This document shows, in pieces, positions 1-64,000 of a stretch of 64,000 bases of DNA; the stretch's first letter is position 1, and every line of letters begins with the position of its first letter. Source of the stretch: a virus (lineage: Duplodnaviria; Caudoviricetes). The stretch covers positions 41,963 through 105,962 of the IMG/VR virus record IMGVR_UViG_2711768162_000009. One strand, written 5' to 3'. A program made the translations under genes and the position numbers. The notes below the pieces were generated by a model. It had not been told where the DNA came from, made no database searches, and saw only the letters and a list, made by a program, of their open reading frames with translations.

Positions 1-37
1 GAGCGTAGAAGTCACCCACGCAAAATACAATGCAAGT

Positions 38-406
38 TTGCTTGAACTGGACACACAGACTATGCGCTATGTCCTCAAGCGTGAGATTAACCTTGCGGAC
101 GCAGTGAACAAGAGCCGCGAGTATAAAAAGCGCCTTCGTCACTTCCTGACCGCCTGCGCTCACAAAGACGCAAGCAAACTCGACAAAGCGCTTGCCCTTC
201 TGCAAACGCACATGAAGTCAACCCAGTGCGCTTCTCTGAGCGTTCCGGAGATTCAGGGCATCATGCAACACGCAACACCGACGCAAGCTAGCTACTTCAA
301 GAATTTTGCGCACGCTATCGGAGTTGTCACCGCGCAGCGTTCAAACAGCGCACCAATGGAAGTCAACAAAGACAATGAAGTCTACCAAGACTTTGTTTCT
401 CTCTAA
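38..406 (+). CDS. Hypothetical protein (may be 5'-truncated by window edge)
   Basis: 122-aa ORF followed by a copy of the phage palindrome. Confidence 0.5.
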   Translation: MLELDTQTMRYVLKREINLADAVNKSREYKKRLRHFLTACAHKDASKLDKALALLQTHMKSTQCASLSVPEIQGIMQHATPTQASYFKNFAHAIGVVTAQRSNSAPMEVNKDNEVYQDFVSL

Positions 407-475
407 AATAATAAGTCACGGATTACTTATAGCGCACTCTTCGGAGTGCGCTTTTACTTTAAAGGAATACCGCAA

Positions 476-772
476 ATGACAACTTGCGTTATCAAAGACA
501 ACGTTTGGACACTCGCCAATAACGTCGCATTTGTTGAAGTCTCACATAACAACGTCGCCACTGTCGGATACTTGATGCAAGAGAACGACAAGCGTGAAGC
601 GTCACGCGAAAGAATCGCCACACGAGCCGCGTTTACCGATCGCGTCGGAGCGCTGCGCTATGCCGTCGCCTTCCTTGCGCAGTGTGCATTGCTCGCCCGC
701 GACTTCCACGCCCTCGAGGACTACATTCACGCGCAAGCGTCGATGGACTCCAGCGACAACAGAACAGCATAG
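476..772 (+). CDS. Hypothetical protein
   Basis: ATG at 476 after AAGGA RBS. Confidence 0.6.
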   Translation: MTTCVIKDNVWTLANNVAFVEVSHNNVATVGYLMQENDKREASRERIATRAAFTDRVGALRYAVAFLAQCALLARDFHALEDYIHAQASMDSSDNRTA

Positions 773-1197
773 CGTCATCGCTCCAGAACAGCGCTACAAG
801 CGACGCAAGCGTCTTGTGAGTGTCATCACAGCACTCTAGCCCTTGCGTCGCTCCTGCGAGCAAATAGAGCGATTCTCAGACGACCAGGGGTAGCAGGAGC
901 CAGTGAGAGGATCGCGCACATGAGAGCCGACCTCAGATGCGAAAGCCCTAGAAAATGCCGAGATAGCGCTGGGTATAGCCGCCTATTCGCCTCCACTCCC
1001 GGCTCCGTCCCTTATACCACCGGCTCCTACCGACCTTCGCCCGCCTTATACCACCGCCGCATTACCCGCTCTGATTCAGGTGACGCCTCAGCGCCCTTTG
1101 CCCTTATACAACCACAGTTCGCCCGCTGCTTGCCTGTCGGCAAGCACCTCGCTACCATATGTAAGTCATCGCTTACTTCCATACGAGGAACCCGCAC

Positions 1198-1473
1198 ATG
1201 GGCCTGCTCACCAAACGCGACGAATCCAGCCAAGCCATGGCCTCTCGCGCACTGATCAACGCCGAGAATGCTCTGACCGACCTGATCAACGCTCAGACCG
1301 CAACGGCTGACGCCATTGCTGACGTCGAGGCGCAGGTCTCTGACCTGCTCCGCCGCAAGACCGAGCTGCTGAACCGTCGCCGCGACCTGGACTTCACCGT
1401 CAACACCATGACCAAGGCACTGTTCGCGACCGAAAAAGAGCGCGCCGAGGCCGAGGAAGAGACCCATGCGTGA
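1198..1473 (+). CDS. Hypothetical coiled-coil protein
   Basis: GAGGA RBS, heptad-like sequence, overlaps next gene. Confidence 0.7.
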   Translation: MGLLTKRDESSQAMASRALINAENALTDLINAQTATADAIADVEAQVSDLLRRKTELLNRRRDLDFTVNTMTKALFATEKERAEAEEETHA

Positions 1474-1795
1474 GATCGCCAAAGGCGACTCAGCCCGCAC
1501 CTTCGTTCAGAACCACCCCGAAGGTGCTGTGCTGCTCCTAACGGCCCGTTGGTGCGGTTCTCCGTGCGATTCACTGGTTCCCGTGCTGGCACTGATCGAA
1601 GCCGAGAATCCCTCTGTCAGCGTCGCTGTGGCTGATCTGGAGACTGCTCGAGACCTGGCCGCTGAACTCGACGTGACAGGCATCCCCGCTGTGCTGGGCT
1701 TCGCGAATGGGAAGTGCGTCGCCAAGTCCACCTCCTGGCGCGACAAGGCATCAATTGAGCAAGGTCTGGAAGAGGTATTGCGCCGTGAAGCGTAG
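1466..1795 (+). CDS. Thioredoxin-like protein (variant active site WCGSPC)
   Basis: A-x-W-C-G-(S)-P-C motif, LAAELDVTGIPAVLGF cis-Pro loop, 109 aa. Confidence 0.85.
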   Translation: MREIAKGDSARTFVQNHPEGAVLLLTARWCGSPCDSLVPVLALIEAENPSVSVAVADLETARDLAAELDVTGIPAVLGFANGKCVAKSTSWRDKASIEQGLEEVLRREA

Positions 1796-2033
1796 CGTTG
1801 TGAATCTGCTGGTGGGTCTTACGTTTATTGCCGTTGGCGTCCTCTGCTTCCTCGCCGTAGCCGCTGTTGCAGTTTGGGGTCAGTTCTTGTTCTTGACCAA
1901 CACCTACGGCCTCGAGGTGATCTCCTGGGCGTGGTTGATCCTCGGTATCCCCGGAATCATGCTGGCTGCTTTCGTTTGCTTGTGGTGCGGGAAAGTGTGC
2001 GTTGCACTCGGCGCGCTAGTGCTAAACCGATAA
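1785..2033 (+). CDS. Small membrane protein (2 TM)
   Basis: GTG at 1785 after GAGG; two long hydrophobic segments. Confidence 0.6.
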   Translation: MKRSVVNLLVGLTFIAVGVLCFLAVAAVAVWGQFLFLTNTYGLEVISWAWLILGIPGIMLAAFVCLWCGKVCVALGALVLNR

Positions 2034-2050
2034 ACACAACAGCAAACGAG

Positions 2051-2071
2051 AAAAGGGCGCCAAGGCGCCCT
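2051..2071. terminator. Intrinsic terminator between convergent genes
   Basis: AAAAGGGCGC-CAAG-GCGCCCT hairpin with an A-run on the left. Confidence 0.6.
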
Positions 2072-2096
2072 GTGTTCATTTTCAGCCCTGCTGCAA

Positions 2097-2417
2097 TCAG
2101 TTGTTATCTTGTTTGAGCTTTGAAAGGAGTTTCTTTACGTCTGCCGGTTTCATGGGTTTGGCTGAACTCTCGGCACCCTCTCCCTTCCCTGCCTGCTTTC
2201 TTTTCTCCGCTTTCTTCTCTTCCACTTTCCACTCCACCAATTCTTTAATAGCATCATCTGGGAGAGTTTCAATAAGTGCGCACAGAACGTCGCTGTTGGT
2301 GAGATTCAGACCAGATGCCACCCGTCGTAATCTTTGATGATTCTTCTTTTTGAATGTGGCATTAACAGACTTTTTATCTGGATCGCTTTTATCCACTGAG
2401 TTTCCCCTAAGCTGCAC
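2097..2417 (-). CDS. Small basic protein, possible ribbon-helix-helix DNA-binding protein
   Basis: KSVNATFKKKNHQRLRRVA...NSDVLCALIE strand-helix-helix pattern; overlaps helicase end. Confidence 0.5.
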   Translation of the reverse strand: MQLRGNSVDKSDPDKKSVNATFKKKNHQRLRRVASGLNLTNSDVLCALIETLPDDAIKELVEWKVEEKKAEKRKQAGKGEGAESSAKPMKPADVKKLLSKLKQDNN

Positions 2418-4005
2418 TCAGACCGAGTGCTTTGAAATCGAAATCGTTAGGGCCGTAGGTAATATTCTCGCCAAATCCAGGTGTGTTTTGGACTATCGCC
2501 AAGCGTTCCATGGAATGACGCTTGAGGTGATTATTGGCGGAATCAATGAAATCAACAATAAGAGCAACGTTTGGAACTCCCTTCTTCGCTCGGAGCCCGC
2601 GTCCTATTCTTTGGCGCAATGCTACTTCTGCTTTGCCACCCCCTGCTAAGATGACGCAACCTACAGCCGGGACGTCCACACCGACGTCCATAATCGTTGA
2701 GCCGATCAGCACTTGAATTTTACCGTCACGCAAATCATTCAGCGCCGATTGCCTCGCTTCGCGGTTAGATTCTCCAAAGACAAATTTTGCCTTGATTCCA
2801 CATAAATTTAAACGCTTCTCAAGTAACTTCCCATGACTTTTCTGTAAAACTAGTATCATCACCGGCAAACGGAGCCCGGCTGCTCTGACCGCCTCTTGGA
2901 CGATCAGATTGTTTCTCGGCTGATTGTAGATCACACCCAGCTTATAAGCACGCTGCCATTGGGTCGAACGGCCTAGACGGGTGCTGGTAATCGCCTTTTC
3001 CTTCATCAACTCGATGCCATCCCGGTCAGGCTGGTAGCCTACGGTGTGGTATCGGAAATAAGGCTTGGCGAGAACCCCTCTTTCGATCAGCATTTTTTCC
3101 GTGACACGTATCAGAACAGGCCCCGTGCAGGACAGCAGCCGCATATTGGACTCCTGGTCATCCCGCATGAACGGAGTAGCCGTTAGGGCCATCCGGTAGC
3201 GAGCGTTCTTGCACGCATCCATGATGGCGTAGTAGCTGTCTCCGCCGACCTCGTGAGCTTCCTCAAGCACAACGAACTCCACCATCGCCAGGTATTTGAG
3301 GGTCTGCTCCCGCATCTTGGCCTGCTTGAGCTGATCCGCCTTCGACTTGCTGCGATCCGGCTCGCGAAGCCTGGCAGCCAGGGTCTGCACCATGCCCACC
3401 GTGACACAGCCACGAGGACTCCAGACGCCATCACCGATGACGCCAACCTCCCTACCCTTCCAGAAGCGGTCGCCGTTCGCGAGTTGAAAGGCCATCGAAC
3501 GCTCAAACGCGGTCTTCATCTGATACATCAAGATGCCGCGAGTCGTGATGAAAAGCGTGGGGCGCCGGATTCTACTAACAGCGATGTTACAAATTCGTGA
3601 CTTCCCGCCACCAGTGCTGACCTGACAGATCCCCTGTCCTTCCTTGATTAGCACATCGACCGCCTTCGGCTGGTAGCTGTAAGCGTCCGTATAGCCGAAC
3701 TCGTCGATGATTGGTCGCTCAGGCCCTCTGGGAGCAGGAAGCGGCTTCTGAACGATCTGCGGGTGGTAGCCGCGCTTCTTCAGCTCGTCCGCTACGGGCT
3801 TGGTAAACCCCGCCGGGAATCGGGCCGGCCCCCAGTCGAAGAAAGTGCTGGTGCCGTCCCAGTCGCCATTGCGACACGCTTTCGAGTAGTCGGCCCCGGC
3901 CACCTGGTAAGAGAGCAGTGATTGCAGGATGCCCTTCACCTCCGCGTCGGCATCCACCAACTGCGCGATCCGAGCGTTCCTAGCGATACGGATAACTGAG
4001 CCCAT
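2407..4005 (-). CDS. Superfamily 2 (DEAD/DEAH-box) helicase
   Basis: Walker A STGGGKS, motif II EEAH, motif III TAT, motif VI QRIGRGLR; start MGSVIR at 4005 with GAGGA RBS. Confidence 0.9.
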   Translation of the reverse strand: MGSVIRIARNARIAQLVDADAEVKGILQSLLSYQVAGADYSKACRNGDWDGTSTFFDWGPARFPAGFTKPVADELKKRGYHPQIVQKPLPAPRGPERPIIDEFGYTDAYSYQPKAVDVLIKEGQGICQVSTGGGKSRICNIAVSRIRRPTLFITTRGILMYQMKTAFERSMAFQLANGDRFWKGREVGVIGDGVWSPRGCVTVGMVQTLAARLREPDRSKSKADQLKQAKMREQTLKYLAMVEFVVLEEAHEVGGDSYYAIMDACKNARYRMALTATPFMRDDQESNMRLLSCTGPVLIRVTEKMLIERGVLAKPYFRYHTVGYQPDRDGIELMKEKAITSTRLGRSTQWQRAYKLGVIYNQPRNNLIVQEAVRAAGLRLPVMILVLQKSHGKLLEKRLNLCGIKAKFVFGESNREARQSALNDLRDGKIQVLIGSTIMDVGVDVPAVGCVILAGGGKAEVALRQRIGRGLRAKKGVPNVALIVDFIDSANNHLKRHSMERLAIVQNTPGFGENITYGPNDFDFKALGLSAA

Positions 4006-4115
4006 AGGTTGTTCCTCTGAGGCTTTTGCCTTATATTTCGTAAGTAATCGCTTACTTACTTGTTTGCGCAAAAACTGACGTGACGTGTCACGTAATCCTA
4101 ACGAGATATTAGCAC

Positions 4116-4784
4116 ATGAGCGAGATAGTTCATATCGACCCACGACGTCTGAAGCAGAATTCGTGGAACACCAACAAGGTCAGCGCCGAGAACGAAGAAA
4201 AGCTCCGTGCTGGTATCCGCCGCCATGGGCTGATCGGAACGATCGTCGCCCGCGAACTTGATGATGGCTCGCTCGAGATCATCGGCGGTGCTCACCGGGC
4301 TCAGATCGCCGCTGAAGAAGGCATTGAGGCAGTCGCGGTCCACAACGTCGGCTACATCAGCGACGAGCGGGCCAAGGAACTCATGCTGCTGGACAACGGC
4401 CGCTACGGACAGGATGACGCCTTCGAGCTGGCCGCCCTGCTCGATGAGCTTGCTTCGCAAAGCGACGTGGAACTCGCCTCCTTCATGCCCTTCTCCAGCG
4501 AGGACATGGACAAGTTGATGACCACCTCCGACATCGACCTCGATGCACTGGACGACGAACTCAACGAGGACGACCTGTCCGACTTGGAAATCTCCAAGGA
4601 GAAGCGCGAGGCGCCCGTGCAAACGCACCAGGTTCTTCGGTTCAAGGTTCCCATGGATGACGTCGAGCGCGTCCAGCGCGTGATCCGGCAGATCATGGAT
4701 GAGCAAGGGTTCGACGCGGATGACTCAATGACCAATGCGGGCGATGCCCTGGTCTACCTGGCAGGAGAATACACCGATGACTGA
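4116..4784 (+). CDS. ParB/Srx N-terminal domain protein
   Basis: NSWNTN...IRRHGLIGTIVAR...EIIGGAHRAQ ParB-N signature. Confidence 0.85.
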   Translation: MSEIVHIDPRRLKQNSWNTNKVSAENEEKLRAGIRRHGLIGTIVARELDDGSLEIIGGAHRAQIAAEEGIEAVAVHNVGYISDERAKELMLLDNGRYGQDDAFELAALLDELASQSDVELASFMPFSSEDMDKLMTTSDIDLDALDDELNEDDLSDLEISKEKREAPVQTHQVLRFKVPMDDVERVQRVIRQIMDEQGFDADDSMTNAGDALVYLAGEYTDD

Positions 4785-5460
4785 TGCCCAAGAGGTCGTG
4801 TATCTCGACCCGCAGAAACTGGTGCCCTACACCAAGAACGTCAAGAAGCACCCGCAGAGCCACATCGACACGCTCAAGGCGTTGATCCAGAAATACGGCT
4901 TCTCCAAGGGCAACGCCATCCAGGTCGATAAGAACCTGGTGATCATCGCCGGTCACGGTCGGCGCGAGGCATCCTGTCAGCTTGGGCTCAAGGAAGTGCC
5001 TGTCGTTATTCGCCACGACCTGACAGACGATGAGGTCAAGCGCTGGCGGATCGAAGAGAACAAGTCTGTTGGCCTCGATTATGACGTCGTGATGATGCGC
5101 GAAGAGCTGGCCGAGCTGATGGACGTGGACAGCGACCCGCTGATCGGCTTTGACGCCAAGGAATGGGACGTCCTCACCGAAGACCTGACAGAAGACCTCA
5201 ATACCGAACAAGTGCTGACCGATCTGGGCGAAGAGATGGAGCGTTCCCAGCAGCAGCACGACGCCGCCGTCGAGAAGGCCAAGACAGCGCAGATTCCGGT
5301 TGGGGAATTGCTGGGCTTTAAGCATGTGCCGGCCGATCAGCAGCGCAAGTTCGCCGGCTTCATGGCCGAAGTCGAGTTCCGCACCAAGAAGGCCGGACTC
5401 GATGCCTTCATGGAATTCATCGACCGCTGCGACATTGATCTCGCTTGCCCAACGGAGTAA
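4777..5460 (+). CDS. ParB/Srx N-terminal domain protein (second)
   Basis: LVPYTKNVKKH...IQKYGF...IIAGHGRREA...VPVVIRHDL. Confidence 0.85.
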   Translation: MTDAQEVVYLDPQKLVPYTKNVKKHPQSHIDTLKALIQKYGFSKGNAIQVDKNLVIIAGHGRREASCQLGLKEVPVVIRHDLTDDEVKRWRIEENKSVGLDYDVVMMREELAELMDVDSDPLIGFDAKEWDVLTEDLTEDLNTEQVLTDLGEEMERSQQQHDAAVEKAKTAQIPVGELLGFKHVPADQQRKFAGFMAEVEFRTKKAGLDAFMEFIDRCDIDLACPTE

Positions 5461-5467
5461 GTCACCA

Positions 5468-6118
5468 ATGACTGATTCAACAACCATCACCGTCGACAAG
5501 CGATTCAGCTCGAGAGTCATGCAGACCGAGCGAGTGCTTGAGGTCGCTGAGGCGTTCGGCCTGGGCCTCGAAGAGCGCGACTTCGTGATCTACGACCACC
5601 TGCCGATCGAGGTTCACCAGGGCGACGTGATCTACATCACGGGCCAGTCCGGCTCCGGCAAGTCTCTAGTGCTCCGCGAGATCGCCAAGCAACTGGGCGA
5701 TGCAGGCAGGAAGGTTGCGAACATCGACGCCATCGAGCTTGAAGACCGTCCGCTGATCGACCAGATCGGCAAGGACACCAACGACGCAGTGCGTCTCCTG
5801 TCACTTGCTGGCCTGAATGACGCCTACCTGCTCGTCCGCAATCCCGGCCAGCTCTCGGATGGTCAGAAGTATCGCTTCCGCTTGGCGAAGGTCATCGAGT
5901 CGGGGGCCGACGTATGGGTCGCCGACGAGTTCTGCGCGGTGCTCGATCGTGCCACTGCCAAGGTGGTGTCGTTCAACGTCCAGCGCGCCGCCCGCAAGGT
6001 GGGCGCAACCGTCGTGGTCGCCACCACTCACACCGACCTGACGGCTGATCTGAAGCCGAGCCTGGTGGTCGAGAAGTATTACAAGGAAAAGGTCAGTCTG
6101 GAGCGCCCCGATGAGTGA
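5468..6118 (+). CDS. Stand-alone ABC-type ATPase
   Basis: Walker A GQSGSGKS, signature LSDGQ, Walker B WVADEF, H-loop TTH. Confidence 0.9.
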   Translation: MTDSTTITVDKRFSSRVMQTERVLEVAEAFGLGLEERDFVIYDHLPIEVHQGDVIYITGQSGSGKSLVLREIAKQLGDAGRKVANIDAIELEDRPLIDQIGKDTNDAVRLLSLAGLNDAYLLVRNPGQLSDGQKYRFRLAKVIESGADVWVADEFCAVLDRATAKVVSFNVQRAARKVGATVVVATTHTDLTADLKPSLVVEKYYKEKVSLERPDE

Positions 6119-6551
6119 AATCCCGGTAGATATTGACCGCAAACAAGCCCATCGCAAAGCCAAGCGAGAAGGAGTGCCTGTGCTCAGGATTGAGCCCTGG
6201 GGCGCGGAAATCTATCTCTTCAAGGGCGTCGCTTCCTATGGGGAGAGGTTCGAGCGAATCTTCGGCCATCCGAGCAGCATGGAGTCATACGAGGAATACG
6301 AAGTCGGCGGCTTCTTCGGTGTCGATCGAGCATCCCCTGCGGCGTCAGTGTGGGTGCTGGTCATCAGCGAGATCGCCCCTGAGTATCCGGAAGAGTTCAT
6401 CTGGCACGAGGCGCTGCACGCCACCTTCATGATCCTCGACAACTACGGTGTCGCGTTCGACGTCGAGAACCACGAGGTCTTCAACTACACCCAGGCGCAG
6501 ATCGTTAGTGGCGTTCGCGAAAAGCTGTATGGGCTGGAGGGCTTTCGGTGA
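6111..6551 (+). CDS. Hypothetical protein with HExxH (zincin-like) motif
   Basis: FIWHEALHA ... NHEVFNY. Confidence 0.6.
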   Translation: MSEIPVDIDRKQAHRKAKREGVPVLRIEPWGAEIYLFKGVASYGERFERIFGHPSSMESYEEYEVGGFFGVDRASPAASVWVLVISEIAPEYPEEFIWHEALHATFMILDNYGVAFDVENHEVFNYTQAQIVSGVREKLYGLEGFR

Positions 6552-7453
6552 TGACACCAAACGACGTAATGGTGCGCCGACCTCATCCAGCGGAGTTCCC
6601 GGCACAGTTTTCAGACCTGTCGCGCATGATCCTCGAGCCCGGCACCCGCGAGGATTGGCTGGCCCTGCATGATCTGCACTACAAGACCGAGACCGACAGC
6701 TTCGGCCAGACCTATTACCGCTGCACGCTGGACGGGAAGCTCATCGGTGTAGTGGTGACCGCCTACCCGAAACTGCTCCTGGAGCCGCGGCACCGGATGT
6801 TCCCGAAGATCAAGCCAACCGGCGGCAGCAAGCTGACCAATACCGCTCGAGGCAAGTTCGTGAACGACCTGTTCGCGATCATTAACCGCTCGGTGGTGGA
6901 CACGATGTATCGCGGTGTCGGCGTGAGCTACCGGATGATCAACCTGGCGTCGCGAATGCACCCCCGGCGTGTCATGGAGATTCAGTCGGCCATGTCGAAG
7001 TTCAGCCCGTTCGCCATGAAGGCCGGCTTCCAGTTCGCCAAACCCATCAAGAACAAGCACTACGAGAAAGGCGTGGCGATGGTGGCGCGCTACCTCGACA
7101 GTCATCCCTACGACACCGAAGGGCTGATCGCCGAGCTGGAGAGCATGACGCCGGCGCTGAAGCACCGTGCCCTGCGTGACCTGACGGCCTTCTATTACAA
7201 GTGCTCGGCACTGGAAAAGACCGGACGAAATCTGGGTCGCGGCCTTGATGACTTGGACTACACGCCTCGAGAGCTGATCGCCAAGATTCAGGGCCTGATC
7301 TTCACCAGCCCGCTCTACGGCGCCTATCAGAACCCGGACTACGGTCGCGTGCTGCCCAGGCAGCTACCGCTGATCGCCTTTGACCTGCAACGAACCGACG
7401 AACCCCTGAATTTGGAGCGTCTGTCCGAAGTGACGGGCGAGAGTTACCAATGA
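6548..7453 (+). CDS. GNAT-fold acyltransferase-like protein
   Basis: Acetyl-CoA binding motif RSVVDTMYRGVGVS and PFAMKAGF. Confidence 0.7.
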   Translation: MMTPNDVMVRRPHPAEFPAQFSDLSRMILEPGTREDWLALHDLHYKTETDSFGQTYYRCTLDGKLIGVVVTAYPKLLLEPRHRMFPKIKPTGGSKLTNTARGKFVNDLFAIINRSVVDTMYRGVGVSYRMINLASRMHPRRVMEIQSAMSKFSPFAMKAGFQFAKPIKNKHYEKGVAMVARYLDSHPYDTEGLIAELESMTPALKHRALRDLTAFYYKCSALEKTGRNLGRGLDDLDYTPRELIAKIQGLIFTSPLYGAYQNPDYGRVLPRQLPLIAFDLQRTDEPLNLERLSEVTGESYQ

Positions 7454-7737
7454 TGCAGCCGAACAATACTCGTCTGACCGTGAAGCAGATTCAGATTCTG
7501 CAAACCATCAACCAGCACTGGCTGACCCACCGTCAAGAAATCGACGTGGATCAGCTACTTGACGCATTGCCTTATCAAACCACCAAGCAATCCATGCAGT
7601 TCAGCATCCGAGCCCTGATCAAGAAGGGAGTCATCCTGAAGTGCGAGTGCGAGGTTCGGCGCGGCAGGCAGCGCCGCATCCTCAAGATCACTGATCATGG
7701 CAAGCGACTGCTTGGTATCCGATCCGAGGTAGCGTGA
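7450..7737 (+). CDS. Winged-helix DNA-binding protein
   Basis: LTVKQIQIL...TKQSMQFSIRALIKKGVI...LKITDHGKRLL MarR-like pattern. Confidence 0.7.
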   Translation: MMQPNNTRLTVKQIQILQTINQHWLTHRQEIDVDQLLDALPYQTTKQSMQFSIRALIKKGVILKCECEVRRGRQRRILKITDHGKRLLGIRSEVA

Positions 7738-7740
7738 ATC

Positions 7741-7873
7741 GGATGAGGCAGAGTTTTTGTAGTAAATGCCTTACCCCCTCTACTTAATAATCCTCATCCG
7801 AACATATACAGAACTACAGAGTAATAGGGGTCAGTCGATACAGAGCTGACCAGGTGGTCCTCGGATACAGCGG
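7741..7873 (+). repeat. Left copy of ~130-bp diverged inverted repeat
   Basis: Colinear with reverse complement of 48361-48480; exact 15-bp core TTGTAGTAAATGCCT at 7757-7771. Confidence 0.8.
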
Positions 7874-8037
7874 ATCGGCCGGCCCCGCCCCTCTCCCCAC
7901 AATTCAATGCTGTGCCTCCTTGCTCACTCAGAAACGCGCTGTGAGCGCTTTCGCGTGCGAGACGACTCATTACTCGTCTTTCGTCGGGAAACGTCTCTCA
8001 GCGCAGCGTGGAGCGATCTAGGAGCGCATATAGCGTC

Positions 8038-8676
8038 ATGACAGACGAAACGAAGAAGGAAACAGCGAAGAAGCGCATGACCCCTGCGCAATGGGCAGAA
8101 GCCCGTGCGATGTGGGCGTCAGGCGAGTTCACGCTGGAACAGCTCGCCGACAAGTTCGGTGTGGCCCGCGAGACCCTTTCGAGGCGCTTCAAGAAGGACG
8201 GCGTGAAGAAGGGTCAGGCGGCCATCGACAAGAAGGTTGAGGCGGAGATTGTCGAGAAGGCCACCCTCGAGGCTGACAAGTGGCGTGAGCGCGCCGAGAA
8301 AGCGCGTGAGCAGTTCTTCCGAGCCACCGAAATGCTCAATGGCATGAACATCAAGGTGCTTCGGGACGCCCATGCCAATGAGACGATCTTTGCCGCGCAG
8401 CCTGACCTGAAGGCGATCCAGATGTGCCTGAAGAATCTGGAGATGGCAAAGGGCATTCAGTGGTCGATTCTTGGCCTCGATCGCGAAGGCGTGGATGAAG
8501 AAGAGATCCCCGAGCTGATGATCCGAGAACTGACGCCGGATGAATTGCAGCGCATCCAAGCGGCCCAGTCGCAAGTCGGCCAGGAAGATGAGATCGAGAT
8601 CGGCGATGCCGCCCCTTATCTGGAAGACGACGACCTGGAGCTTGAAGACGACCTCGTGGTTGAAGGGGACGACTGA
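8038..8676 (+). CDS. Terminase small subunit (probable)
   Basis: N-terminal HTH (TLEQLADKFGVARETLSRRF), directly upstream of and coupled to terL. Confidence 0.75.
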   Translation: MTDETKKETAKKRMTPAQWAEARAMWASGEFTLEQLADKFGVARETLSRRFKKDGVKKGQAAIDKKVEAEIVEKATLEADKWRERAEKAREQFFRATEMLNGMNIKVLRDAHANETIFAAQPDLKAIQMCLKNLEMAKGIQWSILGLDREGVDEEEIPELMIRELTPDELQRIQAAQSQVGQEDEIEIGDAAPYLEDDDLELEDDLVVEGDD

Positions 8677-9920
8677 TGGCCGCGATCGTTGACGTCACCC
8701 TGCACAACAAGCAGATGGAAGTCTACGCCTCCAAGCACCGCTTCAAGGTGGTGGTCGCCGGTCGTCGTTGGGGTAAGTCGATGCTGTCCAAGTCCATGAT
8801 GATGCGGGCAGCCAAGAAGCCTCGTGCCAGGGTCTGGTATATCGCACCGACCTTCCGCATGGCGAAGCAGATCATGTGGGACGAGGTGCTGGAGTCGGTG
8901 CCGAAGCGGTGGATCAAGAAGGTGAACCACTCGACGCTGACCATCGTGCTCAAGAACCGCACCGAGATCAGCCTGAAAGGCGCCGATCGCCCCGACACCC
9001 TTCGCGGTGTGGCCCTGGACTTCGTGGTATTGGACGAGTTTCAGGACATGAAGGCGGACGTATGGGTCAAGGTCATCCGCCCTACTCTGTCCTCTACCGG
9101 CGGCGGTGCGATGATCATCGGCACGCCGAAGGCATTCAACTACCTCTACGAGCTGTGGAAGATCGGTCAGCGTCCCGACATGCAGCTTCAGGGGCAGTGG
9201 AAGTCCTGGCAGTTCAAAACCGCGACCTCGCCCTTCATTCCAGCAGAAGAGATCGAGGCAGCTCGAGCGGACATGGATGCCAAGTCCTTCGAGCAGGAAT
9301 ACGAGGCCAGCTTCAACACAATGTCGGGCCGGGTCTACTACCCGTTCGACCGCACCATCCACACCGGTCGCTACGAGTTCAATCCGGAACTGCCGATCTG
9401 GGTTGGTCAGGACTTCAACATCGACCCCATGTCGTCGGTGGTGATGCAGCCTCAGCCAAACGGCGAAATCTGGATCGTTGACGAAATCATCCTACCCTCG
9501 TCCAACACCAATGAGGTGTGCGATGCGCTGGAAAAGAAGTTCTGGCGATGGCAGCACAACGTCACGATCTACCCCGACCCTGCCGGCGGCCAGCGACAGC
9601 ACGCACGCGGCGAGACCGACATCGACATTTTCCGGACACGCGGCTTCAAGAAGGTGAAATACAAGCGAAAGCACCCGCCGGTCGCTGATCGCATCAACTC
9701 GGTGAACTCTCAGCTAATGTCTGCCAACGGTGACATTCGCCTCAAGGTCAACGAGACGTGCCGGGAGACCATCGCCGCCTTCGAGCAGACGCTTTACAAG
9801 CCCGGTGGTCGAGACGTCGATAAGGCCGCAGGCGTCGAGCACCCGGCAGATGCTCTGGGCTACTGCATCGAAATCGAACGGCCACTGCGCAAACGCCGCA
9901 TCATGGGGGCATCCGTATGA
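8676..9920 (+). CDS. Terminase large subunit
   Basis: AGRRWGKS Walker A, LRG...VVLDE Walker B, GTP coupling motif, GQDFNIDP nuclease, HPADALGY. Confidence 0.95.
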   Translation: MAAIVDVTLHNKQMEVYASKHRFKVVVAGRRWGKSMLSKSMMMRAAKKPRARVWYIAPTFRMAKQIMWDEVLESVPKRWIKKVNHSTLTIVLKNRTEISLKGADRPDTLRGVALDFVVLDEFQDMKADVWVKVIRPTLSSTGGGAMIIGTPKAFNYLYELWKIGQRPDMQLQGQWKSWQFKTATSPFIPAEEIEAARADMDAKSFEQEYEASFNTMSGRVYYPFDRTIHTGRYEFNPELPIWVGQDFNIDPMSSVVMQPQPNGEIWIVDEIILPSSNTNEVCDALEKKFWRWQHNVTIYPDPAGGQRQHARGETDIDIFRTRGFKKVKYKRKHPPVADRINSVNSQLMSANGDIRLKVNETCRETIAAFEQTLYKPGGRDVDKAAGVEHPADALGYCIEIERPLRKRRIMGASV

Positions 9921-9986
9921 CCAAAAGAGTAAGTAAGTGTTTACTTATTACGATGCCTGTGCTTGAATATCCCACTAGGTCATTAG

Positions 9987-11510
9987 GTGAAAGGCATGGA
10001 ACTTAAAGACGTCATCGAACGCAGGCATCCGGAATATAACGGCCTGATTCGCCATTGGAATTTCCTGAGCGCTACCTACGCAGGTGGGCGTGACTGGTTT
10101 GACGCCAACATCTTCCGTTATCACAAGGAAGGCGATGGCGAGTTTTCCAAGCGTCGAGAGCGTGCCTATCGCTTCAATCACACCCGCGAGATCGTGAATC
10201 TGGTCAACAAATACGTCTTCCGAGGCCAAGTGAAGCGCCAGGAAGAGCCGCCCAAGGAACTCGCCGAGTTCTGGAAGCGTGCGACCCGCGACGGTCGCAG
10301 TATTGACCAGTTCATGCGTCAAGCGGATGTGAAGGCGTCCACCTTTGGCCGTGTGTGGATCGTTGTTGATTCCACGCTTGTCGCAGACGCGGCGATCTCG
10401 GTCGCTGACCAGAAGGCAAGCGGCGGTCAGGTCTACGCCTACATTGTTCCCCCGACTCACATGCTCGATATGGGCTATGGAGAGGACGGCGAACTGCTGT
10501 GGGCTCTCATCTATGAGCCTGTCCGAGACGACGATGACCCCTTCGCCTCATCTGGCAAAACCATCAAGCGTTGGCGTATCTGGACCAAAGAGAAATGGTT
10601 CCTGATCGAAGAGCAGCCGAAAGGCAATCAACTGCACTACGAGATCGTCAAGCAAGGTGACAATGCCATCGGCGTGGTGCCTATCGTCCCGCTAGATGCT
10701 CTGGGAAACCACGAGTCGCAGTATTCGTCCCCCGCCCTCATCAACGACATTGCTTATCTGGATCGTGCGGTAGCCAACTACCTCTCGAACCTCGACGCCA
10801 TCATCCAAGATCAAACGTTTTCGCAGCTTGCGATTCCGGCGCAGAACATCGCACCTGGAGATGACGACTATAAGCAGATGGTCGAGATGGGCACTCGGCG
10901 AGTATTTGTCTATGACGGCGAAGGCGGTGCCGGCCCGCACTTCCTGTCACCTGACGTCAAGCAGGCCAGCCTCATCATTGATGTGGTAGCCAAGATCATC
11001 AACGAAATCTACCACTCCGTCGGCGTAGCTGGTGAGCGCACCAAGGCTGACAACAGCCAGGGGATCGACAACAGCTCGGGCGTGGCGAAAGCCTACGACT
11101 TCGAGCGGGTCAATTCCCTGCTGAGTGCAAAGTCTGCCGCTCTTCAGAAGGCCGAAAACGAGGTCGCCCGACTAGTCATGCTTTTCTCTGGCTCGGAAGA
11201 GGCAGTAAGCGATGACTTATCTGTCGTCCACTATCCGAAAGACTACGACGTTCGTGGCCTGACGGATGAGTTCGCCATCAGCGAACAGCTTTCTCTGATC
11301 GAGGCACCTGACTCGGTTCGCCGTGAGCAGATGCGCGCCCTGATCGACAAGCTCTTCCCTCACATGAAGGAGGACTTGCGTAGGGAGATCGAGAAGGAAC
11401 TGAAAGACTTCCCTGCCCAGCCGGAACCCACCCTGCCCCCGCTCTCTGGCGGACAAGGCCGGGCGGAAGCCGACGAAGAAGGGAATCCCGCTCAGTGGGT
11501 TGCCGAGTGA
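9987..11510 (+). CDS. Portal protein
   Basis: 507 aa directly after terL; HPEY N-terminus, SGVAKAYDF. Confidence 0.8.
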   Translation: MKGMELKDVIERRHPEYNGLIRHWNFLSATYAGGRDWFDANIFRYHKEGDGEFSKRRERAYRFNHTREIVNLVNKYVFRGQVKRQEEPPKELAEFWKRATRDGRSIDQFMRQADVKASTFGRVWIVVDSTLVADAAISVADQKASGGQVYAYIVPPTHMLDMGYGEDGELLWALIYEPVRDDDDPFASSGKTIKRWRIWTKEKWFLIEEQPKGNQLHYEIVKQGDNAIGVVPIVPLDALGNHESQYSSPALINDIAYLDRAVANYLSNLDAIIQDQTFSQLAIPAQNIAPGDDDYKQMVEMGTRRVFVYDGEGGAGPHFLSPDVKQASLIIDVVAKIINEIYHSVGVAGERTKADNSQGIDNSSGVAKAYDFERVNSLLSAKSAALQKAENEVARLVMLFSGSEEAVSDDLSVVHYPKDYDVRGLTDEFAISEQLSLIEAPDSVRREQMRALIDKLFPHMKEDLRREIEKELKDFPAQPEPTLPPLSGGQGRAEADEEGNPAQWVAE

Positions 11511-11560
11511 CCGGCCCCGCTAAACCGATAGGCCGAGTGACCGGCCAACAGGAGTAAGAA

Positions 11561-12442
11561 ATGCCTTGGTTCGCAAAATACAACGCTGATCGTCGTCTGT
11601 TCGACGCTGTGAAAGGTGAAGGTGAAGCTGCCGGCTCCGCTGGTTCCCAGGACGCCGCCGACGGCGCCAAGGGTGAAGGTGGTGTCGCGGAAAATGGCGA
11701 TGCGGCAGACGCCAAAGCCGAAAACAACAAGGGTGAAGGTGACAAGGGTCAGGAAGGCGCCAAGCCGACCGACCAGGAAGCCAAGCTGCTGAAGGAAGTG
11801 ATGGCGAAGAAGACTCAGCTCAAGGAGCTGGAAGGTCGTCTCAATGCCTTTGGTGACGTCACCCCGGAGCGTGTTCAGGAGCTGATTGAAGCGGAATCCG
11901 CTCGTCAGGCTGAGCAGGCTGAGCGCGAAAAGCAAGACCTCGAGAAGCGCGGCGAGTTTGATCGCCTTCGCGAAATGATGGTGTCAGAGCACGAGAAAGT
12001 TCTGAGCACCAAAGACCAAGAGCTTCAGGAGCTTCGCGAAGCCAATGCTCAACTGCTCGGTCGTCTTGACGACATGACGGTTGGCTCCAGCTTTAGCAAC
12101 TCCCCCTTCATCTCTGAAGAACTGCTGCTGACCCCGAGCAAGGCTCGCGTCGTCTACGGCAATCACTTCGAGGTGAAAGATGGTCAGGTCGTCGGATACG
12201 ACAAGCCGGCCGGTGCAAAAGATCGCACCGTTCTCGTGGATGGACGCGGTGAGCCCCTGGGCTTCGAAGATGCCATTCGCAAGCTGGTGGAAGCCGACCC
12301 TGAGCGCGATTCCCTGATTCGTGCAAAGGCCAAGCCCGGAGCCGGATCAAACAAACCCGAGGGTGGAAGTCCGCAAACGTCGATCCCGTCAGGTGTCGGT
12401 CGCATTGCGGCAGGACTGTCCTCGCTTTCTGCGAAAAAGTAA
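11561..12442 (+). CDS. Capsid scaffolding protein
   Basis: Low-complexity N-terminus plus coiled coil, KPGAGS C-terminus, upstream of capsid gene. Confidence 0.75.
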   Translation: MPWFAKYNADRRLFDAVKGEGEAAGSAGSQDAADGAKGEGGVAENGDAADAKAENNKGEGDKGQEGAKPTDQEAKLLKEVMAKKTQLKELEGRLNAFGDVTPERVQELIEAESARQAEQAEREKQDLEKRGEFDRLREMMVSEHEKVLSTKDQELQELREANAQLLGRLDDMTVGSSFSNSPFISEELLLTPSKARVVYGNHFEVKDGQVVGYDKPAGAKDRTVLVDGRGEPLGFEDAIRKLVEADPERDSLIRAKAKPGAGSNKPEGGSPQTSIPSGVGRIAAGLSSLSAKK

Positions 12443-12458
12443 GTAAGAAGTTACTGAT

Positions 12459-13373
12459 ATGCCTTTGCTGGTTCAAGAAGCCGCCAAACTGTCTGAAGCT
12501 GATCTTCAGCGCGGCATCATCGAAGAAATCATCGACAAGGAAGACCTGCTGGCGGTTCTGCCCTTCGTCCGCACCGACGGCAAGTCCTACGACTACGTTC
12601 GTGAGAAGACCCTGAGCGAAGCCGAGTTCCTGTCCCCGTATGACCCGGTGCCGGAAGGCGCGGCCACCTTCGATGAAGTCAGCACCAAGCTGCGCATCCT
12701 CGCTGGTGACGTGGACATCGACAAGTTCACTGCCGAGACTCAGAGCGACCTGAACGACCAGATCGCCATCCAGCTCCAGGGCAAGGCAAAGGGCATCACC
12801 CGCAAGTTCCGCCGCTCTCTGGCGCAGGGCGATTCCTCCGTCAACGCCAAGGAGTTCGACGGCATTGATCGCCTGGTCTACAACGACCAGGTTATCGTCG
12901 GTGGCGGCAACGCCATGTCCTTCACCATGCTCGACGAGCTGCTGGACGCCGTGCCCAACGGTGCCGACGCTATCTTCATGACCAGCGCCCACATCCGCGC
13001 CCTGCGTGCCATGCTGCGCGCTACCGGCGGTCTGGAGCCGGCACACATCATGATGGAGAACTTCGGTCGCCCGATGCTGACGCACAACGGCGTGCCGATC
13101 CTGGTCAACGACTTCCTGAACGTTGCTCAGGATGGTGAAGGCAAGCGCACCGCGCCGATCTTCGCCGCTCGTCTGAACGAGACCGATGGCCTGCACGGCA
13201 TCTTCGGCGGCGCCTCTGCCGGTGTCCGCATGGAAGAAATCGGCACCGTCCAGAACAAGGACGCCATCCGCTACCGCGTGAAGTGGTATGCCGGCCTGGC
13301 CCTGAAGTCCACCAAGTCCCTGGCTAAAGTGGCTGACGTGGCTATGGGTGAATCCGGCGGCCCGCTGGCATAA
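12459..13373 (+). CDS. Major capsid protein
   Basis: 304 aa, LPF...GDVDIDKF...KEFDGI...RVKWYAGLAL; strongly biased codons; terminator downstream. Confidence 0.9.
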   Translation: MPLLVQEAAKLSEADLQRGIIEEIIDKEDLLAVLPFVRTDGKSYDYVREKTLSEAEFLSPYDPVPEGAATFDEVSTKLRILAGDVDIDKFTAETQSDLNDQIAIQLQGKAKGITRKFRRSLAQGDSSVNAKEFDGIDRLVYNDQVIVGGGNAMSFTMLDELLDAVPNGADAIFMTSAHIRALRAMLRATGGLEPAHIMMENFGRPMLTHNGVPILVNDFLNVAQDGEGKRTAPIFAARLNETDGLHGIFGGASAGVRMEEIGTVQNKDAIRYRVKWYAGLALKSTKSLAKVADVAMGESGGPLA

Positions 13374-13411
13374 TCTTACGGGCGCAGGAGTAAGTCACGA
13401 CTTACTTATAG

Positions 13412-13442
13412 AGGGGTGGCAGGGATTCCTGCTGCCCCTTTT
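13412..13442 (+). terminator. Intrinsic terminator after capsid gene
   Basis: GGGGTGGCAGG-loop-CCTGCTGCCCC followed by TTTT. Confidence 0.75.
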
Positions 13443-13461
13443 GACGATCAGGAGAAAGAAG

Positions 13462-13890
13462 ATGAAGGTCAAAATCGCTGAACCGGCTCTCGCCAATTAC
13501 ACCGGCATTCTGTATCGCATCCAGTTCCTCAACGGCGAAAGTCTTCGTGAATTGACACCTGCTGAGGTCAGCATGATTGGCGCCGCCATGCGCGTCACTG
13601 ATCTGGAAGGCAACCAGGTGGGTGCGGCAGTGAATCACGGTCGGCGCAATGCCATGACGGTTTCTAAGGCGACCGAAGTCAATTCCAAGCAAGAGGCCGA
13701 GGCTTTGTCCGACGCTTCACCCGCCGGCAAGGCTGCCCCCGCCACCAAGACCTACACCGCTGATGAGCTAGCCGCCATCGCCGATGAGCAAGGTATTTCT
13801 GGGCTGCGCGAGATCGCGGACCCCCTTGGCATCAAGGGTCGCTCCATCAATGAGTTGATTCGCGAGATCACCGAGTATCAGGGGGCCTAA
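13462..13890 (+). CDS. Virion-associated hypothetical protein (C-terminal helical HeH/Rho-N-like module)
   Basis: AGGAG RBS; YTADELAAIA...LREIADPLGI. Confidence 0.65.
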   Translation: MKVKIAEPALANYTGILYRIQFLNGESLRELTPAEVSMIGAAMRVTDLEGNQVGAAVNHGRRNAMTVSKATEVNSKQEAEALSDASPAGKAAPATKTYTADELAAIADEQGISGLREIADPLGIKGRSINELIREITEYQGA

Positions 13891-13892
13891 GT

Positions 13893-14696
13893 ATGAATAC
13901 CTATGACGCTGGCGAATCGTTCAGCCTCTCCATCGACATTTCACAGGCCGGGGCTCCCAGTAGCGCCACCTACAGGGTTGTGGATCACGCTGGCGTCTTG
14001 GTGATCGAGAGCACTCCCCTTGAGGTCTACGGCGATGACGAATCACTGACGGTTCACCTCGAAGAGAACGCAACTACGCTGGCGGAGGGTCAGCGTCGCA
14101 AGCTGCTGACCATTCACCTCGAAGTGACCGACGATGAGGGCGGCCGGTTCAAGTTCCGGGAAACCGTCATCATCCAGAGCCAGGCCGGGCTTATCGTGCC
14201 GGCCGAGTCGTTCCAGTCTGTGAGCGAGGCGCTTCTGGTCTCCATGGACGTCTTCGAGGTTCCCCACTGGGAGGCGGCAGGCGAAGAGGATCGCCGAAAG
14301 GCGCTGATTGAAGCTGCACACCGGATCAATCAGCTCAAATTCTCTCGTCTGGAAGACCTCTATTGCGATGACATGGATCGCATCGACGTTCCCGCTGGGT
14401 GGTATCCGGACGGCTGCCGGCAGCTACCGATCTCCGATCTTCCTGAAGCCGTCTGGGTCGCCCTTCCCTCGATGTTCATCGCGGATCTCAAGGTTGCCCA
14501 GGTGATCGAGGCGGACTCAGTGCTCTCGGGCGAGACCGCAGAGGAAAAGCGCTTGTCGGGCATCTTGTCGGATACCGTCGGGGAGACCTCGCAGATGTTT
14601 CGCACGGGCAAGCCAATGGAGCTGCCGGTGTCCAAGCGAACCATGAGGCGGCTGGCCCGGTGGGTAGACACGACCTGGAGGGTGGGCCGTGGATAA
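13893..14696 (+). CDS. Head-tail adaptor (probable)
   Basis: Position; WEAA...RRKALIEAAHRI and SDTVGE motifs. Confidence 0.65.
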   Translation: MNTYDAGESFSLSIDISQAGAPSSATYRVVDHAGVLVIESTPLEVYGDDESLTVHLEENATTLAEGQRRKLLTIHLEVTDDEGGRFKFRETVIIQSQAGLIVPAESFQSVSEALLVSMDVFEVPHWEAAGEEDRRKALIEAAHRINQLKFSRLEDLYCDDMDRIDVPAGWYPDGCRQLPISDLPEAVWVALPSMFIADLKVAQVIEADSVLSGETAEEKRLSGILSDTVGETSQMFRTGKPMELPVSKRTMRRLARWVDTTWRVGRG

Positions 14697-15405
14697 TCGC
14701 TTCGCTTACCTCGACACATACGCCAAGAAAGCCGTGGATGCGGAAAGAGCGTTCCACAGTTCACTGATAGGCTCCAAGGAAGGAGCCATTACATCAGCTC
14801 GACGCCGGCCCAACCCTTCAATGGCCCAAATGCTCAACGACTCGAGCATGGGCTTTCATACCGCTCTCGATCAGCGCAGCGCCCTGCTCTACGCCGCTTG
14901 CAGCTCCGTGGTGGCCCTGTCTCTTACCGAAGCGACCCGAATCGTCGGCTCGCTTATGGACGACGAAACGACCGAGCTGTCTCGCTACGCGATGGGATTC
15001 ACCCTGGATCGCCTGCGTCGCGATGCAGAGTCTCGCGTGACCCAGTTCCAGCTCGACATGAAGCGCATATCCATCCTGTCACGCTCGATGCGCTCGGAAC
15101 ATGCTTGGGATTCCTCCGCAGCGCTCCTACGCGCTCGCGAGAGCGTCGATAGCAAGTCATCCGTGTCCTTGGACTCCATTGGACGCAGACAGCGCACAGA
15201 GCGCTTTACGCGTCTTCTGGTGAGGGGCTTGGGTCTTTCGGTTCTGGTCGATTCGGTCGTCTCCGCTTCTGATCGGGAGCACTTTGAGGTTGTGACCTTC
15301 GAGGGTGAGGTGGTGGATGTGCTTCACGTCGACGACTACCAGGATCGCCGAGATGACCTGTTTCACCCTCAAGCACGGCGCTTTTTGCGGCCTACAGGTA
15401 AGTAA
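14689..15405 (+). CDS. Hypothetical morphogenesis protein
   Basis: Coupled ORF in head-tail cluster. Confidence 0.6.
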   Translation: MDNRFAYLDTYAKKAVDAERAFHSSLIGSKEGAITSARRRPNPSMAQMLNDSSMGFHTALDQRSALLYAACSSVVALSLTEATRIVGSLMDDETTELSRYAMGFTLDRLRRDAESRVTQFQLDMKRISILSRSMRSEHAWDSSAALLRARESVDSKSSVSLDSIGRRQRTERFTRLLVRGLGLSVLVDSVVSASDREHFEVVTFEGEVVDVLHVDDYQDRRDDLFHPQARRFLRPTGK

Positions 15406-15439
15406 CTGCTTACTTTTATGACCAACGCAGGTAGAATGA

Positions 15440-15796
15440 ATGTTTAGACCAAACACCTATTGCTCGGTCAGCAAGCGAGATTCGTTCGACAGGTGGGGGC
15501 GCGAGAAATACGGCGACCCTAAGCGAGTGAAGTGCTCTGTCGTCCGGCTCAAAGCCAGCCGCGAGAAATCTTCGGTTCGAGCCGACAGCTCTGCCTCCAG
15601 GGGTCGAGCCAAAGAGATCGAATCAGACTCAGTGCTGCTGCTGCCTCCAACCTTCCAGATCGAAATCGGAGACAAGGTGGAAATCCTTGGGATGGCTTTG
15701 GAGGTCGAGAGTATCGAGCCGCGCCTGAGCATTTCAGGCCGACACGACCATAACGAAGTGGGTTTGTGCATATGGGTATCGAAGTTCGAGGGGTAG
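15440..15796 (+). CDS. Head closure protein (probable)
   Basis: 118 aa; DRWGRE...IEIGDKVEI pattern; position. Confidence 0.6.
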   Translation: MFRPNTYCSVSKRDSFDRWGREKYGDPKRVKCSVVRLKASREKSSVRADSSASRGRAKEIESDSVLLLPPTFQIEIGDKVEILGMALEVESIEPRLSISGRHDHNEVGLCIWVSKFEG

Positions 15797-16260
15797 GCAC
15801 CACCACGCTCCGCCTCAACAACATCGCCAATCGAACCTCTCGGCAGCTCTATCGGTTGATGGAGCAAGCTGCGCAAGAAACCAAGAAGCGCATCGAGATG
15901 CAGACTCACAAAGACACCGGAGCGCTTGAGTCGGCTATTCGCGTCAGGCGCCTGTCTCGAGGCGGAATCAACGGACGCACCTCTTTCGAGGTCTTCATTG
16001 ACCCTGAAAAGCGCAGAAGAGTTCGCACCAGGGGAGGCGGAATCCGGCGACAGCGGGTTGTCACGTATGCCCGCCGGCTCGAGACCGGCGAATGGGGTAA
16101 GACGCTTGGCCCCCGATCTCGTCGCAAAGATGAGCAGATGCGTGGACAAGACCCCACGGTCAGGGTCGGAACGGGCTTCATGACCCGCAGTATTCGATTC
16201 GTAGAAGCAGTCTATCGCCGCAAAATCGAGCGTGCGATAGAGCAATCCATCAGGAGGTAG
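15772..16260 (+). CDS. Neck/tail-completion protein (HK97 gp10-like)
   Basis: MGIEVRGV...DTGALESAI...YARRLETG. Confidence 0.65.
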   Translation: MGIEVRGVGTTTLRLNNIANRTSRQLYRLMEQAAQETKKRIEMQTHKDTGALESAIRVRRLSRGGINGRTSFEVFIDPEKRRRVRTRGGGIRRQRVVTYARRLETGEWGKTLGPRSRRKDEQMRGQDPTVRVGTGFMTRSIRFVEAVYRRKIERAIEQSIRR

Positions 16261-16263
16261 CGG

Positions 16264-16647
16264 GTGATTGAGCGTGCAATCATCGAAGCCCTGGAACGCA
16301 GCAGACTCGGCTTCGAGACCTATCCCATCTTCTACAACACCATCCCCGAGTCGGTGCCTGTCGCCGTGATGGTGGATACCCCGATTCCGGGCTTCGAGAT
16401 TGACCCCGAACTGCCCGGCTACTTCAACGACATGATCGAAATCGTGATCCGACACAACGACCCCGAAGCCGGGATCAGCCTGTGTCGGAAAGTGATGAGA
16501 GTTCTCGAGGTGAGGAACCTCCGCATTGGAGGCTATCACTTCAACCACATTCGACCCGTCAGCGAGCCCACCGCCTACCCGCTTTCTGCGGCCGGCAATG
16601 GAGAGTTCGCCGTCCGGTTCGAATTTAGCTGTTACCGCGTAGATTAA
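16264..16647 (+). CDS. Tail terminator / minor capsid-like protein
   Basis: 127 aa immediately before the tail tube gene. Confidence 0.6.
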   Translation: MIERAIIEALERSRLGFETYPIFYNTIPESVPVAVMVDTPIPGFEIDPELPGYFNDMIEIVIRHNDPEAGISLCRKVMRVLEVRNLRIGGYHFNHIRPVSEPTAYPLSAAGNGEFAVRFEFSCYRVD

Positions 16648-16654
16648 GGAGACC

Positions 16655-17140
16655 ATGATGGCTCGCGAAAACATCAAGCTGGGTGCTTGCAACGGCACCT
16701 TCAAAGGCACCCAACTCGGCCTGACCAAAGGCGGTGTTGAGGTGAGTGTCGAGACCACCACCCACCCCGTCACTGTCGATCAGCACGGCGAGACGGTGAT
16801 CGAAGAATTCATCACCAAGCGCAGCTTCAAGGTCACTGTGCCCCTGGCCGAAACTACCATCGAGCTGATGGGCCTTGCCCTGCCCGGCTCCGACGTTCAG
16901 GACGGTCAGCTCGTCATCAAGGATGGCGTCGGCACCTCCCTGCTGGATGGGGCCGGTGAACTGTCCCTGGCCCCCGTGTCTGGCGGCAACGACGAGCCGG
17001 TGCGCTTCCCGAAAGCCAACACTGCCGGCAACTTCTCGTTCGCCTACCGCCACAACGAAGAGCGCGTCTACAACATCGAGTTCACCATCTACCCCGATGA
17101 CGAGGGTGTGCTTGGCTACTTCGGCACTGCTGCGCCTTAA
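16655..17140 (+). CDS. Major tail tube protein
   Basis: IKLGAC...LGLTKGGVEV...VDQHGET...VPLAETT; terminator downstream. Confidence 0.8.
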   Translation: MMARENIKLGACNGTFKGTQLGLTKGGVEVSVETTTHPVTVDQHGETVIEEFITKRSFKVTVPLAETTIELMGLALPGSDVQDGQLVIKDGVGTSLLDGAGELSLAPVSGGNDEPVRFPKANTAGNFSFAYRHNEERVYNIEFTIYPDDEGVLGYFGTAAP

Positions 17141-17176
17141 TTGGCGCTGGTAAGTAAGTCACTACTTACTTATCAT

Positions 17177-17199
17177 AGGGGGCTATCAAGCCCCCTTTT
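17177..17199 (+). terminator. Intrinsic terminator after tail tube gene
   Basis: GGGGGCT-ATCA-AGCCCCC-TTTT. Confidence 0.75.
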
Positions 17200-17224
17200 C
17201 ACGTTTGCAACACGAGATCACACC

Positions 17225-17554
17225 ATGTCTGTCGAAATGCTCAATCTGGACGACCTCAACCCCGTCATCAAGCAGTTCCAGTTCAAGGGTGTCACCTACG
17301 ACATTTGCGAGATTCAGCTCGGTGAGTTTATCCGTATGACCGCCGAACAGAAGTCGTTCGAGTCCCGCGTCAAGGATGGTTCGGCCACTGAAGAAGACCT
17401 GCTCGCCCACTACCGCGTGAACATCAAGCGCATGATTCCCGCTCTCACGGACGAAGTGTTGGACAGCATGACCTTCCGGCAAGTGCAGGTGCTGATGGAC
17501 TTCATCAACGCCAGTGCCGTGAACGAGAAAAGCGTCGCTGAAGCAAAAAAGTAA
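17225..17554 (+). CDS. Tail assembly chaperone (gpG-like)
   Basis: Between tail tube and tape measure; ends in slippery sequence A AAA AAG. Confidence 0.8.
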   Translation: MSVEMLNLDDLNPVIKQFQFKGVTYDICEIQLGEFIRMTAEQKSFESRVKDGSATEEDLLAHYRVNIKRMIPALTDEVLDSMTFRQVQVLMDFINASAVNEKSVAEAKK

Positions 17555-17904
17555 CGCGGGCAGATCAGGACGAGAAGCCGAGCGTCGTGAGCATCGACCT
17601 CGGCTACTTCATATCCCGCGTCATGCGCTTCTACTCAATGAACTACCGGGACGTCCTTGATCTGCCCCTGAAGGCGTTCTGGATGCTCGACCGAAATATC
17701 TCCCGCATCAAGGCCGAAGACGACCTGCGCCAAGTTCGTCTCAGCGCACTTGCCAGCTCCGGCAGCAAGGAAGCGCTCGAGAACTTCATGACCGAACTCA
17801 GCGATGAGATCGGCAAGCCGATCCAGCAGGACCAGTCAGCCATGGAGCCTGGCGCCATGGATCGTCTCAAGTCGCTTATGGGAGCACCGAATGGACAGAG
17901 ATGA
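17545..17904 (+). CDS. Tail assembly chaperone frameshift extension (gpGT-like, -1 frame)
   Basis: The -1 frame is open from the slippery heptamer 17545-17551 into ORF 17587..17904. Confidence 0.75.
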   Translation, partial: KKVTRADQDEKPSVVSIDLGYFISRVMRFYSMNYRDVLDLPLKAFWMLDRNISRIKAEDDLRQVRLSALASSGSKEALENFMTELSDEIGKPIQQDQSAMEPGAMDRLKSLMGAPNGQR

Positions 17905-20900
17905 TATTTCGGTAGTGCTGACCCTTGATGATCAGGAGTTCACGGTCGGCATCAAGAATGCCGGCGCCCTCCTGAAGCAGTTCAAGGGGCAGACGCAGAA
18001 GACCGCACAAGGGGTCGAATCACTCGACACCTCTATCGAAGGGCTAATGGGTAAGACGCGAGACCTGACGGTAATCCTCGCGACTGCCCACGCGGCCCTT
18101 CAGACCGTCTACAGCGCTACCCTGGGCTGGCAGAAGGCCATCATGGACGCCGCGGGCGAAATTGAACGCCTCGAAGTCATGATGCGCGGCATGTCTACGG
18201 CCACTACCCAGGCTGAGCGTGACCTGGAGGCAATGGCGGCCTCCAAGTTCATCACCGACTTTGCCCAGAACGCCCCCTTCCGTATGGAGGCGTTAACCGA
18301 CACCTTCGTCAAGTTCAAGACTGTCGGTATCGACCCCACTCAAGGCAGCATGAAAGCGCTGACCGATGCAGTGGCGGCCTTCGGGGGCAACTCAGAAATT
18401 CTGCATCGTGCCTCTATCGCCATCCAGCAGATGGTTGGTAAGGGCGTAGTGTCGATGGAAGAGCTGCGGCAACAGCTCGGTGAAGCAGTGCCCTCAGCCA
18501 TGCAGATCATGGCTCGCTCGATGCGAATGTCCGTCTCCGAGCTGGTTGGTGCAATCGAATCCGGCACCGTCGAGTCCACTTCCGCCATCAACAAGATGCT
18601 GGCCGACATGGCCATTTCTTTCGATGGTGCCGGCATCAGCATGATGACGACCTGGCAAGGCATTCTTCAGTCCCTGGAGACCCGCTGGAAGCTGTTCTTG
18701 AAGGAGATCGCCGGCAGCACCGAGCCAGGCGAAAACAGCTTCTTCAACACAGCCAAAGGCATGGCGGACGAGCTGTCACAGTGGCTCATGAGTTCCGAGG
18801 CCAAGCAGGCGGCTCGCGAGTTGAGCGAGGTGTTCTACACGATGGCTGAGGCCATCAAGACAACCTCTATCGCGCTGTTTGAGAACCGCGAAGCCATCAT
18901 GAGCGTGCTGAAGGTCTTCGCCACCTGGTATGTCCTATCGCGGGCTACTCGTCTGGTCGTGAGCCTGACCTCATCACTGAACAACATGGTCACCACCATG
19001 GGCGGTGCCAAGCAGGCATTGCAGTCCTACCGGGACAACATGGATCGCGCTCGTCAGACCCTGATGCAGTTTGAGGGGCAAGTCGCGTCAGCCACATCAC
19101 GCAAGCAGGCCAATGCTATGGCTGCTCGCACTCTGGCAACGTCCGTAGGTCGAGTCGGGATGGCTTTTGCTGCTCTTGCCGGTCCTATCGGCATGGCGGT
19201 ATCTGCCCTTCTGACCGTCGGCTCGATCCTGTCTGAGATTCGCACGGACACTGACGAGCTGACCGAATCCATTCTCCGCACCAATGGCCTTCTGGCGACC
19301 CAGGGCGACCTGGACACCTTGCGGGAGCGCAAGAAAGCGCTCGAGGGCAACATTGCACGCCAGAACGAGCTGTTGGAAGGCGCCCAGAACGCGACGACCG
19401 GCATCTTCGGCATGTCCGAGGAAGACAAGGCTCGAGACATTGCCAAGGCCCGAGCCGGGCTGGAAGCGCAGTTGGCTGAGATCGAGCAAGTCAATGCGGC
19501 CATCGAAACAGCGGTCGAAGGTCTGTCTGTCCAGGCTTCTGAGCGTGCAGCGTCCAGCATTCAGCGAGTCATGACCGAGAGGACTCGCCAGATTTCTTCC
19601 GTGTTTCGGCAGACCCAGCAAGAGATCGCTGAAGACCTCAAAAACGCCAATGGCGATGCCGGCAAAATGCAGGAGATCACGGAGCGCGCCCTGGCCGCGA
19701 ACGAGCAGGCCCTTCAGTCCAAGCTGGACCTCTTCGGCGATATGCGTCAGAAGGCCCAGCAGGAGCTGCAAAGCCTGGCCTCTGCCGAAGACGAGCTGAG
19801 CGCTCGCCGCCGTGCCGAGCTGGAAACCGAGCTGTCGATCATCAGTGACTTCGAGATCAATGCCAGGGAAGCCGCCGAGCGCTATGCGGAAGCCTATACC
19901 TCGGTCAATGAGTTCGTGGAGAAGCCCTCCACCTCTACCGCCAAGGTGCCGCAGGTCGTCAAAGACTCCCAGCGCGCCCTGGCGCAAATGAGTCGGCTCG
20001 TTGACGGCTTCAGCATCAAGCTCGAACAGGCTCGAGGCAAAGCGTCCGAAACCAACCCGCATCTCGAAGGGCTCATCGAGCGCATTCGTCAACTCCGCGA
20101 AACCATCCGGCCGGAAGAAACCAACGCCTTCGACCAGTTCGCCCAGCAGGCCATCGACAAGGCGGAAGAGCTGTATCAGGTAGAGCAGAAGACCCGCTAC
20201 GAGAAGCAGGGCCAGCAAGCCCTCATGCAAGTGCTCAGTCGCACCGCTTCCTCCCTTCAGGACACCGAAGAAGGTCGGCTGATGCGTATGCGCGTCCAGA
20301 AGGCCGAGCTTTCCCAGCAAGTCGAGAAGTATCAAGAGCTGATCGAGAAGATGCGCGAGTTCGGCGTCGAGCAGGCCGAAATCCAGCAGTTCTCAGACGC
20401 TCTCGCCCAATACCAGACCGCTGCCATGGACGAGATCGTCCGCGAGAACGGCTCTGCCTGGGACCAGCTTATCGCCGACATGGATAACACCAGTCAGGAG
20501 TGGGTGGGCGTATGGCAGAGCGGCATGGATCAAGCCATGGATTCGATGGTCAGCTTCGTGAAGGAAGGGAAGCTGAACTTCTCGGACCTGGTAGACCATG
20601 TGCTCGAAGAGATTCTTCGAATGCAGCTCAAGCAGTCCGTGACCAAACCGCTCAATCAGCTCATGAATACCGGCATCCAAGCCCTATCGACCTACATGGG
20701 CGGCGGGGCCGGTGCCACCAGCTACGGCGGGTTGTTCGGCGGGTCTCTCCAGACGACCGCCAGTGCGAACGGCAACGTCATGACAGAGTTCGGCCCGGCT
20801 CAACTCAACCGCTATGCCAATGGCGGCATCGCTCGCAGCCCGCAAGTGTCGCTCTTCGGCGAGGGCTCTCGCCCAGAAGCCTACGTGCCGCTGCCTGACG

Positions 20901-21103
20901 GCCGGACTATCCCCGTCACCATGCAGGGAGGCCAGCAGGCGCCAAACATCATGTTCAATGTCGTCAACCAATCAGGGCAGGACGTCGAGGCCCAGCAGCA
21001 AGGGGGCCGATTCGATGGCGAAACCTACGTGCTGGATGTGGTGCTCAAGGCCGCCAACCGCCCTGGCAACTTCCGTGATGGACTCAAAGGGGCTCTTGCC
21101 TGA
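17891..21103 (+). CDS. Tape measure protein
   Basis: ~1070 aa helical; QQMVGKGVVSMEELRQQLGE tape-measure motif; C-terminal YANGGI...GEGSRPEAYVPL. Confidence 0.95.
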   Translation: MDRDDISVVLTLDDQEFTVGIKNAGALLKQFKGQTQKTAQGVESLDTSIEGLMGKTRDLTVILATAHAALQTVYSATLGWQKAIMDAAGEIERLEVMMRGMSTATTQAERDLEAMAASKFITDFAQNAPFRMEALTDTFVKFKTVGIDPTQGSMKALTDAVAAFGGNSEILHRASIAIQQMVGKGVVSMEELRQQLGEAVPSAMQIMARSMRMSVSELVGAIESGTVESTSAINKMLADMAISFDGAGISMMTTWQGILQSLETRWKLFLKEIAGSTEPGENSFFNTAKGMADELSQWLMSSEAKQAARELSEVFYTMAEAIKTTSIALFENREAIMSVLKVFATWYVLSRATRLVVSLTSSLNNMVTTMGGAKQALQSYRDNMDRARQTLMQFEGQVASATSRKQANAMAARTLATSVGRVGMAFAALAGPIGMAVSALLTVGSILSEIRTDTDELTESILRTNGLLATQGDLDTLRERKKALEGNIARQNELLEGAQNATTGIFGMSEEDKARDIAKARAGLEAQLAEIEQVNAAIETAVEGLSVQASERAASSIQRVMTERTRQISSVFRQTQQEIAEDLKNANGDAGKMQEITERALAANEQALQSKLDLFGDMRQKAQQELQSLASAEDELSARRRAELETELSIISDFEINAREAAERYAEAYTSVNEFVEKPSTSTAKVPQVVKDSQRALAQMSRLVDGFSIKLEQARGKASETNPHLEGLIERIRQLRETIRPEETNAFDQFAQQAIDKAEELYQVEQKTRYEKQGQQALMQVLSRTASSLQDTEEGRLMRMRVQKAELSQQVEKYQELIEKMREFGVEQAEIQQFSDALAQYQTAAMDEIVRENGSAWDQLIADMDNTSQEWVGVWQSGMDQAMDSMVSFVKEGKLNFSDLVDHVLEEILRMQLKQSVTKPLNQLMNTGIQALSTYMGGGAGATSYGGLFGGSLQTTASANGNVMTEFGPAQLNRYANGGIARSPQVSLFGEGSRPEAYVPLPDGRTIPVTMQGGQQAPNIMFNVVNQSGQDVEAQQQGGRFDGETYVLDVVLKAANRPGNFRDGLKGALA

Positions 21104-21483
21104 TGGAATACTTGACCATGCCCAACTTTGGGCTCAACGACGCCACCACCAAAGAGGACTCTTCAAAGTTCTCCGAGACCACTGAGAGCAACGCTGTCGA
21201 GCAGAAATCCGAAGGCGGGTATTCGATTACCCGCCCCCGCTTCAAGCAGAGGCGCCGGCGCATCTTTTCGACGGCGTTCACCAACCTCACTGAAGACCAG
21301 AAGAACGAGCTGCAAGCCTTCGAAGAGTCGATGGGCGGCGTCATCAGCCCGTTCTACTACCGGCACCCCCAGACCAATGAGCTTCATCTGGTTCAGTTCA
21401 AAGAGCCGCTGAAGTTCACTTACAGGGGAATGGGGCCGACCCGTCGGTGGGACGTCGATAGCATCAAGCTGAGGGAGGTCTGA
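21103..21483 (+). CDS. Distal tail protein (lambda gpM-like position)
   Basis: 126 aa coupled to tape measure; GGY...RPRF, FYYRHP. Confidence 0.65.
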   Translation: MEYLTMPNFGLNDATTKEDSSKFSETTESNAVEQKSEGGYSITRPRFKQRRRRIFSTAFTNLTEDQKNELQAFEESMGGVISPFYYRHPQTNELHLVQFKEPLKFTYRGMGPTRRWDVDSIKLREV

Positions 21484-21484
21484 T

Positions 21485-22111
21485 ATGGCGATGCATCACT
21501 CGATCGCTACCGTGATCGACTCACACCGGATCGCATCTCTAAACGCCTTCGTGCCAATGCTGGTCGTGGAAGTTATCGACCACCGCACGGGTGAAGTGGT
21601 GGATACGCTGAGGGTCTGCCGAAATGGCAACGAGGACATTACTTACCAGGGTCAGCTCTATGCCACCACGGACTTCGACCTCACGGAGACCAATGAGGTG
21701 GATCGCCCTTCCGAGGTGACGCTCTCGTTCTTCGACCGCACTGGTGTCGTGACTCGCTACATGCAGATGTATCGCGGCGGCGTTGGCTTCAAGGTCCGCC
21801 TGTTCTTCCTGAACACCGGCAACATGGATCAGCCGCCCGAGTTCGAGACGACCTACACTGTGCGGACCTCAAGCGCGGACACCAGCTCCTATCGGGTGAG
21901 CTTCACCCTGGGTATGGAAAACCCTTTGGCCTTGCGCGTGCCTCGGAGAACCCAGCGCAAAGACCGTTGCCAGTGGCGTTACAAGGGGCCGGAGTGCCGA
22001 TACACCGGCAGCCTACGCACCTGTGACTACTCGCTCCAGGGACCAAATGGCTGCGCCGCTCATCACAACGAAGAGAACTTCGGCGCATTCCCCGGCATTA
22101 ACCCGGCCTGA
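21485..22111 (+). CDS. Minor tail protein L-like
   Basis: C-terminal CQWRYKGPECRYTG...CDY...C...NFGAFPG cysteine pattern. Confidence 0.8.
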   Translation: MAMHHSIATVIDSHRIASLNAFVPMLVVEVIDHRTGEVVDTLRVCRNGNEDITYQGQLYATTDFDLTETNEVDRPSEVTLSFFDRTGVVTRYMQMYRGGVGFKVRLFFLNTGNMDQPPEFETTYTVRTSSADTSSYRVSFTLGMENPLALRVPRRTQRKDRCQWRYKGPECRYTGSLRTCDYSLQGPNGCAAHHNEENFGAFPGINPA

Positions 22112-22123
22112 TATACTAAGTAA

Positions 22124-22582
22124 ATGGTTACTTACACTGATCTATTGAACGCACGCTTCCAATACAACGCTCGTGGCGAGAACAACCGCTACGACTGTTA
22201 CGGGCTTTGCATGGAAGTGTCCCGGCGAATGGGCAGAGAGCTACCTGAAATCCTCACACCCCGCGGCTTCCTGAATATGCAGGAGCTGCTGGTAGAGGAA
22301 ACCGAGAACGGTGTCAGGTGGCGGCCAATCCCGCCCTCCGAGGGCGAATGGGGAGTGATCCAGGGTCAGCCAAGGGTTGGCCCTCCCCTCGACTACGGCA
22401 TCAAAGAGGGGGCGATTGCCTACTTCCGCGTCAAGGGTCTCTTGGCGCATGTCGGCATCGTGGTGGCACCCGACACCTTCATTCACGCCTGGGAGCAGAC
22501 TGGGGGCGTGTGCGTCGAGAGATTGACCCTGTGGAAATCCCGTTTGGTGGGCCTGTATGAGCACAAAGCTGATCCCTGTTGA
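22124..22582 (+). CDS. NlpC/P60-family tail tip protein (gpK-like)
   Basis: YDCYGL catalytic Cys; HVGI...FIHA. Confidence 0.85.
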   Translation: MVTYTDLLNARFQYNARGENNRYDCYGLCMEVSRRMGRELPEILTPRGFLNMQELLVEETENGVRWRPIPPSEGEWGVIQGQPRVGPPLDYGIKEGAIAYFRVKGLLAHVGIVVAPDTFIHAWEQTGGVCVERLTLWKSRLVGLYEHKADPC

Positions 22583-25500
22583 GGCGATCGAGGAAGAGAA
22601 GTTCGTCAACCTCCTGGTCGTCTACAACGCCCTGAACATGACGGATCGCCAAGAGGCGAAGCTGTCGTATCAACGTGGCAAAAGCCTCGAGCAGTTTCTT
22701 GAAGGGCTGCCTGAGCCTGAGCTTTGGTCGATCTGCGTCAACGCCGAACCCTATGCCCCGGATGAGTGGCGTTCGGTCTACCCGCAGCCCAACGACTACA
22801 TCACTGTCATCCCCATTCCCTACGGGGGCGGCGACAGCAAAGGCGTCCTTCGTATCGTCGCAATGGTAGCGATCGCCATTGTGGCTCCCTACGCGGGCGG
22901 AGCTATGGCTGCTGCTATGGGCGGCACGGCGACCGGAGCCCTGGCAACCGGTCTGACGGCAGCCTTTACCGTTGTGGGCGGTATGTTGGTCAACTCCATC
23001 CTCCCGCCGCCTACCGCGTCGTCCAACAACAAGACCGACCTGGCCGAGTCGTCCACCTACGGCATCGACGGCGCCAAGAATACCCAAACCGAAGACACCA
23101 TCGTTCCGCTGATCTATGGCGAATATCGCTACTTCGGTAACTACGTGAACGTGAAGAGCGAGAATCGGGGCAACACCCAGATGATCTACGCTCAGTCCGT
23201 GGTGTCAGAAGGCCCCATCGAGTCGATCACTGACTTTCAGATCGAAGAGCAGCCAGCCTCCAACTACGATGACGTCAGCACCGTCGTTCGACTGGGAGAC
23301 AGCACCCAAGCCCCCACCGGCTGGTTTGCCTCTACTGTTGAGATGCAGAACAAGGGCATCACCCTCTCCACCAACTGGACCGAGCACACCACTGTTGGCG
23401 AGATCGACGGCTTCCGGATGGACTACGTGCTCCCGCAAGGTCTGAGCAACATTGATGACAAGGATGGCGATCGCGAGCATCGCTCGGTCACCATCGAGAT
23501 CCAATACCGCAAAGAAGGTGAATCGACCTGGAAGAGCGTCTTTCCCTCGCAATACCGGGAATTCACTGGCAGTCGGCTACCCGCTGGCTCCACCGCCCTT
23601 CGCGTCGAATACAGCCAGAACTTCCGTGGCACTACCCCACGCAAGATCACCGGCAAGCTGTATGTGCGCGTTGCCGGCGGCTCGTGGCAGCTCAAGGAGA
23701 CCATTTCCCGCACCCTGCCCATGTCTAGCGGCTATGGGCATCTTGGGGGCGTGTCCTATGTCGCCCTCTCCGACACCAGCACCTGGGACTACAAAATTGA
23801 GTGGTCAGGCGCGAGCCCAACGGTCACAGCATCCGCTCGCTACCAGTTGAGCCCGACTATCCGTGAGCGAACCAGTCAGCCCCTTCGCCGCTCCTTCGAG
23901 TCAGGCGTGCTGCCAGAAGGTCGCTACTTGATCCGAACCCGCCGGACCAACAACGAGGCAAAGTCTGACTACGCCTACGACAAGGTGGTGCTGTCCGATG
24001 TGGCGGAGATCATCAGCGAGCGCGTTCGGTATAACTACACGGCGTTCTTCGGAGTGCGGGTCAAGCTGACCGACCAGCTTTCCAACCTCCCGAAGATGAG
24101 TGCCAAGATCAAGGGCATCAAGGTGCCTCACTACGACGTGGCCGGCCGCCTGGTGAAGCGCGCATGGTCAGCCAATCCGGCCTGGATCACTGCCGACCTT
24201 CTGACGAACACCCGCTATGGCGCTGGGCTGCCGGCCTCTCGCCTGGACATGCCAAAGTTCGTGGAGTGGGCCGCGTTCTGTGATCAGAAGAAGTATTACT
24301 TCAACGGGGTGCTCGACACGTTCTCCAACGTCTGGGATGCCTGCCAGAAAGTGCTTCGCGTCGGTCACGCCCGCTTCACTTCGATTGGCAACATCCTGAG
24401 TTTGGCGATCTACAAGCCCGCTCAACCGATGATGATGTTTGGCACCGGCAACATCCTCGAAGGGTCGCTGTCGCTGAGCTGGCAGTCCATTGAGGACCGA
24501 TCCAACGAGTTCGAGATTGAGTTCTACGACCGCGAGAACGCCAACAAGCAAAGCACCGTGCGGGTAGCCGACGAAGAGGCTTTGGCGCGTGGTGAGGTCC
24601 AGCGAATCTCCACCACCCGAATGATCGGTATCGACAACCAGAAGCAGGCGCTTCACGAGGCCCACTTCCAGAAGGCGCTGAACCAGGCACTCGTCATGTC
24701 GGGTAAGTTCGATGCAAGTATCGAGTCGATTGCCTGTGGCGTTGGTGACGTAGTGCTGCTTCAGCACGACATGCCTGAGTGGGGTGAGTCTGGTCGTCTG
24801 CGTCCTGGGTCCACCCGCTCCGAGGTCATCGTGGATAGGCCGCTGACTATCGCGAGCGAACCAGAGGCTCATTCGCTCATGGTGATCCACCCGGCCATCA
24901 AGCGCGCCGAGGGCACGGTAGGCTCGGTAAACGGGTCCACCATCTTCATCAGTGCCGGCGGCACGAGCCACAAGTTCAAGCGAGTGAAGGTGGCCGGCAA
25001 AGACATTCGCGTCATCGACGCCTCTCCGTCTGGAGCCTATATCGAGACGGTCCTCGAGACGACCGCCGGCATCTCAAGCGGCGATACGATAGAGCTGTGG
25101 GACGTCAACGTGATCGAATCGCGTCGCATCAGCGCCTACGATTCCGACGCCAGCACGGTGACGCTCGCCGGTCCTCTGTCTGTCGATCCCATGGATTTCG
25201 CCAACTACATGATCGGCATCACCGATGCTGAGGCGAAGCCCGTGACCATCACCGGCATCAACGGCTCCGGTGACTACAAGCGAACCATCAGCTTCGTGGA
25301 ATACAACGAGACAATCTTCACCCCGGAGAACGTCGAAGAAACACCCATCTACACCAAGCCGGTGACAGGTGTTCAGCACGTTCGCGACCTGCTCGTGAGA
25401 GAAGAGCTGACCATCCGAGGCGGTGGGATCGAAACCGACATCCTGGTGGCCTGGACGCCTCCGGCAGATGGTAACTACGCCGGTGCACACGTCTACCTGT

Positions 25501-27008
25501 CACGCAACAACTCCAGCATGGTCAAGGTCGGTTCGGCATTTGCAGGAGCCACCAGCTATACCACAACGGGCCGTATCGGAGATGACCTCACGTTCAAGGT
25601 TGTCGCCTACGACGGCGCAGGGCGCAGTGCCAACTTCGATACCGCTCCGACCTGGATGCATCTCGTCGAGGGCGCATCGGCACCGCCCAAGCAAGTGACC
25701 AACTTCAAGGTCGAGAAGGGCCTTGGCGGCATCGAGTTTACCTGGGACCGCTCGACCGAAATCGACGTCACCGGATTCGAGATTCGCGAGGGCGTCAGTT
25801 GGGGTGCGGGCGTCGCGATTGTCGAGGACTACTCGGGCAACCGCTTCTTTACCACCAAGAAGCAAGGCGGTCTCTACACCTACCACATCAAGGCCACGGA
25901 CGCCCTGGGCAACCAATCCGACGAGGCGGCAACCGCAGTGCTGATGCTGCCGGCTCCCTCTATCGTCGTCGGGTTCGCGTCGGTGCAGAACGGCGATCAG
26001 CTTGTCCTTCAGTGGCGCAAGAACCCTGAGATCGACGTGGTGGGCTATGAAGTTCGTCAGGGGTCGAGCTGGGCCAACTCGAAGCACGTCGCCTATGTGT
26101 CCGGCACGTCCCTGACGATTCCTGCCGGCGCCTCGGCTACCGAGTCGTATCTGATCAAGGCATATGACTCCGCAGGGGTGGAATCGGTCGCCGCGGCTCG
26201 CGTGGATCAGGCGGTATTCAGGAGCCAGACCTACAACGCCATCTTCTCGCTGGACGCTACCGATCTGGACTACCCCGGCCACTACATCAATCTGACTCAG
26301 GTAGGAGGCCGCCTGGAAGGTGCAGGCTCAGGCGAATTCTTCGAATACCTCCAGCCCATCGAGATGCCTAAGCGCTTCAATGCGACGCTGACCACTCAAG
26401 AGATCGTCGCAATCAAGTCCACGGCATCCCGCACCTGGAAAGACATGAACTTCCCCTGGTTCTCGTCCCAGGCCAAGACCCCCTGGTTTCCAACCGAGGA
26501 AAGTGACGATCTGGTGCTGGATAAGCAATTGACGCTTTACACCGGCCCGAGCGCGATCGACCAGTGTGCGTGGACCCTGGAGGACGCAAGCTCATCCCCG
26601 GCCTACGGAACTGGCTCTCTAACAGCCAGCAACGTGTCTCAGAGCGTCGGTCGCTTCGGATATGGGCAACGAGTCACTTCAGGCTCTTCCGTCCTCGAGG
26701 CGAGCGTTCAGGGCGAAATTGCATCGTGGTGGGTGAAGTATGAAGCTGGTGACGAGCTGGGCCGACTGGTGGGTGAGTCAGGAAGTGCCACCATCCGAGT
26801 TACTGACGGCGCCCTGCGTCTCGAGTCAGGCCAAACTGCTCTTCAACCGACAGAACTGACACTGAAGGCCGGCCATCACTACTTCGTCGTCGGCGCGGTC
26901 GTGGGAGGCCGAGTCAAGGCGTTCGTGGCCTGCCTTGAGACCGAAGTGACTGTTGAAGTGGTGCTGGAGCAGGACATTGGCGCCTTGAGCGCTGTAAAAC
27001 TTGCCTGA
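22557..27008 (+). CDS. Central tail tip / host-specificity protein (gpI+gpJ-like fusion)
   Basis: 1483 aa; VPLIYGE, VSEGPI, WSANPAW...RYGAG, FnIII-like repeats. Confidence 0.9.
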   Translation: MSTKLIPVEAIEEEKFVNLLVVYNALNMTDRQEAKLSYQRGKSLEQFLEGLPEPELWSICVNAEPYAPDEWRSVYPQPNDYITVIPIPYGGGDSKGVLRIVAMVAIAIVAPYAGGAMAAAMGGTATGALATGLTAAFTVVGGMLVNSILPPPTASSNNKTDLAESSTYGIDGAKNTQTEDTIVPLIYGEYRYFGNYVNVKSENRGNTQMIYAQSVVSEGPIESITDFQIEEQPASNYDDVSTVVRLGDSTQAPTGWFASTVEMQNKGITLSTNWTEHTTVGEIDGFRMDYVLPQGLSNIDDKDGDREHRSVTIEIQYRKEGESTWKSVFPSQYREFTGSRLPAGSTALRVEYSQNFRGTTPRKITGKLYVRVAGGSWQLKETISRTLPMSSGYGHLGGVSYVALSDTSTWDYKIEWSGASPTVTASARYQLSPTIRERTSQPLRRSFESGVLPEGRYLIRTRRTNNEAKSDYAYDKVVLSDVAEIISERVRYNYTAFFGVRVKLTDQLSNLPKMSAKIKGIKVPHYDVAGRLVKRAWSANPAWITADLLTNTRYGAGLPASRLDMPKFVEWAAFCDQKKYYFNGVLDTFSNVWDACQKVLRVGHARFTSIGNILSLAIYKPAQPMMMFGTGNILEGSLSLSWQSIEDRSNEFEIEFYDRENANKQSTVRVADEEALARGEVQRISTTRMIGIDNQKQALHEAHFQKALNQALVMSGKFDASIESIACGVGDVVLLQHDMPEWGESGRLRPGSTRSEVIVDRPLTIASEPEAHSLMVIHPAIKRAEGTVGSVNGSTIFISAGGTSHKFKRVKVAGKDIRVIDASPSGAYIETVLETTAGISSGDTIELWDVNVIESRRISAYDSDASTVTLAGPLSVDPMDFANYMIGITDAEAKPVTITGINGSGDYKRTISFVEYNETIFTPENVEETPIYTKPVTGVQHVRDLLVREELTIRGGGIETDILVAWTPPADGNYAGAHVYLSRNNSSMVKVGSAFAGATSYTTTGRIGDDLTFKVVAYDGAGRSANFDTAPTWMHLVEGASAPPKQVTNFKVEKGLGGIEFTWDRSTEIDVTGFEIREGVSWGAGVAIVEDYSGNRFFTTKKQGGLYTYHIKATDALGNQSDEAATAVLMLPAPSIVVGFASVQNGDQLVLQWRKNPEIDVVGYEVRQGSSWANSKHVAYVSGTSLTIPAGASATESYLIKAYDSAGVESVAAARVDQAVFRSQTYNAIFSLDATDLDYPGHYINLTQVGGRLEGAGSGEFFEYLQPIEMPKRFNATLTTQEIVAIKSTASRTWKDMNFPWFSSQAKTPWFPTEESDDLVLDKQLTLYTGPSAIDQCAWTLEDASSSPAYGTGSLTASNVSQSVGRFGYGQRVTSGSSVLEASVQGEIASWWVKYEAGDELGRLVGESGSATIRVTDGALRLESGQTALQPTELTLKAGHHYFVVGAVVGGRVKAFVACLETEVTVEVVLEQDIGALSAVKLA

Positions 27009-27041
27009 TATACTAAGTAACCACTTACTTAGGATGCGGAC

Positions 27042-27503
27042 ATGAACCTGACAGGAGTGATTTCGGACCTGAAGGTCATGACCGGAAGCGCTTTGCCAAG
27101 CTCGAACGCTCTTCAAAACATGTTCGAGTCAAGCGCACCGCCGGGGTATGACGGGTTTCGGCCCTACATCCCCGGCTACTACGACTTCCAGAAAGCCATT
27201 TTCCGCCACGCCGTCCGGGCCAAGACAGGAACGCCAATTCTGTCTGGCCTGGAATTCACAGCTGATATGCCGGATGTGGTGGACAGAGGCCAGGCAAGCG
27301 TAGAAGCCGGTCAGCTCAAGCAGGTCTATTTCGGCAAGCGATTCACCGTCCCGCCAGAGATCGGTCACACCGTCATCGCTGCAAACGAGTATTGCACCGT
27401 GCGTCTGAACGAGATCAATGAAACGGGATTCATCTTCCACATGGTCAATGCCGCCAACGAGAAGGTTGCCGGCACGATCTCTTGGAGCGCTACAGGTTAC
27501 TAG
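27042..27503 (+). CDS. Tail tip accessory protein
   Basis: D+PD..DRG...F...P...ISWSATGY pattern of fibre-anchor domains. Confidence 0.6.
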   Translation: MNLTGVISDLKVMTGSALPSSNALQNMFESSAPPGYDGFRPYIPGYYDFQKAIFRHAVRAKTGTPILSGLEFTADMPDVVDRGQASVEAGQLKQVYFGKRFTVPPEIGHTVIAANEYCTVRLNEINETGFIFHMVNAANEKVAGTISWSATGY

Positions 27504-27506
27504 ACC

Positions 27507-28379
27507 ATGCAAAGATATACGGACATTGATGAAAACACGGAGGTCGAGGACAGCCGCCAGCTTCTGCTGGACAACGACATGACCTCGATTACCAACAACT
27601 CGGGCGTCTCGTTTCCTGCCTACGCAGAGGCCGGGACGGCGTGCTATCGACTCGACCACGACCGGCTCTACATCAAGCGGGTCAACGGCGAGTGGCGAAT
27701 GATTGCAGACGCTGCGCAAACAGCTCTGACGCGGGAGGAAGCTGACCAGCGCTACTCCGACATTAACCACAACCACGATACGGCCTACGCTCCACGCCAG
27801 AGCCCGAATCGACCTGGCATCACGAAGCTGTATCGCAGTGACGCCGACTCCGGCTACAACGTCCAAACGACCTGGACCGGCACCTACTGGAAGCTCTACG
27901 GCTACAACGGCGACTCGGCACATGCCGGGTGCTTGGTCGACCGGGCTAACTCCGCCAGTTCCGCCGACAACGCCTCGAAGCTGAACGGCCTGTCTGCTGG
28001 CAACTACCTGCGCAGTAACACCAACTCGACCTTCACTGCCTCGCTGACGGTCAACGGCAACTTGACGGTCAAGAGCAGCCTGACGGTTTCTCGCGACATC
28101 ACCTCATCCTCGGATGCCCGCCTTAAGCGGGACATTGCCACCCTCGAGGACGCCACGCAGAAAGTGAAACAGCTCCGTGGCGTCAGCTACGTGATGAAAA
28201 GCTCAGGCGAGAAAGGCATTGGCTTCGTCGCCCAGGAGCTTCAAAAGGTAGTCCCCGACGTGGTGCGCATCGGTGAAGACAAAAAGCTCTCCGTTGCCTA
28301 CGGCAACATCACTGCCCTGCTGACCGAGGCGTTGAAAGACGTCATTTCGCGTATCGAGAAGCTGGAGGCTGCGGCATGA
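27507..28379 (+). CDS. Tail fibre with C-terminal intramolecular chaperone (peptidase S74)
   Basis: SSDARLKRDI...LRGVSY...IGFVAQELQKVVPDVV...LLTEALK. Confidence 0.9.
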   Translation: MQRYTDIDENTEVEDSRQLLLDNDMTSITNNSGVSFPAYAEAGTACYRLDHDRLYIKRVNGEWRMIADAAQTALTREEADQRYSDINHNHDTAYAPRQSPNRPGITKLYRSDADSGYNVQTTWTGTYWKLYGYNGDSAHAGCLVDRANSASSADNASKLNGLSAGNYLRSNTNSTFTASLTVNGNLTVKSSLTVSRDITSSSDARLKRDIATLEDATQKVKQLRGVSYVMKSSGEKGIGFVAQELQKVVPDVVRIGEDKKLSVAYGNITALLTEALKDVISRIEKLEAAA

Positions 28380-28627
28380 GCTACAAGATCGGCGGCACGA
28401 CCGTCATCGACAACAACGGCGAGATCGACTGGGGCCGCCTCAAAAACATCAAGGCGGTGATGGGGTCTTCGAGCAACTACACCAAGACCCATAACTGTGG
28501 TGACAAGCTGACAAGCATTAGCGGTCCCAAGCTGGAGCGAACCGGCAACAACCTTCGCATTCGCTACGACAGGTATTACGGCGACTGCAATTGCAACTGT
28601 AACTGCAACTGCCTGTGCCGAGACTGA
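28376..28627 (+). CDS. Cys/Asn-repeat small protein; candidate fibre-tip protein and radical SAM substrate
   Basis: 83 aa, ATGA overlap with fibre gene, ends DCNCNCNCNCLCRD. Confidence 0.8.
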   Translation: MSYKIGGTTVIDNNGEIDWGRLKNIKAVMGSSSNYTKTHNCGDKLTSISGPKLERTGNNLRIRYDRYYGDCNCNCNCNCLCRD

Positions 28628-28635
28628 GGTGACGC

Positions 28636-29559
28636 ATGAAGATCGGATTCTACGGTCCCTACCCGACCAATCACTACCTGCTTCACCTCCACATCGAAGG
28701 CTCTCGGCTCTACGCCGGCATCCTCTACCCTGCTGACTTCTTGACCGATGAGCCCGACACGCGGATGGCCTACGCCGACTACCTAACGTGGTTCAAGAAT
28801 GCGGAAGTGGACTACAGCTACGCCGGCTACCCCAACAACTTCACCAATGGCGTCTTCGTTCGTGGTGTCGCCAATCAGCCGGCAGAGCGGTGGTTCGAAA
28901 TCAAGGGCAAGATCGCCTTCGATATGCAGTATGCCGCTGGCGAGGATGAGTTCTGCGACTTCTCGATCATCGACCTGAACATCAAGAACGACGGCACCTT
29001 CTACGGCATCCAGAACCGCTTCTCGCGGACTCGTGGCGACAAGGTGCTGAAGTCGCATCGTGCACGGGCGGCCATCGACGTCAGCACCGTTCTGACGGTC
29101 GTCTTCCCCTTCTGTGCGCAGTCGTTCGAGGATGCGGAGTTGATCATCGTGCCCTACGGCGAGGGCTTTGAGCCCATTGGGGTTGAACCCGACTTCCGAG
29201 TCAGTGCCAAGCCGCCAGGCGAACGCCTGATACGCGATCTCTACTCGCCAAAGTTCGAAACTCCGGTGGTCCAGGTAAAGCCTGACGACATGGTTCAGAT
29301 CCCCTTCAGCACCACTTGGAATGGCGGCAGCGAGTATCCGCACGAGGAAGGCGAGCCGATTGACCGAGCCATCACTTACGAGGTCGAGCCGACCTCCGGC
29401 TACGTCGGTATCCGGCGAGTCACCACGGATGATCAGGGCAACGGCGTGATTCGGTTCAGAGCGCTCGACATGCTGCCCGGCGAGAAGGCCAAGGTGAAAT
29501 TGAATCTCGGCCATTTCTCCGCGCTGGGCGCTGTCGAGATCGAGGTGGTCGATGCTTAA
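28636..29559 (+). CDS. Hypothetical protein, paralogue 1 (MKIGFYGPYP family; beta-rich C-terminus)
   Basis: GAGG RBS; colinear with 32517..33437. Confidence 0.8.
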   Translation: MKIGFYGPYPTNHYLLHLHIEGSRLYAGILYPADFLTDEPDTRMAYADYLTWFKNAEVDYSYAGYPNNFTNGVFVRGVANQPAERWFEIKGKIAFDMQYAAGEDEFCDFSIIDLNIKNDGTFYGIQNRFSRTRGDKVLKSHRARAAIDVSTVLTVVFPFCAQSFEDAELIIVPYGEGFEPIGVEPDFRVSAKPPGERLIRDLYSPKFETPVVQVKPDDMVQIPFSTTWNGGSEYPHEEGEPIDRAITYEVEPTSGYVGIRRVTTDDQGNGVIRFRALDMLPGEKAKVKLNLGHFSALGAVEIEVVDA

Positions 29560-30550
29560 CGTCTTCCTTGGCTACGCCTGCAACTTCAACTGCGGCTATT
29601 GCCTTCAGGAGCCAGAACACGAGCGGGGGCCTAATCGGGCTCCCCGCCTGGATGCATTCTTCGAGAAGGTCATTCCAGAGATCAAGCGCCAGGGCATTCG
29701 CGAGATCGCCTACTGGGGCGGCGAGCCGCTGGTCTACTGGAACGCCATCATGGAAATCCACGAGCGACTGCTCGACGAAGGCATCAGGTTTGACCTGGTG
29801 AAGTTCGTCACCAACGGGAGTCTGCTCAAGGAGCATCACGTCAAAGTGCTCAATGCCTGGGGCGCCTACGTGGTCGTGTCCATGCACGAAGGCTTCGGTG
29901 AACCCAACTGGGACATGGTGGCTCAGCTCCATAAATCGAGCCTGTCGTTCCTGTTTCGCAAGGATCGCCTGAGCCCAATGGAGTGGCTTGAGCGCGTCGA
30001 AGAACTCGAGGCCCACTACCAGCGACCATTCTTCCCCTACATGCACTGGATTCGCTCAACGGACGGTGCGGCGGAGAAATGGTGGCTCGGCCACGAAGAC
30101 CTTGATGAACACGTCGCAGAGCTATGGGAGCTGGCCCGGATGCGCATTGAGGGGCATCGCCTGGCACATGGTCTATGGGAGGCTCACCTTCAAGACTGGC
30201 GCAGCAAGATGCGACCGGGCCGCGAAGCCGTCCCGATGTGCTTCGGCAAGCATCAGATCGACATTGACCTAGACGGCAATCTCTACGGCTGCCACCACAC
30301 CGTCAACGACTCGATGAAGGTCGGCACCCTGGCAGAAGGCGCCAAGGATATTGTGGTGATGAGCCGCATCCGTCGCTTCGTGGACACCAAAGAGTGTATG
30401 GCCTGCCCGATCAAGACCTGGTGCCGGGGCAACTGCCACCTCTCCAACACCCACGACGTTGACTGCCGGCTGTCCAAAGAGAAGCACCGCATTCTCCAAT
30501 GGATCGACGCCAACGAGCGCGGCATCGACGCTATTGCCATCGACGTTTGA
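29552..30550 (+). CDS. Radical SAM / SPASM domain protein 1
   Basis: CNFNCGYC, WGGEPL, VTNGSLL; SPASM C...DGNLYGC...CMAC...CRGNC...C. Confidence 0.92.
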   Translation: MLNVFLGYACNFNCGYCLQEPEHERGPNRAPRLDAFFEKVIPEIKRQGIREIAYWGGEPLVYWNAIMEIHERLLDEGIRFDLVKFVTNGSLLKEHHVKVLNAWGAYVVVSMHEGFGEPNWDMVAQLHKSSLSFLFRKDRLSPMEWLERVEELEAHYQRPFFPYMHWIRSTDGAAEKWWLGHEDLDEHVAELWELARMRIEGHRLAHGLWEAHLQDWRSKMRPGREAVPMCFGKHQIDIDLDGNLYGCHHTVNDSMKVGTLAEGAKDIVVMSRIRRFVDTKECMACPIKTWCRGNCHLSNTHDVDCRLSKEKHRILQWIDANERGIDAIAIDV

Positions 30551-30579
30551 CCAACTTAATCAGTAAGGACTGACTGACC

Positions 30580-31869
30580 ATGTTTACGATTACCCTGCGC
30601 CGTCAGAATGGCGAGGAATTCCAGCTCCAATATGATCACCGTGCCAATCGCCTGCTGACGATGGAGGGCCTAGACGCCCTGCCGTTCTATCACGAGAAGC
30701 GGGAGTGGTCAGTCGCCCGGTCCTTTAGTCCCGACAACCCCGTTGGTAAGACCGGCAAGGTCAAGAATCTCAAGATTCAGCTCGGCCTGAAGTGCAACTA
30801 CTCATGCGCCTACTGCAACCAGGCGGTTCATGTTGGCAGCGAGGTTCACACCAATCTCGATGACGTGCATGAGTTCATGGCTGGGCTCGATAGCTGGATG
30901 GAGACAGCGCCCCAGCGTATCGAGCTGTGGGGTGGCGAGCCGCTGGTCTACTGGAAGAAGCTCAAGGTGCTGATTCCGGCGTTGCACGAGCGCTTCCCGC
31001 AGGCGCAGTTCGTGATGATCACCAACGGCTCTCTACTGGACGACGAGAAGTTCGCCTTCATCGAGCGATACGATATGGCGATCGCCATGTCCCATGACGG
31101 CCCCGGCCAGCATTTGCGAGGCCCTGACCCGTTCGAACAGCCCGAGACCGTCCGGATCGTTCGGCGCTTCATCGAAGAGCGCCCCCACCGCTTCTCGATA
31201 AACAGCGTAATCACCAAAGCCAACACCGACATCAATGCCATCGTCGACTGGTTCCGTGAGCGCGTTCACCCCGACGCTCCCGTTAACTTCGAAGGGGTCG
31301 TCAATCACTACGACGAAGCCGGTGTAGGGTTCACGGAGCGCTTCACTGAGCGCGATTACGAGAAACTGGTGTCATCACTCAAGGAGAATCTGAAAGACGC
31401 TGAGAAGCGCTCCCAGGGGCTAGAAGCGCGTGTTTACGACTTCATCGAATCCATCATGGAAGCTCGCCCACACACGTCGCTGGGTCAGAAGTGCGGAATG
31501 GACAGCGAAGACCGGCTGGCGGTCGATCTGAAGGGCAACGTCATGACCTGCCAGAACACGGGAGCAACCTCGGAGCACGGCATTGGCTCCGTCTTCGACA
31601 TGGATAACGTGAAGCTGACCACCTCCTGGCACTGGATGGAGCGGCCCGACTGTGAGGGCTGTCCCTACCTTCAGCTTTGTGCCGGCGGCTGCATGTTCCT
31701 CGAGGACAAGAACTGGGTCGATACCTGCAACAACGAGTATCACTACGCCAAGGGTATCTTTGAGGGTGCCTTGCGAATGCTGACCGGCGCTGACGTCGTT
31801 GCCTTCGAGGGCCATCACACTCGGCCCAAGGCCCCTTCCGACAACCTGATTCCGGTGATGGCGGTATGA
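30580..31869 (+). CDS. Radical SAM / SPASM domain protein 2
   Basis: CNYSCAYC, WGGEPL, ITNGSLL, SHDG; SPASM KCG...GNVMTC...CEGC...CAGGC...C. Confidence 0.92.
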   Translation: MFTITLRRQNGEEFQLQYDHRANRLLTMEGLDALPFYHEKREWSVARSFSPDNPVGKTGKVKNLKIQLGLKCNYSCAYCNQAVHVGSEVHTNLDDVHEFMAGLDSWMETAPQRIELWGGEPLVYWKKLKVLIPALHERFPQAQFVMITNGSLLDDEKFAFIERYDMAIAMSHDGPGQHLRGPDPFEQPETVRIVRRFIEERPHRFSINSVITKANTDINAIVDWFRERVHPDAPVNFEGVVNHYDEAGVGFTERFTERDYEKLVSSLKENLKDAEKRSQGLEARVYDFIESIMEARPHTSLGQKCGMDSEDRLAVDLKGNVMTCQNTGATSEHGIGSVFDMDNVKLTTSWHWMERPDCEGCPYLQLCAGGCMFLEDKNWVDTCNNEYHYAKGIFEGALRMLTGADVVAFEGHHTRPKAPSDNLIPVMAV

Positions 31870-32459
31870 GCGAATTTACAGGCTTCAATGGGCTTATCGG
31901 CATCTACGACATAGACGATTTCACCGCGACGGAATGGGAGACGGTGGTTGGCCTATGCAACAAGATGGCCCAAAGCGAGGGAGTGGCGCAGCAGCTCACC
32001 GCCGGCAACACTCGAGCCGACGTCATTGGCGACACGCCGGAGCTGCAACGCATCTCAAGCGCTCTCGAAGAGGCCATCGGTCATTACCTGGTGGCGAACT
32101 TTCCCGTCGTGCTGCATCCCGACACCGAACTCGATCTCGCTCGGGTCGGCTCCTGGTTCAGCGTCTACAGGAAGGGTGAAAGTCAGGCGACGCACACCCA
32201 TGACGCCGACCTGTCTGCGCTGATCTACTTCGACACGGTAGAGGAAGACCACGGCGGCCTGACAATCTTCACTAACCCGGTAAACCCGCACCTGCCGGTA
32301 GGCTCTGGGTTGATGCAAAAAGGACTGCGGGTCCATCTCCCTGTCGAGGCGGTGAAGGGCCGAATCGTAGTGTTCCCGAGCTATCTCGAGCACGGCTGCT
32401 CAACCTATGAAGGACCAGGGCTGAGACGAGTCCTGGCTGCCGACTTCACGGCTCAATAG
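31866..32459 (+). CDS. Putative Fe(II)/2OG oxygenase (TIGR02466-like)
   Basis: SW...HTH...LSALIY...GG...F.NP...VVFPSYLEH...RRVLA double-stranded beta-helix pattern. Confidence 0.8.
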   Translation: MSEFTGFNGLIGIYDIDDFTATEWETVVGLCNKMAQSEGVAQQLTAGNTRADVIGDTPELQRISSALEEAIGHYLVANFPVVLHPDTELDLARVGSWFSVYRKGESQATHTHDADLSALIYFDTVEEDHGGLTIFTNPVNPHLPVGSGLMQKGLRVHLPVEAVKGRIVVFPSYLEHGCSTYEGPGLRRVLAADFTAQ

Positions 32460-32516
32460 GTAAGTCACTGGTTACTTATCTGATATACTGGCCCAACCGC
32501 AACAGGAGGCTCTGAC

Positions 32517-33437
32517 ATGAAAGTTGGCTTTTACGGCCCCTACCCCATACAGGCGCAACAAGTGCATCTCTACATCGAGGAATCCCGCATCTACGTGGGC
32601 ATCTTGGCGCCGTTCACCTCGAAGCACTACAAGCCCGAGCACTTCATGACCTACCCGGAATATCTGGAGTGGTTCAAGACTGTCGAGGCTGAGCACGAAT
32701 ACGCCGGATACCCGAACAACAACTACAACCACTACATCGTGACAGGCGTTCCCGGCCACGACCCGGAAGCGCGCTTTCTCATCCTTGGAAAGCTGGGCTT
32801 CGATCTGCGCTACGCCGCTGGCGAGGATGAAGTGACCGACTTCACCATCCTCGACGTCAATATCTACAACGACCGAACGCTGGCCGGTATCCAGAACCGC
32901 TTTGCGAACACCCGCAATGAGAAGGCCATCAAGTCCCATCGCGTCCGTGCGCTGGATAACGTCAGCACCGTTGCGACCATCGTTTTCCCCTACAAGTCAG
33001 ACACCTTCGAGGATGCCGAGCTGGTAGTGGTGCCCTACAACGAGACCGGGCGACCTCTGGGAATGGAGCCGGACGTGTGGTTCGACGCCAAGCCGCCAGG
33101 CGAACGGCTGATCGCGGACATGTATTCGCCCAAGTTCGTTCAGCCGGTGGTCGAGGCCAAAGCCGGTGAGCTGGTCAGGATTCCCTTCAGCACCACCTGG
33201 AATGGCGGTGACGAATACGATCACGCCGAAGGTGAGCCTTTGTCTCGCGCTGTGACCTACAAGGTGGAGGCCACTGCGGGCTATGTGCCAAAGCGTCGGA
33301 TCGTCACTGACGAGAAAGGTAGCGGCGAGATCCTGTTCCGGGCCACCGACCTAGAGCCAGGCGACGAAGCCAAGGTGAAGCTGAACATCGGCCACTTCAC
33401 CGGCATCAGCCACGTCACCGTGAAGATCACTGAGTAA
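32517..33437 (+). CDS. Hypothetical protein, paralogue 2 (MKVGFYGPYP family)
   Basis: AGGAGG RBS; shares YAAGEDE, GIQNRF, AKPPGERLI, IPFSTTWNGG and AKVKLN with 28636..29559. Confidence 0.8.
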   Translation: MKVGFYGPYPIQAQQVHLYIEESRIYVGILAPFTSKHYKPEHFMTYPEYLEWFKTVEAEHEYAGYPNNNYNHYIVTGVPGHDPEARFLILGKLGFDLRYAAGEDEVTDFTILDVNIYNDRTLAGIQNRFANTRNEKAIKSHRVRALDNVSTVATIVFPYKSDTFEDAELVVVPYNETGRPLGMEPDVWFDAKPPGERLIADMYSPKFVQPVVEAKAGELVRIPFSTTWNGGDEYDHAEGEPLSRAVTYKVEATAGYVPKRRIVTDEKGSGEILFRATDLEPGDEAKVKLNIGHFTGISHVTVKITE

Positions 33438-33480
33438 CCCCAGGGCACCCTAGCGGTGCCCTCTTCTCTTCGAGACTCCC

Positions 33481-34215
33481 ATGAACATCAAGTCCCACAC
33501 CCAGATTCAGACCATCTTCCCCTCCTTCGTGATGCACAAGCGCTGGGAGATGCCGCCGGGGTTTAACGAGCGACTGCACGAACTCGCGTGCGAAGACGCC
33601 ATCAGGAACCGGATCACGAAAGCAGACAACCCCACCAATATCGGTGACACCTCGAATCACCTCGGGCACCTTCGTCACAACTTCCTGGTCGAGTGCCAGG
33701 AGCCTGAAGTGAAGACTCTGACCCAGATGGCTGACCTGGCCGTGAGGGAGTATCTGGCCTCGGTTTACGGCTATCAGCACGAAGGCGAGGTTCGCATGAT
33801 GAGCGACACCTTTTGGCAGCGCCGAAGTCATGGCGAAAACGTCGGCATCAACAGTCACACCCACATCAAGGCTGATCTGGTGGTGACCTACTACCCTCGC
33901 GTAGACGTGGAGCCGGGGGAAACTAGCTCGCTACGCAAGGGAGCATGTCGCTTCTACGACCCGGCCAACGTCGGCAAGCGCTTCTGGCCCTGCAACAACG
34001 ACGCCTTCTTCGTCGGAGGCTGGTATCAGTTGGAGCCGCAGGAGGGCTCAATGACAGTGTTCGAGGGCTACGTCCCTCACGACAGCACGTTCTTCTCCGG
34101 TGAAGAGCGAATGTGCATCCCGATCCTCGTGGACGTCGATACACCCAAGAAGCACTGCAAAGCTGCGGTGAGCGACATTCTCGGCTACAAGCCCTGGGAG
34201 AAAGGCCATGAGTGA
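33481..34215 (+). CDS. Putative Fe(II)/2OG oxygenase (TIGR02466-like)
   Basis: HTH...LVVTYY...RFYDP...PQEGSMTVFEGYVPH...ERMCI. Confidence 0.75.
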   Translation: MNIKSHTQIQTIFPSFVMHKRWEMPPGFNERLHELACEDAIRNRITKADNPTNIGDTSNHLGHLRHNFLVECQEPEVKTLTQMADLAVREYLASVYGYQHEGEVRMMSDTFWQRRSHGENVGINSHTHIKADLVVTYYPRVDVEPGETSSLRKGACRFYDPANVGKRFWPCNNDAFFVGGWYQLEPQEGSMTVFEGYVPHDSTFFSGEERMCIPILVDVDTPKKHCKAAVSDILGYKPWEKGHE

Positions 34216-34825
34216 GCTGCCAGGTTTCAGTGATCTAGTGATGGCCGTTCAGATTCGCGACTTCACAGAAGCCGAATGGAGTGCGTTAGAGCACATCGCA
34301 GAGAGCCACACCAGGCAGGTCTCGCGACGCAACGACCCAAAGAGCCCTGGTGCGGAGCCGCTTACCACCGCGGATTACGACGACCTTATCGGTAGTATTC
34401 CTGCACTAGAGCGCATCGGAAAGGCACTTGATGAGGTGGCGGAGCTGTATCTCTCCACTCAGCACCCTGGGGCGCCGGTCCTTGGCTATGGGCTGAAGCG
34501 AACCGGCTCTTGGATGAGCGTCTACAAGACCGGCCAGGCACGCGAAACCCATACTCACGACTCGGACGTCAGCGTGGTGTTGTTTGTCGATGACGTGCCC
34601 GAAGAGGACGGCGGAGTGCTGGGCTTTCTCAACCCCACGAATCGCCATGTGATCGGCGGCACAGGGCTACTTCAGACGACGTTCCGAAAGCAATTCACCC
34701 TTACGCCGCAGAGGTGCGTCGCCGTTGCCTTCCCAGGCTACCTCGAGCACTTCGCCACCGAATACCAGGGACTAGACACCCGCCGGATCATCGCTGCTGA
34801 TTTTGCTGCATTTGATAGTAAGTAA
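34208..34825 (+). CDS. Putative Fe(II)/2OG oxygenase, paralogue of 31866..32459
   Basis: GSWMSVY...THTHDSD...FPGYLEH...RRIIAADF. Confidence 0.8.
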   Translation: MSELPGFSDLVMAVQIRDFTEAEWSALEHIAESHTRQVSRRNDPKSPGAEPLTTADYDDLIGSIPALERIGKALDEVAELYLSTQHPGAPVLGYGLKRTGSWMSVYKTGQARETHTHDSDVSVVLFVDDVPEEDGGVLGFLNPTNRHVIGGTGLLQTTFRKQFTLTPQRCVAVAFPGYLEHFATEYQGLDTRRIIAADFAAFDSK

Positions 34826-34883
34826 TCGCTGACTTACTATGGTATATTGCCCCTTGGACTTGACTTTCTACAGGGGCAATTAG

Positions 34884-35231
34884 GTGAACGAGCACATCTC
34901 CGTTCCGCAGCCCGATCACTCACCCGCCGCCGGCGCTCTCGAGCAAACGTCGGTCAATTGGGCAGACAAAAGCCTCTGGGTAGTGGTTGGGCTGATCCTC
35001 CTGGGCCACATGGCCCGCAATCTCGTCTCCGACGAGCCGTTCAACCTCAAGAAGTTCATTGGCGAGATGCTGCTGGCCGGCATCGGCGCTGTCGTCATCT
35101 ACCTCTTCGGCATTCTTCAGGGCTTGCCGGAGATTCAAATCATCCTGATCGGAAGTCTGACCAGTCTTGGCGGCATTCGCGCGCTCGAATGGGCCGCAAA
35201 GATTTACCGCCTTTCCAAGAAACTGCACTAA
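34884..35231 (+). CDS. Holin (3 TM, probable)
   Basis: Three hydrophobic segments, basic C-terminus, directly upstream of endolysin. Confidence 0.75.
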   Translation: MNEHISVPQPDHSPAAGALEQTSVNWADKSLWVVVGLILLGHMARNLVSDEPFNLKKFIGEMLLAGIGAVVIYLFGILQGLPEIQIILIGSLTSLGGIRALEWAAKIYRLSKKLH

Positions 35232-35241
35232 GGAGGCTGCA

Positions 35242-35715
35242 ATGAGCTTTGCACCCAACTTCCCCCAGCATGAGTTCGAGGCGTCCCAGACCGCAGCTCG
35301 CAAGGGCATCGACAACTCGCTCCCGGCTGACAAGCTGGATGACATGGTGAAGGTGTCCTGGTGGCTTCAGGAGCTTCGCAACAAGATCAACCGCATCCAC
35401 CGCACCGAGTCTCGCGCCCGCGAGCTGCCGGTGATCATCACCAGCGGATACCGCTGCCCCGAGCTGAACACTGCCATCGGCGGCTCCAGCACCTCTCAGC
35501 ACATGCGCGCTCAAGCCGTGGACATTCATGTCCCCGGCATGACCGCTCGCCAACTTGTCGATTTCATCGCCGAGCACATGACCGGATACGACCAGATGAT
35601 CGAAGAGTTTGGTCGCTGGGTGCATGTAAGCGTGTGCGACAGCCCTCGCGGTGAAGTGCTGGTGGCTCGCAAGTCTGGCAAGGGCGTGCGCTACGCACCT
35701 CTGAAAGCGGACTGA
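35242..35715 (+). CDS. Endolysin, peptidase M15 family
   Basis: ITSGYRCPELN..IGG...SQH...AVDI...WVHVS. Confidence 0.9.
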   Translation: MSFAPNFPQHEFEASQTAARKGIDNSLPADKLDDMVKVSWWLQELRNKINRIHRTESRARELPVIITSGYRCPELNTAIGGSSTSQHMRAQAVDIHVPGMTARQLVDFIAEHMTGYDQMIEEFGRWVHVSVCDSPRGEVLVARKSGKGVRYAPLKAD

Positions 35716-35725
35716 GGGCGACACC

Positions 35726-36109
35726 ATGGCGGCCGGAATCTACACCATCGTCTGTGAGAAGCGAGCCAGCTTCCGACTGGACATTACTCACACCAATAAC
35801 GACGGCACTCCGATTCACCTGGGCGGCTTTCACGCCCAGATGGACGTGCGCCGTAGTCGAACCACCAACAGCAAGCTGATCACCAGCCTGTCCACCGACA
35901 ACGGTCGTATCCAGATTCCGGCGCCTGAGACTGGCGAGATTCTTCTCGCCATGGCCCCCGAGGATACCGCCGAGCTGCCACCAGGCGACTACTTCTACGA
36001 CGTCGTGATCTACCGCACCACCACTCATCCCGACGGCTCGACGGGCAAAGAGGTGGTGCGCTTGCTGGAGGGGAACTTTGTGATCCGACAAGGGGTGACA
36101 GACGTATGA
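35726..36109 (+). CDS. Virion structural protein (BppU/adaptor-like)
   Basis: AQMDVRR...YFYDVVI...RLLEGNFVI..GVT pattern. Confidence 0.6.
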   Translation: MAAGIYTIVCEKRASFRLDITHTNNDGTPIHLGGFHAQMDVRRSRTTNSKLITSLSTDNGRIQIPAPETGEILLAMAPEDTAELPPGDYFYDVVIYRTTTHPDGSTGKEVVRLLEGNFVIRQGVTDV

Positions 36110-36354
36110 GCAGAACCAGCATCAAGGTCGTGGTGACACCTGATAACCAGGTGTTCGAGAAGGACGACAACAAGATTCGCGTAGCGAGTGTCGGCGTTCA
36201 GGGTGTGCCTGGCCCACACATCATCGAGGGCGCAGTCGATACCGACCTCGAGACCAAGCAAGAAGGCGCTGTGATGGCCTTCAGCGAAGACTCGCAGAAG
36301 TGGGAATCCACCAACGAGCTTCGCAACATCAAGATCAACTGTGGGAGTTTCTAA
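36106..36354 (+). CDS. Small tail-fibre-associated protein
   Basis: GVQGVPGP short collagen-like motif; coupled ORF. Confidence 0.6.
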   Translation: MSRTSIKVVVTPDNQVFEKDDNKIRVASVGVQGVPGPHIIEGAVDTDLETKQEGAVMAFSEDSQKWESTNELRNIKINCGSF

Positions 36355-36357
36355 ACC

Positions 36358-37650
36358 ATGAGCAACATCATTCAGATCAAGCGTTCGCACACCACGAACG
36401 CTCCGGCCAACCTGGGTGACGGCGAACTGGCCATGTCCCATCTGTCCCGCATCCTGTATGTGGGCGATGGCAGCAGTGTTCGTGCGATCGGTGGCGAAGG
36501 TGCCTTCATCCGTAAGGGTGGCGACACCATTACCGGCGACCTCGTGATTCAGGGCAACCTGGTGGTCAAAGGTGCTCAGTCCACCGTCGAGTCCAACACC
36601 GTCGCAATCGGCGATGCCGTCATTGAGCTGAACCAGGACATTGCCGCTGACGCTACACCCTCCGAGAACGCCGGCTTCGCCATCAAGCGTGGTGCTGAGG
36701 CGGACGTGTTCTGGATTTGGGACGAAGCCAACGACGTCTTCACCGGCAAGGTGGGTGACGCTCCTGCCTCAATCGCGGGCATGGAAAACATCGCGCTGTC
36801 TGGCACGCTGAGCGCGTTTGACGCCGCGTTGGATACCACGCTCAACGTCGGCACCGATCTCACCGTAGGCGGCAACTCCGTCGTGTCTGGCACAGGTCGC
36901 TACAACGGCCGTCTGACCACCACCGCCGGCATCACCAACACCGGGGCTTCGAGCTTCAACGGCACCTTCACCCAGACCGGCGGCGTGTTCAGCACTCGCG
37001 GTATCCGTGATGGGGCTACCACCAAGCAGATCGACGTCACCAACTCGCTGACTCAGGTGAACAATGACGTCAACGTGTCTGGTGCGATCACTGTCGGGGA
37101 AGAGTTCTCGTTCCTGTCGGGCGGTTCTGTCGCTGGAGCGGCCACCTTCGAGTCCACCGTTGACGTGATGAACCTGCGTCTGGACGGCAACACCGTCAGC
37201 TCCACCAACGACAACGGTGACATTTCGCTGACCCCGAACGGCACTGGCCGGGTCATCGTCGGCAACCTGGACGCCAACGGCGGCACCATCGACGGCACCG
37301 TGATTGGCGCAGCCTCCCCGGCCGCCATCACCGGCACCAAGATCACCGCTACCGACATCTTCGCCACTCGCGGTATCACCGATAACGCCACCGCGAAGAA
37401 GCTGGTGATCAACGACGCCACCACCACCATCAACAACGACCTGTCTGTTGGTGGCTCCAGCTCCGTGACCGGCGCGCTGTCCGTGGGTGAAGACGTCACC
37501 TTCAGCAAGAGCCTGTCTGTGGGTATGACCCTCTCGGTAGACGCTGCTTCCACCCTCACCGGCCGCGTGACCCTGGGTGAAAACCTCGTCGGTGCCGGCA
37601 CCTCCAGCTCCGCTATCCAGGGCTTCACCATCGACGGCGGCACGTTCTGA
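36358..37650 (+). CDS. Tail fibre protein
   Basis: IIQIKRS...LGDGELA N-terminal anchor; Gly/Thr-rich beta repeats; ends IDGGTF. Confidence 0.8.
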   Translation: MSNIIQIKRSHTTNAPANLGDGELAMSHLSRILYVGDGSSVRAIGGEGAFIRKGGDTITGDLVIQGNLVVKGAQSTVESNTVAIGDAVIELNQDIAADATPSENAGFAIKRGAEADVFWIWDEANDVFTGKVGDAPASIAGMENIALSGTLSAFDAALDTTLNVGTDLTVGGNSVVSGTGRYNGRLTTTAGITNTGASSFNGTFTQTGGVFSTRGIRDGATTKQIDVTNSLTQVNNDVNVSGAITVGEEFSFLSGGSVAGAATFESTVDVMNLRLDGNTVSSTNDNGDISLTPNGTGRVIVGNLDANGGTIDGTVIGAASPAAITGTKITATDIFATRGITDNATAKKLVINDATTTINNDLSVGGSSSVTGALSVGEDVTFSKSLSVGMTLSVDAASTLTGRVTLGENLVGAGTSSSAIQGFTIDGGTF

Positions 37651-37700
37651 TCAATACGGGTTCAAGGGGGCTTCGGCCCCCTACTGCATAGGGTTTACGC

Positions 37701-39809
37701 ATGAACAAAATCGTCTTGAAGAACTCGTCGGTGCCGGGCGCAATCCCTACGCCGGATGATCTCGTGCTTGGCGAGGTGGCGATCAATATCGCCGACGGGC
37801 GACTCTATACTCGTCGCGGGGATCAGGTGGTCAGCCTCGCTCAGTCAGTGGATCTCCGAGCCTTCGGTCGAATCACTGGCGACGTGGGCTACATTGAGCC
37901 CGAAAACCCGCAGGAGCCGATGACGCTCAAAGGTGGCAGTGGTCTGAAGGTCACGGCCATGCACGCCACGAAGGACATTCGCATCGACCTCGACAATGCG
38001 GATGCGGCCACACTGGGCGGCCACGCAGCGAGTTACTTCGCTACTGCCGATCACCTCCACGACGACCGCTACGTCCTGAAAAGCGAGAGCGGTGGCGACT
38101 ATTACACCCAGGCCCAGGTTGACGCGAACATCCAGCAGGCGATCGACGACCTGATCAACGGCGCCGGATCAGCCTACGACACCCTGAAGGAGCTGGAAGC
38201 GGCACTGCTCGACAACGACAGCGACATTGCCGCGATCAACTCTGCCATTGCGACCAAGCTCGATGCGTCGGCCTACACCGCCGAGGACGTGCTTGCGAAG
38301 CTGAAGACCGTCACCGGGGATGGCTCTGGTCTGGATGCGGATACGCTCAACGGCAACAACGGCAGCTTTTACCGCAACGCCTCAAACCTGAATGCGGGCA
38401 CTGTCCCGGTGGCTCGACTGTCCGGCATCTATGACGTGGGTATCTCGGGCAACGCCGCCACCGCCTCGAAGTTCGCCAGCGCTATTACGCTGACGCTTTC
38501 CGGCGATGCTTCTGGCTCTGTCAGTCTGGACGGTTCAGGTGACGTCACGCTCAACGCCACTGTCAAGAATGACAGCCACACGCACGACACCCGGTATTAC
38601 ACCAAGACCCAAAGCGATGAGCGCTTCTTCCTGCTCGATGATGTGGCAACGCAAGAAGAGGTCTTGTCCGAAAGCTCATCGAACGTGGTGAACGTCGACG
38701 GCCTGTGGGCAGCGATTCGCAAGTATGGTCTGGGCGGTAGCGGTCGAAAGGTGTCTACCAACCATGATGTTTTCGACGCTGATCTCATCACCGACTCTGG
38801 CTTCTACGGCCTATTCGGTTCGGCTGTAAATACGTTCCCTGGACAGCAGTCTGGCGACACGATGATTCACACCCGCTGGGGCACGGACCATCAGTCACAG
38901 ATCGGCATCGGACAGAGCAACCAGATGTTCTTCCGCTACCAGAACGACGGTGTGTGGCGGAGCTGGAATAAGGTCTGGCACGACAACAACATGGGTGCCG
39001 ACTCTGGTCTGGATGCTGACAAGCTGGATGGCCTACAGGCAACGTCGTTTGTCCGGACAGATGCTGACTCCACCATCAACGCCGGAGCCGACACCACCCT
39101 CAGCATTCGGGCAAGTGACAGCGGCAACGCCACTCTGGCAATTCATGGTGACAACCAGGGAACTGGTCGTGTGTATGTCGGCCAGGACGGGCTTTATGGC
39201 GGCGGCCTCGAATACAACGGCGACGGAACTCCGGAAACCACTGGTGCGGGTGTCGATTGCCTGACCCTTTGGCGCCGGGCGAACGGGGCGGATCACTGGA
39301 CGGCCCGCAACAAATACAGCTCTGACGTGTGGGAGTTCAAAGTCGCACCGACGGTTGGCGAGTATCCGGTTTGGCACGCAGGCAATCAAGGTGCTGACTC
39401 TGGACTCGATGCCGACACGGTTGATGGCCTTCAGGCCAGTCAGCTTGCTCGCGTCGACCAGGAAACTGTCTTTCAGGCGTCCATCGGGGTCGGCGGCTCT
39501 GCCCCAGGAAAGGACTTCGACAACGGCAAGGCCATCGCACTTAACGACGACGACTCCGGCATCCGTGGGAACGGCGACGGCACCATCGAGATTTGGGCCA
39601 ACAACCAGGAGATCGTGCAGCACACTTCCCAACGGGCCACGTTCCGGAAAGACCTGGTTGCTGAGCAGGACGTCACGGTGAGCGGCACCGTCAGCACTGA
39701 TGGCGACGTCAAGGCAGATGGTGTGTTTGAAGTGGGTGGCGCGTCCGGCTTCCAAATGGCTTTCGACTCCACCACCCAGTCCCTCAACTTCAACTTCATG
39801 GGAGCGTGA
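37701..39809 (+). CDS. Long tail fibre protein
   Basis: IVLKNSSVPG..P...LGEVAIN anchor; DTLKEL motif; three SGLDAD repeats; HDxRY motifs. Confidence 0.85.
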   Translation: MNKIVLKNSSVPGAIPTPDDLVLGEVAINIADGRLYTRRGDQVVSLAQSVDLRAFGRITGDVGYIEPENPQEPMTLKGGSGLKVTAMHATKDIRIDLDNADAATLGGHAASYFATADHLHDDRYVLKSESGGDYYTQAQVDANIQQAIDDLINGAGSAYDTLKELEAALLDNDSDIAAINSAIATKLDASAYTAEDVLAKLKTVTGDGSGLDADTLNGNNGSFYRNASNLNAGTVPVARLSGIYDVGISGNAATASKFASAITLTLSGDASGSVSLDGSGDVTLNATVKNDSHTHDTRYYTKTQSDERFFLLDDVATQEEVLSESSSNVVNVDGLWAAIRKYGLGGSGRKVSTNHDVFDADLITDSGFYGLFGSAVNTFPGQQSGDTMIHTRWGTDHQSQIGIGQSNQMFFRYQNDGVWRSWNKVWHDNNMGADSGLDADKLDGLQATSFVRTDADSTINAGADTTLSIRASDSGNATLAIHGDNQGTGRVYVGQDGLYGGGLEYNGDGTPETTGAGVDCLTLWRRANGADHWTARNKYSSDVWEFKVAPTVGEYPVWHAGNQGADSGLDADTVDGLQASQLARVDQETVFQASIGVGGSAPGKDFDNGKAIALNDDDSGIRGNGDGTIEIWANNQEIVQHTSQRATFRKDLVAEQDVTVSGTVSTDGDVKADGVFEVGGASGFQMAFDSTTQSLNFNFMGA

Positions 39810-39810
39810 T

Positions 39811-42558
39811 ATGGCCCTGGTTGCACACTACCGCTTTGACGGCGACGCCAAGGATGCACTCAAGGGTAACGACCTGTCGTTCGGCTTGAGCGGAAGTTGG
39901 GTTCGAGGGAAGTTCGGGCAGGCGTTCAGCATTGCCGGAACAGGAGGCGGCGCCCAGGTGGCGCCCTCTTCCTTTGGCCTGAACCCGAACACCAACCGCT
40001 GGACGGTCTGTGGCTGGGTCATTCCCAACCGGACAAGCTGGGAAACCGATAACGGCAGCGGGCTCAACCGCCACAACGTCTTCGAGATGGGCGACTACTA
40101 CATCGAGGGTGAGACCAGCATCACCTTCGGACGCCACAGCACCGGCAACACCAGCCGCGCCCTGTTCTTCTCGATCTACCAGAACCAGACGGGCTGTGAG
40201 ACGCCCCCGGCGCACAACTTCACCGTGGACGAGCTGGACGACTGGATTTTCTTCGCCGTCACCTGCAACGGGAGCGAGCTGGCCTTCCATAGCTTTGCAG
40301 AGGCAACTGGAAACTGGCAGCGAACTGGGGCGGCCGTTAGCTGGGACGTTACTCAGGCTCCCATCCGAGACAACCTGCACATCGGCGGATACGGCTGGGT
40401 TAGCGGAAGCTGGCGGGGTGTCCTCGAGGACTTCCGGGTCTACGATCATGCCCTGTCGCTTCGTGAAATCTACGACCTGAGCCTTGGGGTCATTGCCGAC
40501 TATCGCTGTCCTGCCTATCAGGAAGCGCTTGTGGCCGGTTTTCTGCCCGACGCCAGCGGCCAGGATAACCATGCCGCAATCGAGCCTTCTGAAGCCCCTA
40601 CGTGGACGTCAGCGGGGTATCGCTTCGATGGGGCTCAGTGCATCAATGCCGGGTCTGTCATCACGATGGAAGGCAGGAGCCGCTGCACCATCGAATGCGA
40701 GTTCGAGCTGGACGACACTCAGGATCAACAGGCCCTGGTCGCGAAGTGGAATACCTACGGTGTGGGTCGTCAGTTCCTGCTGGACGTCTATCAGGGAAAG
40801 GTCCGCGCCACGTTCGGCAAGGAAGTGGTTGATGATCAGGTTCTCATCACGCACCCGATCCAGGCCGGCACCCGCTATCACGTCCTCGCGGTCAAAACTC
40901 CCACCGAGCAGAAGCTGTTCGTGAACGGCGCACTAGTGGCCTCGGCCGGCAACCCCGCTACGTTCCTCGGCAACAGCGAGCCTCTGGTGCTGGGTGGCAA
41001 GTCCGACGACGGAGTTGTTTCGGCCAAGATGCAGGGGCTGCTGGTTCGCGCTCGCATCTTGAGCGTCGCTGTGTCCGACGAGATGGCACAAGTCCTCTAC
41101 CGGAACCGCGCCTCTCTCGATGCCATCGGCAACTTCACGACTCGGGAGGTGACTGAGCTTGGTCAATCTACCAAGCCGATCATCGACTACAGCGTCTGGA
41201 AGGCGGGTCAAACCGCGAGTGTTGGGGATTTCTCGCGCAACGGCGCCTCCAACAAGAACTCACGGGTGAATGCCATTGGCCCGCACGGCAAGGAGATAGT
41301 GGTCTGGCAGTGCGACAACACTGACGCCGAGTCCGCATCGGACGGCGGCTGGAACTACACGCCGTTTCCCATCGACAACACCAAGCGGTATCGCTTCTCG
41401 GTCTGGGTTCGCAGAACATCGCCCGGCAATGGATCGGCCTACCTGGGCACACGAGGCTACGGTGCAGCAGATGGTGTCGAATTGATGGGCGGAGGCACCA
41501 ATACCAACCCCTACTTTTGGTCAGGCGGCATTGACCATACCGACTGGTTCCTGATCGTGGGCCATGTCCACCCTGCCGGCTACTCCGGCGGCGTTCATCC
41601 AGACACCGCACGCTACCTGCCGAGTGGTCGCGTGGATGACGCCACGGACTTCATTTGGCGGCCGGAGACCGAAACCGCCACACACCGGGCATACCTCTAC
41701 TACTCGACTGACCTGAGCACCCGGCAACAGTTCGCCTACCCTCGCGTCGATGTGTGCGATGGAACCGAGCCGACCGTTCAGCAGCTCTTGGATGGGTTTG
41801 ACGAGCGACTGATAGAGAGTGACTTCAAAGGTCAGGTCTCGTTGGTTCGCCAAGCGACTGTCAGCGAGGTCGGTGTAGGCCGAGGTCTTGTGGCCTGGTA
41901 TCCCCTTTGCGGCGACACAATGAACTACGCCTCGTCTGATCACGGCACTGCCGTAGGTGCCCTTCCGTCAGACTGGGGCTATGAGTTCTCTGGAGTGGAT
42001 CAACACATCGCCTGCGGCAAGCCGGCCGAGCTTTCGGAGATCACCGACGAGCTGAGCATCAGCTACTGGTGTCGCTTCGAGGACGCTGGCGACCAGGACC
42101 ATCCTGTCGTGGCCTGTAACGAGTCCGACACCTGGCTTCCCGGTAATGGATTTGTCATCGGCCACGGCTGGGGTGACACCTTCTACTTCGGAATCGGCGG
42201 TAACGTGAGGCAAAACCTCCCCACCCCGCTGAGTCAGGACGGTCAAATGCACCACGTCTGCCTGACCTACAGCAGTGCCAAGGGCGCACGCCTCTACATT
42301 GATGGCGTGCAGGCTTTCGAAGATGCGAGCTGGACTGGCCCCGTTGGGCAAAACAGCGAAGACCTCTTCATCGGCAAGGCGAACTACCGTGGCGGTAGCT
42401 TCAAGGGGCGGCTCGCTGACGTTCGCATCTACAGCAAACGCCTCGAGGTCGACGAGGTAGGCGCTCTCGCCAAACTGAGCCCTGCCGGAAAGACCAAGGT
42501 GCAGCTATCTGCCGACGGACTGCTCGTCCACGGTCAACTGAAAGAAACCACCATCTAA
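39811..42558 (+). CDS. Multi-LamG (concanavalin A-like) virion protein
   Basis: LVAHYRFDGDAKD, FRVYDHALS, LFVNG, LYIDG, DVRIYSKRL repeated LamG signatures. Confidence 0.85.
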   Translation: MALVAHYRFDGDAKDALKGNDLSFGLSGSWVRGKFGQAFSIAGTGGGAQVAPSSFGLNPNTNRWTVCGWVIPNRTSWETDNGSGLNRHNVFEMGDYYIEGETSITFGRHSTGNTSRALFFSIYQNQTGCETPPAHNFTVDELDDWIFFAVTCNGSELAFHSFAEATGNWQRTGAAVSWDVTQAPIRDNLHIGGYGWVSGSWRGVLEDFRVYDHALSLREIYDLSLGVIADYRCPAYQEALVAGFLPDASGQDNHAAIEPSEAPTWTSAGYRFDGAQCINAGSVITMEGRSRCTIECEFELDDTQDQQALVAKWNTYGVGRQFLLDVYQGKVRATFGKEVVDDQVLITHPIQAGTRYHVLAVKTPTEQKLFVNGALVASAGNPATFLGNSEPLVLGGKSDDGVVSAKMQGLLVRARILSVAVSDEMAQVLYRNRASLDAIGNFTTREVTELGQSTKPIIDYSVWKAGQTASVGDFSRNGASNKNSRVNAIGPHGKEIVVWQCDNTDAESASDGGWNYTPFPIDNTKRYRFSVWVRRTSPGNGSAYLGTRGYGAADGVELMGGGTNTNPYFWSGGIDHTDWFLIVGHVHPAGYSGGVHPDTARYLPSGRVDDATDFIWRPETETATHRAYLYYSTDLSTRQQFAYPRVDVCDGTEPTVQQLLDGFDERLIESDFKGQVSLVRQATVSEVGVGRGLVAWYPLCGDTMNYASSDHGTAVGALPSDWGYEFSGVDQHIACGKPAELSEITDELSISYWCRFEDAGDQDHPVVACNESDTWLPGNGFVIGHGWGDTFYFGIGGNVRQNLPTPLSQDGQMHHVCLTYSSAKGARLYIDGVQAFEDASWTGPVGQNSEDLFIGKANYRGGSFKGRLADVRIYSKRLEVDEVGALAKLSPAGKTKVQLSADGLLVHGQLKETTI

Positions 42559-42641
42559 GCGCCCCCCAGGGTGATACCGCCTGGCATCACTCTGGGGTAT
42601 TATGTAAGTCATCGCTTACTGATCTTCTAAGAGGAAGGACA

Positions 42642-43607
42642 ATGGCTGATCTAGCCTCAACCAGAGTGTTCGGCACGCTGGTTGTTAAGCACAGAGCATG
42701 GGTTGATGGAGGCGAGGTTTGGCACTCCAAGAATGCCCCATACCTTCAAACCAACGGTTGGGGTGGTGTTCGACATACCACCAGCGACGGCTATATCGAC
42801 CTTGGCCCGGCCAATGCCGATCACGCTCACATCTACACAGACAGGCCGGATTTCTACTTCAACAGAGACTTGATGGTCAGCGGGAACAAAGTCTGGCACG
42901 CCGGAAACACAGGCGAATACACGATCAACGGCCAAGACTTCAGGGGTCGTGGCAAACGCTGCATCGTGGCGAGCACATCTGCCATGTTTCTTAACTACGC
43001 AGGAGACTTCACCAACGTCACGATTCAAAGCGATGCAGTGATCAGCGGCATCCTGACAGCGAATGATCACCTTCGCTCGGGTGCGATGAATTTCAGCACC
43101 TACAAAGAGTGGGATACAGGCGAGTTCAACGCTCTCGGCGGAGGCGCAGCTATTGTCAACGACAGCACTGGTCACAAGGGGCTCATGATCCTCGGCAACC
43201 GCTCAGCCGGTGGCAACCGCATCGTTAAGGTATGGGATGAGCTTCAGTGCATGGGTGACGTTAAGGCATACGCCTCGGACGCCAGGCTCAAGACCAACGT
43301 GCAGACCATCAGCGGCGCCCTCGACAAGCTGAGCCAAATCCGGGGCGTGACCTATGACTGGATCGAGGACTGCGAAGACCTCGGTTTCTGCCCGGCCAAC
43401 CCACATGAGCATGGCGTTATTGCTCAAGAGATAGAGTCGGTAATCCCTGATGCCGTGTCCTCTGCCCCGTTCAACGAGGACTATCTGACTGTCCGCTACG
43501 ACCGGATCGTGCCACTGCTCATTGAGGCACTGAAGGAAGAGGCGGCATTGAGAGAGCAGCTTCAGCGGCGGGTCCAGACGCTCGAGAGCGGTCAGGAGGT
43601 GGCCTGA
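42642..43607 (+). CDS. Tail fibre with C-terminal intramolecular chaperone (peptidase S74)
   Basis: YASDARLKTNV...IRGVTYDW...GVIAQEIESVIPDAV...LLIEALKE. Confidence 0.9.
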   Translation: MADLASTRVFGTLVVKHRAWVDGGEVWHSKNAPYLQTNGWGGVRHTTSDGYIDLGPANADHAHIYTDRPDFYFNRDLMVSGNKVWHAGNTGEYTINGQDFRGRGKRCIVASTSAMFLNYAGDFTNVTIQSDAVISGILTANDHLRSGAMNFSTYKEWDTGEFNALGGGAAIVNDSTGHKGLMILGNRSAGGNRIVKVWDELQCMGDVKAYASDARLKTNVQTISGALDKLSQIRGVTYDWIEDCEDLGFCPANPHEHGVIAQEIESVIPDAVSSAPFNEDYLTVRYDRIVPLLIEALKEEAALREQLQRRVQTLESGQEVA

Positions 43608-44149
43608 TGGCAACGAGGCTCACCACCTGGACATACACCACCTCATGGTCGGCAACCACGAGCTGGACGACTAGTTACTCTGCCACCACCAGTCGCTCGA
43701 CAACCACGAGCTGGACAACAAGCTGGACGACCAATTGGACGACAAACTGGTCGCAGAACACGAACAGGTCTACGTCCACACGCATCGGCGGCCCACTGCC
43801 GGCCACAGGTGAGATAAGTCTGAAGGCTGCGGGTGACGCTCTCGGCATGACAGGGGTGATCTCCCTTGGCGCAATGCGTGGAAAGGGAACGCCTACACTG
43901 CCGGCGTCCGGCGAGATCAGGATGGATCAGCTACACGGTCTCGAGAACTACCGGAATACGACCACCACCTGGTCGACTAGCTACTCGAGATCAACCTCGC
44001 GATCAACGTCCAAGACCACTTCCAAATCGACGACGACAAGGTGGTCGACCTCCAAGTCGAAGTCCACGTCGAGGTCTACAACGAAAAGCAAAAGCACCTC
44101 CACCAGCGGGTGGACTCACTACAACTGCAACTGTCTCTGCCGAGACTGA
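43607..44149 (+). CDS. Thr/Ser-rich protein with fibre-tip-like central domain and NCNCLCRD tail
   Basis: TGATG overlap with fibre gene; TTSW repeats; LPATGEISL/LPASGEIRM; ends HYNCNCLCRD. Confidence 0.8.
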   Translation: MATRLTTWTYTTSWSATTSWTTSYSATTSRSTTTSWTTSWTTNWTTNWSQNTNRSTSTRIGGPLPATGEISLKAAGDALGMTGVISLGAMRGKGTPTLPASGEIRMDQLHGLENYRNTTTTWSTSYSRSTSRSTSKTTSKSTTTRWSTSKSKSTSRSTTKSKSTSTSGWTHYNCNCLCRD

Positions 44150-44184
44150 GTAAGGGCGGCCTGGCCGCCCTGTAGGAGCACAAC

Positions 44185-44358
44185 ATGAACGACCAGAAGA
44201 CTGCTGAGCGCCTTGGGCAATTGAGCGAAGTGCTGCTCGAGCACCTGACCAGCTTCGATCAGAAGATGAACGAGGCAATTGAGGCGCTGGACGAGCGCAT
44301 CGAAGAGCTAGTCGAGCAACGCATCAACGAACGGCTCAAGGAGCTTGGGTGTGAGTGA
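44185..44358 (+). CDS. Small coiled-coil protein (57 aa; not in ORF track)
   Basis: AGGAG RBS; MNDQKTAERLGQLSEVLLEHLTSFDQKMNEAIEALDERIEEL...; overlaps next start. Confidence 0.7.
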   Translation: MNDQKTAERLGQLSEVLLEHLTSFDQKMNEAIEALDERIEELVEQRINERLKELGCE

Positions 44359-45178
44359 CTTCGATCAAGACCGCATTGACGACGCCTACACCATCCTGTC
44401 CAAGATCGGGAACATCTCACGGTCCCCGGCGTTGAGCAGCCTGGAGGGCATGGCGCCCCATGTCTACGACGCCTTCGATGGCGAGGTGCTGTTCGACATT
44501 TACTACGACGGCGGCCGGGACTTCAAAAGCATCACTTTCACTGAAATCTTCAGTCACGGCTTACTGATCAGCCCTTGTAACGATGCCATGCGCTACGACA
44601 TGGCTCTGCACGCCCTGAACGACGAAGACCCATCAGTGCCGGCAGAACGAATCCTCGGATGGGGGCGGATCGACAAATACCAGCTCAGAAAGCGCTTGAG
44701 TCGTAAGCCAGTGCCGGCAGCGGTCTTTCTTCCTGGCACCAACCTACTCAGCGACAAAGTGAACTGGGCTCAGGTGCAAGCCGCGGTCGATGCAGGCGCC
44801 TTGGTCAAGATGCACCCCATCACCAGCGCAGGCTGGGAGAGACGCTTGAAGCAGGAGTTTGGATCTCGGCTGGTGAGTAAGGGGGAAAGCGGATTTGACC
44901 TCCTGGCCGCCGCTGAGCGCGTATACACCACCTCCAACAGTGAGATGGGCCTGCTCGGCATTCTTATGGACAAGCCCGTCGATCTGGTCGAAGGGGGCGT
45001 CACCAGCAAGCGCCCGATCTACCGTCAGCTCTATGAAGCTGTGCTGCCTCAAGACAATCCAAAGGCCGCGCTGGAGAAACTGCTTGGTAGCCGTCACGCA
45101 GGATTCTACTGGCCCTGGCACGACTCCAGCCGCCCTCTCGAAATCGTCAATGCAATGAGAACCTTCGCCCATGCTTAG
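44351..45178 (+). CDS. GT-B-fold protein resembling capsule polysaccharide modification/glycosyltransferase families
   Basis: LVKMHP, DLLAAAERVYTTSNSEMGLLGILMDKPV nucleotide-sugar-binding pattern. Confidence 0.6.
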   Translation: MSDFDQDRIDDAYTILSKIGNISRSPALSSLEGMAPHVYDAFDGEVLFDIYYDGGRDFKSITFTEIFSHGLLISPCNDAMRYDMALHALNDEDPSVPAERILGWGRIDKYQLRKRLSRKPVPAAVFLPGTNLLSDKVNWAQVQAAVDAGALVKMHPITSAGWERRLKQEFGSRLVSKGESGFDLLAAAERVYTTSNSEMGLLGILMDKPVDLVEGGVTSKRPIYRQLYEAVLPQDNPKAALEKLLGSRHAGFYWPWHDSSRPLEIVNAMRTFAHA

Positions 45179-46067
45179 CGCCTACTGCTGCCCCACCAAC
45201 GACAACCTTCCGCAACTGATCGTCGCGGTATCCAGCTTCATGCGCCAAAACCCTGGCGTCCCGGTGGTGGCCTACTTCAACAAAGGAACCGACGTCGAAG
45301 CCCTCGAGGCTATGGGTGTTGAGGCTGTCTGCGTCATCGGCTCACATCTCATGATCTCGGGTCTCGATGACCTGATGCTACGCCGCCCCGACATCACCCG
45401 AGCGGTCCACATTGGGGCGACCACCCTCACGCAAGACAGCTTGTCGGATATGGCAGGAGTTCCAATGGACGGTCTGCCGATTGGCGCGGCAAGCGTCTAC
45501 ATGTTCCCTCACGACGAGGTGGGGCCTGATTGCTACCGCCAAGCCGACCCGGAGCTGTTCAGCTCTCGGCAGCAGGTCAATGAGCGGTATTTCGACACCG
45601 ATTTCCTGCTGTTCAACCTCGAACAGTGTCGCCGACAGCAGGATCGCAGCATCGCCTTGAGGTATTGCATGAGCCGGGCGAGGACTGAACAGGAATTTTT
45701 GAACCAGGTGTTTGGCGAGTCCGACTTCCTGAACATGCCGGGCAACTTGAATGTCGCACCAGAGCACACCATTCACCTCGATCTGAACCCCTTCAAGTTG
45801 GCAAGGCATCGGCTCGAGCTGGAAAACGCGAGAGTGATTCGCTTCCCTGGTGATGTGGTGCCCTGGAGGCCCATCAAGAATGTCGATAGGGCGTCCATTC
45901 AGTTGCCCATGAAGCAATATTTGGCTGCCGCTGAGTGTGTGGTTTCGCTCCTGCCGCCGGAATTTGTGAAGACCATCGAGGCCAACTCCAAGTTGCTCAA
46001 CGACTACATCGGGCCGGTGGCAGACGTTCTTGCTGAAGCGCACTCTATCGCCATGAGAAACGCCTAA
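45171..46067 (+). CDS. Glycosyltransferase family 8-like protein (divergent)
   Basis: DNL...VAVSS, YFDTDFLLFNL (cf. YFNSGVLLxNL), EQEFLN (cf. DQDxLN), IRFPGDVVPW (cf. IHFxGxxKPW); canonical DxD not evident. Confidence 0.6.
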   Translation: MLSAYCCPTNDNLPQLIVAVSSFMRQNPGVPVVAYFNKGTDVEALEAMGVEAVCVIGSHLMISGLDDLMLRRPDITRAVHIGATTLTQDSLSDMAGVPMDGLPIGAASVYMFPHDEVGPDCYRQADPELFSSRQQVNERYFDTDFLLFNLEQCRRQQDRSIALRYCMSRARTEQEFLNQVFGESDFLNMPGNLNVAPEHTIHLDLNPFKLARHRLELENARVIRFPGDVVPWRPIKNVDRASIQLPMKQYLAAAECVVSLLPPEFVKTIEANSKLLNDYIGPVADVLAEAHSIAMRNA

Positions 46068-46134
46068 TCCTTATATGGTTCTTTATCTCTTCGCCTGATA
46101 TAGTAAGTCAGCACTTACTTATGAGGGTAAGCGA

Positions 46135-46305
46135 ATGGCACAGATCGCCCTGGCTTTACTGGTTGGCACACTGAAGACCTTTCTCACTCAGAAGTTCATC
46201 ACCAAGGTGGTGATCCTTCTGGCGGAGTTTCTGGCCTCCAAGACCACCAGCAAGTTCGACGACAAATTGGTCAGCGCCATGAAAGAGGCCGCTGGCGAAA
46301 AGTAA
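46135..46305 (+). CDS. Small amphipathic membrane peptide (56 aa; not in ORF track)
   Basis: GAGGG RBS; MAQIALALLVGTLKTFLTQKFITKVVILLAEFLASKTTSKFDDKLVSAMKEAAGEK. Confidence 0.7.
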   Translation: MAQIALALLVGTLKTFLTQKFITKVVILLAEFLASKTTSKFDDKLVSAMKEAAGEK

Positions 46306-46357
46306 TCTCCAGGCGGCCGAGTGCCGCCTGACTTCTTCGTAAGACAGGAACCTGCCC

Positions 46358-47170
46358 ATGCCTCGTAATACACGGAAGCAGCAGAAGCGAAAAGAGCGCC
46401 GCGCCGAGAAGCGCAATCGCTACCAGGAGCAACAGTCGATGCATCCTCGCGTGCAGGCTGGCGACGCATCCATGAACGAACTGCTGCGGTTTGTGGCCGA
46501 TGCCAAGACCAAGGCCATCCGAGAGCCCATCGAAGCTCAGTCTGAGGCTCAGGGTCACTACCTGATCTCTATCGAGCAGAACGATGTGACCTTCGGGACT
46601 GGCCCTGCCGGCACCGGCAAGACCTTCATTTCCACGGCGATGGCCGTCGAGGCATTCCTGAACGGTGAAGTTGGCAAGATCGTCGTCACCCGCCCTGTCA
46701 TCGAGGCGGATGGTGACCAGATGGGCTTCCTGCCCGGCGAGATCGCCGACAAGTTTGCGCCCTACTTCTACCCGGTGCGGGAAGTGCTGGAAGAGCGACT
46801 TGGCGCTGCCTTCACCAAGAAGCTCATCGAGGAAGGCAAGATCGAGATTGCTCCGTTTGCCTACATGCGCGGTCGGACCTTCAAGAACGCCTTCGTGATT
46901 CTCGATGAGGCACAGAACACCACGCCCAAGCAGATGAAGCTGTTCCTGACTCGGCTTGGCGAAAACGTGAGGGTCGTCATCAACGGCGACAGCTCACAAC
47001 AAGACATTCGTGCCGCACGCAATGGCCTGGATGACGCGCATCAACGGTTCAGCCGCACCCCTGGCTTTGGGGCTGTCGCATTCGAGACTGGTGACGTCCG
47101 TCGTTCACCGCTCGCGAAGCGCATTGTCGAGAACTACGAGCGCGATCCCGACTATCCAGCGTGTGCATGA
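46358..47170 (+). CDS. phoH: PhoH-family ATPase
   Basis: GPAGTGKT, VTRP, GFLPG, AYMRGRTF, LDEAQN, FLTRLG, GDSSQQD. Confidence 0.95.
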   Translation: MPRNTRKQQKRKERRAEKRNRYQEQQSMHPRVQAGDASMNELLRFVADAKTKAIREPIEAQSEAQGHYLISIEQNDVTFGTGPAGTGKTFISTAMAVEAFLNGEVGKIVVTRPVIEADGDQMGFLPGEIADKFAPYFYPVREVLEERLGAAFTKKLIEEGKIEIAPFAYMRGRTFKNAFVILDEAQNTTPKQMKLFLTRLGENVRVVINGDSSQQDIRAARNGLDDAHQRFSRTPGFGAVAFETGDVRRSPLAKRIVENYERDPDYPACA

Positions 47171-47301
47171 TGTGAAAGCGCGTCCATAGATAGCGCTAAA
47201 TCGTCCGGAGAGCTTCCCTGAGCGCGTTCGTCCTCGACAGCTATACGATGACACTCGGAGCGATGGAACGGAGCTGACAAGCGAATTCTGAGCGATACCC
47301 C

Positions 47302-47330
47302 AAACCCCAGCCTATGCGCTGGGGTTTTCT
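47302..47330. terminator. Bidirectional intrinsic terminator
   Basis: AAACCCCAGC...GCTGGGGTTTT between convergent genes. Confidence 0.65.
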
Positions 47331-48118
47331 TCACTAGGCTGTTGCGGAAGTTTGTCCAGCCACCCTTTTAACGTGCGTATATCAGAGAGTCTCAAACTTA
47401 TCCATTGCGACTTCACAGTGCTATCCATGCTACCGATCTCTACAAGCCTATCTAATTCATCCACCATAGCCCGCTCAATACTATCGACTTCATAGTAAAG
47501 TGCGGTAGTTAAATTCAATCCTAGCACACAGTCTTTTATTTTGCGGGCCACCTCGTTAACAGAAAATTCAATCATTTCTGACATTTCGCCCAGAAGCCCT
47601 TCTTTCTCCAGGGTTCGAAAGAGACCTGATAACTCCGTTACGCGTGAATAATATCTGTAATCACCTCTTGACTCCATCTCTAGCTCGGCACACGTAGCTT
47701 TAACCTCGCTTCCCAATTGAAGCCTATAAAGATTCTTTAGGCTATTCTCCATCTTTTCTATCACATCTTCGCTTCTTGACACCGCGTCATTCAACTCAAC
47801 CACATAGTTACCGACAGAAATCACCTTTACGCGAGGGTATAAAAAATAGGCAGATGCCCCCACCACCCCGATGGTGAAAAGGGATACGGCAGCCCCTCCA
47901 TCAAAATCGTTCCGTAACAAAAGCAAGAGACTTAACAGGCCCGTCAAGATAACCATAGCGACTGACTCGGCAAATCTGACGGGTCTATGAAACTCAGTTG
48001 CCGAGCTTTCAATCAACGACTTTATTGGTGCAATAGAGCATCTGATAACGCCATGAAAAGCGCTTGTCCAAAACTTCTTCCAATCTTTATTCAGCCACCT
48101 CATGCGCGGGTCTCTCAT
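47312..48118 (-). CDS. AT-rich moron, membrane-anchored hypothetical protein (start uncertain)
   Basis: Opposite strand, visibly lower GC, two hydrophobic helices followed by a coiled coil. Confidence 0.65.
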   Translation of the reverse strand: MRDPRMRWLNKDWKKFWTSAFHGVIRCSIAPIKSLIESSATEFHRPVRFAESVAMVILTGLLSLLLLLRNDFDGGAAVSLFTIGVVGASAYFLYPRVKVISVGNYVVELNDAVSRSEDVIEKMENSLKNLYRLQLGSEVKATCAELEMESRGDYRYYSRVTELSGLFRTLEKEGLLGEMSEMIEFSVNEVARKIKDCVLGLNLTTALYYEVDSIERAMVDELDRLVEIGSMDSTVKSQWISLRLSDIRTLKGWLDKLPQQPSEENPSA

Positions 48119-48360
48119 TTATCAGGTTTTGTATATCTACCGCAGACGATATTCGATCACGGCTATGCTCTGATCCGCAAACCCTACCTTGGCCTCAAAA
48201 CAACAAACCCCCAGCCGAAGCCGAGGGTCGTCGCGATACAGTGTCATAGGCATCCGTGCCTACGTTTGGAGGCCGGCAAGGATATGCGCGATGACCGATC
48301 CGGTCTGTAAGCGATCTCCTACAACGGCTGTAGGAAATCGGCTACTCAAGGCGCCGCGCT

Positions 48361-48480
48361 CCGCTGCATCCGAGGCTCACCTGTCAGTCTGTCTACCCCT
48401 ATTGTTCTGTATTACTAGTTCTTCGGATGAGATATAGATAGAGGAAGTGAGGCATTTACTACAAGAACTTTGCCTTATGC
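48361..48480 (-). repeat. Right copy of ~130-bp diverged inverted repeat
   Basis: Reverse complement aligns to 7741-7873; core AGGCATTTACTACAA at 48450-48464. Confidence 0.8.
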
Positions 48481-48639
48481 TTCAGGCAGATACCTCGGAT
48501 GAGAAGGGCCGCCCTCGCCTCCGGCTCGTCGCCCCCAGGCACCCTCACGATGCCAGAATTTTCCGCTTCCTCTACCAATCCGTTTTCCGTTAGTCTAAGA
48601 TTCTCGAATGTAAGTCACAGCTTACTTACGGATAACGAC

Positions 48640-49467
48640 ATGGCCTCTCCCAAGAAAGCACCTAAGCCCCCAGTCCACGACCTGGACTCTCGGCCCATCA
48701 AGCATGTGCCCATGCTCGATCTGCCCGAGAACCTGATCGAGCGCTACCGCAGTCGTCGCGGGATCGAACTCTATCTGGAGATTCCCACCGAACAGCTCGA
48801 CAGCGCTGCCATCGACGCCATCCCCCGCGATCTGCTGGTGAAGGAAGCTGATCTCATGGGCGCCAAGTGGTTCGACTACCGCACACTGCACCCCTGGCAG
48901 GCCACTGCCCTGTTCCTCGAAGCCTACCGCTCGGAACACGCCTGGGTAATGCGAAAGCGCGAGGACGTCACCAACTTCTGGTTCCACAAGGGCATCAAGT
49001 GCTCAAAGCTGCACAACGCTGGCAAGCATCAGATGGTAGCGATCTGGAAGGCCCGTCAGGCTGCCGATACGGTGGGCTGCCCATACGACTTCTACTGCCG
49101 GGAACTGCTCGATTGGGCCGAACAGCGCTGCTGGACGAACCTGCCCCGGATGAATCAGCTCTACAGCGACGACCACCTCCAGGTCATGACCGAGAAGTGG
49201 GAGACCTCCAAGCGGGTCAAGCTCCGCACTGCCACCGACCCCTGCTACATGCGAGATGCCGGTGACGAGCCGCATCAGCAAGCCTATCGCGAATTTCTCG
49301 TAGCCCAGGCCAGGCGTCGATTCTCCCCGGAATACGCGCTTGCCAACTTGGTCTACGACAAGCAGCACCTCAATGAAGACGACGTGATTGAGCACTTCGG
49401 CCCGGACACCCTGCGCGCCTGCAAGCGTGTCGCGGTCGATCTGTATCCCGACTCGCCTCTCATTTGA
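48640..49467 (+). CDS. Hypothetical replication-region protein
   Basis: First gene of the helicase operon; KWFDYR, WKARQAAD motifs. Confidence 0.7.
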   Translation: MASPKKAPKPPVHDLDSRPIKHVPMLDLPENLIERYRSRRGIELYLEIPTEQLDSAAIDAIPRDLLVKEADLMGAKWFDYRTLHPWQATALFLEAYRSEHAWVMRKREDVTNFWFHKGIKCSKLHNAGKHQMVAIWKARQAADTVGCPYDFYCRELLDWAEQRCWTNLPRMNQLYSDDHLQVMTEKWETSKRVKLRTATDPCYMRDAGDEPHQQAYREFLVAQARRRFSPEYALANLVYDKQHLNEDDVIEHFGPDTLRACKRVAVDLYPDSPLI

Positions 49468-49530
49468 GCTAAACACCCACTAAGCGCTTACTTATTATTG
49501 ATACGCGCATCATCCATGAAGGAAAACGAA

Positions 49531-49845
49531 ATGCCACACGCTACTACTCGTCCCGTTCTGTCCGTCTCTAGCCGTCGTCGCATTGAGGCCAGCAAACAGA
49601 AGCCGGGACAGAAGCCAAAGAAGGAAGACGGCTCCAACCGTCGCAAGCTCGAGCAGCATGAGGCAGCCCTGATCCCGAGCATCCGTGCCGGCCGTCCGAT
49701 CACCATCGTTCTGATTGATGGCGACCGCCTCATCGACGTGACCCCGATTGGCTTCGACCGCTACACCATTGGCGTCGAGTATGACGGGTTCCGAGAGACC
49801 GTCTTCAAGTCCGCCATCGCCCGCATCATCTTCTCCGAAGAGTAA
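49531..49845 (+). CDS. Hfq/Sm-fold-like protein
   Basis: ITIVLIDG...IGFDRYTIGVE...TVFKSAIARI parallels Hfq Sm1/Sm2 (VSIYLVNG...FDQFVILL...VYKHAISTV). Confidence 0.7.
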   Translation: MPHATTRPVLSVSSRRRIEASKQKPGQKPKKEDGSNRRKLEQHEAALIPSIRAGRPITIVLIDGDRLIDVTPIGFDRYTIGVEYDGFRETVFKSAIARIIFSEE

Positions 49846-49851
49846 CCGGCA

Positions 49852-51243
49852 ATGAGTGCAAGTGCTGTCATCGCAAGCCTGGGAGCCGCCGCTGTAGCGG
49901 CTCCTTCCAGTGGCCCCTCTCCTTTCGAGCCCGAGTTCGAGACGAAGATTGTGGCGCACGTCTTGCGCGATGCGACCTTCATGCAGCAATGCGAAGAGCT
50001 TGTCGCACCGGACTTCTTCAGCGAGCAGAGCGCTCGCTATCTGGTGTCCATCGCCAAGAAGCACTACCGCAAGTATGAAAGCGTGCCGTCCTCTCGGACC
50101 CTGGTGAAATACGTCAAGGACGCCATCAAGACCGGCCGTATCAAGAAAGCGATGGTGCCGGACATTCAAGCGCTGCTGAAAGAGGCGTTTGAAGAACCGC
50201 TGTCAGACGGCAAGTTTGTCACCGAAGAGGTATCCACCTTCGCACGTCATCGCGCCCTCCAGAAAATGATGGAGAAGGTGATCGACGACATGGAGAAGGC
50301 TGAGACAACCGGCGTTGCTCTCGACTATGGCGAAATCGAGAAGCACATGAAGGACGTCGTAATGATCGGGGCGAATGACGCTTCGAACGGCTACGACTTC
50401 TTCGGCAACATTGCTGAACGGACTGAGGTTCGAGAAGAGATCGCCAGCGGCAAGATCAAGCCCGGCGAACGCTCTATCTCGACCGGCTACCCCGCTTTCG
50501 ACTCTCTTCTCTACCACAAGGGCTGGGGTCGCAAGGAAATGGTGGTGTTCATGGGGCCGCCCAAATCGGGCAAGTCCACCGCCCTGGGACAGTTCGCCAT
50601 CAATGCTGCTGTCGCCGGCTACGACACGCTCTACATCACACTTGAGGTAAGCGATCAGGTTATGTCTGACCGGATGGATGCCTCTATGTCGGGCACTCCG
50701 ATGGCCGAGTTGACCGATCGCTCAAGTTTGGTTAGAGAAGAGATCGAGAAGCTGGCGGCAAGTAGTGGCAAACTGATTCTGCATCAGTATCCTACGGGGT
50801 CGTTCACCCCGAATCAGCTTGTCCGGCTCATTGAGCACTACAAGGCAAGGGGCACTGTGTTCGATATGGTGGTCGTCGACTATGGTGACATCATGGCGCC
50901 GAATCATCGAACTACAGACCCCATCGAGAACTCGAAAAGCATCTACGTTGACCTGCGGGCGGCTGCAATGGCCTATGACGTAGCACTATTGACCGCCACT
51001 CAGACCAATCGCGACGGTGCAAAGGCTGCCGTAGCGACGATGACAGAGGTTGCGGAAGACTTTAACAAGATTCGCATTGCTGACCTTGTGATTTCGATCA
51101 ACAAGAGTGAGGAAGAGAAAGCGAACCAGGAAGCACGCCTATATTTCGCGGCGTCTCGAAATCAGAAAAGTGACATTTGCATCCGGGTCAAGCAAGACCT
51201 CGAGCGAATGCAGTTCCTGAAAAAGATAATCGACGTGACCTGA
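49852..51243 (+). CDS. DnaB-like replicative helicase
   Basis: ISTGY..FD, GPPKSGKS, YITLE, VVVDY, TATQTNR, ADLVISI. Confidence 0.92.
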   Translation: MSASAVIASLGAAAVAAPSSGPSPFEPEFETKIVAHVLRDATFMQQCEELVAPDFFSEQSARYLVSIAKKHYRKYESVPSSRTLVKYVKDAIKTGRIKKAMVPDIQALLKEAFEEPLSDGKFVTEEVSTFARHRALQKMMEKVIDDMEKAETTGVALDYGEIEKHMKDVVMIGANDASNGYDFFGNIAERTEVREEIASGKIKPGERSISTGYPAFDSLLYHKGWGRKEMVVFMGPPKSGKSTALGQFAINAAVAGYDTLYITLEVSDQVMSDRMDASMSGTPMAELTDRSSLVREEIEKLAASSGKLILHQYPTGSFTPNQLVRLIEHYKARGTVFDMVVVDYGDIMAPNHRTTDPIENSKSIYVDLRAAAMAYDVALLTATQTNRDGAKAAVATMTEVAEDFNKIRIADLVISINKSEEEKANQEARLYFAASRNQKSDICIRVKQDLERMQFLKKIIDVT

Positions 51244-51276
51244 CTGGTAACGTCCTAAAGATGGGCAGAGGACGAT

Positions 51277-51501
51277 ATGACAGACGATGCTGAGAAGCAG
51301 AGATTGCGGCGCCTAGCTGCCGAGCGCGCACGCAGAGCCAGAGCCGGTAAAGTGCAGGTGTCTTTCGCCACTTCACCTGAGATACGCGATACGCTCCGTC
51401 AAATGGCGAAGGATCACGGCTACGTCAACCAGGCTGGCGAGCCTGTTCTGAAGGACTTTCTTGAGGGTCTGGCAAAAGGCTATCAAGGGATCAACGAGTA
51501 G
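51277..51501 (+). CDS. Small hypothetical protein (possible DNA-binding)
   Basis: GAGGA RBS; basic helix then VQVSF strand-helix-helix. Confidence 0.55.
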   Translation: MTDDAEKQRLRRLAAERARRARAGKVQVSFATSPEIRDTLRQMAKDHGYVNQAGEPVLKDFLEGLAKGYQGINE

Positions 51502-51510
51502 CTGCCAATG

Positions 51511-51530
51511 AGGGGCTTCGGCCCCTTTTT
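51511..51530 (+). terminator. Intrinsic terminator
   Basis: GGGGC-TTCG-GCCCC-TTTTT. Confidence 0.8.
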
Positions 51531-51562
51531 CTTCCACCTAAACAGTAAGTAATGAGTGACTT

Positions 51563-52138
51563 ATGAAAGCCCACCCTTTGTTATCCGCAGCCGCGGGCAC
51601 AGTCTTGATGCTCTCAGCCACCATGGCTCCGGTAGAACATGCAGAAGCCAAGTTCACCTCTATGAGTTCTGCCCGCAGCATGAGCGTCAGCCGCCCTTCT
51701 CTTCGTTCGACGCCCACGCGGACAGCCAGACCAACTACGAGCACCAGGACGTCACGTTCGTCAGCACCCCGCCGGCCAACACACCACTCATCCACTACCA
51801 CTTCGGCCACCACTGGGGCGGTGACAGGAGCCGCCACGGCTATCATTGCCGCAGAGCTGATTGACGAACTTGGGGATCTGGCTGCACCAGATTTCCCAGA
51901 GGCGGCTACACCCGTCGCAGTATCAGATGGAAAACAGCCCGGTGTGATCCGCTGCGAGCGACTGGAGCCAACCGGCTGCTCGATGCCAAAGGGGCTGTTC
52001 GATCGCCGCGTGGTGCCCTTCGTGGACTACGTGGAAGACAAGACAGGCTTTGAAGGCGTCAGGGTCGTCAGCCTGCAAGCCTACCCCCATGCAGACAGTA
52101 AGCAGCTCATGTCCGGCTTCATCTACTTCGAACACTGA
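51563..52138 (+). CDS. Exported hypothetical protein with Ser/Thr/Arg-rich linker
   Basis: Signal peptide ending AEA; low-complexity segment. Confidence 0.6.
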   Translation: MKAHPLLSAAAGTVLMLSATMAPVEHAEAKFTSMSSARSMSVSRPSLRSTPTRTARPTTSTRTSRSSAPRRPTHHSSTTTSATTGAVTGAATAIIAAELIDELGDLAAPDFPEAATPVAVSDGKQPGVIRCERLEPTGCSMPKGLFDRRVVPFVDYVEDKTGFEGVRVVSLQAYPHADSKQLMSGFIYFEH

Positions 52139-52199
52139 CTGCCTCGAACATCACTGCGATAGTGCTTGTCACGCACACGACGCAGCAAAGGAAGCGATC

Positions 52200-52559
52200 A
52201 TGGCCACCAATACCCTATTCAGGCTCAAACGACCCTGTGCCAACTGCCCGTTTCGCGCTGACGACCAGGCCATTGACCTAGCGCCTGGACGTATCGAAAG
52301 CATTGCCGAAGAGATCACCAGTGGAGACGGCCTGCTCTTCTACTGCCACAAGACGCTCAGTGGCGACCGCGATCACGACGACGAAGATGGCTACGAGCCA
52401 GGCGCAAGCGATTCCGTCTGCGCGGGCTCACTGATCTTCCAGATGAAAGCCGGCCGCGTGCCCATCCCCGCCCGGTTTGCCTTCATGACTGATCGCGAAT
52501 TCCCCAACAGGCTCTCAAGTCAGTTCGACAGCGTGATCGACCCGGAGGACGTGCTATGA
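52200..52559 (+). CDS. Cys-rich phage hypothetical protein
   Basis: PCANCPFR...FYCHKT...CAG metal-binding pattern. Confidence 0.7.
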   Translation: MATNTLFRLKRPCANCPFRADDQAIDLAPGRIESIAEEITSGDGLLFYCHKTLSGDRDHDDEDGYEPGASDSVCAGSLIFQMKAGRVPIPARFAFMTDREFPNRLSSQFDSVIDPEDVL

Positions 52560-52849
52560 GCAAGCGCGAGGTGGGCCGTTACTGGCTCAAGATGGATGAC
52601 GAGTGGACGATTGGGTTCTGGGACGGCCACTGCTGGGATGATGGCGAGCACTTCGGCCTCTCTGACAGTGACTACGAACAAGTTGGCCCACCCCCGCTCA
52701 CGCCTGATGACCTGCAAGGCCATAACCTGGAACAGCGGAAGATAGGTGCTGCTGATTTCCGAGCAGAGGTCTCGGCGTCACTCAACATCGTCCTGCGGCC
52801 TCACATCGAGGGCGTGTTTCAAGCCTGGCTCCGTCGGCAGGACAGCTAA
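52556..52849 (+). CDS. Hypothetical protein
   Basis: GGAGG RBS, ATGA overlap. Confidence 0.6.
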   Translation: MSKREVGRYWLKMDDEWTIGFWDGHCWDDGEHFGLSDSDYEQVGPPPLTPDDLQGHNLEQRKIGAADFRAEVSASLNIVLRPHIEGVFQAWLRRQDS

Positions 52850-52919
52850 CGCACTGTCTCACCATCACTCAGCGCAGCATACTTGCGTCTGAAAAAGTAA
52901 GTAACGAGTGACTGCACAC

Positions 52920-53999
52920 ATGGCAAATCTCAAAAAGCTGCTCGAAGACCTGGACATGAGGGACTATCTCGACACCCAGGGCATCACTTACAAAACCTCT
53001 CGCTCTCGGAAAGGGCTACAGCTCATTGTGAAAGAGTGCCCCGTCTGTGGCAGTGACAAGTGGAAGGTCTACCTCAACGAGCGCACCGGGCTAGGGAACT
53101 GTTTTGATGGCGACCATCCCCCTGGCGAGAACTTCAACAAGTGGTCGTTCGTAAAAGCCAACATCGGTGCTACCAGCGGCAAGCAAGTCGCAGAGCACCT
53201 TGAGCAATACATGGAAGACCTGGGCTTTGTCATTGAGCGTGACCGCCGTGAGGTGAGCTACGAGGCCATCACCGACCTGCCAGAGCCATCGACCCCGATG
53301 CCCGATAGGGAGGGTCGTATCGCGACCTACCTGTGGGAGCGAAACGTGACGGCCAGGGCCTGCGAATACTTCAAGCTGAGGTTCTGTTCTGAAGGCAGGT
53401 TCCGCTTCAAGCAAGACGGGCGCGAGGGCTACCAGGACTTCTCCATGCGCGTAATCATCCCGGTGTTCGACATTACCGGCGACTACCGCACATTCCAGGG
53501 ACGGGACATTACCGGCACCGCAGACGACAAGTATCGCTTCGCGATGGGAATGCCAGCTTCGGGTGCCTATCTCTACAACGGGCATAACGCTCTTGGCAAA
53601 GCACACGTCATCGTCAGCGAAGGCGCTTTCGACGTGTGGTCGATCCAGCAGTTTCTGTGGGATCAGGGCATGACCGACGTCGAAGCCATTGGGACGTTCG
53701 GCAAGCACCTCTCTCAGACAAGCGATAACGAGGAAGACCAGCTTTCGGCTTTCCTCATGCTGCGTGACGCCGGCCTCAAGTCGGTGACGTTCATGTGGGA
53801 TGCCGAACCCGCTGCCATACGCGACGCCCTAGCTGCTTGTGACCTGCTTGAGTCACACGGCATCAAGTGTCGCTTTGCGCAGCTCCCACCGGGCCTCGAC
53901 CCCAACGAGGCCACCCCTGCGGAGATCGGTGCCGCTATCGCCAGCGCAAAGCCTTACTCGAAGGCCCTTCGAAACCGGCTGCGCTTAAAAATGCTGTGA
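52920..53999 (+). CDS. DNA primase (Zn finger + TOPRIM)
   Basis: CPVC...GNCF, FQGR, VSEGAFD, FMWDAE, DPNE. Confidence 0.9.
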   Translation: MANLKKLLEDLDMRDYLDTQGITYKTSRSRKGLQLIVKECPVCGSDKWKVYLNERTGLGNCFDGDHPPGENFNKWSFVKANIGATSGKQVAEHLEQYMEDLGFVIERDRREVSYEAITDLPEPSTPMPDREGRIATYLWERNVTARACEYFKLRFCSEGRFRFKQDGREGYQDFSMRVIIPVFDITGDYRTFQGRDITGTADDKYRFAMGMPASGAYLYNGHNALGKAHVIVSEGAFDVWSIQQFLWDQGMTDVEAIGTFGKHLSQTSDNEEDQLSAFLMLRDAGLKSVTFMWDAEPAAIRDALAACDLLESHGIKCRFAQLPPGLDPNEATPAEIGAAIASAKPYSKALRNRLRLKML

Positions 54000-54059
54000 C
54001 AACCAGCATTCTTATACATAGAATAGTAAGTAACGAGTTACTTTCCTAACGGAGACAAC

Positions 54060-54839
54060 ATGCAAGCCTCACAAGTAGACGCCACCATCACCAACGAAGA
54101 CAGCGTTGTCATTCCCTACGTCTCGGGACGGATGCTGGCTGAGATCAAGGAAGGTGTAGGGGCCACCCAGCGAGGCGCCCTGTGCATCCACAACGAGCTT
54201 GGCAGTAACAAGTCGGCCGTCCTCCCTCTCAACCACCTTTGGGAGATCGAGACGTTGAGCGTGGTCGGCCCCGACTCCGATAAGCAAGACGCTGACCCCG
54301 AGTGGTTCACCAAGCTGGTTGAGGTCATGGAGCCCACCACCGTTAAGAAGGCGAATAACTTGATGGACGAGTTGGTCGCCATCAGCGACGACTTCGCCAT
54401 TGATCGCTATTTCCAGGTCAACCTGCTGATCGACAAGACTGCGACCGCCACTGTCGCTGACGAGTCGCTACGTGCAATGGTCCGGCTCGGGCCTGTCCGC
54501 TATGAAATCCTGGCTGGCGACTCACCCAAGAAGGCCGACTATCGCACGGTAGTAGAGGCGCAGCGCTACGTCTCCAACGGCCACATCCTTGAGGTGCTGC
54601 TCAACGCCACCATCGCGAAGGTATGGGACACCACCGAACTGGATTGCAGCAGCCGGGTAACACGCGACTGGCGGTGGCTGGGTGCGCAATACCTGACCAA
54701 GAACACCAGGGGCAACCTCTTCCCTCAGCTAGTGCCGCAGATCACGCAGATCATGCGTGACGAGGAAATGGCCCTGATGAAAGGCAGCAACGAGGAATGG
54801 GGAGCCCTTGCCGCCCTCACGTCCGCAATCAATAGGTGA
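54060..54839 (+). CDS. Hypothetical protein
   Basis: GGAG RBS, 259 aa, phage-like codon usage. Confidence 0.7.
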   Translation: MQASQVDATITNEDSVVIPYVSGRMLAEIKEGVGATQRGALCIHNELGSNKSAVLPLNHLWEIETLSVVGPDSDKQDADPEWFTKLVEVMEPTTVKKANNLMDELVAISDDFAIDRYFQVNLLIDKTATATVADESLRAMVRLGPVRYEILAGDSPKKADYRTVVEAQRYVSNGHILEVLLNATIAKVWDTTELDCSSRVTRDWRWLGAQYLTKNTRGNLFPQLVPQITQIMRDEEMALMKGSNEEWGALAALTSAINR

Positions 54840-54843
54840 TGCC

Positions 54844-55368
54844 ATGCCGCCACGCCAAATCCCTCTGTCGATGACAGGCGACAACTGCTACAGCCACTCT
54901 TGCGAGCCGACTGGCCGACAAGCGAGCTATGCCGTCTGCCAACACACTGTCTGGGCGTTCAAAGAGGGGCGCCTGAAGGGCTTCGAGGACTGCAAGGCTG
55001 CGCTTGATAAACGTGCCTGCCCGGCTATCCGGATGATGCTCGAAGAGAAGAAAGCGGGTAAGCCGCTCTACCTGGAATCGTATCAAGCGTTGGTGGAAGC
55101 GAGACTCAAGCGGCAGCAAGAGCGCGACGAGAAGGCTGGCGAGAACAAGTGGCGTGATCGAGTGATGGCCTCGACCGCCAAGCAGTCCGCTGAAGAGTTG
55201 GCTGCCAAGGACCAAGCGGTCGTCGAGAGGCTGACGGTGCTCGATGACACGGTGCAGCAGCGCATTGCCAAGAGCCGGCAGTCTCGCAAGCCAAAAGCTG
55301 AACCGCAGACAGGCGACAACATGTTCGCGGAAGTGGTGAATGACATGATCAACGAGAAGGCGTCATAG
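54844..55368 (+). CDS. Hypothetical protein
   Basis: Cys-containing N-terminus, charged C-terminus. Confidence 0.65.
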   Translation: MPPRQIPLSMTGDNCYSHSCEPTGRQASYAVCQHTVWAFKEGRLKGFEDCKAALDKRACPAIRMMLEEKKAGKPLYLESYQALVEARLKRQQERDEKAGENKWRDRVMASTAKQSAEELAAKDQAVVERLTVLDDTVQQRIAKSRQSRKPKAEPQTGDNMFAEVVNDMINEKAS

Positions 55369-55447
55369 GGGTTGCGTCCCGCGTCTCACGCTTCTACCCC
55401 TGATGAAACGACGCGATACTGACGTCATCAACAGCGGAGAACGTGAG

Positions 55448-55579
55448 ATGCGGACCTTCCTGACCCTTGTCGAGATCACAACGCGGTGTTTCGACGCCGC
55501 GCTGAAGTTGGCGGGCTTGGCGTTGCTAGCCGCCCCGCTGTTTTACCTGGCGTGCTTCGCCTATCTAGCTATTTTCTAA
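55448..55579 (+). CDS. Small hydrophobic peptide (43 aa; not in ORF track)
   Basis: GGAG RBS; MRTFLTLVEITTRCFDAALKLAGLALLAAPLFYLACFAYLAIF. Confidence 0.45.
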   Translation: MRTFLTLVEITTRCFDAALKLAGLALLAAPLFYLACFAYLAIF

Positions 55580-55587
55580 GGGATTTT

Positions 55588-55821
55588 ATGCTGAACATCA
55601 TCAAACTCATTTGGCTGCGTCGGAAGGCTCGTCGGATCGCGCTGTCCATTCACGCTCAGCTCGACAGTATGCCCTGTGGCGTTCACATGGCATTGCAGCT
55701 ACGCCCCGGTCTGCTCTCGAGGGCCGAGCGCTTCGACGCCATCATGGATCGCATTCGCGAGATAGACCCGAAGGCACCCACCGGATCACTCGCGTCGCAG
55801 CTCAAAAGCGCTCAACAGTAA
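55588..55821 (+). CDS. Hypothetical protein
   Basis: AAGGGA RBS, MLNIIKL start. Confidence 0.6.
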   Translation: MLNIIKLIWLRRKARRIALSIHAQLDSMPCGVHMALQLRPGLLSRAERFDAIMDRIREIDPKAPTGSLASQLKSAQQ

Positions 55822-55900
55822 CAAACCCCAATGGATACAGCGCTATAGTTGTATTCGAATCAGGAAGTCACTGATTACTTACCAACGATAGAGGCACAAC

Positions 55901-56587
55901 ATGACTACCACTGTAAAAGCTCCCAAGACTCGTCTGAACAGCGTCATCCGCAGCGCCATCGTGAACAAGTGCATCGCCGATACCGTCGGCAAGCGAGTGG
56001 TGGCGTTGCTCAAAGAGGAAGGCGAACTGGCTCGAGAGGCACGAAAGCTCAGCTTTGGCGGCCAGATCGACCAGATCGAGAAAGCCATCCAGAGCCTGCA
56101 CGCGGCTGAGAAGAAGCTGGAGAAGGAAACCCAGAAGTCGGTTTACGTGAACACCTCAAACATCATGGGCAGAGGGCTGAACGTCAACATTCGCGGCATG
56201 ACCCATCACCTCAGCTTTGTCTCAGAGCCGGTCATCGCCACCCACAGCATGAAGTCGTCTCGCCTGGAATACTTCAGTGAATCCGACTACCTCGCCACCG
56301 ACGGCGCGTCTTACGGGTCGCAGGTCATCGTCCGTAACGAGGATCTTCAGAACCGCATCCTGGCGAACCGCGACGCCCTCGAAGACCTTGAGTCCGAAGC
56401 CGTCACCATCCTGTCCACGATCAAGGCTCTCCTGCGTAGCTGCCAGACCCTGGAGAAGCTGCTGGAAATGTGGCCGGAGGCCAAGGACTACATCCCCGAC
56501 GACCTGTCACCGAAAACCGTTGAAACCGCTGGGCTGCCGATCTCCATCAGCGACCTCAACAACAAGCTCACCAACCTGGCCGCCTGA
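55901..56587 (+). CDS. Nmad5-like (nucleotide-modification-associated domain 5) protein
   Basis: TRLNSVIRSAI N-terminus and TLEKLLEMWPEAKDYIP C-terminal motif. Confidence 0.65.
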   Translation: MTTTVKAPKTRLNSVIRSAIVNKCIADTVGKRVVALLKEEGELAREARKLSFGGQIDQIEKAIQSLHAAEKKLEKETQKSVYVNTSNIMGRGLNVNIRGMTHHLSFVSEPVIATHSMKSSRLEYFSESDYLATDGASYGSQVIVRNEDLQNRILANRDALEDLESEAVTILSTIKALLRSCQTLEKLLEMWPEAKDYIPDDLSPKTVETAGLPISISDLNNKLTNLAA

Positions 56588-56588
56588 C

Positions 56589-56768
56589 ATGAAGCTCAAG
56601 CACAAACTGATGCTGGGCCTCGCCGCCGTCGTGATCGTGATCCTCATGGTCGCGTCGGCTGCCAAGACCCTCAAGCTGCTCACTTGGTTGTTGGCGTTCA
56701 TAGGTGCCTACGCCATCTACCGCACCCTGAAAAACAAGGCACACAACAGCAAAAGGAAACCCTCATGA
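56589..56768 (+). CDS. Small membrane protein
   Basis: Two hydrophobic stretches; ATGA overlap with TAXI gene. Confidence 0.6.
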   Translation: MKLKHKLMLGLAAVVIVILMVASAAKTLKLLTWLLAFIGAYAIYRTLKNKAHNSKRKPS

Positions 56769-57592
56769 TCCCGATGACCATCACCCTCGCCAGCATCGCT
56801 ATGTCTCTGATGGCCGGCGCCGCAGAAGCGAACGTCACCATCACCACCGGCAAGAGCGGCGGCACCTATCACGGCACGTTCGGAGCCAACCTGAACCAGA
56901 TTCTGCGCGAACACGGCATCCCCGCCGAAGTGCAGACGTCCCTGGGCTCGGTCGAGAACCTGAACCGCATCGCAGCCGGCGAGGCTCAAGTCGGCTTTAC
57001 TCAGGGCGATGTGCTCGCCTCCTGGCTGCGCGACAACCCCTCCGCCAACATCGAGATCGTCGGCGAGCTGGGTCAGGAGTGTGTCTACGTGGCCGTGAAC
57101 AAAGACGGCAAGGTGTCCGACGAGGATGACCTGACTTCCGGTATCAAGATCGCGGTGGGCGAACAAGGCACAGGCTCCGCTGTGTCCTGGGACTACCTGC
57201 GCACTCTCGAGGACGACTACGCCGAAGCCAGCACTTTCTACCAGGGCGGCATCCGTAGCCTGGGCAAAGTTTCCAGCGGCCAGCTTGACGCCTTCATGTG
57301 GGTGACGTCCCCGGACAACCTGAATCACGGCTACCTGAATGCAGTCAATGCGAGTGACAGCCTCGAGATCATCGACCTCGATGACTACTCCCTCAACGAA
57401 AAGCTGCCCAACGGCGAACAGGTCTACGAGTTCCGCGATGTTGTGGTGAAAGAAGGCACCTTCAACGACACCGAAGTCGAAGTGCCCTGCACCGACGTCT
57501 TGGTCGTGGCCGATCCGAACATGGACTACGAGGCCATCGAAACCGTTGCCGGCGCAGTCCTCATGAACAGCAACCGCATTCGCGGGCTTTAA
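56765..57592 (+). CDS. TAXI-family TRAP transporter solute-binding protein
   Basis: Signal peptide; ITTGKSGGTY, TSLGSVENL, GEAQVGFTQGDV, IAVGEQGTGS, GQLDAF. Confidence 0.85.
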   Translation: MIPMTITLASIAMSLMAGAAEANVTITTGKSGGTYHGTFGANLNQILREHGIPAEVQTSLGSVENLNRIAAGEAQVGFTQGDVLASWLRDNPSANIEIVGELGQECVYVAVNKDGKVSDEDDLTSGIKIAVGEQGTGSAVSWDYLRTLEDDYAEASTFYQGGIRSLGKVSSGQLDAFMWVTSPDNLNHGYLNAVNASDSLEIIDLDDYSLNEKLPNGEQVYEFRDVVVKEGTFNDTEVEVPCTDVLVVADPNMDYEAIETVAGAVLMNSNRIRGL

Positions 57593-57661
57593 TTAGTAAG
57601 TCACAACTGACTTAGGCCGCCTTCGGGCGGCCCTCTCCCCAACAACACTCAGGAGAATCCC

Positions 57662-57961
57662 ATGCACAGCAAAGTAGGCGATCGTGTCGGTGCTCTGCTC
57701 AGCGTTAATGACGGTGTTGCCAAGCTCATCGGTTACGGCGAGTTCATCGGCGCCAAAGTCCCCGTCCAGAACGCCATCGGCTTCGGCAGCGCCCTGCACA
57801 TCCACGGCTACCCCAACCCTTGCATCAAGCTCGACAGCGGCAAGGAGGTCTTCGGCTGCGAGTGCTGGTGGGGGCCAGAGGACGCAGTAAAGGCAAAGCT
57901 CGAGGGCTTGGAGGTCATCGAGGTGGACATTGATGAGGTGCGCAAGGAGAAAGGCGAATGA
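57662..57961 (+). CDS. Hypothetical phage protein
   Basis: AGGAG RBS; NPCIKLDSG..VFGCECWWG. Confidence 0.7.
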   Translation: MHSKVGDRVGALLSVNDGVAKLIGYGEFIGAKVPVQNAIGFGSALHIHGYPNPCIKLDSGKEVFGCECWWGPEDAVKAKLEGLEVIEVDIDEVRKEKGE

Positions 57962-58407
57962 AGCCGATCGCCAAAGTGAACGACCTTCGGAAGTCCTCTG
58001 ACCTCCTGGTCAAGATGATGAAAGACCTCGATCTGGCGATCAGGATCGTGGACACCATGCAAGAACGAGAATACCTGGCACCGAGCAAGCGTCGAGAGAT
58101 TCAGGAGCGCGAAAGTCGGTTCAAGCAGGAAAGAGGCGCTTTTGCCAAGGAAGTGCTCGCTGAATGGCTGAAGCACGGCCCAGTGAAGAAGTGCGAGGAA
58201 GTGGCGCTTCGCTTTGCCCTGATGCTCAACATTCCCGATGAGCGGTTCGTGGACACCGTAGACGACCTGGCACACGTCTACGAGCGTCGTTATCACGAAC
58301 TGACACATCGGGCCATCGTGAAGCAGAAACAGCGTCAGGAAGCCGCTGCGAGCGCTCTGAACAGCATGTTCACCAAGAAGAAGTTCCCGCTGGAGATGGC
58401 GTCATGA
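57958..58407 (+). CDS. Hypothetical protein
   Basis: ATGA-coupled ORF. Confidence 0.65.
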   Translation: MKPIAKVNDLRKSSDLLVKMMKDLDLAIRIVDTMQEREYLAPSKRREIQERESRFKQERGAFAKEVLAEWLKHGPVKKCEEVALRFALMLNIPDERFVDTVDDLAHVYERRYHELTHRAIVKQKQRQEAAASALNSMFTKKKFPLEMAS

Positions 58408-58697
58408 GATACGTCTTTTACGCTGCCGTCCTGTTGTCGTATTGGGCCTTCGTTTGGTCGGACCCTTCAGACCCACAAACCATGTCACTGATGATGATGT
58501 ATCTGCCGTTTCTTTCGATGACGTGGGCTTATTCGGTCTACACCATCTTTCGATTGAAACGATGGTCGTCCGGGGCTCCCATTCGTTACAAAGCAAGCGC
58601 CATGTTTGTTGTGGGAACGATGATCGCCATCGGAATGCATAGCATCATTTCAGTGTCAGTCGGATTCATTCATCTCACCCTAACCGCCGCAATTTGA
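58404..58697 (+). CDS. Small membrane protein
   Basis: ATGA-coupled; three hydrophobic segments. Confidence 0.55.
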   Translation: MRYVFYAAVLLSYWAFVWSDPSDPQTMSLMMMYLPFLSMTWAYSVYTIFRLKRWSSGAPIRYKASAMFVVGTMIAIGMHSIISVSVGFIHLTLTAAI

Positions 58698-58707
58698 GGA
58701 CAGCGAA

Positions 58708-60078
58708 ATGAACGCTATCGCACCACCTGCCTTCGAGACTGAGAACGATCAGGCCAACGTCATCCTTCTCCTGATGAAAGGCTGCAAGATGAGCAACAAG
58801 GCCACCAAAAAGAAACTGATTAGCGTGGCCTTGAACGATGCGCCTGAAGCGGTAAAAGCATATCGCCACGAGCTGATGCTGATGCTCTTCTCACCGCTCG
58901 AGACGTTCAATGTAAAGCCGAAGAAGACCTGGGTGATGGGCTCAAGTGAGCCGACCAAGACCTGGGCTGAAGCCTACCGCCTTCTGTGCCAGTTGCGCTC
59001 GCGGGAGATCACTGGGAATGCAGCAAAGCAGGCCGCTGAGGACATGGCCGCTGAGCTTTCTGAGTCTCATGCTGACCTCTTCCTGCGCATCCTGAACAAG
59101 CGCCCTGATGCCGGCATGACAGGCAACACGATCAACGAGGTCATCCCCGGCTATATCCCCCTGTTCAAGTGCGCCCTGGCAGAGCCGTTCGATCCTGCAA
59201 AGGCTGACTTCCCCTGCCTGGCCCAGCCGAAGCTCGACGGCGTTCGTGTGCTTGCGCACGTCCAATTAAGTAAGTCACAGGTCACTTACTACAGCCGTCG
59301 TGGACTCACCTTCTCGTCCATGGAACACCTCACCAAGCACTGTCTGGCGTTGGCTAAAGTCTTCCGCTACCTCTTCAAGACCGAGCTGACAGTGGGCGAG
59401 CTAGACGACGATCTCTTCTTCGATGGCGAGGTGTTCGGCGAGAACTTCAAAGAGTCCATCAGTGCGGTGCGCAAGAAGGATACGGCTGCCGAGAACACCA
59501 AGTTCCACGTCTACGATTGGATGCGCGCCGAAGACTTCTTCGCAGCGAAGTCCAGCCTCTCCCAAGCCAAGCGGACGGAGATTCTGGATCGGGCCATGCT
59601 GCTGCTGAGACAGGCCGCCAAGAATGAGGGGGTTGAGCCCAAGCTGGTCACGGTTCCAACGCGGGTTGTCATCGACCACGAAGCCGCTGTGCAGTTCTAC
59701 GAGAAAGCGTTATCCGATGGCTACGAGGGGGCGATGCTCAAGAAGCCTGACGACCCCTACTCATTCCGCCGAAGTTACACCTGGATGAAGATGAAGCCGG
59801 AAGCGAGCGAGGATTTGACGGTTGTCGGCTGGGAGGAAGGAACAGGCAAGTATGAGGGTCTGGTAGGTGCCCTGATCGTCGATTTCAAGGGAGTGGAGGT
59901 AAGAGTCGGCTCAGGGCTGACAGACGCTCTGAGGGCTTCTCTGTGGGCTGAGCGTGATGCTCTGGAAGGTCGTATCGCTGAAGTGGAGTATATGGAGGTG
60001 ACGCCGGACGGGTCGCTGCGCCATCCTCGGTTCGTCTGCTTCCGAGACTTACCGGCAACACCGGGAGTAAAGGTCTAA
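58708..60078 (+). CDS. ATP-dependent DNA ligase
   Basis: QPKLDGVR adenylation motif, FFDGE, YEGAMLK, WMKMK, VGSG, SLRHPRF. Confidence 0.95.
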   Translation: MNAIAPPAFETENDQANVILLLMKGCKMSNKATKKKLISVALNDAPEAVKAYRHELMLMLFSPLETFNVKPKKTWVMGSSEPTKTWAEAYRLLCQLRSREITGNAAKQAAEDMAAELSESHADLFLRILNKRPDAGMTGNTINEVIPGYIPLFKCALAEPFDPAKADFPCLAQPKLDGVRVLAHVQLSKSQVTYYSRRGLTFSSMEHLTKHCLALAKVFRYLFKTELTVGELDDDLFFDGEVFGENFKESISAVRKKDTAAENTKFHVYDWMRAEDFFAAKSSLSQAKRTEILDRAMLLLRQAAKNEGVEPKLVTVPTRVVIDHEAAVQFYEKALSDGYEGAMLKKPDDPYSFRRSYTWMKMKPEASEDLTVVGWEEGTGKYEGLVGALIVDFKGVEVRVGSGLTDALRASLWAERDALEGRIAEVEYMEVTPDGSLRHPRFVCFRDLPATPGVKV

Positions 60079-60090
60079 CATAATGAGAAC

Positions 60091-61206
60091 ATGCTGGTGG
60101 CACATGCCTTGACCCTACTGGAGAACAAAATGGTAAAGCCGTCTGTAAAGATTACCGCTGTTGCTTGCCTTTTAAGCTTGCCGATGACCTCACAGGCGGA
60201 GCTGGTTTATCGCGAATTCTCGCAGTGCAGAGGGAATGGCTCGGTATGTGCCCCAAAAATTCTTGCTCAGGGCGAGTTCAGTTTGGGTGACGGGCCTAGA
60301 TTGGTTGCTTTTCTTTCTAGCCGTTACCCAGACAGAATCAGGGAACTGAACGGCAAGGAGATATGCTTCGACAGCCAGGGTGGCGACCTAAGGTCAGCCA
60401 TCCATATGGGTGGAAACATACGAATCCTGGGTCTTTCTACTTGTCTGATGTCTCAATATAAACACGTTTATGGGGATGCCTGGGAGGTGACAGGTGCAAC
60501 TTGCGAAGACGAATGTATCTGGGCTTTTCTCGGTGGAGTCGAGCGTTCAATTGAAAACACTCAAGAAGTTGTATTAACCGTCAGCCCCTTTGATCAGGGA
60601 TCATATGATAGCATAGGGACTGCCATCTTCGATGCCGGAAGGTATCTCGACCAGATGGGTGTTAGCCGGTATTTTCTGGATACTGCCCTCACTGCTCCAG
60701 CTAGCGGAGCTTCACTCTACCCGTCTGAAAGGCTGGAGCTAGGCATCGAGTATCGACCCTCTGGCCCCGAAGCCGCGAATTGGGAGCTTATTCAGCAACC
60801 AGACGGGAGTATCGTTGCAAGAGTTGATCAGTATGTGCCTGGCAATCGCTCGATCTTCAGGCTAGGGCTCTACAAACTAGATAGCGGCGCTAAAGCGCTT
60901 TTGGCCGTTCTACCTCACCCGAATGGCGCAGACCATCAACGCCTAAACAGCGCGTATTCACTACAGCCAGATGTAACGCTAACTGTTAACGGTCGAGCGC
61001 AAGATTATCGAAATCAACAGTGGGAAGTGAGCAGCTCTGGCGCTTATACGTTGATCACACTGCCGCCAATATTTACCAGCGCCCCCAATTTTATAGAAAC
61101 GATAGAAGTAGATGTAGACCTGCCTGAAGCATACCGTGACGTCAGACCACGAAATTCTTATTACATACCCGATGGGGACACCAAACTGTCATCCATCTTT
61201 AAGTAA
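60091..61206 (+). CDS. Exported hypothetical protein with ClpP/crotonase-like periplasmic domain (moron-like; start may be 60130)
   Basis: Signal peptide; FDSQGGDL..AI.MG..IR.LGLST...C...C..AFLGGVER; lower GC. Confidence 0.6.
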   Translation: MLVAHALTLLENKMVKPSVKITAVACLLSLPMTSQAELVYREFSQCRGNGSVCAPKILAQGEFSLGDGPRLVAFLSSRYPDRIRELNGKEICFDSQGGDLRSAIHMGGNIRILGLSTCLMSQYKHVYGDAWEVTGATCEDECIWAFLGGVERSIENTQEVVLTVSPFDQGSYDSIGTAIFDAGRYLDQMGVSRYFLDTALTAPASGASLYPSERLELGIEYRPSGPEAANWELIQQPDGSIVARVDQYVPGNRSIFRLGLYKLDSGAKALLAVLPHPNGADHQRLNSAYSLQPDVTLTVNGRAQDYRNQQWEVSSSGAYTLITLPPIFTSAPNFIETIEVDVDLPEAYRDVRPRNSYYIPDGDTKLSSIFK

Positions 61207-61285
61207 CCGCTTGCTTACTAGCATTGCTCAACGTATAATTCAAGTCAGCAACGCAGGCGCAGTCGCGTGTTGTGTTAGGGAGAGA

Positions 61286-61315
61286 AGGGACGCAGGGGTG
61301 CGTCCCTATTTTTTT
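61286..61315. terminator. Terminator between convergent moron and integrase
   Basis: AGGGACGCA-GGGG-TGCGTCCCT followed by a T-run. Confidence 0.75.
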
Positions 61316-61319
61316 GCCC

Positions 61320-62714
61320 TTATTTCACCACCTTCAGGTGGCTTTTCTTCAGGTCAGGCGCTCCGAGAATCTTCGACAGCGCGCTCATCGCCCTCTCTTT
61401 ATGGTCATTCGTCAGGTGCGAGTAGTTGCTGATCGTGGTCTGAATATCTGTGTGACCCATCAAGACTCTCACTGTCTCCAGGCTCTCACCCGCCATGATC
61501 AACTGAGACGCAAAATTGTGACGAAGCGTATAGAGGTGAAGGCTTTCCTGTAGTCCACCCAGCTTCTTTATTCTCGCCCAGGGCTTTCTCAACGCACCCT
61601 CCGAAAGACGCTTGTTTTCGCCTGGAAACACAGGTGATGGGAATACGTATCCGGACGTTGGTCTACCCTGCTCTTCCCACCAAACACGCAGAACATCGGT
61701 GAGTGCATCAGCCAGAGGGAAGTGCATCAGTCCGTGACCATGATGCGCAATTTTCTCAATGACTTTGGTGATCGCCTTTACCTCGCCATCCAGATGTTCC
61801 CACTGCAAACCGAGCACGTCGCCAGGGCGAAAGCCACCGTAGTAACAGCACAGAATTGCCGGGACCGCATGATCTACATAGGTGCGGTGAGTGAGGTCAG
61901 GCAGATGCTGCTTCGCCTTCTTTGTGAGCGAATGCCGGCGTTGTTCCTTCTTCTCTTCGGTGTAAAGCTCAAGGCCGTGGAAGAGTCCCTTCACCTCATA
62001 GTCAGTAAGCGGACGGCGTGAAGCCATAGGGCCTTCGCCATCTTTCGGAGTGACTTGACTGGCCGGCGGACGCTTCAGGCTCACCCGGTTCAACGGACTG
62101 ACCTCTATCACCTCCTGGTCGACGGCGTAATTCAGCATCGACTTGAAGGTGTCAAAGGAACGCTTGATGGTGGCATGAGCCAACCCTTCCTTCTCCCACT
62201 TGTGCTGCCAGGTGGTGACGTCTCGCTTGGTAATGTCCGGAATGCGTCGGTCATACCAGTGCTTGAAGTGGCGTTCGATGCGCTGGAGGTCGTGATGTCC
62301 TCTCTTGTTGCGCATGATGTGAGGCTTCCAGACGCGCTCGACAAACGTGCCGATGATCTGGAGTTCGCTCAAGCGCTCCCGTTCGCGCCTGCGCTTCTCT
62401 TCATCCCGCCGCCGGCTCTCTTCGATCCGGGGCTCAATCCCATCGCGGAGTTGAAGGCGCCACTTGCTGGCTAGCTCCCGAGCCTCGTCTACGTCGATGC
62501 CGGGGAAGTCCCCGATTTTGACCGTTGGGCGCTCCCCCGTTGCCTTGGAGCGATACCGAAACCGGAGTGATCCGCCGCCGTCCTGCTTGAACTGACAGTA
62601 GAAACCGCGCACCTCAGTGTCGTAGACCCGCTGAAAGCCTCTCCGCTTCGCGTCCATCAGGGCCGTCTTGGTGATCCGCTTGGTCAATGACTTAGACCCT
62701 TTTGCGTCTGCCAT
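61320..62714 (-). CDS. Tyrosine recombinase/integrase with N-terminal arm-binding domain
   Basis: GGAGG RBS before MADAK; KIGDFPGIDVDEARELA arm domain; GFRPGD, YTLRHNFAS, LMGH, NYSH catalytic motifs. Confidence 0.93.
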   Translation of the reverse strand: MADAKGSKSLTKRITKTALMDAKRRGFQRVYDTEVRGFYCQFKQDGGGSLRFRYRSKATGERPTVKIGDFPGIDVDEARELASKWRLQLRDGIEPRIEESRRRDEEKRRRERERLSELQIIGTFVERVWKPHIMRNKRGHHDLQRIERHFKHWYDRRIPDITKRDVTTWQHKWEKEGLAHATIKRSFDTFKSMLNYAVDQEVIEVSPLNRVSLKRPPASQVTPKDGEGPMASRRPLTDYEVKGLFHGLELYTEEKKEQRRHSLTKKAKQHLPDLTHRTYVDHAVPAILCCYYGGFRPGDVLGLQWEHLDGEVKAITKVIEKIAHHGHGLMHFPLADALTDVLRVWWEEQGRPTSGYVFPSPVFPGENKRLSEGALRKPWARIKKLGGLQESLHLYTLRHNFASQLIMAGESLETVRVLMGHTDIQTTISNYSHLTNDHKERAMSALSKILGAPDLKKSHLKVVK

Positions 62715-62789
62715 GGCTACCTCCAGAAAACCACCAGCGAACCAATATGCTCGTATGTGATTGATATTATGTTCTAAATTTCGACCTCT

Positions 62790-62821
62790 CGGTGCTCCAT
62801 CGGTGCTCCACCCGTGCCCCA
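62790..62821. repeat. Tandem CGGTGCTCCA repeats, candidate integrase arm-type sites
   Basis: Exact copies at 62790-62799 and 62801-62810; degenerate CCGTGCCCCA at 62812-62821. Confidence 0.55.
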
Positions 62822-63009
62822 AAACACCGAGAATTGCCCTCATGTTGTCTTGCTCAATCTAGCAGGAAGTTGATGCAGGGTCTGCTATTATCGGAGCGCC
62901 GGATTGAGGCGCTAAGCCCAACAAACCGCTCAACCATGCGGGTTTCGCGCTAGTATACGCCTCGTCTTAGGGGGGCAGGCCAGACGGTCACACAACCCAA
63001 AGGCCAAGT

Positions 63010-63086
63010 CGGAGCGTGGCGCAGCTTGGTAGCGCGTTGCAATGGGGTTGCAAAGGTCGCAGGTTCGAATCCTGTCGCTCCGACCA
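63010..63086 (+). tRNA. tRNA-Pro(GGG)
   Basis: CGGAGCG/CGCTCCG acceptor stem, D arm GCGC-AGCTTGGTA-GCGC, anticodon arm TTGCA-ATGGGGT-TGCAA, GGTTCGAATCC T arm, encoded CCA. Confidence 0.97.
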
Positions 63087-63100
63087 CTGAATTCAAGAAT

Positions 63101-63137
63101 GACGGTCACCTTGCTCATCAGAGCGGTGGCCGTTTTT
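63101..63137 (+). terminator. Terminator after tRNA
   Basis: ACGGTCACC...GGTGGCCGT hairpin followed by TTTT. Confidence 0.6.
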
Positions 63138-63640
63138 CGTCGTTTTCGCCCCCCCCTTCTCATCGCATCGAGTTCACACGTGGGCACCGCCTGAACTGAC
63201 CCCACTCCGCTTTTTACTCCGCTATCGACAGCACTACCTCCTGCACTATCCACTCGGCCCACTTGCTACTTTCACCCTTCTCGCTTTGTCCTCCTCGTGG
63301 CGTCGTTACATCGCGCTGTCTGGAGCCGATACCCCTGCGGGACCCAGGCTGCTACCGCGACCTGCGCTCAGTGCCTCTATACCGCCAGCCGCCGCATCGA
63401 ACGGTCACCGTAAAGTGCTGGCGATCGGATACTACCAATGCTATATATTAGCCTGCTCTTATTCGACAAATGATTGAATTCTCTGGCGTTTCATACCCGA
63501 CATCTGCCGGCCAGCGGATACAAGGCAGCAGACGGGGTAGACCTGCTCGTCTCGAGCAGCCGCCAGGGCGAGCAGGAATGGCCGGCAGGAAATCGACGCA
63601 CAGCAGTGGCTGCGTCTCACGACACCAATCAGGAACTGAC

Positions 63641-64000
63641 ATGAACTACCGACTGATGTTTCAGCTTACGGACTCCCTGAACACCAAGTCCCTCGAGCCA
63701 CTGTTGCTGAAACCCACGCCACTGGAAATGCCGGAGCACCAGATCGACTCCTTGCAGGAAGTTCCAGCCACCGATGATCTGATCGAGCTCCCCTTTACCG
63801 CAGAAGAAGGCGAAAAAACCAGCCTGGTCTATGTGCAAGGCAGGGTTGTCTCCACCAAGAAGACCTTCACCATCTCCGATGGTGGTGAAAGCGCCAGGTG
63901 CCTGGTGACCTGCTTCATCGAACCCAATCGCGTGGTGCAACAGGGCACAGGCGAGCTGATTCTCGAACCCACCATCAACAACATCGATGAGATGCTCTGA
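63641..64000 (+). CDS. Hypothetical protein (outside the prophage)
   Basis: AGGA RBS, ATG at 63641, TGA at 63998-64000. Confidence 0.6.
   Translation: MNYRLMFQLTDSLNTKSLEPLLLKPTPLEMPEHQIDSLQEVPATDDLIELPFTAEEGEKTSLVYVQGRVVSTKKTFTISDGGESARCLVTCFIEPNRVVQQGTGELILEPTINNIDEML

What the first reader, a model, noticed from the sequence alone, without database searches (positions are those of the whole stretch)
27507..34825. Candidate RiPP-like maturation system for a phage tail-fibre tip: Cys-Asn repeat substrate, two radical SAM/SPASM enzymes and three Fe(II) oxygenases
Seen: inside the tail module, an S74-chaperone fibre gene overlaps (ATGA) an 83-aa ORF ending DCNCNCNCNCLCRD. Co-oriented genes follow: an unknown protein, two radical SAM proteins (CxxxCxxC plus full SPASM cysteine sets), an HxH...H oxygenase, a paralogue of the unknown protein and two more oxygenases. 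Established: SPASM radical SAM enzymes such as sactipeptide/ranthipeptide maturases, NxxcB, PapB and QhpD form thioether links from Cys to Asn/Asp/Glu carbons in short Cys-rich substrates, and Fe(II)/2OG enzymes hydroxylate Asn/Asp. Inference: the substrate is a virion fibre-tip protein, cross-linked, hydroxylated or metal-loaded to build the receptor-binding or stabilising tip, rather than a secreted peptide. No peptide exporter, leader protease or immunity gene is evident. I know of no characterised system of this kind.
Basis: partly seen in the sequence, partly recalled or inferred. Interest (0 to 1): 0.92.

Follow-up and report, generated by a model that had tools for sequence, protein, structure and literature searches.

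The report
Radical-SAM cassette for Cys-ladder phage fibres
Right behind its tail-fibre gene, this prophage encodes a small fibre-type protein ending in alternating cysteines, two radical-SAM enzymes and three oxygenases; most related phages sampled carry the same pairing, so these viruses probably modify their host-binding fibre tips chemically, which no paper I searched describes.

Summary
The window is part of a 106-kb provirus. Its tail module runs J protein, a 153-aa protein, an S74-chaperone fibre, an 83-aa protein ending DCNCNCNCNCLCRD, an Ig-domain protein (A), a short SPASM radical-SAM enzyme (r), a long one (R), an oxygenase, a paralogue of A and two more oxygenases, then the lysis genes.

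The link between ladder and enzyme is not chance. Among 83 non-redundant loci holding an R homologue with more than 4 kb upstream, 63 have a same-strand ORF with at least four alternating cysteines within 5 kb (71 by a looser reading by eye). The motif is about 42-fold enriched there. A separate metagenome set gave 14 of 25 (23 by eye).

The ladder nearly always forms the mature C-terminus of a fibre protein. It is ended by a stop codon, a Hint domain or an S74 cleavage site.

R meets no named maturase family's cut-off. I read the cassette as a RiPP-like maturation system for a virion fibre tip. Thioether cross-linking is the most likely chemistry, but that is not shown.

Eight literature searches found no description. 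This scan has noted the same system on other DNA many times. This window is unusual in carrying both the second radical-SAM enzyme and three oxygenases.

The parts
27042..27503 (+). 153-aa conserved protein that follows the J gene and precedes the fibre
   Evidence: BLASTP E 5e-22 to the 157-aa protein at the same position in Achromobacter phage JWF. No Pfam, NCBIfam or PHROG hit.
27507..28379 (+). 290-aa tail fibre: N-terminal anchor, shaft and C-terminal S74 intramolecular chaperone (autocleaving)
   Evidence: PF13884 at residues 202-254, 59.3 bits. 35 PHROG tail-fibre families, best 6.8e-31. The N-terminus is homologous to JWF fibre gp028 (E 4e-11). By eye, several long ladder-bearing fibres from other loci start with a similar N-terminal sequence.
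28376..28627 (+). 83-aa fibre-type protein, the presumed substrate. It has an N-terminal MSYKIGGTTVIDNNGEIDW docking-type motif and a C-terminal Cys ladder.
   Evidence: ATGA overlap with the fibre gene and a GGAGG 9 nt upstream. jackhmmer finds 74 ORFs in 56 of 162 sources with the whole protein, and 50 ORFs in 36 sources with residues 1-68 alone, i.e. without the ladder. Alignment A3.
28586..28618 (+). Cys ladder CNCNCNCNCLC (residues 71-81), two residues from the C-terminus
   Evidence: It is the only match to TGYAAYTGYAAYTGYAAYTGY in the whole 105,962-base provirus record: two overlapping hits, and none with the control pattern.
28636..29559 (+). A: 307-aa accessory protein, with a beta-rich N-domain of unmatched fold and a C-terminal Ig-like domain
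   Evidence: No Pfam, NCBIfam or PHROG hit. AlphaFold2 pLDDT 84.7, pTM 0.81. Residues 197-307 are Ig-like (Z about 10, rmsd 2.5-2.9 over 92-96 residues, against intimin and GH2 Big domains). The N-domain folded alone has a best Z of 4.3 and no Foldseek hit at E<=1e-3. The family occurs in 59 of 83 loci and in 791 clusters at E<=1e-10.
29552..30550 (+). r: 332-aa radical SAM/SPASM enzyme with no N-terminal domain (CxxxCxxC starts at residue 10)
   Evidence: PF04055 42.7 bits, TIGR04085 40.1 bits. It forms a distinct clade: 11 other sampled loci score 240-404 bits, against under 70 bits for R-type proteins. In the loci where both genes are seen, r lies directly upstream of R.
30580..31869 (+). 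R: 429-aa radical SAM/SPASM enzyme with an N-terminal extension of about 60 aa; the core enzyme of the cassette
   Evidence: PF04055 33.6 bits, TIGR04085 36.2 bits, phrog_1802 1.7e-58. 2751 proteins at E<=1e-20. C72, C76, C79 and seven SPASM Cys are invariant in 20 homologues. 37-41% identical to the radical-SAM proteins of phages JWF, 2-1 and RSP15.
31866..32459 (+). O1: 197-aa 2OG-Fe(II) oxygenase-like protein
   Evidence: PF13759 35.1 bits (cut-off 27), phrog_81 1.1e-19. HTH...H motif.
32517..33437 (+). A': 306-aa paralogue of A
   Evidence: 56% identical to A; same jackhmmer family.
33481..34215 (+). O2: 244-aa oxygenase-like protein of the type common in these cassettes
   Evidence: PF13759 25.5 bits, just under the cut-off of 27. 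phmmer alone finds relatives in 40 sources. Two invariant His.
34208..34825 (+). O3: 205-aa 2OG-Fe(II) oxygenase-like protein, apparently closest to O1
   Evidence: PF13759 32.9 bits, phrog_81 1.8e-13. phmmer with O1 or with O3 gave 3 hits in 2 sources each, against 40 hits for O2. The kinship to O1 is read from similar sequences; I ran no pairwise comparison.

Best explanation
This is a phage-encoded, RiPP-like maturation cassette for a tail-fibre component.

Proposed sequence of events:
1. The 83-aa protein is translationally coupled to the S74-type fibre gene. Its N-terminal MxYK(V/I)GxTxVID motif serves as a docking module. Its C-terminal ladder of alternating cysteines (CNCNCNCNCLC, two residues from the free C-terminus) plays the part of a RiPP core.
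2. The long radical SAM/SPASM enzyme R recognises this tail. Using a 5'-deoxyadenosyl radical, it joins cysteine sulfur atoms to carbon atoms of neighbouring residues (thioether links).
3. The short radical-SAM enzyme r adds a second kind or position of link.
4. The oxygenases hydroxylate or otherwise oxidise ladder residues (Asn/Asp).
5. The Ig-domain proteins A and A' either present the substrate or join it in the tip.
6. The product is a compact, reduction-resistant, covalently stapled fibre end.

Shown: the gene content, the domains, and the conserved linkage of ladder and R inside tail modules.
Inferred: that R acts on the ladder, the reaction type, the roles of r, O and A, and the place of the product in the virion.
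For: 1. Linkage. 63 of 83 non-redundant R loci with more than 4 kb upstream have a same-strand (C-x)>=3-C ORF within 5 kb. That is 74 motif ORFs in 260,670 aa there against 10 in 1,479,421 aa elsewhere in all six frames. The count rises to 71 of 83 by eye. Replication on metagenome contigs gave 14 of 25 strict, 23 of 25 by eye, and 15 motif ORFs in 71,854 aa against 6 in 365,184 aa.

2. Minimal form. By my family models, 9 of 83 loci show a ladder and R with no A, O or r. The models miss other enzyme families, though: one such locus, L032, holds unmodelled accessory genes between and after them.

3. Spread across unrelated phages. A siphovirus (Achromobacter phage JWF: J, 157-aa protein, fibre with ladder plus Hint, a 240-aa protein, R) and an Ackermannviridae myovirus (Ralstonia phage RSP15: fibre ending NCQCGN, a 271-aa protein that looks A-like by eye, a 288-aa protein, R) carry it.

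4. The ladder forms the mature C-terminus. In 64 of 74 cases it ends within 5 residues of the stop, and in 4 within 6-12. In all 6 others a Hint-type CF..GT block follows. Cys-Lys ladders are followed by the S74 cleavage motif.

5. Carriers are fibres. 8 of 10 long ladder proteins hit PHROG tail-fibre families. S74 fibres precede the small ladder proteins in the window, in L013 and in L032.

6. Enzyme type. R and r have full SPASM cysteine sets. Their best NCBIfam hits are all Cys-peptide or protein maturases: PapB, CcpM, nif11, QhpD, SCIFF.

7. Precedent. SPASM enzymes install thioethers on whole proteins: CrpC on CrpA, and QhpD on QhpC (Dieter 2026, abstract and passages). PapB can link Cys to a C-terminal residue (Eastman 2025, abstract).
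Against: - No mass, thiol or virion data exist; everything rests on genomic association.
- Cys is the invariant. The residue between cysteines may be N, D, A, Q, K, R, V or Y, and whole ladders are Cys-Lys or Cys-Ala. A Cys-to-Asn link therefore cannot be general, and the motif also resembles metal-binding C-x-C runs.
- R and r fall far below the cut-off of every named thioether-maturase family (best 70.3 bits against 340). No RRE/PqqD domain was reported by Pfam.
- 12 of 83 loci and 2 of 25 replication loci show no ladder. In one of them (L026), 0 of 4 flanking ORFs hit a PHROG tail family.
- The oxygenase family is annotated in PHROGs as 'moron, auxiliary metabolic gene' and may serve another purpose. 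36 of 83 loci lack it.
- A binding test between A and the 83-aa protein could not be run.
Confidence: 0.6

Rival explanations
1. The Cys ladder is a metal-thiolate or iron-sulfur binding tip, metallothionein-like, lying on the three-fold axis of a trimeric fibre. The radical-SAM enzymes and oxygenases would then only assist loading, or act elsewhere.
For: Only Cys is invariant, and C-x-C runs with K, N, A or S between cysteines are typical metal-binding motifs. From recall, not from a call: T4 gp37 and other fibres hold metal ions on their axis through HxH repeats. CrpA, the closest protein-substrate precedent, is itself suspected to bind metals (Dieter 2026, Discussion passage).
Against: Metal binding alone needs no dedicated SPASM radical-SAM enzyme, yet R is the most constant partner of the ladder. 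The two readings do not exclude each other.
Confidence: 0.15
2. R or r converts cysteines one by one without an acceptor residue, for example to formylglycine as the anaerobic sulfatase-maturating enzyme does, or to another oxidised or eliminated form. This would give a reactive or rigid tail.
For: This fits the invariance of Cys and the free choice of the neighbouring residue. GenBank annotates the JWF homologue as 'anaerobic sulfatase-maturating enzyme'. The anSME model TIGR03942 is among the hits (50.2 and 39.8 bits). anSME structures match the R family profile at 1.1e-12.
Against: The scores are far below the anSME cut-off of 349. In the profile alignment, the R family has Gln where anSME has Asp277, next to Cys276. 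The role of Asp277 as catalytic base is recalled, not checked. The sulfatase motif C/SxPxR is absent from the ladder.
Confidence: 0.12
3. The linkage is only syntenic hitch-hiking. The radical-SAM enzymes and oxygenases would be auxiliary or anti-defence genes parked in the fibre region, acting on nucleotides or host targets.
For: Partial viperin-family hits to the radical-SAM core (NF038283, 50.1 and 40.5 bits). PHROGs label the oxygenases as morons. Fibre regions are hot spots for accessory genes (general knowledge).
Against: The hits cover only the shared core and fall below the cut-off of 180. Viperins, as I recall, lack a SPASM domain. The pairing persists across siphoviruses, myoviruses and prophages of alpha- and betaproteobacteria, with variable gene order. 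Hitch-hiking does not predict that.
Confidence: 0.05
4. The 83-aa protein is the precursor of a secreted peptide (bacteriocin-type RiPP) carried by the prophage.
For: Small size, a C-terminal Cys-rich core and radical SAM/SPASM neighbours, as in sactipeptide and ranthipeptide clusters.
Against: No exporter, leader protease or immunity gene lies in the operon. In other phages the same ladder is fused to full-length tail fibres. The gene is translationally coupled to a fibre gene.
Confidence: 0.03

Closest known systems
QhpD / QhpC (with QhpG) of quinohaemoprotein amine dehydrogenase
   Same: A SPASM radical-SAM enzyme installs several Cys thioethers in a small Cys-rich protein that then becomes a structural subunit of a larger assembly. 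An oxygenase acts in the same pathway (the QhpG step is recalled). The QhpD chemistry is as quoted in the Introduction passage of Dieter 2026.
   Different: R scores 58.7 bits and r 47.8 bits against a cut-off of 453 for TIGR03906. The substrate here is a repeat ladder at the C-terminus of a virion fibre protein, not an enzyme subunit, and no quinone cofactor is implied.
CrpC / CrpA of Methanococcus voltae (Dieter et al. 2026, PMC13692751; abstract and passages read)
   Same: A SPASM radical-SAM enzyme acts on a sizeable protein with repeated C-terminal Cys motifs and forms ranthionine-type links. The N-terminal part of the substrate behaves like a leader.
   Different: CrpC/CrpA is archaeal and cellular. 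Its repeat is 17 residues long with C-X-X-Q/D, not C-x-C-x-C. R and r score 37.6 bits against 525 for TIGR04463, and that this model represents CrpC is taken from an earlier scan note, not checked. The paper does not mention phages: 0 occurrences of 'phage' or 'viral'.
NxxcB / NxxcA (streptococcal RaS-RiPP)
   Same: An Asn-x-x-Cys motif is contained in every N-C-N-C stretch of the ladder. I saw only a search listing of papers naming NxxcB.
   Different: The Asn can be replaced by A, D, K, Q, V and others. The substrate is a fibre protein, not a short quorum-regulated peptide. Membership was not tested, as no NxxcB model appeared in the lists shown.
PapB / PapA (freyrasin) and CteB / SCIFF ranthipeptide maturases
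   Same: These are the best or near-best NCBIfam hits for R and r, with full SPASM sets. CteB matches the R profile at 3.9e-12. PapB is sequence-tolerant and can link Cys to a C-terminal residue (Eastman 2025 abstract), which echoes the rule that the ladder sits at a free C-terminus.
   Different: Scores are 70.3 and 55 bits against 340 (PapB), and 56.7 and 41.5 against 425 (SCIFF). No RRE was detected. The substrates here lack the CX3D/E spacing.
Anaerobic sulfatase-maturating enzyme (anSME)
   Same: A SPASM radical-SAM enzyme acting on a Cys of a folded-protein substrate. This is the GenBank annotation of the JWF homologue.
   Different: 50.2 and 39.8 bits against 349. Gln stands in place of Asp277 (the role of Asp277 is recalled). 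There is no sulfatase and no sulfatase motif.

Membership tests
Radical SAM superfamily (PF04055) | CxxxCxxC cluster motif and a Pfam score above the gathering cut-off | tested here: met
   r scores 42.7 bits and R 33.6 bits against a cut-off of 29.5. The motifs CNFNCGYC and CNYSCAYC are in the translations.
SPASM domain (TIGR04085) | C-terminal seven-Cys set for two auxiliary 4Fe-4S clusters, and a score above the cut-off | tested here: met
   40.1 and 36.2 bits against 27. C305, C324, C358, C361, C367, C371 and C383 of R are invariant in 20 homologues.
PapB-family ranthipeptide maturase (NF047865) | Equivalog score of at least 340 | tested here: not met
   R 70.3 bits, r 55 bits.
QhpD (TIGR03906) | Equivalog score of at least 453 | tested here: not met
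   R 58.7 bits, r 47.8 bits.
SCIFF maturase CteB-type (TIGR03974) | Equivalog score of at least 425 | tested here: not met
   R 56.7 bits, r 41.5 bits.
Anaerobic sulfatase maturase (TIGR03942) | Equivalog score of at least 349.45, and a sulfatase substrate with C/SxPxR | tested here: not met
   r 50.2 bits, R 39.8 bits. No such motif occurs in the ladder protein.
TIGR04463 radical SAM/SPASM RiPP maturase (Cys-rich partner) | Equivalog score of at least 525 | tested here: not met
   37.6 bits for both proteins.
Sactipeptide / ranthipeptide systems (RiPP classes) | A Cys-S to carbon thioether demonstrated in the product | not testable with these tools
   This needs mass spectrometry and desulfurisation labelling.
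Sactipeptide / ranthipeptide systems (RiPP classes) | A RiPP recognition element (PqqD-like) in the maturase or a partner | tested here: inconclusive
   No PqqD/RRE family was reported by Pfam for R, r, A or A'.
Sactisynthase versus ranthisynthase by catalytic-site proximity profile (Precord 2023) | Identity of the six residues equivalent to CteB F112, F152, T186, S210, H363 and Q364 | not tested
2OG-Fe(II) oxygenase PF13759 | Pfam score of at least 27 and metal-binding His residues | tested here: met
   O1 35.1 bits and O3 32.9 bits. O2 scores 25.5 bits, just below the cut-off. Two His residues are 100% and 98% conserved in 74 members.
Peptidase_S74 intramolecular chaperone (PF13884) | Pfam score of at least 22 at the C-terminus of a fibre | tested here: met
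   59.3 bits at residues 202-254 of the 290-aa fibre.

The most novel reading that the evidence does not exclude
The ladder would be a substrate for inter-chain radical cross-linking. After trimerisation, and after a stop codon, Hint or S74 cleavage has exposed the C-terminus, R (with r and the oxygenases) would weld the three fibre chains, and perhaps the Ig-domain protein A, into a covalent and possibly metal-binding knot. That knot would be the actual distal tip. It would amount to a radical-SAM 'chainmail' for receptor-binding fibres, with the short radical-SAM enzyme r and the O2-dependent oxygenases as alternative ways to do one oxidative step under different oxygen regimes: r occupies the oxygenase slot in the five other CArR loci.
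Probability: 0.2. Interest if true: 0.92.

Novelty: new variant of a known kind. Interest (0 to 1): 0.8.

Why it matters
Tail-fibre tips decide which bacteria a phage can infect. No radical-SAM modification of a virion fibre appeared in any of my eight literature searches. If these fibres carry radical-SAM-made cross-links or hydroxylations, three things follow:

- Structure prediction and recombinant expression of such receptor-binding proteins will be wrong or fail unless the partner enzymes are co-expressed.
- RiPP-type chemistry would extend from secreted peptides to virus particles.
- A large enzyme clade (2751 clusters at E<=1e-20) and a large unnamed accessory family (791 clusters at E<=1e-10) would gain a function.

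The cultured phages JWF and RSP15 make the idea directly testable.

Tried and rejected
- **Single-protein scans for close relatives.** They found none in viral contigs or metagenome contigs. The closest relatives found later (L166 at 70%, L167 and L168 at about 55% identity) lie on contigs too short to show neighbours. I therefore could not check conservation of the 83-aa ORF in near relatives.
- **DNA search of the whole cassette against phage records.** It gave only three short hits of 72-93 bases.
- **Folds.** The N-domain of A has no convincing solved relative. The best is SPP1 gp22 at Z 4.3 (rmsd 4.4 over 97 residues), which is within noise, and Foldseek found nothing at E<=1e-3. The profile search of A against PDB sequences gave one chance-level hit at E 0.82.
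- **ESM Atlas look-ups.** Those for A and for the 83-aa protein gave only low-score leads.
- **PDB sequence searches.** Those for O1, O2 and the ladder family gave nothing below E 0.3.
- **Asn content against oxygenase presence.** Ladders in loci with a PF13759-type oxygenase are richer in Asn: mean 0.62 (n=44) against 0.37 (n=22), Mann-Whitney p 0.0012. I do not lean on this. It is not corrected for relatedness, and my oxygenase model misses other oxygenase families. Locus L032, counted as 'no oxygenase', has two proteins with near-threshold Asp/Asn beta-hydroxylase hits.
- **Strict and loose counts.** The looser 'by eye' counts have no matched background control; the strict counts do.
- **Binding of A to the ladder protein.** The test was not available, so no verdict.
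- **Rows dropped before counts.** I dropped redundant loci (R at least 90% identical), loci with 4 kb or less upstream, and, in the replication set, loci at least 90% identical to the first set.
- **Literature.** Searches found no paper on a radical-SAM enzyme paired with a phage fibre. The library lacks most subscription journals. Supplements were closed and I did not ask for them; they may hold the proximity-profile tables.

Full report
**What is in the window**

The window is bases 41963-105962 of a 105,962-base IMG/VR provirus record, rated 96% complete by CheckV. On the + strand, the region around the finding reads as follows:
- tape-measure protein (17804..21103)
- J-type tip attachment protein (22557..27008)
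- a 153-aa protein
- a 290-aa fibre with a C-terminal Peptidase_S74 chaperone
- an 83-aa ORF
- a 307-aa protein (A)
- a 332-aa radical-SAM protein (r)
- a 429-aa radical-SAM protein (R)
- a 197-aa oxygenase (O1)
- a 306-aa paralogue of A (A')
- oxygenases of 244 and 205 aa (O2, O3)
- a holin-like gene (weak hit), an M15 endolysin and further fibre genes

The fibre's stop codon overlaps the start of the 83-aa ORF (ATGA), with a GGAGG 9 nt upstream. The protein ends DCNCNCNCNCLCRD. Both radical-SAM proteins pass PF04055 and the SPASM model TIGR04085. O1 and O3 pass PF13759, and O2 falls just short at 25.5 bits against 27.

**Is the pairing more than chance?**

The first hint came from cultured phages. 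In Achromobacter phage JWF the order is J, a 157-aa protein (E 5e-22 to the window's 153-aa protein), then a 483-aa fibre. That fibre shares its N-terminus with the window's fibre (E 4e-11), and it contains NCNCDCNCNCSC followed directly by a Hint-type block. A 240-aa protein and an R homologue of 40% identity follow. In Ralstonia phage RSP15 (Ackermannviridae) a 'side tail fibre' ends NCQCGN. It is followed by a 271-aa protein that looks A-like by eye, a 288-aa protein and an R homologue of 37% identity.

I then took an alignment of 20 R homologues and fetched 79 genome loci and 80 viral loci. I scanned all six frames for at least four alternating cysteines.
- 116 of 162 sources had a match, almost always on the R strand and upstream of R.
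- After collapsing R proteins at 90% identity (100 clusters) and keeping loci with more than 4 kb upstream (83), 63 had such an ORF within 5 kb upstream on the same strand.
- The motif occurred in 74 ORFs per 260,670 residues in that zone, against 10 per 1,479,421 elsewhere. That is about 42-fold enrichment.
- Of the 20 misses, inspection by eye found eight with a ladder that the rule had missed because it was shorter, interrupted or further upstream. Twelve had none.
- An independent scan of metagenome contigs gave 43 new clusters, 25 of them with enough flank. Of these, 14 passed the strict rule and 23 passed by eye.

**Anatomy of the ladder**

The ladder ends within 5 residues of the stop codon in 64 of 74 cases, and within 6-12 residues in 4. 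In all 6 remaining cases a Hint-type block follows. Long Cys-Lys ladders are followed by the S74 cleavage motif. So the ladder is, by one route or another, the mature C-terminus.

Cys is the invariant. The residue between cysteines is mostly Asn, but it can be D, A, Q, K, R, V or Y.

The carriers are fibres. Eight of ten long ladder proteins hit PHROG tail-fibre families, and by eye several begin with the same kind of N-terminal anchor as the window's 290-aa fibre.

The window shows a split form. The anchor and shaft end in an S74 chaperone, and the ladder sits on a separate small protein. That small protein belongs to a real family. Its first 68 residues alone, without the ladder, retrieve 50 ORFs in 36 sources, most of them starting MAYKVGTTIVIDDSG.VDW. 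In L013 and L032, too, small ladder proteins follow S74-type fibres.

**The partners**

A has no Pfam, NCBIfam or PHROG family. It does belong to a family of 791 clusters at E<=1e-10, present in 59 of 83 loci. Its model (pLDDT 84.7) has a C-terminal Ig-like domain, with Z about 10 against intimin and GH2 Big domains. Its N-domain has no convincing solved relative. This looks like a structural or adaptor protein rather than an enzyme.

The oxygenase family occurs in 47 of 83 loci and keeps two His residues.

r is a separate, conserved clade with no N-terminal domain. It was found in 11 other sampled loci and lies directly upstream of R wherever both are seen. In the five other non-redundant loci of order ladder-A-r-R it occupies the slot that an oxygenase fills in the commonest order, ladder-A-O-R (15 loci).

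The window's order, ladder-A-r-R-O-A'-O-O, was unique among the 83. It combines the second radical-SAM enzyme with three oxygenases and a duplicated A, yet the record holds only one ladder.

**Mechanism**

R and r hit only Cys-peptide or Cys-protein maturases (PapB, CcpM, nif11-type, QhpD, SCIFF, anSME), and always far below the family cut-offs. The closest solved structures are distant: 8VPO, anSME and CteB, at 6e-17 to 4e-12 with the family profile. They are thus a new SPASM clade.

Protein-sized substrates have precedents. QhpD acts on QhpC and CrpC on CrpA (Dieter 2026). PapB can join Cys to a C-terminal residue (Eastman 2025), which fits the free-C-terminus rule.

I therefore favour thioether stapling of the ladder. 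Because Asn is replaceable, the acceptor is more likely a backbone alpha-carbon or a tolerant side-chain position than Asn specifically.

The formylglycine rival is weakened because R has Gln where anSME has Asp277 (the role of Asp277 is recalled). The metal-cluster rival is not excluded and may coexist with cross-linking.

**Comparison and novelty**

The nearest analogues in logic are QhpD/QhpC and CrpC/CrpA. Membership in any named family was tested and not met. Eight searches of the paper library found no description of a radical-SAM enzyme paired with a phage fibre.

Earlier notes of this scan describe the same system in many other genomes: 178 notes in at least 132 genomes. I treated these as leads. 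One gave me the Dieter paper. The JWF observation I had already made myself.

**Limits**

There are no biochemical or virion data. The looser counts are by eye. The Asn-oxygenase correlation is uncorrected for relatedness, and oxygenase families my model missed undercut it.

Noticed in passing
L106, L107, L109, L114 (viral contigs); L219, L220, L224, L239 (metagenome contigs): A variant fibre carries more than 20 Cys-Lys repeats (CKCKCK...) in place of Cys-Asn. In six of the eight loci the S74 chaperone cleavage motif follows directly; L114 and L239 end differently. The R homologue lies 6-7 kb downstream. The repeat resembles metallothionein C-x-C runs.
   Followed up: partly
L001 5929-7380 (phage JWF gp028); also L081, L087, L091, L118, L119, L161, L174, L179, L181: Here the ladder is followed directly by a Hint (intein-like) autoprocessing domain. 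Cleavage would leave the ladder as the C-terminus, possibly as a thioester that a ladder thiol could capture.
   Followed up: partly
L032 7663-8394 and 10283-11769 (Bradyrhizobium prophage): This cassette lacks A and PF13759-type oxygenases. It has a 243-aa membrane protein with desaturase-like His boxes. After R come two paralogues with near-threshold hits to Asp/Asn beta-hydroxylase (PF05118: 21.3 and 21.9 bits against 22.6). Different oxygenase families may have been recruited to the same job.
   Followed up: partly
window 29552-30550 and loci L033, L035-L037, L041, L043, L048, L108, L115, L131, L157: The short radical-SAM clade r starts with its CxxxCxxC motif at the N-terminus. It occupies the slot of the oxygenase between A and R. 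The sampled r loci lack PF13759-type oxygenases, except the window.
   Followed up: partly
window 36358-43607: After the lysis genes the provirus encodes four more large tail-type proteins: 430 aa, 702 aa, a 952-aa protein with three Laminin_G_3 stretches, and a 321-aa fibre with a second S74 chaperone. None ends in a Cys ladder.
   Followed up: no
window 34884-35715: The holin-like ORF (34884..35231; weak PF04550 hit, E 4.4e-4, below the cut-off) and the listed M15 endolysin ORF (TTG start at 35167) overlap by 65 bases. The endolysin more likely starts at the internal ATG near 35245.
   Followed up: no
L026 (Variovorax beijingensis contig), also L023, L027, L029: Some R homologues of 41-44% identity have no ladder, A or oxygenase nearby. 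In L026, none of four flanking ORFs hit a PHROG tail family. A branch of the enzyme family may work in a non-phage setting.
   Followed up: partly
L091, L094, L095, L103 (viral contigs): Tandem arrays of small proteins share the MA(Y/F/L)K(V/I)G..T.V N-terminal motif. Some members have no Cys ladder at all and sit beside members that have one.
   Followed up: no

What the first reader, a model, noticed from the sequence alone, without database searches (positions are those of the whole stretch)
43607..44149. A second, unrelated fibre-coupled protein 15 kb away carries the same C-terminal tag NCNCLCRD
Seen: 28601-28627 reads AAC TGC AAC TGC CTG TGC CGA GAC TGA and 44123-44149 reads AAC TGC AAC TGT CTC TGC CGA GAC TGA. 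That is the same octapeptide with two differences, both synonymous, while the rest of the two proteins shows no evident similarity. Both genes overlap the stop codon of an S74-chaperone fibre. Inference: NCNCLCRD is a portable recognition/modification tag, or a shared metal-binding or docking module, that lets one enzyme cluster process several fibre tips in trans. This is the strongest internal evidence that the cluster is a real system.
Basis: partly seen in the sequence, partly recalled or inferred. Interest (0 to 1): 0.88.

Follow-up and report, generated by a model that had tools for sequence, protein, structure and literature searches.

The report
Shared cysteine-ladder tail on two fibre-tip proteins
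Two unrelated small proteins made right after this prophage's two tail-fibre genes end in the same Asn-Cys "ladder", a tail that in hundreds of phages sits beside one radical-SAM enzyme, so this phage probably uses a single enzyme to modify both fibre tips chemically.

Summary
Two ORFs, 28376-28627 (83 aa) and 43607-44149 (180 aa), each overlap the stop of an S74-chaperone fibre gene. Both end in NCNCLCRD*. The DNA differs at 2 of 27 bases, both synonymous, and the rest of the proteins is unrelated.

The portable, conserved element is the alternating-Cys ladder (C-X)n, with X mostly Asn, Asp or Ala. The octapeptide itself is lineage-specific. Ladders and a SPASM radical-SAM enzyme (window 30580-31869, phrog_1802) find each other in both directions:
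- 36 of 46 ladder-ended ORFs pulled by a DNA pattern have the enzyme nearby, against 1 of 73 chance hits.
- 53 to 57 of 66 enzyme loci have an upstream ladder.

A syntenic Halomonas prophage carries a second enzyme paralogue directly behind the homologue of the 180-aa gene's module. The window lacks that copy, and a tree places the paralogue as older than the split. Here the 180-aa protein also carries the tail typical of the 83-aa family. Processing in trans by the one remaining enzyme cluster is therefore the best reading, but it is inferred and not shown.

The chemistry is untested; Cys-Asn/Asp thioethers are the likeliest. This scan has noted ladder-plus-radical-SAM modules before in at least 16 other genomes. 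My searches found no paper describing them.

The parts
42642..43607 (+). Second tail-fibre gene (321 aa) with a C-terminal S74 intramolecular-chaperone domain
   Evidence: Pfam PF13884, E 1.2e-17, 64.4 bits against cut-off 22, residues 212-272. Its stop codon shares one base with the next gene's ATG.
43607..44149 (+). The finding itself: a 180-aa Thr/Ser/Trp-rich fibre-coupled protein (P0001). It has T/S/W arrays at residues about 11-47 and 115-165, a conserved core at residues about 62-113, and a C-terminal ladder.
   Evidence: Translation. There are 4 homologues with a conserved core and a Cys ladder. In a 97%-identical relative, 16 of the 18 listed differences are synonymous. An AGGAGG sits 8 nt before the ATG.
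44123..44146 (+). Codons for the C-terminal octapeptide NCNCLCRD of P0001
28376..28627 (+). First ladder protein (P0002, 83 aa), coupled to the first S74 fibre gene. Its last 8 codons (28601-28624) give the same octapeptide.
   Evidence: Homologues P0018 (93% identical) and P0019 (69% identical) keep the last 13 residues unchanged.
27507..28379 (+). First tail-fibre gene (290 aa) with an S74 chaperone domain
   Evidence: Pfam PF13884, E 4.6e-16, 59.3 bits against cut-off 22.
30580..31869 (+). Radical-SAM/SPASM enzyme 'rSAM2' (429 aa, phrog_1802). This is the core enzyme that travels with ladders and is the presumed modifier of both tails.
   Evidence: Pfam Radical_SAM. SPASM TIGR04085 scores 36.2 against cut-off 27. 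PHROG match E 1.7e-58. The CxxxCxxC motif and seven further Cys are invariant in 54 sequences. The AF2 model has pLDDT 91.8. The best solved match is CteB 5wgg_A: Z 24.1, rmsd 4.0, 357 aligned residues.
29552..30550 (+). Second radical-SAM/SPASM gene 'rSAM1' (332 aa, no N-terminal extension). It is a rare accessory.
   Evidence: Pfam and NCBIfam. True orthologues (E<1e-20) occur in only 3 of 80 rSAM2 loci.
28636..29559 (+). Unknown 307-aa protein between the ladder gene and the enzymes. Its paralogue lies at 32517-33437.
   Evidence: No Pfam, NCBIfam or PHROG hit. DNA repeats D1, D5 and D6 link it to 32646-33044. Relatives are found in 10 of 80 rSAM2 loci at E<1e-5.
31866..34825 (+). Three 2OG-Fe(II) oxygenase genes (31866-32459, 33481-34215, 34208-34825) and the paralogue of the 307-aa protein (32517-33437)
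   Evidence: Pfam PF13759. A homologue of the middle oxygenase is found in 13 of 80 rSAM2 loci.
44185..46067 (+). Module-2 companions of P0001: a 57-aa ORF, a 277-aa protein (phrog_26179) and a 298-aa protein. All three are syntenic in the Halomonas prophage.
   Evidence: tblastn against L124: 52%, 49% and 27-43% identity, in the same order. PHROG match. Weak Glyco_transf_8 hit, E 0.02, below cut-off. Atlas lead to Capsule_synth, carried by 13% of one cluster.
46068..46134 (.). A 67-bp junction. The Halomonas relative carries its second rSAM2 paralogue at this position; it is absent here.
   Evidence: L124 order: 298-aa homologue (to 12801), rSAM2 paralogue (12821-14115), 56-aa ORF (14222-), PhoH. 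In the window, 46067 is followed by the 56-aa ORF at 46135 and PhoH at 46358. A contig of a related strain bridges 42894-46400 with 0 gaps.

Best explanation
The 180-aa protein is a tail-fibre-associated tip or accessory protein. Its last residues form an Asn-Cys ladder, which is the substrate site, and probably also the recognition site, of the phage's SPASM radical-SAM enzyme rSAM2 (30580-31869).

Proposed sequence of events:
1. Each S74 fibre is translated together with its small ladder protein.
2. The radical-SAM enzyme, with its two auxiliary Fe-S clusters, acts on the C-terminal ladder. The most likely chemistry is Cys-S to Asn/Asp side-chain-carbon thioether (ranthionine-type) bridges, within a chain or between chains.
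3. The product hardens or locks the fibre tip.

The ancestor had one enzyme paralogue per ladder module. This phage lost the module-2 paralogue. Its 180-aa protein now carries the tail of the 83-aa family, so one enzyme cluster 12 kb upstream serves both proteins in trans.

Shown: the shared tail, the ladder-enzyme linkage, the synteny, the missing paralogue and the enzyme fold class.
Inferred: that the enzyme touches the ladder at all, the trans action, the thioether chemistry and the structural role.
For: 1. Ladder to enzyme. 119 IMG/VR stretches were pulled only by a CNCNCNC DNA pattern. Of these, 46 carry the ladder within 35 residues of the end of a frame of at least 60 codons. 36 of those 46 have an rSAM2 homologue (E<1e-15) in the fetched locus. 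Only 1 of the other 73 does.

2. Enzyme to ladder. 66 loci fetched by rSAM2 homology have at least 3 kb upstream. 53 of them have a same-strand ladder-ended ORF within 6 kb upstream (median gap 1,430 bp). Three more have a ladder fused to a Hint domain (L135, L159, L189). One more has a ladder 6.06 kb upstream (L205).

3. Ladder composition. In 55 distinct tails from the enzyme-fetched loci, the X positions are N 57%, D 17% and A 14% of 221 positions. Asn and Asp are the acceptor residues of known radical-SAM beta-thioethers: NxxcA Cys23-Asn20, freyrasin Cys-Asp, QhpC (PMC8326336, passages).

4. Enzyme class.
- Best NCBIfam hits are PapB, CcpM, Nif11-type, QhpD and SCIFF maturases. All score far below their cut-offs.
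- The SPASM domain scores above its cut-off.
- The best solved structure is the thioether synthase CteB, Z 24.1.

5. Relative with two enzymes. The Halomonas sulfidaeris prophage L124 has the same gene order. It carries an rSAM2 copy behind module 1 (52% identical by tblastn) and another directly behind the module-2 genes (42%).

6. Tree. On 145 columns and 69 rows the topology is (L124 copy 2, (window rSAM2, L124 copy 1)), with supports 100/97 and 100/87. The second paralogue therefore predates the split and is missing here.

7. Direction of the tail change. The 83-aa family keeps ...CNCNCNCNCLCRD in P0018 and P0019. The 180-aa family elsewhere ends ...NCACRTCNACGNT...SACACCNACGNT or NCNCDCTC followed by Hint. 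None of the 55 other tails has CLC or ends in RD.

8. Selection. 16 of the 18 listed differences in the gene in a related strain are synonymous. This includes the only listed one in the tail, 44140 C>T.

9. Precedent. CrpC, a SPASM radical-SAM enzyme, installs ranthionine cross-links in a large Cys-rich protein. Its two substrates share a recognition segment (PMC13692751, abstract and passages).
Against: - No chemistry, mass or structure of any ladder was seen. The enzyme-substrate relation rests on gene neighbourhood alone.
- In 10 long viral records scanned whole for C.C.C.C, real ladder ORFs lay only beside rSAM2. A remote ladder gene is therefore unusual, and trans action has no second example.
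- P0001's ladder has only 3 alternating Cys. 53 of 55 tails have 4 or more, so it may be a poor substrate or a decaying one.
- All NCBIfam scores are far below the equivalog cut-offs, for example PapB 70.3 against 340. Thioether chemistry is an analogy. The anaerobic sulfatase maturase, which oxidises Cys to formylglycine, is nearly as good a structural match, Z 21.0.
- rSAM1 could be the enzyme for P0001 instead of rSAM2.
- The tree uses 145 columns. The L124 genes are frameshifted in that assembly, and copy 2 has the longer branch, 0.45 against 0.19.
- 9 of the 66 enzyme loci show no ladder.
- Tail identity could come from a short recombination patch without any functional cause.
Confidence: 0.55

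Rival explanations
1. The ladder is a structural metal-binding or disulfide element on the axis of a trimeric tip. The two proteins share it because they dock into the same kind of fibre end. The radical-SAM enzyme does something else, or acts only on P0002.
For: - Alternating residues in an extended strand put all Cys on one face.
- Some small ladder proteins have an H-x-H just before the ladder, for example ...HTHIFYDDYSTACNCNCNC in L021, L032 and L119.
- The authors of the CrpA paper also consider metal binding for their Cys-rich protein (PMC13692751, Discussion passage).
- The His-iron ladder of the T4 long-fibre tip is a precedent. This is recalled; no call supports it.
Against: This reading does not explain why the enzyme accompanies ladders: 36 of 46 against 1 of 73 in one direction, and 53-57 of 66 in the other. 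It also does not explain why the Halomonas relative keeps one enzyme copy per ladder module. X positions are mostly Asn or Asp, which are thioether acceptor types, rather than His or other ligands.
Confidence: 0.15
2. The enzyme does modify both ladders, but the chemistry is not thioether formation. Alternatives are oxidation of Cys to formylglycine as in the anaerobic sulfatase maturase, epimerisation, or another radical reaction. The three 2OG oxygenases could add hydroxyl groups to Asn or Asp.
For: - anSME chains are the next-best structural matches after CteB and ChlB: Z 20.9-21.0, rmsd 3.6-4.0, 320-326 aligned residues.
- The sulfatase maturase and EpeE appear among the sequence and fold hits.
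- Achromobacter phage JWF's homologue was annotated as an anaerobic sulfatase-maturating enzyme in one record.
- Three PF13759 oxygenases sit in the cluster.
Against: The sulfatase maturase model scores 39.8 against a cut-off of 349. The sulfatase target motif is not in the tail (the motif is recalled, not from a call). The top NCBIfam hits and the top structure are thioether formers.
Confidence: 0.15
3. The identical tail is a by-product of a short recombination or gene-conversion patch between the two gene ends. P0001 is not processed by the cluster, and its ladder is a relic after loss of its own enzyme.
For: - Similarity is confined to 27 nt.
- P0001's ladder is short, with 3 Cys, against 4 or more in 53 of 55 tails.
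- Remote ladder genes were not seen in 10 other whole records.
Against: - Two synonymous differences separate the copies, and a third synonymous variant occurs in a related strain while the peptide is kept.
- The gene as a whole is under purifying selection: 16 synonymous against 2 non-synonymous among the listed differences.
- The tail it acquired is the one kept unchanged at 69% overall identity in the 83-aa family.
Confidence: 0.1

Closest known systems
CrpC / CrpA of Methanococcus voltae (Dieter et al. 2026, PMC13692751; abstract and passages read)
   Same: A SPASM radical-SAM enzyme with three [4Fe-4S] clusters modifies a large Cys-rich protein, not a short peptide, that is encoded beside it. 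Two substrate proteins, CrpA and CrpB, share a short recognition segment and are otherwise different. This parallels the two proteins here.
   Different: - The shared segment there is the first 47 N-terminal residues, bound by an RRE. Here it is the last 8 residues.
- The Crp motifs are C-X-X-Q/D repeats, not an alternating ladder.
- The Crp system is archaeal and cellular, not part of a virion.
- rSAM2 scores 37.6 against a cut-off of 525 for CrpC's family TIGR04463.
NxxcB / NxxcA (streptococcal radical-SAM RiPP; PMC8326336, passages read)
   Same: It forms a Cys-to-Asn beta-carbon thioether (Cys23-Asn20), with the acceptor three residues before the Cys. Every N-C-N-C stretch of the ladder contains that N-x-x-C spacing.
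   Different: The substrate is a short leader-dependent peptide with one bridge, made by a bacterium. No NxxcB-specific model was among the hits listed.
CteB / SCIFF and PapB / freyrasin ranthipeptide maturases
   Same: CteB is the best solved structural match: 5wgg_A, Z 24.1, rmsd 4.0, 357 aligned residues, model 1-404 against chain 4-450. PapB is the best NCBIfam hit, E 1.6e-19. Freyrasin has six Cys-Asp bridges (PMC8326336).
   Different: Identity is 17-19%. The PapB score is 70.3 against a cut-off of 340. The N-terminal domain here is only about 55 residues with three strands, not a full RRE. The substrates are fibre proteins and have no common leader.
QhpD / QhpC of quinohaemoprotein amine dehydrogenase
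   Same: A radical-SAM/SPASM enzyme cross-links Cys to Asp or Glu in a protein subunit that stays part of a larger assembly (PMC8326336 and PMC13692751 passages).
   Different: The score is 58.7 against a cut-off of 453. QhpC is recognised through a leader. The system is cellular and periplasmic.
Phage fibre-ladder-Hint plus radical-SAM modules
   Same: It has the same enzyme family (40% identity, E 8e-77) and the same ladder: JWF gp028 reads ...QNCNCDCNCNCSC followed by a Hint domain (Pfam 47.5 against cut-off 32.1). An unknown protein sits between the fibre and the enzyme.
   Different: There the ladder is fused to the fibre and capped by a self-cutting Hint domain, with one substrate per enzyme. 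Here the fibres end in S74 chaperones, the ladders sit on separate small proteins, and two unrelated carriers share one tail and one enzyme cluster.

Membership tests
Phage Cys-ladder / rSAM2 (phrog_1802) fibre module (not in print, as far as my searches go) | A run of alternating Cys at or near the C-terminus of a fibre or fibre-coupled protein | tested here: met
   P0001 ends NCNCLCRD* with 3 alternating Cys, and directly follows an S74 fibre gene. 53 of 55 reference tails have 4 or more Cys, so it sits at the short end.
Phage Cys-ladder / rSAM2 (phrog_1802) fibre module (not in print, as far as my searches go) | An rSAM2-type gene a few kb downstream on the same strand | tested here: not met
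   For P0001 the only rSAM2-type gene lies 11.7 kb upstream (30580-31869). None follows the 298-aa gene. The feature is met for P0002, and for the P0001 homologue in L124.
Ranthipeptide / SCIFF-type maturases (PapB, CteB) | A CxxxCxxC radical-SAM cluster plus a full SPASM Cys set | tested here: met
   C72, C76 and C79 plus C305, C324, C358, C361, C367, C371 and C383 are invariant in 54 sequences. TIGR04085 scores 36.2 against cut-off 27.
Ranthipeptide / SCIFF-type maturases (PapB, CteB) | A score above the curated equivalog cut-off | tested here: not met
   PapB 70.3 against 340. SCIFF maturase 56.7 against 425.
Ranthipeptide / SCIFF-type maturases (PapB, CteB) | An RRE domain binding an N-terminal leader of the substrate | tested here: inconclusive
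   The model's residues 1-55 form three strands at pLDDT 94-98, apart from residues 31-40 at 81. The CteB alignment starts at residue 1, but no separate domain search was run. P0001 and P0002 share no N-terminal segment.
Ranthipeptide / SCIFF-type maturases (PapB, CteB) | A thioether bridge in the product | not testable with these tools
   This needs mass spectrometry of the modified protein.
QhpD (TIGR03906) | A score above the equivalog cut-off | tested here: not met
   58.7 against 453.
Anaerobic sulfatase maturase (TIGR03942) | A score above the equivalog cut-off | tested here: not met
   39.8 against 349.45. The structural match is Z 21.0.
CrpC family (TIGR04463) | A score above the equivalog cut-off | tested here: not met
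   37.6 against 525 for both radical-SAM genes.
S74 intramolecular-chaperone tail fibres (PF13884) | A C-terminal Peptidase_S74 domain above the gathering score in the gene upstream of each ladder ORF | tested here: met
   59.3 and 64.4 bits against cut-off 22.

The most novel reading that the evidence does not exclude
The last few residues of a Cys ladder are a leader-independent, transplantable C-terminal tag. A phage radical-SAM enzyme reads this tag directly and staples fibre tips covalently, possibly between the three chains. Tag and enzyme co-evolve so tightly that when a phage loses one enzyme paralogue, the orphaned tip protein is rescued by taking over the other substrate's tail. That would be a new mode of substrate recognition for RiPP-type radical-SAM enzymes. 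It would also be a previously unknown enzymatic maturation step of phage receptor-binding organelles.
Probability: 0.3. Interest if true: 0.85.

Novelty: new variant of a known kind. Interest (0 to 1): 0.72.

Why it matters
Tail-fibre tips decide which bacteria a phage can attach to. Enzymatic cross-linking or other radical chemistry on them is not part of the accepted picture of fibre assembly, which knows chaperones and self-cleavage only.

It occurs in cultured phages (JWF, 2-1, RSP15), so the idea can be tested at the bench.

This window gives the cleanest natural experiment. Two unrelated carriers share eight residues, there is one enzyme cluster, and a sister prophage still has one enzyme per carrier. 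That points to the extreme C-terminus as the recognition element. It also suggests a short tag that could be moved to other proteins to test recognition.

Tried and rejected
Searches that found nothing useful:
- Exact-tag searches. IMG/VR gave 2 stretches. One reads NCNCFCSD in an 18-codon frame. The other lies in no listed ORF of at least 20 aa. JGI metagenomes gave 2 stretches in 23-32% GC contigs with no homologue of any window protein. Both results were taken as chance.
- megablast and blastn of 27000-35000 and 42600-44400 against the phage collection gave no match.
- tblastn of P0002 gave only E of 3 or worse, and P0001 gave nothing.
- No relatives of the P0001 alignment, the 277-aa protein or its two-sequence alignment were found in IMG/VR.
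- The 277-aa protein was found in 1 of 301 genomes of the family of G001, and in 1 of 400 scored genomes of its class (one further genome could not be scored). In both cases the hit is G001 itself.

Ideas dropped:
- A spliceotide (X-Y-G) reading was considered because of the YYG before the P0002 ladder. It was dropped because P0001 has HYN, and no splicease-type hit appeared. Only review passages were read.

Weak or uninformative results:
- The AF2 model of P0001 from 5 sequences has pLDDT 57.6 and pTM 0.25. It is not usable beyond hinting at long strands in the T/S arrays, so no fold search was run on it.
- The Atlas gave no usable hit for P0001.
- BLASTP of P0001 against the L189 small ladder protein was not significant, E = 1.0. 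The resemblance of their 'SG-x-IS-x-S' motifs is an impression only.
- The HMMER profile search found 18 proteins at E<=0.001. The 16 distant ones share only the core (profile positions about 62-166, at their N-termini), and none ends in a ladder. The ladder is therefore not a feature of that wider family.
- Sequencing runs: no RNA holder is listed, so nothing can be said on expression.
- The list of differences was cut, with 102 rows not shown. For run X1, positions after 44140 are not vouched for. X3's 204-nt contig covers 44045-44248 with 0 differences.

Literature searches: none of the listed papers links a radical-SAM enzyme to a phage fibre by title or abstract. I read none of them beyond the listing, apart from PMC9811515, PMC8326336 and PMC13692751 (passages). 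Supplementary files were not opened, and those of PMC13692751 may hold relevant substrate families.
Full report
**What is there.**

The ORF at 28376-28627 encodes an 83-aa protein ending ...YYGDCNCNCNCNCLCRD*. The ORF at 43607-44149 encodes a 180-aa protein ending ...GWTHYNCNCLCRD*. The last nine codons, stop included, differ at two bases, both synonymous.

The 27-mer occurs twice in the window at up to 3 mismatches. The expectation from 100 shuffles is 0.00. No other frame in the window, nor in the whole 105,962-bp provirus record, carries it.

Each ORF overlaps the stop codon of a gene whose product has a Peptidase_S74 chaperone domain well above Pfam's cut-off. Each is preceded by a good Shine-Dalgarno sequence. 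BLASTP between the two proteins aligns nothing but the final CRD.

**Is the 180-aa ORF a gene?**

Yes, on three lines of evidence:
- Four homologues were found among 678 candidates, with E from 1e-19 to 9e-7. They share a core (G.LP..G...ISL..MRGKG.P.LP..G.I...L.G), flanking Thr/Ser/aromatic arrays and a Cys ladder.
- A contig of a related strain covers 42894-46400 with 92 differences and no gaps.
- Of the 18 listed differences inside the gene, 16 are synonymous.

A profile search of 1.84 billion representatives found 18 proteins at E<=0.001. The 16 distant ones share only the core, which sits at their N-termini. They have quite different C-terminal parts, and none has a ladder. The core is thus a widespread module, and the ladder is an add-on. 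The monomer fold was too poor to use, at pLDDT 57.6.

**What is conserved in the tail.**

Not the octapeptide. Elsewhere the 180-aa family ends ...WNCACRTCNACGNT*...SACACCNACGNT*, or ...NCACNCDCTC / ...NCNCDCTC followed at once by a Hint domain.

The 83-aa family keeps ...CNCNCNCNCLCRD unchanged in relatives that are 93% and 69% identical overall. No in-frame gene with the octapeptide was found elsewhere in IMG/VR or in JGI metagenomes.

What recurs is the alternating-Cys ladder. In 46 of them the ladder ends a frame of at least 60 codons, usually a 100- to 620-residue fibre-like protein. In 55 distinct tails from loci fetched independently of the ladder, the residues between the Cys are N 57%, D 17% and A 14% of 221 positions. 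27 of the 55 end on the last ladder Cys. None contains CLC or ends in RD.

**Link to the enzyme.**

| Search direction | Result |
|---|---|
| Ladder-ended frames with an rSAM2 homologue (E<1e-15) in the fetched locus | 36 of 46 |
| Chance pattern hits with such a homologue | 1 of 73 |
| rSAM2 loci (at least 3 kb upstream) with a same-strand ladder-ended ORF within 6 kb | 53 of 66, median gap 1,430 bp |
| Further loci with a ladder fused to a Hint domain | 3 |
| Further locus with a ladder 6.06 kb upstream | 1 |
| rSAM2 loci with no ladder | 9 of 66 |

Most of the 10 ladder-ended misses have under 2.6 kb of downstream flank, and two look like junk frames. Four of the nine ladder-free enzyme loci are AT-rich contigs, and in three of those the enzyme match starts near residue 53.

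The second radical-SAM gene (29552-30550) has true orthologues in only 3 of 80 loci. The middle oxygenase has homologues in 13 of 80, and the 307-aa protein in 10 of 80. The core pair is therefore ladder plus rSAM2.

Three carrier architectures appear:
- A fibre ending directly in the ladder (for example P0013).
- A fibre with a ladder followed by a Hint domain (JWF gp028, L135, L159).
- An S74-chaperone fibre followed by one to three separate small ladder proteins. 22 of 80 loci have an S74 domain. In L132, L143, L146, L147, L151, L156, L158 and L163 the small ladder ORFs follow it. In L189 a ladder-plus-Hint protein follows it.

The window belongs to the third type.

**The enzyme.**

- The CxxxCxxC motif and seven further Cys in the SPASM pattern are invariant in 54 sequences.
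- The SPASM model passes its cut-off. All named maturase models (PapB, CcpM, Nif11-type, QhpD, SCIFF, CrpC-type, sulfatase maturase) score far below theirs.
- The AF2 model is confident, at pLDDT 91.8 and pTM 0.90.
- Its best solved match is the thioether synthase CteB: Z 24.1, rmsd 4.0, 357 aligned residues, starting at residue 1. ChlB (Z 22.2) and the anaerobic sulfatase maturase (Z 21.0) follow.
- Residues 1-55 form a conserved three-stranded unit. It may be a cut-down recognition element, but this was not tested separately.

**The sister prophage.**

The only genome hit for the 180-aa family among species-representative genomes is a prophage of Halomonas sulfidaeris ATCC BAA-803 (L124). 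It has the same gene order as the window:
1. large fibre protein;
2. 153-aa protein;
3. S74 fibre (60% identical);
4. 83-aa-type ladder protein, frameshifted in that assembly, with tail ...NTNCNCNCNCDCGNS*;
5. fragment of the 307-aa protein;
6. rSAM2 (52% identical);
7. lysis genes;
8. second S74 fibre;
9. 180-aa-type protein with ladder plus Hint;
10. 57-aa ORF;
11. 277-aa protein (49% identical);
12. 298-aa protein;
13. a second rSAM2 paralogue (42% identical);
14. 56-aa ORF;
15. PhoH.

In the window, the 298-aa gene ends at 46067. The 56-aa ORF starts at 46135 and PhoH at 46358. The second paralogue is simply absent, and a related strain's contig bridges the junction without gaps.

A tree of the C-terminal 145 columns (69 rows) places the Halomonas module-2 copy outside the pair formed by the window enzyme and the Halomonas module-1 copy. 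Supports are 100/97 and 100/87. The simplest history is two paralogues in the common ancestor and loss of the module-2 copy in the window's lineage.

**Reading.**

The 83-aa family keeps the ...LCRD tail, while the 180-aa family elsewhere does not. The 180-aa protein of this phage therefore appears to have taken over the other substrate's tail, in the same lineage that lost its own enzyme. That is what one expects if the enzyme reads the extreme C-terminus and one cluster now serves both proteins.

Similar within-genome likeness of tails on different bodies is seen in L014, L062 and L108 (...CSDDS... tails), L147 (...CGK) and L151/L163 (...NCNCACNC). Most of those are tandem neighbours and may be paralogues. 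L132 and L145 are less uniform.

In 10 long viral records scanned whole, no remote ladder gene was found. The window's arrangement is therefore unusual, and trans action remains an inference from one natural case.

**Chemistry.**

Known radical-SAM/SPASM enzymes bridge Cys sulfur to the beta carbon of Asn (NxxcA, Cys23-Asn20) and Asp (freyrasin, QhpC) (PMC8326336, passages). A 2026 paper shows ranthionine bridges installed in a large Cys-rich protein by CrpC, whose two candidate substrates share a recognition segment (PMC13692751, abstract and passages).

The ladder offers an N-x-x-C spacing at every step, and its X residues are mostly Asn or Asp. Thioether stapling is therefore the most likely reaction. 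Oxidation to formylglycine, other radical chemistry and a purely metal-binding ladder are not excluded.

**Known or new.**

My literature searches listed no paper that links a radical-SAM enzyme to phage fibre tips. Cultured phages carry the module with generic annotation only.

This scan has noted the ladder-Hint-radical-SAM module in at least 16 other genomes, and the cluster at 27507-34825 in this genome. Those notes agree with what I found independently. One of them gave me the CrpC paper, which I then read.

This finding adds four things: the second, remote carrier; the shared tail on unrelated bodies; the missing paralogue; and the direction of tail replacement.

**Verdict.**

The feature is real and non-random, and the gene is real. 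Two corrections apply. The general tag is the Cys ladder, not NCNCLCRD. And no modification has been shown.

Noticed in passing
L124 9689-10909 (P0008); L130 3709-5160 (JWF gp028); L135 6706-8127; L159 7016-8440; L189 8291-9094: In several relatives the last ladder Cys is also the first residue of a Hint (intein-like) self-cleaving domain (C|F-x-x-x-T...). Cleavage would leave the ladder as the mature C-terminus. P0008 also ends ...SGDNT, which resembles the ...CGNT end of its Hint-less relatives.
   Followed up: partly
window 44345-46067: The 277-aa and 298-aa proteins behind the Thr/Ser-rich protein are syntenic in the Halomonas prophage. They have only weak glycosyltransferase leads: Glyco_transf_8 at E 0.02, and Capsule_synth in 13% of one Atlas cluster. 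O-glycosylation of the Thr/Ser arrays is possible but unsupported.
   Followed up: partly
window 28636-29559 and 32517-33437: The two unknown proteins of about 307 aa are paralogues, visible even at the DNA level (70-73% over 75-165 nt at a constant offset of 3,881 bp). Relatives sit between ladder and enzyme in other phages, for example RSP15 ORF047.
   Followed up: partly
window 27003-27034, 34808-34839, 46093-46124 (also 44539-44570): Copies of a TAAGT...ACTTA palindrome with a TGATATA-like box lie at the borders of the fibre and ladder modules, including just before PhoH. They probably mark transcription units.
   Followed up: no
L124 (AP019514) 2787-3100, 4665-6006, 12958-14121: In this Halomonas assembly the ladder gene and both radical-SAM paralogues are each broken into two or three frames. 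Given how many genes are affected, this looks like sequencing error rather than decay.
   Followed up: no
P0020-P0035: A double 'LP-x-SG-x-IS-x-S ... SG-x-IS-F-S-x-F-R-G' module forms the N-terminus of many otherwise unrelated proteins of 140-334 aa. In P0001 it is internal. P0022 and P0028 add Thr/Ser/Trp arrays without a ladder, and P0021 has a Hint-like domain without a ladder.
   Followed up: no
L142, L148, L149, L153: Four AT-rich viral contigs carry rSAM2 relatives with no ladder ORF upstream. In L148, L149 and L153 the match starts near residue 53, so the N-terminal three-strand unit was not matched.
   Followed up: no
L021, L032, L119 (small 67-82-aa ORFs): Small proteins ending ...HTH(I/L)F(F/Y)DDYST(A/N)CNCNCNC... 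combine an H-x-H motif with the ladder. L021 and L119 lie 5-7 kb from weaker rSAM2 relatives (E 1e-22 to 1e-23); L032 has only an E 3e-4 hit about 1.2 kb away.
   Followed up: no
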